A DNA stretch of 26,143 nucleotides from a virus. Lineage: Duplodnaviria; Heunggongvirae; Uroviricota; Caudoviricetes; Demerecviridae. Shown here one piece after another: positions 1 to 26,143 of this stretch. The position numbers and the translations under genes were made by a program. The stretch is from the IMG/VR virus record IMGVR_UViG_3300044984_002785; one strand, written 5' to 3'. The notes below the pieces were generated by a model. The model did no database searches. It was not told the origin of the DNA and worked only from the letters and a program-made list of their open reading frames with translations. Every line of letters begins with the position of its first letter. Within the stretch, counting starts at the first letter, position 1.

Positions 1-411
1 TGTAAAGCTCAAAGTACTTTCATTAGGTGCAGTTAGTTCTTGTATTAAACCATCAAAAATTAAAACAAAATCAGTTTTAGGCCAACTAGGGTCACCTAAA
101 TAGATTTTTATTGGTCGTTTATTCCACACATATGTTAAATAGTCGTCATGTACTCCGGCAGTGTTAACAAACTCAAGGGTACCAAAACTCAAGGAGGCCT
201 GACCATTAACACTTAAACTTTCTGAGAAACTAAGTCCTCCAGTTATGCCAGCATTATAGCTTTGACTGTTTCCAAAATAAGCCATATTAGACAGAAAAAA
301 GCTGGAAACATTAGTATTAATAATGTTTCCAACTTCCGTAATATCTGCCAATATACATTTAATGTGACCTGGCGTATTAAGCCAGGTCACCATTTCTGTT
401 ACTGTTTTCAT
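1..411 (-). CDS. Tail protein immediately downstream of the tape measure gene (distal tail/hub-type), 3'-truncated by the window edge
   Basis: Manually translated open frame from ATG at 411 (ATGA overlap with the TMP stop): MKTVTEMVTWLNTPGHIKCILADIT...GGLSFSESLSVNG...WNKRPIKIYLGDPSWP..., with no stop before position 1. It is missing from the ORF track because it lacks a stop. The function is inferred from synteny. Confidence 0.75.
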   Translation of the reverse strand, partial: MKTVTEMVTWLNTPGHIKCILADITEVGNIINTNVSSFFLSNMAYFGNSQSYNAGITGGLSFSESLSVNGQASLSFGTLEFVNTAGVHDDYLTYVWNKRPIKIYLGDPSWPKTDFVLIFDGLIQELTAPNESTLSFT

Positions 412-3400
412 TTAATAATAGCCCTATTTTGAATTCTGCTAACTTGAATAGTTTTATCAGAACCATCAGTAACTGCTTGAGTAACTTGCTCAGTATTACG
501 ATCTGTAGCCTGTGCATTCATTATAGCGCCATCAGCAACCGTACGTTCTAAACTAGTTATTTTTTGATTTAATTCACGAATTTGAACACACATATCACGA
601 GTATAGTTATCAGTATCAGTTAATCTGCTAATTAATTTAAAGTTATCAGCAACAGGAATAATTCGCTCGCCTTTGTGAATTTGAGCCATCATGTCATTAG
701 GAACATAATTTGTACCTACTGCAAACCCTGGAGTAGTTAGAGGCTTACCACCTAAGTTCAAGTAAGTTTCTAATAAACTAGCAGTAGTTTTGCTACTAGT
801 ACTAATTACTTCTAAATAAGTATTAGATGTTTCTAAAGCTGTTAGTTGTCTTTCAGCGTCTGTTAATTGATTTTCTAAGCTAGTGCCAACAGTTGCAATA
901 ATACCCATAACACTATTAAAGTCTACAGTATATTGGCTTCCGCTAGCATATAAGCTTCTAGATAAACTTAACCACTTATCTGTTGCTGAAGTTAGCTTAC
1001 TGATAGCAGTGCTACGAGCTTCCACTTCTTCAGGAGTATTAGCAGATTTACTAATAGTTGAAGTTAACGCATCTACTTCAGTTTTAGCTAGAGTATATTG
1101 TTGTGTTGCTGTTAATGTAGAATTTGCTCCAGATTGCATTGCTGTTTTGTAGTCACTTAAACTTGTAATCTGAGATTTAATAGTTTTTGTTGTATTTTGT
1201 AAACTTGTTTGTAGTGCTTTTGTTGCCGCAACTTGATCTTCTTTTAACCAAATTTCACGTTGTAGTTCGCGATTGCTTTCAAATAAACCTTCGAGTTCCA
1301 TTTCACGTAAAGCTTCTTTGGTTGCACTAACTTGAGCTAATTTTTTATCTAATGTTTTACGCTGTTCGGCTTCTTTAACAGCAGCTGCTGTTACTGCAAT
1401 AAAACCTTCTTGAACATTCATTAAAGCTTGATAATTATCTCTACCAGATTTAGTGCTAAGATCTAGTCCTTGTACCAGTAGCTTAAACTCATCGCGAGTA
1501 TCTGTACTAGCAAAGCCTAAACGAGCCATCTCTGTTATAACTGCTTTTTGTATAGGAGCTAGTTGTTCTGCTTCCGTTAAAAAGTTTTCTCTGAAGTTTT
1601 GTGCTTGTTCTAAAAATTTATCTAATCCACCGGCTGAGTCAGCTAATGCTTCTGTTATATCTTTGGAAGTTTGTCCGATTGTTTCAGACCACTTACCTAT
1701 AGTAATACCGAAGAATGTAGTAACGCCGCTTATAGTTTCTGTGTAGTCTTTGCTTACATCAAAAGCTACACCCATATTTTTCAAAGCTTGATCAATTTTT
1801 ATATTGGTGTCAACTACTCTGATAACAGTTTCCAGCATACCTTCACCGAATTTTGCGTACTTTTCAAAACTAGCAAATATAACATAACTAGCGTCGTCTA
1901 ATACTGAACCAATTACTGCGCTTAGTTCTTTTGCAAAGTCTTCGCCAGTTAAACCACGTAAAGTTGCCATTTCATCAACTGAAAGTGACTTAAGTGCTGA
2001 GGTAACTGCGTCAGAAGCTACTCCTGCTGTTTCTGCTGTACTATATAATAAATCAGCTGCATAGTTAAAAGTATTTGATAAGGCTTCGAACGATTTAGGA
2101 TCAATGCCATATAGGTCTTTGAATTGTGTACTAACACTTGTACGGGTACTTCCACCAATACCTAAGAAACCGCTATTCTTAACTGTTGTACTAATTGTTT
2201 CAAAAGTATTTATTGTACCTCTAACACCCTTAGCCAAATCGTAAAAAGTACCTTTTAACTGAAGGCCGCTGTCAATAATAGACTTAGTAGTAGATTTACT
2301 AAATAAACCGCCTATTCCTAAAAAGCCGCCGCTAGTATTAGTACCTTCGACGGCACCGCTTAAGCTACCTGCACGTAATCCTTTTACTCCAAACAATCCT
2401 TTTGCAGCACTGTTTAATGCTTCATTTAGATTGTTTAATGCATTCAACATCTTGTTATCATAAGCTAAACCATCTATGGAATTATCCTTAATAATTTCCA
2501 GTGAATTAGCAATTGATTCCGACTTAGCGTCTGTATCACCAAATACACCACGACGCACTTGAACTTTAGCACCTTCGCTGTTATAACCCATGGCAGTGCC
2601 TTGAGTTTCTCGGCGTTGTTCTGAAGTTGGTACAAAAGCTGCTTTACCGCCTCCACCACCAACCATACTTAATAAAGTAGCTACTAAAGCAGCACCTATT
2701 GCGTAACCAACCGGACCCATACTGGCAAAAGAGCTTAAAATAGCTGGTACATCTGCAGCAACTTTTGCAGGAGCAGTAGCTACTTTAGAACCAACAATTG
2801 CACCATCTGCAGCTATTGTGGCACCTACCTCAGCAGTAAGCCAACCCATTTTTAATGCAAAACTTTTAGCTTCCATAAATAATGTGGCTACATGCATTGC
2901 TTTTTCTGTTGCAGCTAAAAGTTTATACGCAACAGTCTTTTCTTTAAATAATTTTTTAGTTGAGCTAACCATTTGTATGTCGCGAGCGGTTTCTCGTTTT
3001 GAATTATCTTCATCTAATTTATCTAAGTCTTTTTGTGCCTGGAACTTATCTTTATCACCAACTGCGTTATCAACTTTTTGTTGTGCTTTTGATCTAGCTT
3101 CACCATATTTTTCAGCCTCAACTGCGGCTTGAGCAAATCCATTTATAAGACCTGCTAAACCTTCTCCGGCTTTAGCCATAGATTCACCAAATAAAGCAAA
3201 AGTACTGTTTAAGGTTTCACTTATATTTTTTGCAGAATCTAAGTATGCATTTTGATCAGCTAACTTTTGATTTTGTTGATCAATTATTATTGCTAAAGCG
3301 GCTGCTTTAGTTATCTGCTTATCTTGAGCTAAAGCAGCTGCATCAATAATATTTTGACGAGTTGCATAACTGGTATTTACTCTGGTTTCTTCTTTATTTT

Positions 3401-6400
3401 GGTATGCCAGTCCTGCCGCTTGATCTGTCTTTAGCTTTACAATACCGTTATCAATAGCCACTTGTTGACGAAGTATATCTAATGCTTCTTTGCCTTTTTC
3501 GCTTCGGAAGTTTAAAAACTCTTCTTCAGTCATATTTGAAGCTTTTGCATCATCAATAGCTTTATACACTAGATTAGCTTGTTTTGTTAATGCATCAATT
3601 TTAGCTTGTTCTGTCACAACTTCTGCACTTGTAAAGCTATTTATAAAAGCTTTCTTGGCAGCAATTTCACCCAATTGTTTATCTTGCTCTATTTGTAATT
3701 CTGTAGTTTTTTGTTCTTTATCGTTTTTAATGGACAACAAGTCAATATCTAGTTGTCTACTAATTCTAGTACGTTCTGTAATAACATCTAAAGCAACTAA
3801 ACTACTTAGTTCTTGTTCTCTTGCAGTTTTAGCTATGGCTGTATCAGATTGTTTTTTATCAGCATCATCTTTTGAAGCTTGTGCTGCTTTATCAATAGAC
3901 TCAAGTCTTTGTTTGTAGATTGCATCAATAACACGTAATTGATCTGCTTCAGCTTTGAGGGACTTTTCTCTTTCACTAGCAGCTTTTATATCAGCTAAAC
4001 TTGTTTGATCCTGTGCTAATTGAGTCTGTATATTCTCTTTAAACGCCTTTGGTTGCTTATTAAAATCAGATTTCTCCATTACAGATTGACTAGCCGCAAT
4101 TCTACCTTCAAGATCCATCTCTTTAGCTTTTTGCTTGTTTGCTTCCAATGCATTCTCTAAACTGATTCGTTCTTTTACAGTTTGTTCGGTAGTTTTACCA
4201 ACTAATTGATCTAGTATATCTCTGCGTTTTAAAGCTAGCTCATTAACTTGTACTTCATAATTTTTCTGAATTATGGATAGTCTTACTGATTCTTGCTTTG
4301 TTTTTAATTCTTTATCTATGTCTATGGACTTATCCGCAGCACCCAATGCAACAAGTTGTTTTTCGCTTGCTCTAATAGCATCTAAAAACGGTTGCAGTGC
4401 TTGTCTTTGTCCTGCTTCCATTGCAGTATATTCAGCTTGTGCTTGTTGTCCTGGCTGCTTTGCGGTTAAAACTCTCTTTTCTGCAAGTATGGGTCTAATT
4501 TCGCTGCTATAACCACTCTCTAAGTAGGCTGTAGATTCGGCTCTGAGCTTTTCAGCCGCAGTTCCTGGTATACCAGTCTGTGCTGTAAGAGTTTTTTGTG
4601 CTTCAGATTTTTTATCTTCTACTAACTTTTCTTTGTTACTATTAATTAATAAGAAATTACTTTTGATTAAATCAGCAGTAATCAGTATCAAGTTTCTCTT
4701 GATAGCCAAATCTTCTTTAGCAACTGAAGCCTGTTCATTAATAGCAGCTTGTCCTGTAAATAAACTGCTATAAGCTTTACGTATTGTTAATCCTGCTTGA
4801 GCATTTGCTGCATTCATTTCTGCAGCAAAGATTTTGCCAGCAGTCTTAAAAGCTTCAACATTTACTGAGTTATAGATTTTGGAGGCTATTTCAGCACCTG
4901 TGCTACGTAACTTAAGTAGCTTATCGTCAGCTTCTTTAATTTGTGCATCAATTCTTTGTTTGGCAGTATCCATTGCAGAACCAGCTATAGTTGCTTCCGG
5001 CAATTGTTTTTTCTTTTTATCAAGCTCTTCTGCTTCTGCTTCTAGTTTCTTTATTTCTTTACTAATATCAACTATTTCTGCTTTACTAGCTTGTAAAGCT
5101 GCAAAAGATTCTGGGCCCAATAAAGCCATCTTTTTTGGTTCTGATAATAATTTTGTTAAACTAGCAAATGCTTCTTCTGGGCTTTTTAAACTATCTGCTA
5201 GTGTTGCACTAATTGATAACAGTTTATTGGCAAAACTTTCTAATGGACTAATATTTGACAAAGATCGTGCTAATTCTTGGTAAGCAATTGTTGTATCTTT
5301 AAAAGCATTATCAACATCGGCAGCTGCTTGTGCACCAGCTTTTTGCTTATTAGCTACTTGTTCTGTTACTAAAGCTACTGCCTTTCCTGCGGCAATTGCT
5401 TCTTTTTCACCCATGGTTTTAAACTTGAACTCTATGTTTTGAGAAGTCATTCCACCACTAATATTTAGAATTTTCTTAACTTTTTCTTCGTACTCTTTGC
5501 GAAGAGGTCCATAAGGAACTAAACTAATACTTTCTTCAATACCCTCAGACAGCTTTTTAGCTGCAGCCTGTTTATCACTTTTGGCAAAAGGTGTAATTGC
5601 AAATACTCCGTTCCAAAACCCGTCCCACATACCTCGTTTTGACGCTACCAAGTCGAAATCTTTTGCTACGTTAGTAATAGCAGTTGAAAGTTCTTTTAGT
5701 GCAGTTGCACGAGAAGTAACTACAGCTAAAGGAAGTGCGGCATCCCAATCTTGTTTTATAAAGTATGCAGCATTATCTCCAGCAGTTTGAATTGCTTTAC
5801 TTAGGCTATCCAAAGATCCATTAAATTTAGCAGCTTGCTCACTGTTTTTACTAAAAACAGCGTTTAGAGCAGTACCTACAGCAACTGCTATTTGCAGTGC
5901 CATCATATAAGGGCCCAGAGAACCTAATAAAGCGCTTAGTCTACCTGTTACAGCTGCAGCACCTGCACCGATTGCTGTAAAAGGTGCTGACCACATTGTT
6001 TTACCTTGTGCAGCAAATTCGGCTTTTAATTCTGTATAGGCAGCTCTAACTCCAACTAAACTACCAGTTACTCCCGCATTACTAATTATACGTGTACGAT
6101 TTGCAGCAGCTTCAGCCTGTGCAGCATTAGCTTGTGCAACACCTACAGCCCCAAAACGTTTTGGGTCTTTTTCTAGTTCTTCTCTATGAATCTTTTTCTT
6201 TGCTTCCAAAGCTTCTTCAGCTGCTTGACTGGCCTTAGATACTTGTACTGCTTGTGTAATCGCGTCTTTTTCTTCTAGTAATATTGCTACCTGAGCTTTT
6301 CCGGCCTTAGTACGTTTATCAATAGATTTTACTTGTTGATCAATTGCCTCTGCTTGTGCTTGTGCAGCAGCATACATTTCTTTTGTACGTTCCTGTGCCG

Positions 6401-7616
6401 GTGCATCTAATAAACCCATTGCGGCACTACCAGCTTTTTGCTGGCTTTTTGTTTGAATCTCAGCAACTTTTTTGGCAGCAGCGTCTGTTTTTTCGATTTG
6501 CAAGTCCGCTTCTTGCTCAATCATTTGCTCGATAGCTTTCATTTGCTTTGCACGAGCAACTATTGCATCACCAGCTTTTTGCTTTGCAAAAGCCGCAGCA
6601 GATACTTCTGCCTCTTGCAATCCTTGACGGAATTGCCCAATAGCTGGTATAGCTTGTTTTACTAACATAGTAGCTAAACTTGCGACTACTGCAAATAGTG
6701 CGGTAGGGCTGCTAGATAGTACGTTTAAAAAAGGTACTAATGCTTTATTTACTACTTCTAAAATATTCTGACCAAGATCTTTGACAGATGCTAGTAGTTT
6801 ATCGTAAGGATTAGTTTCTAGTTTAATATCTCCGAATTTCTTTTGTCCTTGTTCCAGTACGGCGTTAGCAAATGCTTGACGACGCTCAAAGTCAGTTAAT
6901 GCAGTTGCACTCTTACCTACACTAGTAGCATATTTAGCAACGACGTCATCAATTTTAACAAAGATACCTAATTCATCTAATAGTTCGGGCTCTAGCTTTG
7001 TGATACCGCGAGTTAGACGACTAACCGCATCCTGCATATCAATACCAAGAGCCTGCGATGCACCCTTGGCTACTTTACCAATCTTTTCAATAGCACTGGA
7101 GTCGATACCAGATGAAATAATTTTAGTAGTAGCTTGTGCTGCCTCACGTAAGCTAAGTGCTCCGTCTGTGGCCGCAACTAAATTTTTGGATAGTGTTCCG
7201 ATAGCGACGCCACTTATTGCGCCAAGCTGATCCATACCACGAACCATATTCGTGGTATCCATTGAGGTTTTTAATGCGCTAAAAGCAGCACTAACAGCAA
7301 AAAGATTGGCAGCATAAGTTGCATATAAACGAACTAATCCGCCTAATCCACGACTCTGGTCTGCAAAATCTCTGGCCGAAGCTCCGCTAGCCCCTGTTAA
7401 AGAACGGGCTTTACCGTACTCTTGACCGGTCATTTCTGGTTGCTTTTTAGCAGCAGCCATCTGAAGTGATTTACTGGCTTTTAAACTGTTATTTAACTTA
7501 TCGCTACTAGAAGCAGCTTTAGCTAATTGTTCGTGTACGCCACTTGCTTCTTTTTCAACCTTAGGTAGCGTTCCGTCACTGCTTACCTGTACGCCTATTT
7601 TTATGTTTTCAAGCAT
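408..7616 (-). CDS. Tape measure protein (2,402 aa)
   Basis: Very long Ala/Lys/Glu-rich helical ORF directly after the chaperone pair. It has a T5 pb2-like N-terminal segment (LTRGITKLEPELLDELGI), hydrophobic Gly/Ala-rich segments and a C-terminal FAVGTNYVP...IHKGERIIP motif typical of TMPs. Confidence 0.93.
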   Translation of the reverse strand: MLENIKIGVQVSSDGTLPKVEKEASGVHEQLAKAASSSDKLNNSLKASKSLQMAAAKKQPEMTGQEYGKARSLTGASGASARDFADQSRGLGGLVRLYATYAANLFAVSAAFSALKTSMDTTNMVRGMDQLGAISGVAIGTLSKNLVAATDGALSLREAAQATTKIISSGIDSSAIEKIGKVAKGASQALGIDMQDAVSRLTRGITKLEPELLDELGIFVKIDDVVAKYATSVGKSATALTDFERRQAFANAVLEQGQKKFGDIKLETNPYDKLLASVKDLGQNILEVVNKALVPFLNVLSSSPTALFAVVASLATMLVKQAIPAIGQFRQGLQEAEVSAAAFAKQKAGDAIVARAKQMKAIEQMIEQEADLQIEKTDAAAKKVAEIQTKSQQKAGSAAMGLLDAPAQERTKEMYAAAQAQAEAIDQQVKSIDKRTKAGKAQVAILLEEKDAITQAVQVSKASQAAEEALEAKKKIHREELEKDPKRFGAVGVAQANAAQAEAAANRTRIISNAGVTGSLVGVRAAYTELKAEFAAQGKTMWSAPFTAIGAGAAAVTGRLSALLGSLGPYMMALQIAVAVGTALNAVFSKNSEQAAKFNGSLDSLSKAIQTAGDNAAYFIKQDWDAALPLAVVTSRATALKELSTAITNVAKDFDLVASKRGMWDGFWNGVFAITPFAKSDKQAAAKKLSEGIEESISLVPYGPLRKEYEEKVKKILNISGGMTSQNIEFKFKTMGEKEAIAAGKAVALVTEQVANKQKAGAQAAADVDNAFKDTTIAYQELARSLSNISPLESFANKLLSISATLADSLKSPEEAFASLTKLLSEPKKMALLGPESFAALQASKAEIVDISKEIKKLEAEAEELDKKKKQLPEATIAGSAMDTAKQRIDAQIKEADDKLLKLRSTGAEIASKIYNSVNVEAFKTAGKIFAAEMNAANAQAGLTIRKAYSSLFTGQAAINEQASVAKEDLAIKRNLILITADLIKSNFLLINSNKEKLVEDKKSEAQKTLTAQTGIPGTAAEKLRAESTAYLESGYSSEIRPILAEKRVLTAKQPGQQAQAEYTAMEAGQRQALQPFLDAIRASEKQLVALGAADKSIDIDKELKTKQESVRLSIIQKNYEVQVNELALKRRDILDQLVGKTTEQTVKERISLENALEANKQKAKEMDLEGRIAASQSVMEKSDFNKQPKAFKENIQTQLAQDQTSLADIKAASEREKSLKAEADQLRVIDAIYKQRLESIDKAAQASKDDADKKQSDTAIAKTAREQELSSLVALDVITERTRISRQLDIDLLSIKNDKEQKTTELQIEQDKQLGEIAAKKAFINSFTSAEVVTEQAKIDALTKQANLVYKAIDDAKASNMTEEEFLNFRSEKGKEALDILRQQVAIDNGIVKLKTDQAAGLAYQNKEETRVNTSYATRQNIIDAAALAQDKQITKAAALAIIIDQQNQKLADQNAYLDSAKNISETLNSTFALFGESMAKAGEGLAGLINGFAQAAVEAEKYGEARSKAQQKVDNAVGDKDKFQAQKDLDKLDEDNSKRETARDIQMVSSTKKLFKEKTVAYKLLAATEKAMHVATLFMEAKSFALKMGWLTAEVGATIAADGAIVGSKVATAPAKVAADVPAILSSFASMGPVGYAIGAALVATLLSMVGGGGGKAAFVPTSEQRRETQGTAMGYNSEGAKVQVRRGVFGDTDAKSESIANSLEIIKDNSIDGLAYDNKMLNALNNLNEALNSAAKGLFGVKGLRAGSLSGAVEGTNTSGGFLGIGGLFSKSTTKSIIDSGLQLKGTFYDLAKGVRGTINTFETISTTVKNSGFLGIGGSTRTSVSTQFKDLYGIDPKSFEALSNTFNYAADLLYSTAETAGVASDAVTSALKSLSVDEMATLRGLTGEDFAKELSAVIGSVLDDASYVIFASFEKYAKFGEGMLETVIRVVDTNIKIDQALKNMGVAFDVSKDYTETISGVTTFFGITIGKWSETIGQTSKDITEALADSAGGLDKFLEQAQNFRENFLTEAEQLAPIQKAVITEMARLGFASTDTRDEFKLLVQGLDLSTKSGRDNYQALMNVQEGFIAVTAAAVKEAEQRKTLDKKLAQVSATKEALREMELEGLFESNRELQREIWLKEDQVAATKALQTSLQNTTKTIKSQITSLSDYKTAMQSGANSTLTATQQYTLAKTEVDALTSTISKSANTPEEVEARSTAISKLTSATDKWLSLSRSLYASGSQYTVDFNSVMGIIATVGTSLENQLTDAERQLTALETSNTYLEVISTSSKTTASLLETYLNLGGKPLTTPGFAVGTNYVPNDMMAQIHKGERIIPVADNFKLISRLTDTDNYTRDMCVQIRELNQKITSLERTVADGAIMNAQATDRNTEQVTQAVTDGSDKTIQVSRIQNRAIIK

Positions 7617-7677
7617 GCTTTCTCCTGGCTTACTTTTTTATCTGTTAAATCTAAAACATAGACTTAAATGTTCACTC

Positions 7678-7706
7678 ATTATAGCACTAATCCAAAAAAT
7701 TGTCAA
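7678..7706 (-). promoter_or_regulatory. Sigma70-type promoter for the tape measure/tail tip genes
   Basis: Minus strand reads TTGACA (7706-7701), 17 bp, TATAAT (7683-7678), ~60 nt upstream of the TMP start. Confidence 0.8.
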
Positions 7707-7726
7707 ACCAAAAAATTTTACGCAAT

Positions 7727-7760
7727 AAAAAAGCCCTCGACCGTTAGGAGGAGGGCTTTT
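7727..7760 (-). terminator. Intrinsic terminator at the end of the tail chaperone genes
   Basis: AAAAGCCCTC/GAGGGCTTTT inverted repeat with an A-run on the left (U-tract on the minus strand), overlapping the stop at 7744. Confidence 0.7.
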
Positions 7761-8142
7761 CAGATTGCTTTTTTGCTTTTTCGTTTATTAAACGTTTTCT
7801 AACGTTATCTATTCCACGAATATACATCAAGTAAACTAAGTAGTCTTCTTTATCAATTTTATAAAGATCAAACAGTGTAAAAACAATTGTAGTGTTTTTA
7901 CCTTGGTAAGTTCCACTCATACCATCCCAGATATCACTTAGTAAATAATATATATTAAATACTTCCTGAATTTCAAAAGGAAAATCAGAAAGTTCTATTG
8001 GTATTTCTGATTCTATGGGTTCGCTTCCAAAGGCATCACATAATTCCAAGTACTGATCTTTGGTCATGCCAGCATCAGTGTTTTGGAAATAATTGTCAAT
8101 TTTTGTTAAAATTAACTCTGTTTGCTCGTCGAAAAGTTTCCC
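7744..8142 (-). CDS. Tail assembly chaperone, downstream (gpT-like) frame, reached by -1 frameshift
   Basis: The ORF-track ORF 7744..8067 stays open upstream to the slippery heptamer at 8142-8136 (GGG AAA CTT TTC GAC GAG CAA ... GGC ATG ACC). The fusion product would be ~261 aa. Confidence 0.8.
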   Translation of the reverse strand, partial: GKLFDEQTELILTKIDNYFQNTDAGMTKDQYLELCDAFGSEPIESEIPIELSDFPFEIQEVFNIYYLLSDIWDGMSGTYQGKNTTIVFTLFDLYKIDKEDYLVYLMYIRGIDNVRKRLINEKAKKQSEKPSS

Positions 8143-8528
8143 AGGTCTGTGACCTGTTCGCTTACAAAACTATCAAAATTAGTACTGGCTTTCATTAAAG
8201 CTAGTGCATCTTCTTTTGTGAAGTCCAATTCTGATTCTGGATCAGCATCGGAAATATCAACAGGTGCAAGTTGTTCGAGATATTTTAACTTTAAGCCTGT
8301 CCAACCCTTGATAGAGCTTTCAGCATAAAGTTGTAAAAATAAATCATCATTTAATTCTTCAACTGGTTGACGGTTTTTAAAACTGGTTTTTGTAGCTTTT
8401 TTACGAATCTGTTGTAGTGTTTCGCGTGATAAAAAGCTTAAAGTAACTTCAAAGCCTGGCATACCTGGATATTCCATTGTATTTGTTTTGCTAGGTACCA
8501 GCATTGATTTAAGAGAGAGCTGTGACAT
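8112..8528 (-). CDS. Tail assembly chaperone (gpG-like, 138 aa)
   Basis: Lies between tail tube and TMP, is acidic, resembles T5-type chaperones, and ends in ...TDLGNF over a slippery site. Confidence 0.85.
   Translation of the reverse strand: MSQLSLKSMLVPSKTNTMEYPGMPGFEVTLSFLSRETLQQIRKKATKTSFKNRQPVEELNDDLFLQLYAESSIKGWTGLKLKYLEQLAPVDISDADPESELDFTKEDALALMKASTNFDSFVSEQVTDLGNFSTSKQS
8136..8142 (-). promoter_or_regulatory. Programmed -1 ribosomal frameshift site G GGA AAC
   Basis: X XXY YYZ heptamer in the correct frame (CTG GGA AAC). The -1 frame is open and in phase with ORF 7744..8067, analogous to lambda gpG/gpGT. Confidence 0.85.
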
Positions 8529-8560
8529 TAGTGTCCTTGTTATAATAATTTACTTAAGTT

Positions 8561-8592
8561 AAAAAGAGGTGCCGGTGATCTTGCCGGCACCT
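8561..8592 (-). terminator. Intrinsic terminator after the tail tube gene
   Basis: 9-bp GC-rich stem AGGTGCCGG/CCGGCACCT followed on the minus strand by CTTTTT. Confidence 0.8.
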
Positions 8593-8608
8593 GTAAAACT
8601 GCTATTGA

Positions 8609-9835
8609 TTAATAGCTAGTATCTGCTACAAAGTAACGAATCTCGATTTCGTTATTTGAACCGATATCAAATGCACCACCGGCAGAACCCTGCGCAGTGA
8701 ATCCAATTGTTGTAGAGATGATCTGTTCTGTGGCAATCGTAGGAATTTGCAACACAACTGCTGGCATTACTAGGTCAACGCGGGTTAGTGCGCTTGCTGT
8801 ACCACCGATGCTCATCTTTAGGTTATAGGCTGGGTTAACATCGCTAACACTTGCAGTAATAAGTGCATTGTATAGTGCGGTTGCACTTAATGTACCTGTA
8901 CGTAAGTATGCGTTTACAGAACCTGTTACACTACGAGTACCAGTAAAGTATGTAATTGGTTGGTTAACAACCCCTAAATTACTTGGTGTTAGGTATGTAA
9001 CATTGTTGGCAATCGTTACGCTACCACCAGTTAAGGCAATATCGTATGGGCCAGTTGTAGCTCCGTTAATGTCTTTGTATAGAGTAACAGTGCTTAGCTT
9101 GTTAGCTAGGTAAGCTGCTTTTGTATCTTTTAATACTGCTTCACCGATAAAGATGCTGTCGCTAGCTGATGTAGCAACTGTTTTCTTTAGACCGCTGTTG
9201 TCTGCTAAACTAGTTTTACCGAATTGACGAATGGCGCTGGCTTTTCCGGCCCATTGAATCATGGCGATAGTATCTAGACCGAAGTCCATAGTTGCAGAAT
9301 CCATAACACAGTTGTCAATAACAAATGTGGCGTCATCTAAACAGATAATTAAACCAAATGGTAATAGTTGATTTTTATTTGATTGTGCTAATGTGGCTAC
9401 AGCGTATGTAGTTGTACTGGCGTTTGAGGCGCTATCTGTCCAGGCTGTTGTGCCTGTAGCGTTATAACTACCGGCTAAAGCAACTTGACCAAACATAGCG
9501 TTCCACAAGTGTCTTTCTTCTGCGGTAACTTGGTGAGTACCTTCTGCACTTTGAGCGTCTCGTGGACGAATATATGTGCTAAAAGAGAAGTCAACTGGCT
9601 CTAAAGCTGTGTTGAAGTTACGTTGTCCGCGATTAGGTGTTCCACCAGCTTCGTTTAACGTAATTGTTTCTGTTGTTGTGTTCTGAGTAAAACTTAGACC
9701 ATCCAATACTTGAATTTCAAAGGTGTCTGAAGTAGTCATATCAAGGCCGGCTCCGGCTCCTGTAGAAACTACCCCAAAAGAATCAACTTTTGTAGTAAAG
9801 AATACTCTGGCGTTACGAATTAAATTAAATGCCAT
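8609..9835 (-). CDS. Major tail tube protein (408 aa)
   Basis: T5 pb6-like motifs (FEIQVLDGLSFTQ, RGQRNFNTALEPVDFSFSTYIRP, YFTGTRSVTGSVNAYLRTG) and synteny. Confidence 0.9.
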   Translation of the reverse strand: MAFNLIRNARVFFTTKVDSFGVVSTGAGAGLDMTTSDTFEIQVLDGLSFTQNTTTETITLNEAGGTPNRGQRNFNTALEPVDFSFSTYIRPRDAQSAEGTHQVTAEERHLWNAMFGQVALAGSYNATGTTAWTDSASNASTTTYAVATLAQSNKNQLLPFGLIICLDDATFVIDNCVMDSATMDFGLDTIAMIQWAGKASAIRQFGKTSLADNSGLKKTVATSASDSIFIGEAVLKDTKAAYLANKLSTVTLYKDINGATTGPYDIALTGGSVTIANNVTYLTPSNLGVVNQPITYFTGTRSVTGSVNAYLRTGTLSATALYNALITASVSDVNPAYNLKMSIGGTASALTRVDLVMPAVVLQIPTIATEQIISTTIGFTAQGSAGGAFDIGSNNEIEIRYFVADTSY

Positions 9836-9910
9836 TTCATTTCCTTTTTGTTAATGCTTTAGTACATAAACTAGACATTTATCTGTTGTTAGTACCTTCT
9901 GCATGGTTGC

Positions 9911-10363
9911 TTACGTTACCTGATAGCGGATTTGTAAGTTAATTTCACCGATTGCATAAGGGGCCAATAGCCCTTCGTCGGTTGTTATACTTTGAACCAA
10001 AATTTCTGTTGTTTCAAAAAAACTATTGTCCTGATTTGTATCAGGACTGTATTGTAGTTGACGATTTGCATCTATGCAAGTTTCTATGTCTGAGAGCAAG
10101 TTTTCCAGCTGTTGCTGCGAATCTTCACCCTTGCAGTAAACTTTCACACATACTCCCAACATTCCCCAAGCAAAATTTCCGGAATGATACTCACGTTGTT
10201 CCATTCCAGGAGATATGTAAACTGAGGGGAAATCATTAACTTCATCCCAAAATTTTAGCTTTGCATAGGCATTATTGAACAAGTTAGTAGTATATACGCC
10301 TTGTCCATTTATTGTGTTTAATTTCGCAGCTATTGCTGTTGTTATTGATGTTCTACGACTCAT
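9911..10363 (-). CDS. Tail terminator / tail-to-head joining protein (150 aa)
   Basis: T5 p142-like sequence (LKFWDEVNDFPSVYI...TTDEGLLAPYAIGEINLQIRY), located just upstream of the tail tube gene. Confidence 0.8.
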   Translation of the reverse strand: MSRRTSITTAIAAKLNTINGQGVYTTNLFNNAYAKLKFWDEVNDFPSVYISPGMEQREYHSGNFAWGMLGVCVKVYCKGEDSQQQLENLLSDIETCIDANRQLQYSPDTNQDNSFFETTEILVQSITTDEGLLAPYAIGEINLQIRYQVT

Positions 10364-11748
10364 ACTAGTACGGCCCTTAATCTGTTAGTTACTTGCTGTG
10401 CAGCAATTTCTCTGATTGATGCTGATATTAGCAATTTAGGGTCTCGGGACTTTGGTAACTCTTGGCGACCACCCTGACTAAAGGTTGCATACGGGCTTTT
10501 CATATAAGTATAAAAAGCGGTAATCATACCTTGTCTGCTTTGAGATAGAGAGTCTACTTTAGCAGATCCAGCTAATCTACCGGTACGGTAATTAAGAATA
10601 TCTCTGCGGTTACCGTTACCCATATTAGCACTTATTACATCTTGTAACTGTTGATTAAGTAGTAGCAATAACTTTGCTAAACTCACAGTGCTTGTTAACT
10701 TTTGTTCTTTTACAGGAGCTGGTCGAGGTATTTTTTCTTTAACTGCCGTACTGGCTGGTAGTTTATTATTAGTACCAATAATTAAAGACTTACCTTTAGG
10801 ACCTTTTTGTGGTGCGTGAGGTTTTAACTTGACTTTACCAGTTTTTATTAAACTAGCTACAGCTTTACCTATATCTTGTAATATAGTATTTGAACCACTT
10901 ACGCCCAGGTACTTTTGTACTAACTTCTTATCCGCTAACAGTATGGCTAGATTCTCTTGGAAACTCTGAAAGATCTTTAGCTCTCTAGCTCCAAAGTCTT
11001 TTTGGTTAACTTCAGATCTTTGAATAGTTACAGCAACAAATACAGTACCAAATAATTTTTCCACACCTTTAAATACTTCAGGAGTACTATTTCTAAAGGA
11101 ATAATCAAAATCAGCTTGAATACTCATTATCTCGTCAAGCATATCTGTTGCAAGAGTTGTGGCTTTAGTGTATCCTCTAATTTCCAGTATATCCGCAATC
11201 CGGCCTATCTTTTCTGCTAACGGAGATACAAAATATTCCGAAGCATTACTAGGTATATGTCCTATATCTAGTAAACTCACCTCTTGCGTAACTCTCCAGT
11301 CTTCCTCGGCTTCTCCGGGATAGTCTGGTTTTCTTATCTTTTTAATACCAAAAGCAGTATCTACTAGTTTTGGATCTCTAACTACATCTCGTATGAATTT
11401 TTGTATTGCGTCATAGGACATTGCTAATAATAGCTGTGTGTCTTTCCCGCCATCTATATATACTAAATAAGGTTTTGAGCCCAGGAAGTGTTCTGGAGGT
11501 ATAAGCGATATTGAAGAATATTTTCTAGTCGCTTTAGCTGACACAACTTCAAGGAATTTCTTATGTAACTCATCAAAATTAACTAAGATATTTTCTTTAT
11601 TATTAACTAGCAAACTATTATAAGAAATATCAAGTACATGAGGTCTTTTATCTAAGTCTAGCTTGCGAGTATCAAATAATAACTGTGCTCTTATGTCTTT
11701 ATCTAAAGTACTTATTAGATCTTTAAGAGTTATACTTCCGGTAGCCAT
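10360..11748 (-). CDS. Tail completion/neck protein with a large N-terminal extension (462 aa)
   Basis: C-terminal T5 p143-like motif (LNYRTGRLAGS...FYTYMKSPYATF...RDPKLLISASIREIA) and synteny. Confidence 0.7.
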   Translation of the reverse strand: MATGSITLKDLISTLDKDIRAQLLFDTRKLDLDKRPHVLDISYNSLLVNNKENILVNFDELHKKFLEVVSAKATRKYSSISLIPPEHFLGSKPYLVYIDGGKDTQLLLAMSYDAIQKFIRDVVRDPKLVDTAFGIKKIRKPDYPGEAEEDWRVTQEVSLLDIGHIPSNASEYFVSPLAEKIGRIADILEIRGYTKATTLATDMLDEIMSIQADFDYSFRNSTPEVFKGVEKLFGTVFVAVTIQRSEVNQKDFGARELKIFQSFQENLAILLADKKLVQKYLGVSGSNTILQDIGKAVASLIKTGKVKLKPHAPQKGPKGKSLIIGTNNKLPASTAVKEKIPRPAPVKEQKLTSTVSLAKLLLLLNQQLQDVISANMGNGNRRDILNYRTGRLAGSAKVDSLSQSRQGMITAFYTYMKSPYATFSQGGRQELPKSRDPKLLISASIREIAAQQVTNRLRAVLV

Positions 11749-12317
11749 TACGTATAGTCTGCCTTATATAAGTCTAAAATACGCTTAATATGTGCTGGTA
11801 AACTAGTTGTAGAAATATATTCAATTTGCACTGTGTTTGTACCAGGTGACTTAGAACTATGAATAGCGCTATCTTGTCTGCGATAGTAAGTTATTAAATC
11901 CAAAACTGCTGCTTCTAAATCTGCAGGTACGTCGTTATAGCCTGCTGTATAAATAACTTTATAGCCTCTGATTAACTTAGGAAAGTATCCTGAGCTATCT
12001 AAGCTTAAGACGGTATCTCCATCTTGTACCCAGTCTTTGTACTGAACTAAATCAGTCCAAGTTTGGCCATAGTTAGTACTTATCTGAACATTACTAATTG
12101 CTACGATTGGTGTTTCTTTAAGAATGAACTTATTTACATCGCCGTTAAATACCTCGGTATTTGGGCTCGACCAGTAGTCGACAAATGTTCTATTACAGTA
12201 TGTTTTAATTAACTCAGAAATCTTAGGAATAATGAAATCAATTACAGCATCTTCATTAGTACTCTTAATTCCAGCATAGGTCTTATAGTCTGCTTTTGTT
12301 GTAAGATTTAATCCCAT
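11748..12317 (-). CDS. Head completion / head-tail adaptor protein (189 aa)
   Basis: gp6/gp15-like connector pattern (KTYAGIKSTNED..IPKISELIKTYCNRTF...YTAGY..VPADLEAAVLDLITYY), located after the capsid gene. Confidence 0.85.
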   Translation of the reverse strand: MGLNLTTKADYKTYAGIKSTNEDAVIDFIIPKISELIKTYCNRTFVDYWSSPNTEVFNGDVNKFILKETPIVAISNVQISTNYGQTWTDLVQYKDWVQDGDTVLSLDSSGYFPKLIRGYKVIYTAGYNDVPADLEAAVLDLITYYRRQDSAIHSSKSPGTNTVQIEYISTTSLPAHIKRILDLYKADYT

Positions 12318-12360
12318 ATTTACCTTTCTTGTCTTTTAAAAGGACTTAAAAAATCCTTTT

Positions 12361-12388
12361 AAAAGACAAGGAACCGAAGTTCCTTGTC
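12361..12388 (-). terminator. Intrinsic terminator after the capsid gene (cUUCGg hairpin)
   Basis: Minus strand reads GACAAGGAAC-TTCG-GTTCCTTGTC-TTTT. Confidence 0.8.
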
Positions 12389-12395
12389 AACTTAA

Positions 12396-14324
12396 TTAAG
12401 CTACGTAACGTAGAGCTGAAACACCAGCACCTAAATTAGTTGTAACTTGTGTCATACCAGTACGTAGGCTAGCTACCATAACACGACGTTGTGTTTCCAC
12501 TAAGTCTTGAGTGTCAATACGTAGACCACGCTGATTACCGACTAGGAAGTTACCTGGGTTTAAGCAGATAGCGCCAACTGCGTCAGCAGCTTTGTCAGCA
12601 AATTCAGCACTTACGATAACTGGAGTGTTACCGATTGCACCGATTTGACCTGTTAGTAAAGTGGCTTGTTGACCAACTTTATCAACTGTTAGGAAACTTG
12701 CGTCTTCTAATAGATCGTAGTAGTTTTCTGTGCTTACGATGTAAACTAGTTCGCTTGGATCAAGACCCCATGCACCTAGATCACGACGTAGAAGCTGTAA
12801 CTTGGCAACAGTCATCTTAGCAGCATCAGAAATATCTAGAGTAACAGCGCTTACTGCGTCGTATGCTGATAGACCTTTAACTGGGTCAGAACCTGTACCT
12901 GCACCACGTAACATAGCACGGTCAACAGCGCGAGCAACACGGCGAACCATAGCGTCACGGATAACAGGCATAATTGCTAGTAGAGCGTCTTCTTCTTCTT
13001 CGTAGGCAACGTATTCGTTTGTAGCTACTTTGTAAGCATTTAGAGTAATCTCTTTTAATGCATGAGTAGCTTCTGCACCAGCGCTAGCGGCAGTACCGAA
13101 GGCTGTATTAGCCATCCAAGTAGCAACACCTGCTTCTGGGTTTACTGGAATAGTCATTACGTTAGTGTTCATTGCAATACCACGTAGGTTAGGTGCAACA
13201 ACTAAACGACGACGTACTTCATTTTCCATAGCCATAGAAACTTCTAATTCCCATGTAGCGCTTGGAACGTGAGCACCATATTTTTGTACCATATCGCGAC
13301 CAAACTTGGAACCTTCTAGGCCCTTGCCAGTCATTTTACTTAATAGTACAGCTTTTTCTTTGTCTGCGTAAGACATTTCGCTAGACTTACCGTCTTGGAA
13401 TTGCATACGTGATTTTGTGATTGCTTCTAGTTCAGCAGCTTTCTCTTTAAGAGCGCTTTCTAGACCAGCAACAACACTTTTAGTTTCATCAGCCTGAGCA
13501 GCGAAACGCTTCTCGACTTCAGCCATAAGAGCTTCAGCACCAGTAGTAGATGGTGTTGCTAAAGCAACAGCAGCTTTGATACGGTCTTGTAGTTCGGCTT
13601 CTGCTTTGTCGGCAGTAGCTTTGTCAGCAGCAGCTTTTTCTTGTGCGGCTAATAGAGATTTTGTGGCTTGTTCAGCGGCAGCAGTAGCAGCCTCGGCCAA
13701 CATTTTTTGTAGTTCTTTTGGATCCATTTTCCATTCCTCGGTAATTTCGCTGTTTACATCGCTGGAGGCGTCTAGCCCATTAGCTGAGTTGCTTTTGCTT
13801 GCAAACTGCATTTTGAAAGATTTAAATTCTTCGGCCGTATCAAACGCCTTAGAAAGACTAAATAGTGTATTTTGATTTGCTGGTACAGACACAATTGATA
13901 TTTCGTGTAGTTCCAGTTCTTTTACAACAAACAGCTCTAAGGCTGAATTATATTCCGCATCGACGATACGGAAACCAATGCTAAAGGCGGTTAGCACACC
14001 GTCTTTTACAAGATTGAAGACGTCTTCAGCAGCAGCAGAAACTCGGGCTTTTACATACAAGCCTTTTTCGTCTACTTTATGATCCGTCATCCTACCCACA
14101 GGCTCACTGTGATTATGGTACGCCAAAATTACCGGATTTTTCAAGTAATTTTTAATACCAGCTTCCCACACACTCGCAGGAACAATATCGCCTTGTCTGT
14201 CAACGTCATTAGTTGAAGCGTAACCTTCTATAGTTACTGAATCAATTTTTTCGCCGGCAGTAGGTAGAGACTCGCTCTTTGTAAAAGAACTGTTAATAAA
14301 CAGGACTTTACTTTTATCTACCAT
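12396..14324 (-). CDS. HK97-type prohead protease fused in frame to scaffold (delta) domain and major capsid protein (642 aa)
   Basis: N-terminal protease motifs (IEGYAST...DRQGDIV, ILAYHNH..PVG, FSIGF, ELHEISIVSVPANQ..LF), then an Ala-rich coiled coil, then HK97-fold capsid motifs. Possible internal start at 13727. Confidence 0.92.
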   Translation of the reverse strand: MVDKSKVLFINSSFTKSESLPTAGEKIDSVTIEGYASTNDVDRQGDIVPASVWEAGIKNYLKNPVILAYHNHSEPVGRMTDHKVDEKGLYVKARVSAAAEDVFNLVKDGVLTAFSIGFRIVDAEYNSALELFVVKELELHEISIVSVPANQNTLFSLSKAFDTAEEFKSFKMQFASKSNSANGLDASSDVNSEITEEWKMDPKELQKMLAEAATAAAEQATKSLLAAQEKAAADKATADKAEAELQDRIKAAVALATPSTTGAEALMAEVEKRFAAQADETKSVVAGLESALKEKAAELEAITKSRMQFQDGKSSEMSYADKEKAVLLSKMTGKGLEGSKFGRDMVQKYGAHVPSATWELEVSMAMENEVRRRLVVAPNLRGIAMNTNVMTIPVNPEAGVATWMANTAFGTAASAGAEATHALKEITLNAYKVATNEYVAYEEEEDALLAIMPVIRDAMVRRVARAVDRAMLRGAGTGSDPVKGLSAYDAVSAVTLDISDAAKMTVAKLQLLRRDLGAWGLDPSELVYIVSTENYYDLLEDASFLTVDKVGQQATLLTGQIGAIGNTPVIVSAEFADKAADAVGAICLNPGNFLVGNQRGLRIDTQDLVETQRRVMVASLRTGMTQVTTNLGAGVSALRYVA

Positions 14325-14338
14325 AATACCCCTTTGTG

Positions 14339-15523
14339 TTATTCCTTAGCGGAGGCGGGTCGTCCCCCTGTACTAGGATTTGCGGCTGATCCTGCAATAT
14401 TTGCAGGAATTCGTAAATCATCGTTACCAGCTTTTGACTCATAACGTAATTCTGTACGTGCTTCATTAGCACTAATAATTCCAGCATTTACCAATGTTGA
14501 GTGGTACGCTGCAATGTCTTTTAGTTCTGGTTGTAAAGCACTTACTGAACTTGTAATAGCCTCCACGTCATAACCAAAGTAACGTTCTATAGCACTAATA
14601 AACTTACGATTAATAGGCAGAACTGTTTCTAGGTAAAATAAACGCAGATTAGGGCTAATATTGGCATTATTACCGCCTTCTAGTAAGATAGGTGGTACAC
14701 CGATAGCCCGCATAATTTTTTCGTCATGAGTCTTGATGCTTTGATCAAAATCCATGTCTTTGAAACTGGTTTGTGCTAGCTGTTGTGGCTTTAGTCCTGA
14801 ATCTAAGATAACAGGCTTTTTGCCACCGGCTTTAGAGCTATAACGCTGCAACCAATAGTTGATTGTTTTTTCTTTGGCAACTTGACTTAGAGTATTTTCG
14901 GTGGTTAGTACCAATCCGAAAATAGCACCATTATCAAAGAATTGCTCTTGGAACTGCTGCATTGAATACAGGATATTTACTGAACGTTCAGCACTCTGTA
15001 ATCTGCTAGCTCCACGATAAATTGATTCTGAACTAATATCTCTGAAGTAAAAGACTTCGGATTCTTTGAAGTCAACAGCACCGTTGTAACGGTAGCCTCG
15101 GATAAATGTTTTAGCGTCAGTTAAGATCTCTACTGAATCAGCAGGTAGATGATACATAAACGTACCATCAAAGTGTACAAACGCATTGCCTTCAAGTACG
15201 TAATCTGTAAATACTGCTGCACGAAAATCTTGTGCACTTTGATACGGATTAGGCCTGAAGTTTAAAAGAGTACTAAGCTGCTTTTGGCGCATGCCAGTTG
15301 CAACTCCATCGTGCGCTTTGTCTTTGATATCGTAGTCTAGTGAGCTGCAGGCATTAATTAGCATGTTAACTGGTCTGTTAACTGACTCTAGCTTTTTAAA
15401 TGCTTGAGTGTAACTAATTTTGGCAGTAGTACCGATTTGGGTACCTTCGCCTTCTGCAATTCGTGTCTGTGCTGGGTTAAGTTTTGTGCGAACCCAGTCT
15501 TGTGATTTTGTAATCCAACTCAT
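14339..15523 (-). CDS. Portal protein (394 aa, HK97/T5-like)
   Basis: LLNFRPNPYQSA..F, LEGNAF, QEQFFDNGA..G, IMRAIGVPPILL, GIISANEAR motifs. Confidence 0.93.
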   Translation of the reverse strand: MSWITKSQDWVRTKLNPAQTRIAEGEGTQIGTTAKISYTQAFKKLESVNRPVNMLINACSSLDYDIKDKAHDGVATGMRQKQLSTLLNFRPNPYQSAQDFRAAVFTDYVLEGNAFVHFDGTFMYHLPADSVEILTDAKTFIRGYRYNGAVDFKESEVFYFRDISSESIYRGASRLQSAERSVNILYSMQQFQEQFFDNGAIFGLVLTTENTLSQVAKEKTINYWLQRYSSKAGGKKPVILDSGLKPQQLAQTSFKDMDFDQSIKTHDEKIMRAIGVPPILLEGGNNANISPNLRLFYLETVLPINRKFISAIERYFGYDVEAITSSVSALQPELKDIAAYHSTLVNAGIISANEARTELRYESKAGNDDLRIPANIAGSAANPSTGGRPASAKE

Positions 15524-15531
15524 GTTATTCC

Positions 15532-15963
15532 CTATGTGAACTCTGAGAAAAACGAGCCAAAACTTTGTGGGGCTACACTAGTACCACCAAGCAAATATTT
15601 TTCACGCTGTATCCCGATCCAACGGGCCTGCTTAGCTTCGCTACCAGGTTTCGGAGCTTTACCGTAAACACTATGAAGCGCTACATGATGCTGGTTACAT
15701 AGGGTGTAAACTTGATCATATAACTCAACATTATGCTCTGTGATAAACTCATCTCGTACAGCTAAAATACCTTCATCGGAGGATATATCGTAGCCTTTTC
15801 GTTCAGCCCACAGTTCCAAAAGTATTGTTACCGAGTGTAGGTGATGAAGTTCTAAATCTTGGGTTTTATCACAGATAAAACATTCAGACTTCTTTTCATA
15901 GGCTGCTTTAGCCTTATCGCGTACCCATTTTACTGGAATACGGTTATTTGTATTTTTAGCCAT
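15532..15963 (-). CDS. HNH endonuclease (T5-like nicking/packaging-associated)
   Basis: CFIC...LELHH...TLCNQHHVALH zinc-HNH pattern, located between terL and portal as in T5. Confidence 0.85.
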   Translation of the reverse strand: MAKNTNNRIPVKWVRDKAKAAYEKKSECFICDKTQDLELHHLHSVTILLELWAERKGYDISSDEGILAVRDEFITEHNVELYDQVYTLCNQHHVALHSVYGKAPKPGSEAKQARWIGIQREKYLLGGTSVAPQSFGSFFSEFT

Positions 15964-16027
15964 TTAACTTAGTATAGTAAGGTTTTACCTTGACATTTTT
16001 TGCTAGCGCTAATGTTATTGTACTAGT

Positions 16028-16056
16028 ATTATACTCTTTAGGCACAAAAATGTCAA
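16028..16056 (-). promoter_or_regulatory. Sigma70-type promoter for the HNH-portal-capsid genes
   Basis: Minus strand reads TTGACA (16056-16051), 17 bp, TATAAT (16033-16028). Confidence 0.8.
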
Positions 16057-16073
16057 CATAATATTTTTGCTAC

Positions 16074-17360
16074 CTATAGAGTATAAGTATACAATGCGTA
16101 TCTAACTGCATCAGCCATGTGAGAATAATCATCGTGCATAGGGCGCTCGCGCTGCAGACCCTCACGTTGATCCCAGCGGTACTGGTCAAACATAGCTAGT
16201 ACATTTTCACAGTGTGGTGCAACTTTTAATCGACCTTGTGCTACTAGTGTTTGTACATAGGCAATTCCGGGCAGCACATCTTTTTTGGCTTTGGTAGTTG
16301 ACAGATCATATTGATAAGCCAAGTCGCCAGCAAATTGTGCAGCTGCAGAGTCAATAAATATAACTTCAACACCCCAACGCTGACAAAGTGCTTTAAACTC
16401 ATTGGCGTGTTCCGCGGTAGTCTTTTCACTTTGTAAGTATTCGTCAACCACGTAGAAACAATCCGATGCTGGTTCGTAGATGATAACCACAAATGCTGTA
16501 GCATCTCTGTAACCTGGGTCACAACCAGCTATGGCTTCACCTTTTGTATTTTCGGGTAATTCACAAACACTAGCAGCTTTGAAATCATATATTTGTCCAA
16601 CATACGTGGTAAAGCTAGCCATGTACTCTTGTTCAAACTCCGACTTTGACATCGACCGGCGGGCTTCTTGTACATCCGACTCAGCCATACGAGTATTCTC
16701 AGTATAATCTGCTTGTAGGCTAATCCATTCTGGAAAATTATCATCAAACCCACGATTCCAAAACTGACTAAACCAGTTATTTTTACCACGAGGTGTTGAA
16801 ATAAAAATGGCTTTGGCACTGGGCTTGTCTAAAGTAGGACGAAGTGCAACGTTAAACGCAGCCTCGCCACCTTCACCTAGTGCAGCTTCGTCAAAAATAA
16901 TCAAGTCATAGCTGCGACCAACAGTTGAGTCAACGGTACTAAGCGAGCCCATGCGAATGGTCGACCCATTTGATATTTCAATGATCTTGTCTTTTAAGTT
17001 ATCACGAGTAATTTCCAAATCAAAGTGCTTGATTAGTTTACGTTGTAGCTCAAATGAAATTGACGACAAATTGTAGTTAGGTGAAATAATAAGTACATTT
17101 GACCCAGGCACTAGACTGACTAGTTGCCCAACCACGTTGGCAATGTAAGTTTTACCCAGGCGACGGGCTAGTGCGGCGCAAACGAACCTGTACTTGGGGT
17201 CGTTGACGGCATTGATTAGTGCGATTTGGGGTCTGTTGATGGTATCCCAAATTCCCAGCAGTTTTAAGTAGTTGGTAATCGGCAGTTTAATAAATCTGGT
17301 TGCGGCTGGGAAATCTGTGATAACTTCCGAGTTAACATCTGGACGACTAATAGTTAGCAT
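16074..17360 (-). CDS. terL: Terminase large subunit (428 aa)
   Basis: Walker A ARRLGKT, Walker B LIIFDEAA, coupling motif ISTPRGKNNWF, RNase H-like nuclease domain (GCDPG...DSAAA...HMADAVRYA). Confidence 0.95.
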   Translation of the reverse strand: MLTISRPDVNSEVITDFPAATRFIKLPITNYLKLLGIWDTINRPQIALINAVNDPKYRFVCAALARRLGKTYIANVVGQLVSLVPGSNVLIISPNYNLSSISFELQRKLIKHFDLEITRDNLKDKIIEISNGSTIRMGSLSTVDSTVGRSYDLIIFDEAALGEGGEAAFNVALRPTLDKPSAKAIFISTPRGKNNWFSQFWNRGFDDNFPEWISLQADYTENTRMAESDVQEARRSMSKSEFEQEYMASFTTYVGQIYDFKAASVCELPENTKGEAIAGCDPGYRDATAFVVIIYEPASDCFYVVDEYLQSEKTTAEHANEFKALCQRWGVEVIFIDSAAAQFAGDLAYQYDLSTTKAKKDVLPGIAYVQTLVAQGRLKVAPHCENVLAMFDQYRWDQREGLQRERPMHDDYSHMADAVRYALYTYTL

Positions 17361-17833
17361 TAAATACCTTCACCAGTAATCAGCTGCTGAACCAACTTGG
17401 AATACTTTGATCCATCTAGGCCTTCATTGATTTGTACATTGACTTGTTTGCTGGGCGCAGTTCCAGCCCTGATTTTTTCCAGCTGAATTTCCTTGTCCAG
17501 TAAATCCATTGACATTTTGTGTGATAAGGCAAGTAGTTCCGATATGTCTTTTTGGGACCCGGTACCAGCCTCTTCAAGTTCGGAGAACTTTTTCTTGATT
17601 AAGGCATCCATGGCCCGGCGCATCAAAAAACGGTTATTGTATCCTGAGTCCATGAACACCGAATCAATATATGTTTTAACTTCACGACGTTGTAGTATGC
17701 TGGTCACAGTTTCAACATCCAAGTCAAGTTCTTGGGCGACCTTGCGGGCATCATTAACTTGAAGGTAACAATTAGCCACTTCCAGTGCTTCTGGGGCAAT
17801 TTGTATAATTTCAGCAGGTAGGTGTTGAGTCAT
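17360..17833 (-). CDS. terS: Terminase small subunit (157 aa, T5-like)
   Basis: Coupled to terL by a TAATG overlap and resembles T5 TerS (ISPEALEVANCYL-type N-terminus, YIDSVFMDSGYNNRF, KKFSELEE). Confidence 0.85.
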   Translation of the reverse strand: MTQHLPAEIIQIAPEALEVANCYLQVNDARKVAQELDLDVETVTSILQRREVKTYIDSVFMDSGYNNRFLMRRAMDALIKKKFSELEEAGTGSQKDISELLALSHKMSMDLLDKEIQLEKIRAGTAPSKQVNVQINEGLDGSKYSKLVQQLITGEGI

Positions 17834-17855
17834 GGTAGGGTATCCTTTTGGGTTA

Positions 17856-17884
17856 ATTATACTGGGTTTTGAAAATTTTCACAA
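17856..17884 (-). promoter_or_regulatory. Promoter for the terminase operon
   Basis: Minus strand reads TTGTGA (17884-17879), 17 bp, TATAAT (17861-17856), ~22 nt upstream of terS. Confidence 0.65.
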
Positions 17885-18088
17885 GTGTGTTTTTTTCGAG
17901 GGTTTTTTGAGGGTTTTTTGAGGTTTACGCACCGAAAAGGTTTAGGGTAAATTTTCATAAATAGGCCGTGTGGGTGGGTCCAGTAGCGTACGTATATTTT
18001 GTAGTCTAATAACCGCCCCAGTCAGTATAACATAAAATCTATCATAAATCAATAGGGGTAAGCACCTAGAAAATAATTTAAAAATCTC

Positions 18089-18116
18089 TTGACGACGTAG
18101 GATTCTGTGATATAAT
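18089..18116 (+). promoter_or_regulatory. First rightward (pre-early-type) promoter
   Basis: TTGACG, 16 bp, TATAAT with a TG extended -10. Confidence 0.7.
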
Positions 18117-18122
18117 AAACAC

Positions 18123-18296
18123 ATGACAACAAGACAAGACTACTTACTAGCGTGCTCTGCAATTGAGGACAAGCATCCTAATGCATGGAGCATTGTACAA
18201 CATGACGACACAAATTTTTCTGCTAAGGTAGGGCATTGCATGGCGTACTATGTTATAATCGACAATGAAATTATTGGAGACATTTGGTATGAATAA
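18123..18296 (+). CDS. Hypothetical 57-aa protein, probably leaderless
   Basis: Manual translation gives MTTRQDYLLACSAIEDKHPNAWSIVQHDDTNFSAKVGHCMAYYVIIDNEIIGDIWYE. ATG lies 6 nt after the -10 hexamer. Confidence 0.65.
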   Translation: MTTRQDYLLACSAIEDKHPNAWSIVQHDDTNFSAKVGHCMAYYVIIDNEIIGDIWYE

Positions 18297-18381
18297 ATTT
18301 AAAGAATTTTGTGATCTTGCTCTTGCAATGACTTGCATTGCGATGCCTTTTGTGATATACTTCTATCAAATGAAACCCTAA
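18289..18381 (+). CDS. Hypothetical 30-aa hydrophobic peptide
   Basis: MNKFKEFCDLALAMTCIAMPFVIYFYQMKP, with an 8-nt overlap with the upstream stop. Confidence 0.5.
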   Translation: MNKFKEFCDLALAMTCIAMPFVIYFYQMKP

Positions 18382-18418
18382 CCCTTTCCCTTAACCCTTA
18401 ACTTTTTAGGACTTTAAA

Positions 18419-18742
18419 ATGACTGCAAAAACCGTGAACTATACCCCTGAGCAAACCCTGCAAATGGTTGCTGATTACCAAGCCGGTACAACTGTTGAGA
18501 CCATTGCCGAGGCATTGGGTAAGACTGTGCGTTCTGTCGTTGCTAAACTTTCGCGCGAGAAGGTTTACATTGCCAAGACATATGCCACCAAGACCGGCGA
18601 GGCTGTTATCAAAAAGGATACAGTAGCCGATTACATTGGCGAGGCTTTGGGCTTGGGTGAGGCTGATACAGAATCACTTACCAAAGCCAATAAGGTTGCA
18701 CTAAAAGCAATCGCTGATTTCATCAAGGCTGAAAAGACCTGA
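18419..18742 (+). CDS. T5 A2-like small DNA-binding (HTH) protein, paralog 1
   Basis: NYTPEQT...VETIAEALGKTVRSVVAKLSREKVY, then KK...ESLTKANK. Good RBS (TAGGA). Shared pattern with three other ORFs in the window. Confidence 0.75.
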   Translation: MTAKTVNYTPEQTLQMVADYQAGTTVETIAEALGKTVRSVVAKLSREKVYIAKTYATKTGEAVIKKDTVADYIGEALGLGEADTESLTKANKVALKAIADFIKAEKT

Positions 18743-18774
18743 TGGACTGTAGGGGCTTTGTCCCCTATAACCCA

Positions 18775-18793
18775 AATGCGAATCATTCGCATT
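18775..18793. promoter_or_regulatory. Fur-box-like 9-1-9 palindrome, copy A
   Basis: AATGCGAAT-C-ATTCGCATT, extending to a 13-1-13 palindrome over 18771-18797. Confidence 0.55.
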
Positions 18794-18798
18794 TGGGG

Positions 18799-18834
18799 GC
18801 GCCAATTATATCACATATAATTGGGCGGTGTCAA
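18799..18834 (-). repeat. Leftward promoter-like repeat, copy 1 of 8 (TTGACA-N18-TATAAT-T-GGCGC)
   Basis: Plus strand reads GCGCC..ATTATA (18805-10)..18 bp..TGTCAA (18829-34). Internal palindrome CCAATTATAT-CAC-ATATAATTGG. Confidence 0.85.
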
Positions 18835-18904
18835 TAGGGGTTTATCCCTATGTTGTATTTTTACACACTTGACTTTTTAACTGTTTTACTGATATAATAA
18901 AGGC

Positions 18905-19030
18905 ATGAACAATACATACACACCCCAACAGATTAGCCGCTTTCACCGCTTTTGTGATCGTCATGGCTTGCAATTTAATAACATGATAGAATATAATTCT
19001 GCTATTAAACAATTTTTCCTGAAAGACTAA
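18905..19030 (+). CDS. Hypothetical 41-aa protein, probably leaderless
   Basis: MNNTYTPQQISRFHRFCDRHGLQFNNMIEYNSAIKQFFLKD. ATG lies 6 nt after TATAAT (18893-98) of a TTGACT-18-TATAAT promoter. Confidence 0.65.
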   Translation: MNNTYTPQQISRFHRFCDRHGLQFNNMIEYNSAIKQFFLKD

Positions 19031-19031
19031 T

Positions 19032-19271
19032 ATGACTAAAAATCAATTGTTGCTTGACCTACAATCTGAAATGTGGGATTTTTATAAAGATGTGCATGGT
19101 ATGCGTCCAAGGCATTGGACGCAAGAAAATTGGGATTCCATGGAATTCTTGCAAGAACAAAGAATTTTGTTATGTGACATTGTAGACAAATTCACACCCA
19201 AAGAGAAAAAAGAAAATGGTTGGGGATTTGATAACTTTCTAGCTCAGGCTGTTGGCCCTGCTAGGACATGA
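19032..19271 (+). CDS. Hypothetical 79-aa phage protein
   Basis: ORF track. It starts 1 nt after the upstream stop and carries the WDFYKDVHGMRPR motif seen in small phage proteins. Confidence 0.75.
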   Translation: MTKNQLLLDLQSEMWDFYKDVHGMRPRHWTQENWDSMEFLQEQRILLCDIVDKFTPKEKKENGWGFDNFLAQAVGPART

Positions 19272-19274
19272 GAC

Positions 19275-19301
19275 AATAGCCCTACTGTGAGTAGGGCTAT
19301 T
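19275..19301. terminator. Hairpin/terminator abutting repeat copy 2
   Basis: AATAGCCCTAC-TGTGA-GTAGGGCTATT, 11-bp stem. Confidence 0.7.
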
Positions 19302-19302
19302 T

Positions 19303-19339
19303 GCGCCAAATTATACCATATAATTTGGGGCGATGTCAA
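19303..19339 (-). repeat. Leftward promoter-like repeat, copy 2
   Basis: GCGCC 19303, ATTATA 19310-15, TGTCAA 19334-39 (18-bp spacer). Palindrome CCAAATTATA-CCA-TATAATTTGG. Confidence 0.85.
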
Positions 19340-19453
19340 GGATTATTTACTAGGTGTTTTCACCTATGTTGTATTTTTGCACAAATGAAAAATAATTGCT
19401 TTATGCGCGTTTTTTGCTGTATAATTCATTCATACACTGAAAAGGACTTCAAA

Positions 19454-19930
19454 ATGGCTAAAATTACTCGATGCTCAATTTACGATATGGATGGCACTAT
19501 TGTTTGCAGTTTGCACAGATATAAAACCATTATTGACGATAATGGCGAACGTATTGATTTAGATTATTGGCGCGAAAATGAATATCGTGCAATGGATGAT
19601 TCTCTTTTGCCATTAGCCCAACAATATCGGGCAGATTTGCAAGACGAAAATTGTTTTGTGATTATTGCCACTGCGCGGGTTTTGCGTGATACTGATAATC
19701 AATTCATTAATGAAATTCTCGGTGAACCTGATTATATTATCTCCAGAGTTGACGGTGATTCTACTTCAGGCGGTAAATTAAAAATCTCGGGTTTGGCAAA
19801 GTTTTTTAATCTAAAATCATTTGCTAATGCTGAATTTACATTTTATGAAGATAATACCACATATTTAAAAGCGGTATGCGATAGATTTAATATTCGGGGC
19901 GTTTATATTCCCTCAAAACAAGGTCACTAA
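19454..19930 (+). CDS. dmp: HAD-family deoxynucleoside-5'-monophosphatase, T5 Dmp-like (158 aa)
   Basis: YDMDGTIVCSLHR, DSLLPL, IIATAR and NAEFTFYED match the T5 Dmp motif order. The true start MAKITR follows an AAAGGA RBS and a TTGCTT-18-TATAAT promoter, so the ORF-track start at 19301 is too far upstream. Confidence 0.85.
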   Translation: MAKITRCSIYDMDGTIVCSLHRYKTIIDDNGERIDLDYWRENEYRAMDDSLLPLAQQYRADLQDENCFVIIATARVLRDTDNQFINEILGEPDYIISRVDGDSTSGGKLKISGLAKFFNLKSFANAEFTFYEDNTTYLKAVCDRFNIRGVYIPSKQGH

Positions 19931-19966
19931 TATATAATCCCTTCGGGGATTATAAAGGATTATATT

Positions 19967-20119
19967 ATGTTTAAATCATTTGGAAAACTAATCGGGCATT
20001 TTATATTTAATCGGCCCGATAAAATACTAATCACATTAATATTGCCAATTCTTATGATTATGACTTTTAATTATCGGGATAATCTGCGAGAATATAAAGA
20101 TTTTATATTTGACCGATAA
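19967..20119 (+). CDS. Hypothetical 50-aa protein with one hydrophobic segment
   Basis: MFKSFGKLIGHFIFNRPDKILITLILPILMIMTFNYRDNLREYKDFIFDR, with an AAAGGA RBS following a UUCG hairpin (19933-19954). Confidence 0.6.
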   Translation: MFKSFGKLIGHFIFNRPDKILITLILPILMIMTFNYRDNLREYKDFIFDR

Positions 20120-20124
20120 AACAC

Positions 20125-20140
20125 TGTTTCACGTGAAACA
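20125..20140. promoter_or_regulatory. Perfect consensus parS site
   Basis: TGTTTCACGTGAAACA is the canonical chromosomal ParB/Spo0J-binding palindrome, here in intergenic DNA. Confidence 0.75.
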
Positions 20141-20169
20141 CAAAAACTGTTGTTTTTTAGCAACAGTTT

Positions 20170-20207
20170 GCGCCAAAATTATAACATATAATTTTAGGCG
20201 GTGTCAA
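20170..20207 (-). repeat. Leftward promoter-like repeat, copy 3
   Basis: GCGCC 20170, ATTATA 20178-83, TGTCAA 20202-07 (18-bp spacer). Palindrome AAAATTATA-ACA-TATAATTTT. Confidence 0.85.
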
Positions 20208-20285
20208 GCTTTTTTTTATAACTTATTTTTTGTGTGTGATTAAAATACAACAAGTTTTGGACATTTTTTCGGGTATAATTAGCAC

Positions 20286-20666
20286 ATGGACAAAAAAACA
20301 CTGCAAAAATTGCTAATCGCTGAGACTGCGACAATTTGGGATTCGCTTTGCGAAATGTACCCAAAATTATGCAAATTTAATCCGCCTGAAATTACTTTGT
20401 GCGGTAGGCTTTGGCGTACCGCTGGAATGTGTTTTCAGGAAACACGCACAATTAAAATTGGTTCAAAATTTTTCAATCATTCTGAATTGTATACAAAAGA
20501 AATGTTTTCGGTTATTTTGCCGCATGAAATTATACACCAAGCCGATTTTGACCTTTTTGGATTATCCGAAAAAAAATGTGGTCATGGCAAAAAATGGCAA
20601 AAAATCATGGTACAATATGGGCTTAAAGCCGATTTTTATCACACAATGGAAATTAAAAGAAAATGA
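20286..20666 (+). CDS. SprT-like zinc metalloprotease (126 aa), probably leaderless
   Basis: RLWRTAG...ILPHEIIHQ...CGHGKKWQKIM (HExxH plus downstream H-G-x-x-W). ATG lies 6 nt after TATAAT at 20274-79. Confidence 0.85.
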   Translation: MDKKTLQKLLIAETATIWDSLCEMYPKLCKFNPPEITLCGRLWRTAGMCFQETRTIKIGSKFFNHSELYTKEMFSVILPHEIIHQADFDLFGLSEKKCGHGKKWQKIMVQYGLKADFYHTMEIKRK

Positions 20667-20878
20667 TTAACTTTTTATCTTGGTTTGGTACTGTTGTTTC
20701 AATTTTGGGAAGTTTTGCCGTAGCAAGCAAAAGTTTTCAAATTGGTTATGTTTTGTTTACTTTTGGTTCTTTGGCTTGGCTTATTGTGGCTTTTGTAAAA
20801 CGTGATAAGGCTTTAGGCGTTTTAAACGGCACATTTTTTGCGGCTAATCTGTTGGGAATTTACAACAACTTTTTTTAA
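20663..20878 (+). CDS. Small 3-TM membrane protein (71 aa)
   Basis: ORF track. Three hydrophobic segments and an ATGA overlap with the SprT-like gene. Confidence 0.75.
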   Translation: MINFLSWFGTVVSILGSFAVASKSFQIGYVLFTFGSLAWLIVAFVKRDKALGVLNGTFFAANLLGIYNNFF

Positions 20879-20986
20879 ATTATTTTCGGTTTTTTCAGTT
20901 TTTCCGCAAAAACTGGGTTATAATCTAATCTAGGGCAAACGCTCTAAAATGCGAATTCCGGCATTATCCGGTAATAAGGTTACAAA

Positions 20987-21685
20987 ATGGCTAAAAAACA
21001 ATTCTTTGCAATTCTCGATACTGAAACCACAATTTCAGATACTGTTGCCGATTTTGCAATTATTATCGTTGACCGTGAGGGCAAAATATATAATCAATGC
21101 GCGGTTTTAGTTAATGGTCATTATGGCAATTTTGAATTATTCCACGATAAAGCCGCAAATGATATTTGGGGTTATGAGGGTTTAAATAAACGCAAAGCCA
21201 ATTATATTAATATGCTAGATAATGGCACGCGCATGGTCGCTTCAGTTAATGCAATTAATAAATGGATTAATCAAGCCATTGGCAAATATAATCCTACTTT
21301 GACCGCTTATAATCTCGCTTTTGATAAATCAAAATGCCTTAATACTGGAATTGATTTGTCGGGTTTTAATTCTGAATTTTGTTTGTGGCAAGCGGCTGTT
21401 GGTAATATCTGCAATAAAAAAGATTATCGCAATTTTGCAATTCAAAATCACGCATTTAATAAAGTTACTCAACATGGTAATATGACTTTTCAAACTAATG
21501 CAGAAATTGTTTGTGGTTTTATTAATGGCGAGTTTATCAAAGAACCCCATACCGCATTAGAAGATGCCCGAGATTTTGAATTGCCGATTCTCAAAGCCAT
21601 TATTAAAAAGCGAGATTGGAAAGATAATATCAAGCCTTATTCTTGGCGCGATTTTCAAACCAAAGATTGGTTTACTGCAAAATAA
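20987..21685 (+). CDS. DEDDh-family 3'-5' exonuclease (232 aa)
   Basis: ExoI motif ILDTET, ExoII TAYNLAFD, ExoIII HTALEDARDFE. Confidence 0.85.
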   Translation: MAKKQFFAILDTETTISDTVADFAIIIVDREGKIYNQCAVLVNGHYGNFELFHDKAANDIWGYEGLNKRKANYINMLDNGTRMVASVNAINKWINQAIGKYNPTLTAYNLAFDKSKCLNTGIDLSGFNSEFCLWQAAVGNICNKKDYRNFAIQNHAFNKVTQHGNMTFQTNAEIVCGFINGEFIKEPHTALEDARDFELPILKAIIKKRDWKDNIKPYSWRDFQTKDWFTAK

Positions 21686-21721
21686 ATAATAATCGGGGCT
21701 AATAACCCCGATTATTAAAAG

Positions 21722-21841
21722 ATGAAAATACTTTATATTATTGCACTGGTTTTGCATTTAATGGACGATAAAAGATTAGATTCTAAAATAGATACTAATC
21801 CTTTTCAAATTCAAACTATCGGGGAAATATATCATGGATAA
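21722..21841 (+). CDS. Hypothetical 39-aa peptide
   Basis: MKILYIIALVLHLMDDKRLDSKIDTNPFQIQTIGEIYHG. It fills the gap between hairpin 21688-21716 and the PQ-loop gene (8-nt overlap). Confidence 0.45.
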   Translation: MKILYIIALVLHLMDDKRLDSKIDTNPFQIQTIGEIYHG

Positions 21842-22082
21842 TGTTGGTTGGCTTGGTTCTATATTATTGGCATTTTGTGGATTACCACAAGCCATAGAAT
21901 CATATAAAACAAAAAACTCGGATGGATTAACTTGGGGTTTTGTTTTAATGTGGTTCGTGGGTGAAATATGCACTTTTGTTTATATTATCCCCAAAATGGA
22001 TTTGCCATTATTATTTAATTACTCTGCAAATATAATGTTTTTAATTATCATTATATATTATAAAATAAATCCAAAAAGATAA
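21834..22082 (+). CDS. PQ-loop / SemiSWEET-like 3-TM membrane protein (82 aa)
   Basis: LGSILLAFCGLPQAIESYKTKNSDGLTW shows the TM1-PQ-loop signature, followed by two more TM helices. Confidence 0.75.
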   Translation: MDNVGWLGSILLAFCGLPQAIESYKTKNSDGLTWGFVLMWFVGEICTFVYIIPKMDLPLLFNYSANIMFLIIIIYYKINPKR

Positions 22083-22089
22083 TAAACCA

Positions 22090-22108
22090 AATGCGAATCA
22101 TTCGCATT
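22090..22108. promoter_or_regulatory. Fur-box-like 9-1-9 palindrome, copy B
   Basis: AATGCGAAT-C-ATTCGCATT, identical to copy A. Confidence 0.55.
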
Positions 22109-22113
22109 TGGCG

Positions 22114-22149
22114 GCGCCAATTATACTTGTATAATTGCACCGGTGTCAA
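22114..22149 (-). repeat. Leftward promoter-like repeat, copy 4
   Basis: GCGCC 22114, ATTATA 22120-25, TGTCAA 22144-49 (18-bp spacer). Palindrome CAATTATAC-TT-GTATAATTG. Confidence 0.85.
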
Positions 22150-22257
22150 GCTTTTTTTATAACTTATTTTTTGTGTGTGATTAAAAAACAACGGGTTTTT
22201 GTGGTACAATAGGATGTGCGCGCCAAAAATTTACTTATCAAAATGAGAACCAAAGTT

Positions 22258-22295
22258 GCGCCAAAATTATACCACATAATTTTCTGCCACGTCAA
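22258..22295 (-). repeat. Leftward promoter-like repeat, copy 5
   Basis: GCGCC 22258, ATTATA 22266-71, CGTCAA 22290-95 (TTGACG, 18-bp spacer). Confidence 0.8.
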
Positions 22296-22475
22296 TAGGG
22301 GTTTATCCCTATGTTGTATTTTTGCACACTTGATTTTTTCAGGCAAAATCGGTTATAATAAACACATAGCAGGGAATCGGGAAACAAGCAAAGACCCCAC
22401 AAAAAATAAGTCTTTGACAACTGCCCAAAACCTGATATAATAGAATCTTAAACAAACGAACCAAAGGAAATCAAA

Positions 22476-22802
22476 ATGACTAGCAAAACTGTCAACTATA
22501 CTCCAGAACAAACCGCCGCTATTGTGGCCGATTATCAATCTGGCATGAGCGTGGAAACTATCGCTGAAAATTTGGGCAAAACTGTCCGTTCGGTTGTGGC
22601 TAAATTGTCGCGCGAAAAAGTCTATGTGGCTAAAACTTATGTTTCAAAAACTGGCGCTCCAGTTGTGAAAAAAGACGCTCACGCTGACGCTATCGGCGCG
22701 ATTCTCAAATTGTCGGAAAATGAAATCGAATCTCTGACAAAAGCCAATAAAACGGCATTGGAAAAAATCTTTTCCGCTTTGGCAAATTCTAAGCCAATTT
22801 AA
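22476..22802 (+). CDS. T5 A2-like small DNA-binding protein, paralog 2
   Basis: Strong similarity to 18419..18742 (KTVNYTPEQT...LGKTVRSVVAKLSREKVYVAK...ESLTKANK). AAAGGA RBS and TTGACA-16-TATAAT promoter at 22414-22441. Confidence 0.78.
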   Translation: MTSKTVNYTPEQTAAIVADYQSGMSVETIAENLGKTVRSVVAKLSREKVYVAKTYVSKTGAPVVKKDAHADAIGAILKLSENEIESLTKANKTALEKIFSALANSKPI

Positions 22803-22860
22803 GCGAATCGGGGCGCAAGCCCCGATTTTGTGGTATAATTTAATTTTCAAGGAAACCAAA

Positions 22861-23157
22861 ATGCAATCCAATTCTAAACTCAACAAATTTGAAAAATCCG
22901 TGCTCAAAGACGCGCGCAAATTTAATCCTGATGTACACTTTGCACATATGGGCAAAACCACAATCGCTTTCCAACACGTAGGCGATTTGGTAGAATTTGC
23001 TACCGCAATTTGCGCTGATAACGAAAAGAAAAATCGTCCCAAAGTTGGCAAGTATTGGGCAATGACCCGATTTGAAAATGGCCAAACTGTAAAAATGCCT
23101 TTTTTCCAGTTTGATAATATGATGGAAAATGAGGAAGCATTGGCACTTTGGCCATAA
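22861..23157 (+). CDS. Hypothetical 98-aa protein
   Basis: Starts MQSNSKLNKFEK after an AAGGA RBS. The ORF-track GTG start at 22828 overlaps the -10 element. Confidence 0.7.
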   Translation: MQSNSKLNKFEKSVLKDARKFNPDVHFAHMGKTTIAFQHVGDLVEFATAICADNEKKNRPKVGKYWAMTRFENGQTVKMPFFQFDNMMENEEALALWP

Positions 23158-23173
23158 TTGCCAAAACCACAAT

Positions 23174-23230
23174 AACCCGCTCAGGCGGGTTTTTTGTTGC
23201 TTGAATAACCCTACTGCCCGTAGGGTTATT
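23174..23230 (+). terminator. Terminator plus second hairpin at the end of the plus-strand gene block
   Basis: AACCCGC-TCAG-GCGGGTT-TTTT, then AATAACCCTAC-TGCCC-GTAGGGTTATT. Confidence 0.75.
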
Positions 23231-23231
23231 G

Positions 23232-23269
23232 GCGCCAAAATTATACCATATAATTTTGGCCGGTGTCAA
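23232..23269 (-). repeat. Leftward promoter-like repeat, copy 6
   Basis: GCGCC 23232, ATTATA 23240-45, TGTCAA 23264-69 (18-bp spacer). Palindrome GCCAAAATTATA-CCA-TATAATTTTGGC. Confidence 0.85.
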
Positions 23270-23338
23270 GCATTTTTGCAAATATATTTTTTCTGTTGTT
23301 TTTTGGCACCTGGCACGATTCTTGCTTGCACAAGGCCA

Positions 23339-23357
23339 AATGCGAATGATTCTCATT
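23339..23357. promoter_or_regulatory. Fur-box-like 9-1-9 palindrome, copy C
   Basis: AATGCGAAT-G-ATTCTCATT (one mismatch). Confidence 0.5.
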
Positions 23358-23368
23358 ACGTGAAAAAG

Positions 23369-23419
23369 TTATCCACAGGTTATCCACAGGAGCAAAAACT
23401 TGTCCACAGGTTATCCACA
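23369..23419 (+). promoter_or_regulatory. Cluster of four co-oriented DnaA boxes
   Basis: TTATCCACA at 23369, 23380 and 23411, and TTGTCCACA at 23400 (start spacings 11, 20, 11). Confidence 0.8.
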
Positions 23420-23431
23420 GCCTGGAACAGG

Positions 23432-23510
23432 CTGCGCCAGTGGAAAACCTTGGCAAGTGGAAAATCTTGGTAGGTTCCTGCGCCAGTGGAAAACCTTGTC
23501 AAGTGGAAAA
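23432..23510 (+). repeat. 33-bp direct repeat pair (46-bp period) with AGTGGAAAA sub-repeats, resembling an injection-stop signal block
   Basis: CTGCGCCAGTGGAAAACCTTG(G/T)CAAGTGGAAAA at 23432-64 and 23478-510, with a fifth AGTGGAAAA at 23540. Confidence 0.8.
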
Positions 23511-23526
23511 CTTTGGGGTTTTTGCC

Positions 23527-23562
23527 GCGCCCATTATATAGTGGAAAAGCTTAGTGTGTCAA
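23527..23562 (-). repeat. Leftward promoter-like repeat, copy 7
   Basis: GCGCC 23527, ATTATA 23533-38, TGTCAA 23557-62 (18-bp spacer). No internal palindrome. Confidence 0.75.
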
Positions 23563-23661
23563 GTACTTTTTTAGCCAAACTCTGTTAGCCTTGAAAATTT
23601 TTCAGTTGATGGATTTCTTGAAATTTTGTATAATTGTTTTATCAACAGGAAAGGGCCCAAG

Positions 23662-23796
23662 ATGACTGACACCGAATTTTACAGGCAAATCCAGGAAGAC
23701 TGGTACCATGAATTTGCGGGAGCAGAACTATCGCAAATTTTCGTATGTACCGATGCACACGACGAAATTTTTGAATTTGACGATGTGCCCTTCTAG
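23662..23796 (+). CDS. 44-aa acidic peptide ending in an SSB C-terminal-tail-like motif (EFDDVPF)
   Basis: MTDTEFYRQIQEDWYHEFAGAELSQIFVCTDAHDEIFEFDDVPF. Upstream TTGATG-17-TATAAT promoter (23606-23634) and AGGA RBS. Confidence 0.7.
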   Translation: MTDTEFYRQIQEDWYHEFAGAELSQIFVCTDAHDEIFEFDDVPF

Positions 23797-23842
23797 TGAT
23801 ATAATTATTCTTTAAACAGCGCAGAAACCAAACAAAGGACAT

Positions 23843-24151
23843 ATGATGACTGAAGCTACCAAAACCAATTACACCCCCGAACAAACTGCAGTTCTCGTTG
23901 CAGGCTACCAAGCAGGCGAAACTGTGGAAGTTCTGGCTACCAAACTCGGTAAGACTACTCGAAGTGTAGTAGCTAAGCTGAGTCGTGAAGGCGTCTACAA
24001 AGCCAAATCGAAAGCCACCCAGCATAAGCTCAAAAAAGCTGAACTGGTCGACAAACTTGCCATGCTTTGTGGTGTGCCAGCCGAAGTATTTGAAAGCCTG
24101 GAAAAGGCCAACCACGATGCTTTGGAAACTCTGTTGAGCCGTCTGGCTTGA
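23843..24151 (+). CDS. T5 A2-like small DNA-binding protein, paralog 3
   Basis: NYTPEQT...YQAGETVEVLATKLGKTTRSVVAKLSREGVYKAK...ESLEKAN, with an AAAGGA RBS. Confidence 0.78.
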   Translation: MMTEATKTNYTPEQTAVLVAGYQAGETVEVLATKLGKTTRSVVAKLSREGVYKAKSKATQHKLKKAELVDKLAMLCGVPAEVFESLEKANHDALETLLSRLA

Positions 24152-24211
24152 ACAGTTTAGGGTCAGAAAATTCTCTCTTGAATCAATGACCCATTTCAAG
24201 TATAATATATA

Positions 24212-24344
24212 TTAGACAGTCGGGAAAGGCTTTAAAAATGACAAAATCTTTGTCGAGCCTGTTCAGCGACAGCAGCCCACCTCACTAAACAGCAATTGAA
24301 TTGCAATCATCTGTGTGGCTAGCCTGTTCGCAACGACTGTCTAA
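24212..24344 (+). ncRNA. Candidate ~133-nt small RNA closed by an 11-bp terminal stem
   Basis: Begins at the predicted TSS of a TTGAAT-17-TATAAT promoter (24178-24206). TTAGACAGTCG pairs with CGACTGTCTAA, with internal hairpins and no ORF. Confidence 0.65.
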
Positions 24345-24389
24345 ATTTATACTTGATTGTGCAGTTTGAATACTGTATAATAGATATAT

Positions 24390-24700
24390 ATATAAGGGTG
24401 ACAGCGGCGTGCTATATGTAAATCTTAGAATTTAGCACATACGTCTTAATTGTGGGAAATCTCGTGACCGAGCCACAGCCCTGAACATATAAGAACTAGC
24501 CTTGACTAGGCATAGGTTTTGGTGGGACACGACATGTGTAGGTATCGATAGTTCGCGGCGGCCGTCGTATACAAGTAACTACTACTCTACAAATCAAAGA
24601 TTCTACTAAATTCGCAAGACTAGTTCTTATATGTTTATGGTGTTATGCGTCTACGCTATATAGTAGATAACAACTTAATTGAGACCGAAGCTAGTCTCAG
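24390..24700 (+). ncRNA. Candidate structured RNA(s) upstream of tRNA-Glu
   Basis: TTGATT-17-TATAAT promoter (24353-24381). Multi-stem domain at ~24395-24483, and a perfect 16-bp long-range helix 24484-99/24620-35 enclosing sub-hairpins. Confidence 0.55.
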
Positions 24701-24708
24701 CCAAATTT

Positions 24709-24783
24709 ACTGCGTTCGACTTCAGGTGAGGTCATCACCCTTTCAAGGTGACTAGATGGGATCGATACCCATACGCAGTACCA
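24709..24783 (+). tRNA. tRNA-Glu (anticodon UUC)
   Basis: Acceptor ACTGCGT/ACGCAGT plus A-CCA, D-arm GAC/GTC, anticodon arm TCACC-CTTTCAA-GGTGA, T-arm ATGGG-ATCGATA-CCCAT. Confidence 0.92.
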
Positions 24784-24793
24784 AAGGAATAAT

Positions 24794-24904
24794 ATGATAC
24801 CAATAGTATTTGCTGTAGTTATTTTATCCTGGCTATTTAGCCCAGGAACAGCACTAGGTATATTTATACTCATAGCTGGCATACTAGTGCTAGCTAGTTT
24901 ATAG
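24794..24904 (+). CDS. 36-aa uncharged membrane peptide
   Basis: MIPIVFAVVILSWLFSPGTALGIFILIAGILVLASL, with an AAAGGA RBS directly after the tRNA CCA. Confidence 0.65.
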   Translation: MIPIVFAVVILSWLFSPGTALGIFILIAGILVLASL

Positions 24905-25464
24905 CCCGGGTAACCTTCTGAAGATGGTCTGACCCTAAATTGTAGAACGCGTTACAGCTTCTTTAAATGCGAGTTATCTGTCGCAGCAATTTTAAATGTG
25001 ACCGAAACCCTCAGCACACGGCAGCTGTTCGCGATGTATTCACAGTACGTCCACAGCCGCAGTTGAGGGTCAAGGCTGGGATGGTGTTAGCACACCAGAA
25101 CGATTGAGATCACACCTTGGTGAAAGAACACCAAAAAATACAGCTATGATCTAAACAAGACCCGGATAGCTCCGGAAATGTAGTTGCGGGAAGTTGCACT
25201 CCCGGCATCGGACGCATAGTCTGTTGTGTAGAGCAAGCCACAATACTACTAGCGGCATGGAGAGTACAATTGTAGTAACTATCCCAAACAAAAAACTACT
25301 AAAGAGGAAGGCAGTATGTAAGCTTCGGCTGTGTACGTCCTCTAATAAAATTGTTAAGCTAACAGAGTAAGGGCCGATCGCGAAGCCAGGGAGTGAGAAC
25401 CTTGCCGGGACTGTGACGACCTTATTTGAAGCCAGGTATGCCTCACATACGTTAACAATCAACT
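24905..25464 (+). ncRNA. Candidate large, ornate structured ncRNA (~560-590 nt; GOLLD/ROOL size class, family not assigned)
   Basis: Higher GC, no credible plus-strand ORF, more than 12 helices visible by eye, adjacent to a tRNA and ending at an intrinsic terminator. Confidence 0.6.
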
Positions 25465-25500
25465 AGCCCACCAGGAGTCATGCCCTGTGTGGGCTTTTTG
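25465..25500 (+). terminator. Intrinsic terminator closing the RNA island
   Basis: AGCCCAC-CAGG...CCTG-T-GTGGGCT followed by TTTTG. Confidence 0.8.
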
Positions 25501-25523
25501 TTGTGTAAAACTGTGACCTATCT

Positions 25524-25560
25524 GCGCCAAATTATACCAGTGCAAAAACTCCACTGTCAA
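25524..25560 (-). repeat. Leftward promoter-like repeat, copy 8
   Basis: GCGCC 25524, ATTATA 25531-36, TGTCAA 25555-60 (18-bp spacer). Confidence 0.8.
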
Positions 25561-25631
25561 GTGAGTTTTCTTAAACCCTTGACCCTAAGCCGCATCAATT
25601 GCAGACAATTTGTGCACCCCAGCACCCACGC

Positions 25632-25666
25632 AAAAAAGCCCACTTAACACAAATTAAGTGGGCTTT
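25632..25666 (-). terminator. Intrinsic terminator for the minus-strand genes at right
   Basis: AAAGCCCACTTAA/TTAAGTGGGCTTT stem with an A-run on the left. Confidence 0.8.
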
Positions 25667-25683
25667 GGCGCATTTAAGTCAAA

Positions 25684-26001
25684 TTATTCGGGTTTAGGGT
25701 CAGATTCGGTGAGTTTAAGTTCAATTAACTTAAGCACCCCCTTATTGACCTTTTCCAGCGATTCTAGGGTCTCGACGTCAACTTCTAGTAATTCCGCAAT
25801 CTTGTCAATGTGCTGGGATTTTTTCACTGGCAGCTCACCTCGCTTGTTTGTATATGTTTTTTTCTCATAAACTCCAAGTGAGCTCAATTTTGCAATAACT
25901 GATCTTTCAGGTACATCAATTGAGTAAGCAATATCTCTAACTGGCACCTTGTCTTTGTACTCAGCTATGATACGGTCAGTGATTTCTTTAGTGTATTTCA
26001 T
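25684..26001 (-). CDS. A2-like small DNA-binding protein, divergent paralog 4
   Basis: MKYTKEIT...IAYSIDVPERSVIAKLSSLGVYEKK...PVKK...ESLEKVNK follows the same pattern as paralogs 1-3. Confidence 0.72.
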   Translation of the reverse strand: MKYTKEITDRIIAEYKDKVPVRDIAYSIDVPERSVIAKLSSLGVYEKKTYTNKRGELPVKKSQHIDKIAELLEVDVETLESLEKVNKGVLKLIELKLTESDPKPE

Positions 26002-26002
26002 G

Positions 26003-26143
26003 TTACATCCAGGGAACGGGTTTTGTTTTATCTAATAGTGTCATTTTCTTTAATGTAGTATCTTCTAGCAAAGGACTCTTAAATACATTCTCTGCTATAA
26101 GCGGAGCCGGAAGGCTGTCCCAGTTGCCTGGGTCTAAGATCAT
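26003..26143 (-). CDS. C-terminal part of a conserved T5-like hypothetical protein (probably 5'-truncated)
   Basis: Manual translation gives MILDPGNWDSLPAPLIAENVFKSPLLEDTTLKKMTLLDKTKPVPWM*, with the stop 1 nt before the next start. Confidence 0.55.
   Translation of the reverse strand: MILDPGNWDSLPAPLIAENVFKSPLLEDTTLKKMTLLDKTKPVPWM

What the first reader, a model, noticed from the sequence alone, without database searches (positions are those of the whole stretch)
18799..25560. Array of eight co-oriented 'backward' consensus promoters (TTGACA-N18-TATAAT-(T)n-GGCGC) that drive no gene
Seen: eight copies (GCGCC at 18799, 19303, 20170, 22114, 22258, 23232, 23527, 25524), all on the minus strand. 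All have an 18-bp spacer (the real late promoters at 7678, 16028 and 17856 have 17) and an invariant GCGCC at the +1/discriminator position. In copies 1-6 the -10 box is one arm of an AATTAT(A)-N2-5-(T)ATAATT palindrome. None has a downstream ORF. Five run immediately into a hairpin, two of which (19275 and 23204) are near-identical with a compensatory G-C to A-T change. Inference, not mutually exclusive: (i) RNA polymerase sinks or generators of ~30-60-nt antisense RNAs; (ii) operators for the A2-like paralogs; (iii) polymerase loading sites oriented toward the genome end that mechanically control staged DNA entry; (iv) GCGC-based nick sites for the HNH nuclease, since T5 nicks fall at GCGC-containing sites.
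Basis: partly seen in the sequence, partly recalled or inferred. Interest (0 to 1): 0.8.

Follow-up and report, generated by a model that had tools for sequence, protein, structure and literature searches.

The report
Backward promoter array in T5-like phage
An uncultured relative of phage T5 ends each of its first-expressed gene units with a perfect host-type promoter that points backwards and drives no gene; the layout recurs in hundreds of copies in related phages and probably restrains or times those genes, but nothing has been measured.

Summary
Eight minus-strand copies of TTGACA-N18-TATAAT-N1-3-GGCGC lie at 18799-25560, against 0.01 expected by chance.

The window is a T5-like phage. 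Its TerL is 46% identical to T5's and its SciB/TerS homologue 37%, in the same gene order. The copies lie in the pre-early-like block beside the terminase genes. Each closes a plus-strand transcription unit.

In IMG/VR relatives I counted 402 copies in 201 loci. There were 96 multi-copy loci and none had copies on both strands. Near-complete ~100-kb genomes have one 6-8 kb cluster and no copies elsewhere.

- The -35, the 18-bp spacer, the -10 and GGCGC are invariant, while the spacer content varies.
- 63% of copies have a perfect palindrome that mirrors the -10. Others have a DnaA-box-like spacer or another type.
- Only 4 of 116 copies precede an ORF.
- The hairpins downstream fold better as the convergent genes' RNA.
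- T5 and a Vibrio T5-like phage lack the motif.

Best reading (0.45): a dedicated class of real sigma-70 promoters, convergent with the pre-early units, that restrains or shuts them off. The long spacer and GC-rich discriminator suggest gating by DNA topology. Main rival: GGCGC matches the R/GCGC core of T5 nick sites, on the T5-nicked strand.

This scan noted the same layout before on other DNA (e1-1853458, e1-5434232). No transcript data could be had.

The parts
18799..18834 (-). Backward promoter copy 1 (palindromic spacer): TTGACA, 18-bp spacer, TG, TATAAT, T, GGCGC
19303..19339 (-). Backward promoter copy 2 (palindromic spacer)
20170..20207 (-). Backward promoter copy 3 (palindromic spacer)
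22114..22149 (-). Backward promoter copy 4 (palindromic spacer, no TG)
22258..22295 (-). Backward promoter copy 5 (-35 is TTGACG, weaker palindrome); the unit before it holds no gene
23232..23269 (-). Backward promoter copy 6 (best palindrome, 12-bp arms, -10 kcal/mol as single-stranded DNA)
23527..23562 (-). Backward promoter copy 7 (no palindrome). The spacer carries TTTTCCACT, an 8-of-9 match to the DnaA box TTWTNCACA. It lies in the injection-stop-like block.
25524..25560 (-). Backward promoter copy 8 (no palindrome, spacer with TTTTTGCACT). It follows the terminator of the plus-strand RNA-gene unit.
18771..18797 (+). Hairpin directly downstream of copy 1, at the 3' end of gene 18419-18742; the same hairpin recurs at 22086-22112 after copy 4
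   Evidence: family D6
19276..19300 (+). Hairpin after copy 2; related to 23204-23230 through a compensatory G-C to A-T change
20144..20169 (.). Hairpin after copy 3, flanked by an A run and a T run; terminator-like in both directions
22086..22112 (.). Hairpin after copy 4; terminator-like on the minus strand
23204..23230 (+). Hairpin after copy 6, conserved in relatives next to the last palindromic copy
18834..18851 (+). Small palindrome plus T-rich tail abutting the backward -35; plus-strand terminator-like. Also at 19351-19366 and 22295-22312. In these units plus-strand transcription would cross the backward promoter before ending.
   Evidence: (D3)
18869..18898 (+). Forward partner promoter of copy 1 (TTGACT-18-TATAAT), back to back with 34 bp between the two -35 boxes; same layout at 22330-22359 for copy 5
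23477..23484 (-). Only full match in the window to the T5 major-nick consensus R/GCGCRGG (GGCGCAGG). It lies in a repeated unit TTGNCA-AGGTTTTCCACT-GGCGC-AG of the injection-stop-like block.
   Evidence: (D4); PMC3517423
17360..17833 (-). Small terminase / SciB homologue (37% identical to T5 SciB), first gene downstream of the array on the same strand
15532..15963 (-). HNH-like protein between TerL and portal, 42% identical to a Vibrio T5-like phage protein annotated as nicking endonuclease; context for the nick-site rival

Best explanation
The eight elements are real binding and start sites for the host sigma-70 RNA polymerase. They form a promoter class of their own: consensus -35, 18-bp spacer, usually a TG-extended consensus -10, an A-rich stretch upstream, and an invariant GC-rich GGCGC just downstream.

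Each sits at the 3' end of a plus-strand pre-early-like transcription unit and fires back into it. It is also back to back with the weaker promoter of the next unit.

I infer that they act in cis, by convergent transcription (polymerase collision, promoter occlusion, antisense RNA), to limit or shut off the first-expressed units and to insulate the cassettes from one another. I also infer that they are conditional. A long spacer and a GC-rich discriminator both make a promoter depend on negative supercoiling, so they should be weak on freshly injected linear DNA and stronger once the DNA is torsionally constrained. The variable spacer content would add a second control: a palindrome that could sequester the -10 in a cruciform, or a DnaA-box-like site.

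Shown: the anatomy, conservation, orientation, confinement and absence of genes. Inferred: polymerase binding, transcription, interference and gating.
For: - Chance is excluded: 0.01 matches expected.
- Anchoring only on TATAAT-N0-4-GGCGC, 127 of 133 hits lie on the terminase strand. TTGACA sits exactly 18 bp upstream in about 90% of them, at 1.3-1.9 bits per position, while the spacer carries little information. An A-rich stretch lies just upstream of the -35.
- All 113 perfect 18-bp promoters in 846 kb of relatives carry GGCGC. Among the 94 perfect 16- and 17-bp promoters only 8 do, all 17-bp ones on the terminase strand.
- 402 copies in 201 loci; 96 multi-copy loci, none with both strands.
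- Nine records of 70-104 kb (seven at 91-100% estimated completeness) each have one single-strand cluster of 2-8 copies spanning about 6-8 kb, and none elsewhere.
- Three or more unrelated spacer types share the same -35/18/-10/GGCGC skeleton.
- ORFs cover 9.6% of the arrays on the motif strand and 60% on the other. 69 of 116 copies face the stop codon of a convergent ORF, and 4 of 116 precede an ORF.
- In the window all eight plus-strand units end in a copy.
- Backward promoters have an 18-bp spacer in 94%, discriminator GC of 0.69 and TG in 65%. Their forward partners have mixed spacers, GC 0.37 and TG in 27%, with mostly 2-3 mismatches.
- Long spacers are favoured by negative supercoiling, and GC-rich discriminators are repressed by relaxation (PMC9303308).
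- In T5, promoter classes differ mainly in the discriminator (PMC7472727).
- T5 pre-early expression is switched off after about 5 min by an unexplained route (10.1101/866236).
Against:
- If always active, such strong convergent promoters would cripple genes the phage needs first. The model therefore needs gating that is only inferred.
- The exact invariance of GGCGC (113 of 113) at a variable offset of 0-4 bases from the -10 is more than a GC clamp needs. It hints at sequence-specific recognition by something other than polymerase.
- Perfect-consensus promoters can be slow to escape, so productive antisense RNA may be scarce.
- T5 and a Vibrio T5-like phage manage without the motif.
Confidence: 0.45

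Rival explanations
1. The invariant GGCGC marks strand-specific nick sites made at packaging by the terminase-associated SciB/HNH system, as in T5. The promoter skeleton either helps recognition or makes use of the nick, which would lie on the non-template strand at about +1. This may coexist with promoter function.
For: - The T5 major-nick consensus is R/GCGCRGG (PMC3517423). The four annotated T5 sites read GCGCAGGG or GCGCGGG on the minus strand, and T5-type nicks are on the minus strand (PMC10644984).
- The window is collinear with T5, so the motif strand is the T5-nicked strand.
- GGCGC is exact in 113 of 113 copies although its offset from the -10 varies.
- Homologues of SciB (37%) and of an annotated nicking endonuclease (42%, HNH-like) are present.
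- The window's only full consensus match (23477-23484) lies in the injection-stop-like block, where T5 has its 7.9% nick, within a similar TTTGCAC...GCGCAG context.
Against: - Copies 1-6 lack the RGG part; copies 7 and 8 have RG only.
- T5 nick sites carry no promoter and are spread over the genome, while this motif is confined to one block.
- The complete relative G003 has no RGCGCRGG at all and no strand bias of GGCGC.
- This reading does not explain the conserved -35, -10, TG and 18-bp spacing.
Confidence: 0.15
2. The sites dock RNA polymerase tightly but mostly unproductively. The bound enzyme serves as a roadblock that ends plus-strand read-through at weak hairpin terminators. It could also be a topological barrier that traps transcription-made negative supercoils for the adjacent forward promoter on DNA with a free end.
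For: - Every recognition element is at consensus, which favours tight binding and slow escape (escape limitation is general knowledge).
- Most plus-strand 3' hairpins lack a U tract.
- Each copy is back to back with a weaker forward promoter, whose -10 lies about 55-90 nt beyond the backward -35.
Against: - No binding data exist.
- Elongating polymerases usually dislodge promoter-bound ones.
- 25% of units have their forward terminator beyond the backward promoter, so the roadblock would be passed.
- A true sink is implausible with 4-8 sites per genome.
Confidence: 0.12
3. The elements are chiefly recombination joints. They would be conserved regulatory cassettes that promote modular shuffling of small early genes, like PeSLs in T4-type phages, with the backward promoter carried along as part of the cassette.
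For: - Within the window the flanks are mosaic. Copies 1 and 4 share the left flank, copies 1 and 5 the right flank, and copies 3 and 4 another right flank. Copy 5 closes a unit with no gene.
- PeSLs are near-consensus sigma-70 promoter plus stem-loop composites in plastic regions (PMC2839356, PMC4122927).
- Contigs of relatives often break at the motif.
Against: - Recombination needs only a repeat. It does not explain why the repeat is a perfect promoter, always backwards, always with 18 bp and GGCGC.
- Different spacer types keep the same skeleton.
- No exchange events between relatives were traced here.
Confidence: 0.1
4. The palindrome is the functional part. It would be an operator for a dimeric phage protein such as the four A2-like paralogs, and the promoter likeness would be secondary.
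For: - 193 of 305 unique cores are palindromic and 184 are perfect, against about 0.15% in spacer-shuffled controls.
- G-T pairs are nearly absent, which points to DNA-level symmetry.
- Four paralogous small DNA-binding-like proteins are encoded nearby, with a weak resemblance to T5 A2.
Against: - 37% of copies, including copies 7 and 8, have no palindrome.
- One lineage (G010) uses a different spacer type.
- The loop varies from 0 to 5 nt, and the distance between the ATTAT and ATAAT half-sites varies from 3 to 7 nt (read off the arm list), which a rigid dimer would not tolerate.
- The arm simply mirrors the -10 plus linker, whatever the linker is.
- The -35 is more conserved than the spacer.
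Confidence: 0.06
5. The array serves the DNA rather than gene control. It could supply primer RNAs for replication or for duplication of the terminal repeat. Alternatively GGCGC could be a Chi-like signal that tames the host's end-processing nuclease on the first-entering DNA.
For: - Strict co-orientation and confinement to the presumed terminal repeat.
- The motif strand is the one that ends 3' at the leading end, the correct orientation for Chi (inference).
- How T5 DNA escapes RecBCD on entry is an open question (10.1101/866236).
- Strong DnaA boxes lie next to copy 7.
Against: - The host is unknown, so its Chi sequence cannot be checked.
- Nothing explains why a Chi signal would always sit 0-4 nt after a consensus -10.
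- No replication data exist.
- GGCGC has no strand bias elsewhere in the genome.
Confidence: 0.05

Closest known systems
PeSL (promoter-early stem-loop) cassettes of T4-type phages (PMC2839356, PMC4122927)
   Same: Repeated composites of a stem-loop and a near-perfect sigma-70 promoter between small ORFs of a plastic early region. Flanks are shuffled between copies.
   Different: A PeSL promoter has N17 and faces the next gene, followed by a Shine-Dalgarno site and start codon. Here the conserved promoter has N18 plus GGCGC, faces backwards into the hairpin, and has no gene. A separate, weaker forward promoter serves the next gene.
Convergent or cis-antisense phage promoters: lambda Po/oop RNA, lambda PaQ and PRE, P22 sar, coliphage 186 pL against pR (own knowledge)
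   Same: A sigma-70 promoter placed at or beyond the 3' end of an early unit and firing back into it. It lowers that unit's expression through antisense RNA or transcriptional interference.
   Different: Those are single sites with a defined transcript and terminator and are not at consensus. Here an array of 4-8 consensus copies closes every unit, mostly without a backward terminator (23%), and with an invariant GGCGC.
Supercoiling-sensitive promoters with long spacers and GC-rich discriminators (PMC9303308); the artificial cruciform-regulated promoter of Horwitz and Loeb, 1988 (own knowledge)
   Same: An 18-bp spacer and a GC-rich discriminator. In 63% of copies there is also a perfect palindrome covering the -10 that could extrude under negative supercoiling.
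   Different: No natural promoter class combining full consensus hexamers, N18, an invariant pentamer and a -10 palindrome is known to me. The topological response is untested here.
T5 major nick sites, R/GCGCRGG (PMC3517423; features of AY587007)
   Same: The R/GCGC core, on the same strand by synteny. One full match lies in the injection-stop-like block. SciB and HNH homologues are present.
   Different: T5 sites are not promoters, number four in unique DNA plus one in the repeat, and need RGG. The eight copies lack RGG and are confined to one block.
T5 temporal promoter classes distinguished by the discriminator (PMC7472727)
   Same: Host-polymerase promoters of one phage sorted into classes by the sequence just after the -10.
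   Different: T5 early promoters carry ATATT there and drive genes. T5 has no GGCGC/N18 class.
Leftward minor E. coli promoter A0 near the left end of T7 DNA (own knowledge, not checked here)
   Same: A host-polymerase promoter in first-entering DNA that points to the genome end and has no known gene.
   Different: It is a single weak site, not a conserved consensus array.

Membership tests
Sigma-70-type promoter | -35 hexamer close to TTGACA | tested here: met
   7 of 8 exact, 1 TTGACG; 1.3-1.9 bits per position in relatives when anchored on the -10 and GGCGC only
Sigma-70-type promoter | -10 hexamer close to TATAAT at 16-19 bp from the -35 | tested here: met
   8 of 8 TATAAT at 18 bp; 18 bp in 94% of 321 unique clade copies
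Sigma-70-type promoter | Auxiliary elements (TG at -15/-14, A-rich UP-like stretch) | tested here: met
   TG in 6 of 8 and 65% of the clade; A-rich positions just upstream of the -35
Sigma-70-type promoter | Polymerase binding and a mapped transcription start | not testable with these tools
PeSL cassette | Stem-loop joined to a near-consensus early promoter, repeated in a plastic region with shuffled flanks | tested here: met
PeSL cassette | Promoter faces the downstream ORF, followed by a ribosome-binding site and start codon | tested here: not met
   Copies face the stop codon of a convergent ORF (69 of 116); 4 of 116 precede an ORF
T5-type nick site | R/GCGC core on the nicked (minus) strand | tested here: met
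   GGCGC in 8 of 8 on the minus strand; strand equivalence by synteny
T5-type nick site | RGG following GCGC | tested here: not met
   None of the 8; copies 7 and 8 have RG; the full site occurs only at 23477-23484
T5-type nick site | An interruption present in virion DNA | not testable with these tools
   No reads or virion DNA available
Short terminated cis-antisense RNA (oop-like) | Hairpin plus U tract in the promoter's own direction within about 80 nt | tested here: inconclusive
   Terminator-like in 3 of 8 window copies and 23% of 315 clade copies; hairpins fold better as forward RNA
Operator of a dimeric repressor | Inverted half-sites at a fixed spacing in all copies | tested here: not met
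   Palindrome in 63% only; loop 0-5 nt, shifting centre; other spacer types
Cruciform-forming palindrome | Perfect inverted repeat with a short centre | tested here: met
   Copies 1-6; 184 perfect palindromes with 8-15 bp arms
Cruciform-forming palindrome | Extrusion in supercoiled DNA | not testable with these tools
   Needs S1 or chemical probing

The most novel reading that the evidence does not exclude
The array is a topological timer built into the first-injected DNA. These perfect promoters would be switched by the physical state of the phage DNA rather than by a classical regulator. That state could be relaxed, supercoiled or cruciform, or it could depend on a packaged nick at G/GCGC on the non-template strand at +1 being open or sealed. 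Transcription polarity in the pre-early block would then flip at a set moment of infection and turn the first genes off.
Probability: 0.15. Interest if true: 0.9.

Novelty: new variant of a known kind. Interest (0 to 1): 0.68.

Why it matters
How T5-type phages switch off their first-step-transfer genes, protect and handle the first 8% of their DNA, and what their strand-specific nicks are for are decades-old open questions. This clade shows a sharply defined, highly conserved cis element: full-consensus promoter, N18, GGCGC, backwards, one per unit. It sits exactly in that DNA, which gives a concrete handle for experiments.

It would also be a natural example of promoters used as antisense caps of gene cassettes. 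Possibly it is a case of promoter control by DNA topology or cruciform extrusion, so far shown mainly with artificial constructs. For annotation, it warns that the strongest promoters in a phage genome need not drive genes.

Tried and rejected
- A near-identity search of GenBank phages with the block found nothing.
- The nearest held record, G001, does not overlap the block.
- T5 (left repeat and whole genome) and Vibrio phage 234P1 do not carry the motif. It is therefore a clade feature, not a family-wide one.
- Rfam found no family in the window.
- Literature searches for T5 antisense or leftward pre-early transcripts, or for this motif, found nothing relevant.
- Orientation by alignment with the T5 injection-stop region failed, because the DnaA-box pairs and palindromes match both T5 orientations. 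Orientation rests instead on gene order.
- RNA hairpin reading of the palindrome: rejected as the main reading, because G-T pairs are almost absent (3 in 193 palindromes).
- Hairpins as products of the backward promoters: rejected, since they are more stable and richer in G-U as forward RNA.
- Polymerase-driven DNA entry: rejected on orientation.
- RNA polymerase sink: rejected on numbers (inference).
- A forward promoter using the mirrored -10: no usable -35 (reading).
- Genome-wide nick consensus in the relative G003: absent.
Terminal-repeat borders, ends, nicks and transcripts could not be examined.

Full report
**What the window is.** Late genes run on the minus strand up to the large terminase (16074-17360) and a 157-aa protein (17360-17833). 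These are 46% and 37% identical to T5 ORF144 (TerL) and SciB. They are in the same order and on the same strand as in T5, where the right terminal repeat follows.

From about 18.1 to 24.15 kb lie small plus-strand genes with their own promoters. Next comes a block with DnaA boxes and direct repeats (23.34-23.56 kb). After that is a plus-strand RNA-gene stretch with a tRNA-Glu. Minus-strand genes follow from 25.68 kb.

This matches the T5 order of late genes, repeat with pre-early genes and injection-stop region, then early genes. T5 injects its left end first (10.1101/866236). So by synteny the 18-kb side would lead.

**The observation.** All eight copies are real. Each has TTGACA (TTGACG in copy 5), exactly 18 bp, TATAAT, 1-3 bases, then GGCGC, all on the minus strand. 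Exact matching gives 9 hits against 0.01 expected. The two extra hits, and the terminase promoter, have 17-bp spacers.

Copies 1-6 carry a palindrome in which the -10 plus linker is mirrored in the spacer. Copies 7 and 8 do not. Five copies abut a hairpin.

Every one of the eight plus-strand units of the block ends in a copy. These include a unit without a gene, the DnaA-box block and the RNA-gene unit.

**Relatives.** The terminase brought in 80 IMG/VR loci at 82-98% identity.
- Together these hold 402 copies in 201 loci. There are 96 multi-copy loci and none has copies on both strands.
- In nine records of 70-104 kb (seven at 91-100% estimated completeness), the copies (2-8 by the strict pattern) form one cluster of about 6-8 kb next to the terminase genes, on its strand. 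There are none elsewhere.
- T5 and a Vibrio T5-like phage have none.
- ORFs of 60 aa or more cover 9.6% of the arrays on the motif strand and 60% on the other. 69 of 116 copies face a convergent stop codon and 4 of 116 precede an ORF.

**What is conserved.** I anchored on TATAAT-N0-4-GGCGC alone.
- The -35 appears exactly 18 bp upstream in about 90% of copies and is the most informative upstream element. The spacer is not.
- All 113 perfect N18 promoters carry GGCGC. Perfect N16 and N17 promoters on either strand almost never do.
- The spacer content falls into unrelated types: a palindrome, a TTTTSCACT (DnaA-box-like) type in the two copies farthest from the terminase genes, and a G-rich type in one lineage.
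- The skeleton that sigma-70 polymerase reads, plus GGCGC, is therefore what selection keeps.
- The forward partner promoters are much poorer matches, with mixed spacers and AT-richer discriminators (GC 0.37 against 0.69).

**The palindrome.** 193 of 305 unique cores are palindromic and 184 are perfect, with arms of 8-15 bp. Spacer-shuffled controls give about 0.15%.
- The arm follows whatever linker lies between the -10 and GGCGC (T, TT, TTT, ATT, C).
- The loop varies from 0 to 5 nt.
- G-T pairs are nearly absent.

This argues for DNA-level symmetry such as a cruciform or hairpin. It argues against an RNA stem and against a rigid dimer site.

**The hairpins downstream.** They are frequent (mean z -3.3). 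They are more stable and richer in G-U when read as the convergent genes' RNA (-16.8 against -15.8 kcal/mol, p about 1e-8; 375 against 222 G-U pairs).
- Terminator-like signals in the backward direction occur in 23% of copies.
- In 25% of copies a forward terminator-like hairpin lies just beyond the backward -35.

So the hairpins belong to the plus-strand units. Backward transcripts, if made, would often run antisense into the preceding gene. Some forward transcripts would cross the backward promoter.

**Mechanism.** The best-supported reading is a dedicated class of host-polymerase promoters that close each pre-early unit convergently. In T5, promoter classes differ mainly in the discriminator (PMC7472727). 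Pre-early expression stops after about 5 min by an unexplained route.

Long spacers are favoured by negative supercoiling, and GC-rich discriminators are repressed by relaxation (PMC9303308). Both hallmarks therefore predict low activity on freshly injected, free-ended DNA and more activity later. That would let the weaker forward promoters work first. This gating, and any role of cruciform extrusion or of DnaA at copies 7 and 8, is inference.

In the right-hand repeat or in concatemers the same promoters point into the terminase and late genes.

**Main rival.** GGCGC is as invariant as the hexamers, yet its offset varies. That suggests recognition in its own right.
- It equals the R/GCGC core of the T5 major-nick consensus R/GCGCRGG (PMC3517423), on the strand nicked in T5 (PMC10644984).
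- The phage encodes homologues of SciB and of an HNH-like protein annotated elsewhere as a nicking endonuclease.
- The only full consensus site (23477-23484) lies in the injection-stop-like block, as does T5's 7.9% nick.
- Against this, copies 1-6 lack RGG. T5 nick sites are neither promoters nor confined to the repeat. A complete relative has no full consensus site.

**Evolution.** The flanks of the copies are mosaic, as with PeSL cassettes of T4-type phages. The motif probably also serves as a recombination joint.

**Earlier notes.** This scan had noted the same layout in two other genomes of what seems to be the same freshwater group. I re-derived the arrangement independently. New here are:
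- the coupling of N18 with GGCGC;
- the geometry of the palindrome;
- the strand assignment of the hairpins;
- the comparison with forward promoters;
- the link to T5 nick sites.

Noticed in passing
L081:9621-9668, L202:411-458, L203:621-668, L204:512-558 (T5, AY587007): All four annotated major nick sites in unique T5 DNA and the repeat carry GTAAT or GTAAC 34-36 nt upstream of the nick on the nicked strand. T5 nick recognition therefore looks bipartite. I did not check whether this is already published.
   Followed up: partly
window 24709-24783 (+): ARAGORN finds a tRNA-Glu (anticodon TTC) inside the 24.2-25.5 kb stretch that another note treats as an ornate non-coding RNA. Plus-strand promoters lie at 24178 and 24353 and a terminator at about 25460-25500.
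   Followed up: no
window 23432-23516 and the spacers of copies 7 and 8: The repeated AGTGGAAAA units read TTTTCCACT on the minus strand, an 8-of-9 match to the DnaA box TTWTNCACA. With the four strong boxes at 23363-23420 the block looks like an origin-type array of strong and weak DnaA sites. Relatives keep a unit TTGNCA-AGGWTTWSCACT-GGCGC-AG about 60 nt from the first non-palindromic promoter.
   Followed up: partly
window 15532-15963 (-) and 17360-17833 (-): The protein between TerL and portal is 42% identical to a Vibrio T5-like phage protein annotated as nicking endonuclease and is weakly HNH-like. The protein before TerL is a SciB / small-terminase homologue. The T5-type nicking apparatus therefore seems to be present.
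   Followed up: partly
window 18834-18851, 19351-19366, 22295-22312; many relatives: A small palindrome abuts the backward -35 and co-varies between copies (TAGGGGT..ACCCCTA, TAGGTGT..ACACCTA). It is followed by TGTTGTATTTTT. It may be a forward terminator or a second operator.
   Followed up: partly
relatives, e.g. L010:1195-1300, L016:3426-3530, L055:4167-4270: Downstream of many backward promoters in relatives lies an approximately 18-nt unit (RAAACAAAAGTATTMCA), single or as an inverted pair that forms a long hairpin. It is absent from this window, whose hairpins differ.
   Followed up: no
window 18419-18742, 22476-22802, 23843-24151 (+), 25684-26001 (-): Four paralogous proteins of about 105 aa (38-67% identity to the first) align over their whole length with T5 A2 at 27% identity. 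The pairwise BLAST is only marginal (E 0.07).
   Followed up: partly
G010 (IMGVR_UViG_3300034073_004910) 54019-60889: One lineage keeps the TTGACA-N18-TATAAT-GGCGC skeleton but has G-rich spacers (AAGTAWRGGATRGGG) instead of palindromes.
   Followed up: no
window 18000-24160: GCGC occurs 26 times against 7 expected from base composition. The late region shows no excess (25 against 25).
   Followed up: partly

Follow-up and report, generated by a model that had tools for sequence, protein, structure and literature searches.

The DNA analyzed here (26,143 nucleotides, hereafter the window) belongs to an uncultured freshwater T5-like siphophage, 26 kb of whose genome is visible. Positions 1-17833 carry T5-type late genes on the minus strand, from the tape measure through the terminase, including a major capsid protein that is fused with a prohead protease (12396-14324). 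The terminase small subunit gene (terS) matches 618 phage records, and those sampled are T5-like Demerecviridae with <60% identity; the metagenomes that hold matching DNA are from lakes and fresh water. To the right of terS lies a module of ~5.5-5.8 kb that contains a dmp homolog and A2-like, SprT-like, exonuclease-like and PQ-loop genes, followed by a non-coding block (Table 1). The module's exonuclease-like protein had no match in any cultured relative. The window also contains a lone tRNA-Glu gene (24709-24783), and a complete relative has its main tRNA cluster elsewhere. Searches for a host through the terminase returned MAG matches scattered over unrelated taxa, which look like mis-binned phage contigs, and searches with Dps and endolysin returned mixed hosts or no taxonomy.

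Table 1. Features at and around the parS site of the window.
Feature	Position	Strand	Evidence or remark
Terminase small subunit (terS), T5-type	17360-17833	-	phrog_3802; left boundary of the module
A2-like DNA-binding protein, paralog 1	18419-18742	+	phrog_1725, phrog_323
dmp homolog (T5 pre-early dNMP phosphatase)	19454-19930	+	phmmer with T5 Dmp, E 3e-13; PF26880
50-aa ORF	19967-20119	+	stop codon 5 bp upstream of parS
parS 16-mer, TGTTTCACGTGAAACA	20125-20140	.	exact; perfect palindrome; intergenic
Hairpin / operator-like palindrome, 9-bp stem	20144-20169	-	-8.5 kcal/mol, z -4.1; terminator-like on the minus strand
Consensus sigma70 promoter, leftward	20178-20207	-	12/12, 18-bp spacer; is intergenic repeat copy 3
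SprT-like protein gene	20286-20666	+	PF10263, E 3e-10; first gene right of the cassette
A2-like DNA-binding protein, paralog 2	22476-22802	+	PHROGs match and Atlas neighbor clusters
Injection-stop-like block	23339-23562	.	Fur-box-like palindrome, four DnaA boxes, short direct repeats, leftward promoter; right boundary of the module

The earlier note had described a perfect intergenic parS between a stop codon and a hairpin that precedes copy 3 of an intergenic repeat, and a scan of the 26-kb window bore out both parts of this description. The match, 2.3 kb right of terS, is 16/16, where base composition predicts ~1e-5 exact copies by chance per window and 2e-6 per module, and the gaps to the stop codon and the hairpin are 5 bp and 3 bp. 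No other position in the window matches the 16-mer with ≤2 mismatches, and the next best, at 8418, has 3. The hairpin adjoins repeat copy 3 and occupies the variable slot of the cassette; the end of parS is 37 bp from the -10 box of the leftward promoter and lies beyond that box. Homologs of the 50-aa ORF are found without a parS after them at five related loci (L003, L011, L014, L035 and L037). Since positions 19827-20240 are identical, with zero differences, in a second, independent lake sample (run X2), this stretch is not an assembly artefact, and additional contigs of the same strain and of near strains also have parS. No Rfam family covers the site. No claim on expression is made here, because the RNA-labelled run may contain DNA.

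This part of the window has an array of consensus sigma70 promoters that point leftward, have 18-bp spacers and face no gene (minus strand, 18805, 19310, 20178, 22120, 22266, 23240 and 23533). The modules of the 79 related lineages together contain 288 perfect copies whose spacers are 17-18 bp long, and a variable palindrome follows every one of them; this promoter array is more universal than parS in the lake family to which the window phage belongs; none was found in the first 12 kb of T5. Beside the leftward promoters are direct and inverted copies of an operator-like motif, approximately TGAATAC-N4-GTATTCA (L003, L005, L037, L061 and many other cassettes), to which the A2-like proteins or a host factor might bind.

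Comparison with T5 provides a framework for the function of this module. The dmp homolog marks the module as putatively pre-early-equivalent, and for paralog 2 of the A2-like proteins, Atlas neighbor clusters at 0.98 have PF26822 (Phage_T5_A2) on 12-22% of members. The window has four A2-like paralogs (18419, 22476, 23843 and 25684) and no A1, which is also absent from the complete relative G007; T5 A1 gave no tblastn match with E≤1 in the window, the loci of the family or the complete G007. Second-step transfer of T5 DNA requires A1 together with A2. At the right end of the module, four DnaA boxes (23369-23419) are nearly unique to the lineage: such boxes are missing from this place in 37 of the 38 other complete modules examined. 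Like parS, they are a lineage-specific host-protein site. Next to them (23432-23516) are GCCAGTGG and GTGGAAAA-type repeats, which are found in the injection-stop-like block of all complete modules examined and are similar to the GTGCAAATCC repeats of the T5 injection-stop (iss) region. A short acidic ORF at 23662-23796, with homologs in many relatives, ends in DDVPF and so resembles the tail of bacterial SSB. Palindromes of 19 bp that we take to be Fur-box-like are found at 18775, 22090 and 23339, and given these sites it is of note that G007 encodes a Dps / ferritin-like protein (L291 4506-4943, PF00210) with hundreds of homologs. The T5 injection-stop region (L299 9552-9710) contains four Fur-box-like boxes, which are unmentioned in the preprint on T5 iss.

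The first-step-transfer DNA of T5, with its iss (bioRxiv 10.1101/866236), resembles the window in the order of terS, a dmp/A2 module and a repeat-rich non-coding block, and also in having boxes for a host protein (DnaA) in first-entering DNA. In contrast to the window, the first 12 kb of T5 contain no parS even with 3 mismatches allowed, and the T5 host is without ParABS, while the lake family differs from T5 by the absence of A1, the several A2-like paralogs and the arrays of leftward promoters. From T5 synteny it is reasonable, but no more than that, to infer that the parS module would be the first-injected DNA, as the family has no A1 and contig depths, on which the check for a terminal repeat relied, had no clear doubling. 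The proposal of the earlier note that parS lies in the first-injected region thus stands as far as a pre-early-equivalent module by T5 synteny, while A1 is absent and a terminal repeat and two-step entry would be putative in this family.

The lifestyle of the phage and the source of a ParB protein were also considered. Of the window ORFs that were compared with PHROGs and Pfam, none proved to be a homolog of parA or parB. Among relatives, no ParB domain was found in seven near-complete genomes, which themselves are without parS, or in four partial parS carriers of the lake family; no ParA was found in two complete and three partial records, and no tyrosine integrase in five complete relatives. 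For the lake family the ParB search is an indirect test, as the complete genomes lack parS and the parS carriers are partial; it is a direct test for the cultured Vibrio phages phi 3 and JSF10, which carry the site (see below) and whose complete genomes also have no ParB. The complete relative G007 has a typical virulent T5-like gene set, with T5-like replication genes and 23 tRNAs. The description of this DNA as that of a virulent-type phage without visible parAB is thus supported by the lack of ParB, ParA and integrase in the complete relatives searched, and the window phage itself is seen in part only. Because no partition gene is in view, the ParB of the host is most likely borrowed. The phage-plasmids P1 and N15 encode cognate ParA and ParB proteins that use a site sequence of their own. 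Like them, the window phage has a centromere-like site on its genome; unlike them, it has no cognate ParA/ParB and no own-type site was found, and the arrangement of a phage-plasmid partition system, cognate parA and parB beside the centromere, was seen neither in the window ORFs scanned nor in the relatives.

To place the site in a phylogenetic context, two protein-anchored scans yielded 160 loci, of which 79 lineages cover the module, and a lineage was called a carrier if it has a site with ≤1 mismatch. There are 18 such sites in 10 of the 79 lineages, all of them intergenic and all within the module (413 kb searched), and none in 554 kb of flanking DNA from the same 79 lineages; a whole-contig search of five carriers also found no parS outside the module. 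This confinement has a lineage-level p of ~2e-4. Across carriers the sites are 1.7-4.7 kb from terS, occupy several slots after different genes (dmp, SprT, exonuclease or PQ-loop, depending on the lineage) and reach five copies per genome, though copies inside one genome may arise by conversion between repeated cassettes and hence are not independent. On each of two independent trees, built from late genes and from the module, at least six gains or losses of parS are needed, and close pairs differ in carriage (for example L041 and L047); the nearest record to the window, a 13-kb fragment, has no parS. The core is constant where the flanks of strains diverge, and pattern scans for further carriers brought the total to 34 distinct flanking contexts around a fixed core. 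A more distant phage (L335 7943-10484; L337 120) has the same leftward-promoter cassette, with four perfect parS among repeated small genes. A scan of viral contigs for the 16-mer returned, among the matches listed, other phages and likely host DNA, which were left out of the prevalence. Because ~87% of related lineages are without the site, it is accessory. The enrichment in relatives that the earlier note had put forward as a check is thus found as confinement to the pre-early-equivalent module with apparent selection, and not as a general feature of the family. Taken together, these patterns suggest that the parS core is an accessory element under selection.

The same site is found in cultured phages. 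Sixteen cultured T5-like phages (nine of Vibrio, five of enterobacterial hosts and two of Aeromonas) were scanned, and parS was present only in the V. cholerae phages phi 3 and JSF10; there were none in the five phages of enterobacterial hosts, the seven other Vibrio phages or the two Aeromonas phages. Enterobacterial hosts are without ParABS (PMC7022226). The terminal repeat of phi 3 (KP280063; L312 821 and 2934) has two intergenic parS, flanked by pre-early genes; both copies of the repeat carry them, and the rest of the genome has none. At both homologous places JSF10 (KY883654; L311, record positions 88000 and 90148) has a center-variant parS, in which a central C of the phi 3 site is a T. 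These two phages (Demerecviridae, Jesfedecavirus) resemble the window phage in having an intergenic parS in the pre-early or pre-early-equivalent region and no ParB in view, but their layout is that of canonical T5, including A1 and only one A2, their host is known and cultivable, and their DNA has no long similarity to the window module. Searches of the literature brought up no description of parS for any T5-like phage, phi 3 and JSF10 included.

Several lines of evidence bear on whether this 16-mer is a ParB site. The consensus of canonical chromosomal parS is a 16-bp palindrome, and comparison with it upheld the assignment of the window site to this form and not to the Pseudomonas form (PMC5450999). 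In vitro, V. cholerae ParB1 binds the identical 16-mer, which is V. cholerae parS1. ParB tolerates changes at the ends and at position 12 of parS, and the phage variants are of these types. The CA-center variant, for its part, is present in 20 of 301 Pseudomonadota genomes and in 0 for the control, and half of ten such chromosomal loci inspected are within the mnmE-gidA-gidB-parAB region. Thus the phage site and parS of chromosomal ParABS systems share the identical palindrome and the same natural variant spectrum (PMC5450999; PMC7022226), whereas the phage site differs in being on a phage, without a linked parAB operon and away from a bacterial origin. Restriction avoidance was considered as a source of the CA-center variant and rejected, as ACGT and CACGTG are undepleted in those genomes and the variant is natural on chromosomes. 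The notion that parS is a by-product of the family's own inverted repeats was also rejected: the 170 TGTTTCA half-sites in modules form inverted pairs solely with a 2-bp CG or CA center, and the parS motif ranks first among 840 composition-matched palindromes.

These comparisons make it very probable that binding of host ParB is what is selected. It is, by our estimate, very unlikely that the palindrome has nothing to do with ParB and is neutral or hitchhiking, forms an RNA hairpin in a short leftward transcript, or serves as an operator for the A2-like proteins. The cassettes are rich in palindromes, a common motif of the family has a TGTTT(C/G/T)CA half, the known variants retain a possible 6-bp stem, and the four A2-like DNA-binding paralogs and the patchy distribution of the site could be read in this way. 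Nevertheless, the RNA hairpin of parS is weak (-3.9 kcal/mol) with no compensatory change in 34 contexts, the other inverted pairs of the family use different halves with mostly 7-9-bp spacers, and A2-like genes are family-wide while parS is in 13% of lineages. Further, phi 3 and JSF10, which are only distantly related, and the origin regions of bacteria have the identical sequence and its variants. A ParB site also narrows the range of hosts to ParABS-positive bacteria with canonical rather than Pseudomonas-type parS, which supports the view in the earlier note that the host is not enterobacterial (PMC7022226).

We propose that selection maintains the 16-mer as an accessory site at which the chromosomal ParB of the host loads. 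ParB loads at parS in a CTP-dependent manner, slides over kilobases and couples to ParA, HubP-type polar anchors, SMC and DnaA, and a single parS is enough to position a replicon (PMC7022226). By analogy with this established biochemistry, once the leading few kilobases enter the cell, ParB-CTP clamps of the host would load at parS and slide over the ~5.5-kb module, which would then act as a mini-centromere. In the least certain step of the proposal, the patch of ParB might link the phage DNA to the ParA or polar-anchor system of the host. The first-entered DNA could thereby be held and positioned, and it could be carried along if the host grows slowly and infection stalls, as for phi29 with Spo0J. 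This reading is favored because ParB is known to load, slide and couple and because one parS positions a replicon. We consider it an even call whether such a borrowed mini-centromere serves to position or tether the DNA that enters first, and perhaps to bring it through an infection that stalls, and the assignment of the benefit to positioning or tethering is tentative, at slightly under even. Any benefit is conditional, because parS is absent in ~87% of lineages and in seven of nine cultured Vibrio T5-like phages. T5 A1 destroys the host nucleoid within minutes, so ParA-based positioning would be undercut in phi 3, which has A1, and the lake family has none.

Other roles for bound ParB have to be weighed against this proposal, and the narrow range of distances between the site and the leftward promoter suggests a regulatory one. 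Of the 18 sites, 16 lie past the -10 box of a leftward consensus promoter, at a distance of 32-67 bp, and precede the next gene by 146-420 bp (the other two are cut by a contig end), and the neighboring slot holds Fur-box-like or other palindromes. ParB at, or spreading from, parS could block the leftward promoter or damp pre-early promoters and so tie early expression to host ParB and CTP; ParB at an intergenic parS represses nearby genes in P. aeruginosa (PMC7022226), and phages read other host regulators such as CtrA and Spo0A (PMC9437464). On this reading parS would be one among several boxes for host factors that can replace one another in the cassette. But parS overlaps no promoter, the intergenic space may just be where a site fits and, because the adjoining genes differ among lineages, a position-independent loading site fits better than a gene-specific operator, so that a regulatory role appears unlikely.

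The earlier note also offered pulling of the DNA by SMC and decoying of ParB; both are candidate readings, and each seems distinctly improbable to us. As a decoy, replicated phage genomes would titrate ParB off the host origin and disturb segregation or replication initiation. Placement in a terminal repeat, shown for phi 3, doubles the dose, some lineages have 3-5 copies, ParB interacts with DnaA in V. cholerae and surplus parS copies give incompatibility; yet a decoy should work anywhere and no site is found outside the module, many carriers have a single site, and phage DNA is scant at the pre-early stage. The strict restriction of parS to DNA that is predicted to enter first, at 1.7-4.7 kb from terS, would suit a role in entry or protection, in which sliding ParB clamps ratchet or shield the incoming strand or SMC compacts or reels it. 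ParB spreads over kilobase scales and loads SMC-ScpAB, and entry may work differently in the lake family because A1 is absent. Against such a role, most relatives do without parS, SMC motors stall at low force, and the host of phi 3, which shares the layout, is V. cholerae, a bacterium that depends on MukBEF, and MukBEF is not known to have a specific loader.

The principle that a virulent phage borrows host ParB is known from phi29. As work by Meijer et al. (2005) is summarized in later papers, this virulent Bacillus phage has five parS that are used by the host ParB-family protein Spo0J in spore entrapment (PMC2731898; PMC9437464). Like phi29, the window phage is of a virulent type and has a host-type parS. 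By the same accounts, phi29 differs in being a small podophage with a sporulating Gram-positive host, five sites and a role in spore entrapment, while the window phage is from a family of ~100-kb T5-like siphophages with a presumably non-sporulating Gram-negative host, in which parS is confined to the pre-early-equivalent module and to a minority of lineages. What is new is the repeated gain or loss of parS in interchangeable cassette slots, its strict confinement to the pre-early module and the existence of a cultured model. With phi 3, its natural variant JSF10 and the well-studied ParB1 of their host, a direct experimental test of this metagenomic finding is at hand.

A broader and more speculative proposal, which we think rather unlikely, is that in T5-like phages of ParABS hosts the DNA that enters first has acquired host centromeres time and again, and that ParB clamps, together with DnaA and other host proteins, could there grip, anchor or ratchet the leading segment. 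If this were true, phage DNA entry would involve the partition machine of the host, and the pause in T5 injection, for which there is no explanation, could become easier to approach. Among virulent phages, only those of the phi29 type have been shown to use host ParB, and there sporulation is the explanation. The recurrent, position-restricted parS in T5-like phages of apparently non-sporulating hosts points to another benefit.

What the first reader, a model, noticed from the sequence alone, without database searches (positions are those of the whole stretch)
24905..25500. Candidate ~590-nt ornate non-coding RNA
Seen: dense helices including TGCGA/TCGCA flanked by TTTAAA/TTTAAA, a long arm ACCCTCAGC…GCTGT…GATGTA/TACGTC…ACAGC…GTTGAGGGT (with TGACCCT near 24930 as an alternative or pseudoknot partner of AGGGTCA), two hairpins with the same UAGC loop (GGTGT/ACACC, CCGGA/TCCGG), CGGGA/TCCCG, TGTTGTG/CACAATA, TACTAC/GTAGTA, AGAGGA/TCCTCT around a cUUCGg loop, an ATTGTTAA/TTAACAAT-closed multibranch domain and a terminator. 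Established: GOLLD and ROOL RNAs are large structured RNAs of unknown function found beside phage tRNAs. I cannot match this sequence to either from memory, so it may be a new class. Backward promoter copy 8 points antisense into its 3' end.
Basis: partly seen in the sequence, partly recalled or inferred. Interest (0 to 1): 0.78.

Follow-up and report, generated by a model that had tools for sequence, protein, structure and literature searches.

The report
Hammerhead-cut phage RNA module array
The supposed single giant RNA is a self-cutting hammerhead ribozyme followed by a chain of small, separately folded RNA pieces (one shaped like a tRNA core) that related phages swap among themselves; no database lists these pieces, and their job, perhaps decoying host defence enzymes, is untested.

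Summary
The region is real structured non-coding RNA of an uncultured T5-like aquatic phage, but not one GOLLD/ROOL-type fold. 51 distinct versions occur in this phage group, with compensatory changes in all three stems; Rfam misses them. The window's subtype has an extra U after A9 and a long stem II, and is scattered across the terminase tree. The cut would free about 425 nt: a tRNA-core mimic (25119-25254; strong covariation, best blind match T5 tRNA-His), an A-rich pseudoknot, a UUCG arm, a multibranch domain and a terminator. Each piece recurs in other phages with different neighbours. One metatranscriptome contig ends in adapter 7 nt past the predicted cut (weak hint). Best reading: a ribozyme-processed, shuffled array of RNA decoys for host RNA-binding or defence proteins; structure well supported, function inferred. 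This scan reported the same family earlier on other genomes; I found no paper describing it.

The parts
24353..24381 (+). Sigma-70-type promoter that most likely drives the whole 1.1-kb non-coding unit (start about 24388)
   Evidence: a promoter at the same spot in relatives
24388..24700 (+). Upstream conserved non-coding modules, part of the predicted 5' cleavage product; not analysed in depth
   Evidence: nhmmer hits in dozens of relatives
24709..24783 (+). tRNA-Glu(UUC); present in only some relatives
24794..24904 (+). 36-aa hydrophobic ORF with an AAGGA ribosome-binding site between tRNA and ribozyme; absent from the close relative L123
   Evidence: sequence; (no Pfam match)
24914..25075 (+). 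Type I hammerhead ribozyme: stem I 24914-17/25072-75; core CUGAAGA 24918-24; extra U 24925; stem II 24926-29/25000-03; GAAA 25004-07; stem III 25007-15/25062-70; predicted cut after GUC (C25071)
24930..24999 (+). Extended stem II: internal loop with TGACCCT (possible pseudoknot with GGGTA 24908-12, or inhibitory pairing with the cut site), covarying helix 24938-42/24987-91, variable insert
   Evidence: the pseudoknot is inference (invariant bases)
25083..25096 (+). Small hairpin with UAGC loop
   Evidence: compensatory swap in L123
25119..25254 (+). Module B: hairpin with AAAGAA loop, A-rich linker, then a tRNA-core mimic (4-bp acceptor-like stem 25143-46/25250-53, D-like arm, anticodon-like arm 25162-75, T-like stem 25180-84/25245-49 carrying a 60-nt insert)
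25259..25299 (+). Module C: H-type pseudoknot with A-rich loop (S1 25259-65/25278-84 with a G-A mismatch; S2 25272-76/25295-99)
   Evidence: S2 swaps two pairs in L064, L075, L088; S1 invariant; few homologs
25303..25343 (+). UUCG-capped arm, found in four different contexts
25350..25459 (+). Multibranch domain: closing stem covaries, interior differs between phages
25465..25500 (+). Intrinsic terminator
   Evidence: (z -3.39), conserved
25531..25560 (-). Backward consensus promoter pointing antisense into the 3' end; same place in relatives

Best explanation
An early sigma-70 promoter makes a transcript of about 1.1 kb (24388-25500). A type I hammerhead cuts it after C25071, leaving the tRNA and ribozyme body on a 5' piece with a cyclic-phosphate end and freeing a 3' RNA of about 425 nt with a 5'-OH end that should be a poor substrate for 5'-monophosphate-dependent decay. 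That RNA is a string of small, independent folds that these phages exchange by recombination. Most likely the folds are decoys or docking sites for host RNA-binding proteins, above all anti-phage RNases that recognise tRNA shapes or pseudoknot antitoxins; each phage carries a set suited to its host. SHOWN: hammerhead structure, module structures, mosaicism, sequence present in RNA libraries. INFERRED: cutting in vivo (about 0.85), modular rather than global fold (about 0.9), added stability (about 0.6), decoy role (about 0.4).
For: Hammerhead: every core base matches the consensus, with a GUC triplet; 51 distinct copies including the window, 27 scoring 14 or more against 0-1 in shuffled DNA; on a sequence-only alignment 14 of 18 pairs change on both sides, 0/500 shuffles; window subtype 94% paired; active fold within 2 kcal/mol of the minimum. 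A base between A9 and G10.1 is natural, and U there raised trans-cleavage 3-4-fold in the CChMVd hammerhead (PMC3705267). In L093 and L097 the ribozyme sits directly after the promoter, so the only product of note is the downstream array. Modules: B has 15 of 22 pairs changing on both sides and keeps U8 27/27, A14 26/27, A15 27/27, A21 27/27 and Y48 27/27; its model, run blind on 18 kb of T5, ranks tRNA-His first and places six tRNA or tRNA-like genes in the top ten. Mosaicism: the long hammerhead subtype needs 6 changes for 6 carriers on the terminase tree (AU p 8e-77); B needs 5; C and the UUCG arm have different neighbours in each carrier. A-rich pseudoknots 45 against 20-29 in shuffles; TAAAA 123 against 42. 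Precedent for RNA mimicry by a phage: pseudo-ToxI of phage TE; type III antitoxins are H-type pseudoknots and their toxins cut A-rich RNA (PMC5086642). Weak hint: run X1 holds a near-identical strain, and a contig there ends in Illumina adapter at 25079.
Against: Nothing was assayed. No module resembles a host antitoxin or RNA by sequence (plasmid searches blank; genome scan blank but for one chance hit), whereas pseudo-ToxI resembles ToxI. Module B has no conserved anticodon loop, no CCA, no D-loop GG, and in this window no T loop, so it is a poor decoy for anticodon nucleases. In L052, L054, L056 and L062 the hammerhead lies just before the terminator, so making a 5'-OH end is not its only use, and L075, L088 and L068 carry modules without a detectable hammerhead. 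RNase E also cuts by direct entry, independent of the 5' end (PMC4191395). Pseudoknot enrichment is only about twofold. Contigs of runs X2 and X3 cross the cut site, and contigs cannot show RNA ends, strand or level. The host is unknown.
Confidence: 0.55

Rival explanations
1. The modules are small-molecule aptamers or further ribozymes, so the array is an RNA sponge for signalling nucleotides or metabolites, or processes itself into small RNAs.
For: Junction and loop bases are strongly conserved while stems vary. Compact pseudoknots with A-rich tails are the architecture of several riboswitch classes (own knowledge).
Against: No Rfam riboswitch or ribozyme match, even at E up to 5-10. An X1 contig runs unbroken through most of module B. 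Module B is explained by tRNA invariants.
Confidence: 0.17
2. The RNA is a scaffold for the phage's own proteins (A2/D5-like DNA-binding paralogues), or the locus matters mainly as DNA (origin or polarised protein-binding boxes) with the RNA as an accessory.
For: GACCCTAA occurs 17-24 times per relative genome against 1-7 for the control, clusters here and flips strand at this locus; it is built into the hammerhead's loop II and stem III. A2/D5-like genes flank the unit, and DnaA boxes lie 1.5 kb upstream.
Against: Compensatory changes in many stems show selection on RNA structure. The window's post-cut RNA contains no copy of the word.
Confidence: 0.13
3. One ornate GOLLD/ROOL-like RNA of about 590 nt with a global fold, possibly a nanocage.
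For: Size, phage origin and a neighbouring tRNA fit (10.1101/2024.12.08.627333). L123 and L064 keep most of the module order. GOLLD itself has a variable 5' region.
Against: No Rfam match. An internal ribozyme is predicted to cut it. No module downstream of the cut is shared by all relatives, and no helix between modules is supported. Module B also stands alone elsewhere.
Confidence: 0.06
4. A recombination hotspot that collects decaying tRNA relics and selfish hairpins with no shared purpose.
For: Module B looks tRNA-derived, content turns over fast, and one relative has a degenerate hammerhead (L069).
Against: Stems are kept at 89-96% pairing through many double changes. Promoter, ribozyme and terminator frame are kept across phages with only 65-87% terminase identity.
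Confidence: 0.08
5. The backward promoter drives a 103-aa protein on the minus strand (25151-25462).
For: The ORF exists and is open in the near-identical L123.
Against: Many stops in L064, TTG start, no family match, and it crosses modules that shuffle independently.
Confidence: 0.01

Closest known systems
Type I hammerhead ribozymes of phages and prophages (Perreault et al. 2011, PMC3088659; Rfam RF00163)
   Same: Full catalytic core, three stems, GUC cut site, phage intergenic setting, proposed role in cutting long transcripts.
   Different: Long inserts in stems II and III, so Rfam misses it; an extra U after A9; it heads or ends a non-coding module array rather than flanking protein genes.
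Stable RNAs of unknown function in phage tRNA regions: T5 RNAI, III, IV, RNA1-3, RNA2H, RNAX (AY543070); T4 RNAC and RNAD (PMC3014915)
   Same: Non-coding, some tRNA-like, co-transcribed with tRNAs in T5-type phages, role unknown.
   Different: No sequence homology (best E 0.5) and no hammerhead core in the T5 RNAs; here the pieces are chained in one RNA and shuffled.
GOLLD and ROOL RNAs (10.1101/2024.12.08.627333)
   Same: Large, highly structured phage RNA near a tRNA; function unknown.
   Different: No model match, no conserved global fold, internal ribozyme.
Type III antitoxin arrays and the pseudo-ToxI of phage TE (PMC5086642, PMC3475682)
   Same: Non-coding string of H-type pseudoknots with A-rich stretches between a promoter and a terminator; possible decoy logic.
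   Different: Units are unlike each other rather than tandem repeats, no toxin gene follows, and there is no sequence match.
tRNA mimics such as YrlA Y RNAs (PMC4201824)
   Same: Module B keeps tRNA core tertiary positions, including the 15-48 pair.
   Different: Not circularly permuted, no Ro60-binding stem, no Rfam match, 4-bp acceptor, no CCA.

Membership tests
Hammerhead ribozyme, type I | Core CUGANGA, GAAA and NUH around three helices, stem I open | tested here: met
   CUGAAGA 24918-24, GAAA 25004-07, GUC 25069-71; extra U after A9 has natural precedent
Hammerhead ribozyme, type I | Covariation of stems I, II and III | tested here: met
Hammerhead ribozyme, type I | Tertiary contact between stem I and stem II | tested here: inconclusive
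   GGGTA 24908-12 could pair with ACCC in loop II; the bases are nearly invariant, so no covariation
Hammerhead ribozyme, type I | Self-cleavage giving 5'-OH and 2',3'-cyclic phosphate | not testable with these tools
   only a weak hint: adapter-ended contig at 25079
GOLLD / ROOL | Match to the Rfam covariance model | tested here: not met
GOLLD / ROOL | Conserved global fold with long-range covarying helices | tested here: not met
GOLLD / ROOL | Phage-encoded, near tRNA genes | tested here: met
GOLLD / ROOL | RNA-only multimer or nanocage | not testable with these tools
   needs cryo-EM or mass photometry
tRNA (module B) | Cloverleaf order of arms with core invariants U8, A14, R15, A21, Y48 | tested here: met
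tRNA (module B) | 7-bp acceptor, CCA, 7-nt anticodon loop, D-loop GG, T loop | tested here: not met
   ARAGORN and Rfam do not call it. A mimic, not a tRNA.
Type III antitoxin array (toxI, cptI, tenpI) | H-type pseudoknot units with A-rich loop | tested here: inconclusive
   module C fits; about twofold enrichment family-wide
Type III antitoxin array (toxI, cptI, tenpI) | Tandem repeats directly upstream of a toxin gene, or sequence likeness to an antitoxin | tested here: not met
   units differ, a terminator and backward promoter follow, searches blank
CsrB/RsmZ sponge RNAs | Many GGA motifs | tested here: not met
   GGA 301 against 381 expected; ANGGA 93 against 111
T5 RNAX and other T5 stable RNAs | Sequence homology | tested here: not met
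   nhmmer best E 0.5

The most novel reading that the evidence does not exclude
A phage counter-defence island made only of RNA: a ribozyme-matured array of interchangeable folds (tRNA-core mimic, antitoxin-like pseudoknots, possibly ligand sponges), each neutralising a different host sensor or RNase and traded between phages like gene cassettes.
Probability: 0.3. Interest if true: 0.9.

Novelty: new variant of a known kind. Interest (0 to 1): 0.64.

Why it matters
Phage stable RNAs of unknown function (T5 RNAX, T4 RNAC/D, GOLLD, ROOL) are an old open question. This family offers many natural variants built from small parts that can be synthesised and tested one at a time. If the decoy reading holds, RNA counter-defence goes beyond single mimics to exchangeable multi-module arrays. 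Even if not, it adds a hammerhead subfamily that tolerates large inserts in stems II and III and several RNA folds that Rfam lacks, including a tRNA-core mimic.

Tried and rejected
Rfam at gathering and E-value thresholds: only tRNA; RF00163 finds nothing in three whole relative genomes, though it rang in no control either. BLAST of cultured phages and plasmids: no real match; no close cultured relative. The own assembly is not held; the nearest record lacks the region. Circularisation through a second TTAGGGTC site near the 3' end: rejected, because the window has none and in relatives the following bases vary and pair downstream. tRNA 3'-end maturation as the ribozyme's job: rejected, because a type I cut leaves the ribozyme on the tRNA and most relatives lack the tRNA. 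Twister, pistol, hatchet, hairpin, NAD and c-di-GMP readings of the modules were considered from memory; none fitted and Rfam gave none. CsrA sponge: GGA depleted. My pseudoknot descriptor misses module C because of its G-A pair. Contig depths are higher on the modules than on the D5-like gene in X1 and X3, but the tool says contig depth cannot rank genes, so this is not used as evidence; the missing cover in X9 is not used either. L063 was first mis-scored as lacking module B and corrected; L012 and L007 lack B in the array but carry a diverged copy elsewhere. The 8,495 IMG/VR candidate RNAs of PMC10690425 could include these modules; its files are not held. The 2026 ribozyme preprint never mentions phage.

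Full report
Setting. The window is part of an uncultured T5-like phage: terminase, portal and a fused protease-capsid gene on the minus strand, small pre-early genes, DnaA boxes, and A2/D5-like DNA-binding genes on both sides of a non-coding block. The best cultured matches are T5-type Vibrio and enterobacterial phages at 50% or less protein identity. The finding is the 3' half of a unit that runs from a promoter at 24353-24381 through tRNA-Glu (24709-24783) and a 36-aa ORF to a terminator at 25465-25500. Rfam finds only the tRNA.

Homologs. The neighbouring D5-like gene fetched 80 loci; pattern scans added more. The finding did not align as a unit: L064 and L123 match almost throughout, L018 and L041 only the first 170 nt, L075 only two later pieces, and many others only one 90-nt piece.

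The 5' third is a hammerhead. A descriptor found 52 distinct hits in 1.6 Mb of loci; 51 are this element, and 27 score 14 or more against 0-1 in shuffled DNA. On a sequence-only alignment of 37 copies, 88.7% of cells pair and 14 of 18 pairs change on both sides; 0 of 500 shuffles reach this and slid controls fall to 25-45%. The window's subtype, with the extra U and a long stem II, is 94% paired with a further covarying helix. An extra base at this position is known in the CChMVd hammerhead, where U raised the trans-cleavage rate (PMC3705267). Hammerheads in phage intergenic regions are known (PMC3088659).

The released RNA is a string of modules. Relatives carry 240-856 nt between cut and terminator, the window 426, with median pairwise BLAST coverage of zero. 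Module B (25119-25254) has about 40 matches. Its helices covary (15 of 22 pairs; 20 of 22 on a model-fitted alignment that includes diverged copies). Its four-way junction has tRNA geometry and keeps U8, A14, A15, A21 and Y48, but has a 4-bp acceptor, no CCA, no D-loop GG and a free anticodon loop. The model, run on 18 kb of phage T5, ranked tRNA-His first in the correct register and placed six tRNA or tRNA-like genes in its top ten (scores are low, best E 0.025). Module C (25259-25299) is an H-type pseudoknot with an A-rich loop; stem 2 swaps two pairs in three relatives. The UUCG arm and the closing stem of the last domain also covary.

The modules move. The window's nearest terminase relative (L012, 87%) shares none of its array modules, while L064 (77%) and L075 (67%) share several. 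On a 29-row terminase tree the long hammerhead subtype needs six changes for six carriers and the data reject one clade (AU p 8e-77); module B needs five changes, three forced by well-supported branches. Loci without a complete array or terminase were left out. Module C is followed by a different module in almost every carrier, and metatranscriptome contigs show two more neighbours. Module B also occurs alone behind an A2-like gene. The hammerhead itself sits directly after the promoter in L093 and L097 and directly before the terminator in L052, L054, L056 and L062.

Expression. Pieces of the region lie in RNA libraries of several aquatic studies. In run X1, which holds a near-identical strain, a contig ends in Illumina adapter at 25079, 7 nt beyond the predicted cut. 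Contigs in X2 and X3 cross the site. Contigs cannot show ends, strand or level, so this is a weak hint only.

Mechanism. Shown: ribozyme structure, module structures, shuffling. Inferred: the cut splits the precursor into two RNAs whose new ends (5'-OH, cyclic phosphate) are poor entry points for decay, although RNase E has a 5'-independent route. Small folds that are conserved in structure, unlike each other, exchanged quickly and placed at the start of the early region behave like counter-defence cargo. A tRNA shape and A-rich pseudoknots are what several anti-phage RNases recognise, and phage TE shows that an RNA mimic can silence a type III toxin. I therefore favour a decoy array, at about 0.4 for that step. 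No module matches a host RNA, so aptamer, scaffold and DNA-level readings stay open; GACCCTAA is over-used and strand-polarised around this locus. A CsrA sponge is disfavoured.

Comparison and novelty. It is a member of the type I hammerheads by structure. It is not GOLLD, ROOL or a T5 stable RNA by the tests made. I found no paper on this array in ten searches; its modules may be among unpublished-function candidates from IMG/VR. I reached the hammerhead and module reading before word searches showed that this scan had reported the same family on other genomes; those notes are not counted as support. Added here are the scattered long-stem subtype, the tRNA-core mimic and the tree tests. Verdict: observation partly confirmed, interpretation partly supported, new variant of a known kind, interest 0.64.

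Noticed in passing
window 24931+, 25581+, 24164-, 25701-, 10443-; whole relative genomes G002-G006: GACCCTAA occurs 17-24 times per genome (control 1-7), is strand-polarised and flips orientation at this locus and roughly half a genome away, like Chi or KOPS words; it also brackets a promoter as an inverted repeat.
   Followed up: partly
window 24388-24700: Upstream non-coding modules are more widely conserved than the finding itself; a three-stem element right after the promoter is kept in most relatives.
   Followed up: no
window 24794-24904: 36-aa hydrophobic ORF with a ribosome-binding site between tRNA-Glu and the hammerhead; absent from L123, present with substitutions in RNA-library contigs.
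   Followed up: partly
L012:9188-9288, L007:9239-9338, L034:9198-9291, L029:6420-6520, L066:5972-6065: Stand-alone copies of the tRNA-core mimic directly behind an A2-like gene; in four of them the acceptor stem extends to 8-12 bp with a 7-nt T loop, so they could be RNase P substrates.
   Followed up: partly
L052, L054, L056, L062: The hammerhead lies about 10 nt before the terminator, so cutting would only trim the 3' end.
   Followed up: partly
L069 about 10830-10900; L050 about 10830-10930: A degenerate hammerhead core in L069 and a bulged-stem variant in L050 that the descriptor missed.
   Followed up: no
long-stem hammerhead carriers (window, L018, L041, L064, L081, L084, L086): These have GACCCTAA in loop II and none downstream of the cut, whereas most short-stem carriers have one to three downstream.
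   Followed up: no
window 23369-23420: Cluster of DnaA boxes in an injection-stop-like block upstream of the unit.
   Followed up: no
L068:10300-12800: An expanded non-coding region with several tRNA-like pieces framed by repeated long stems.
   Followed up: no
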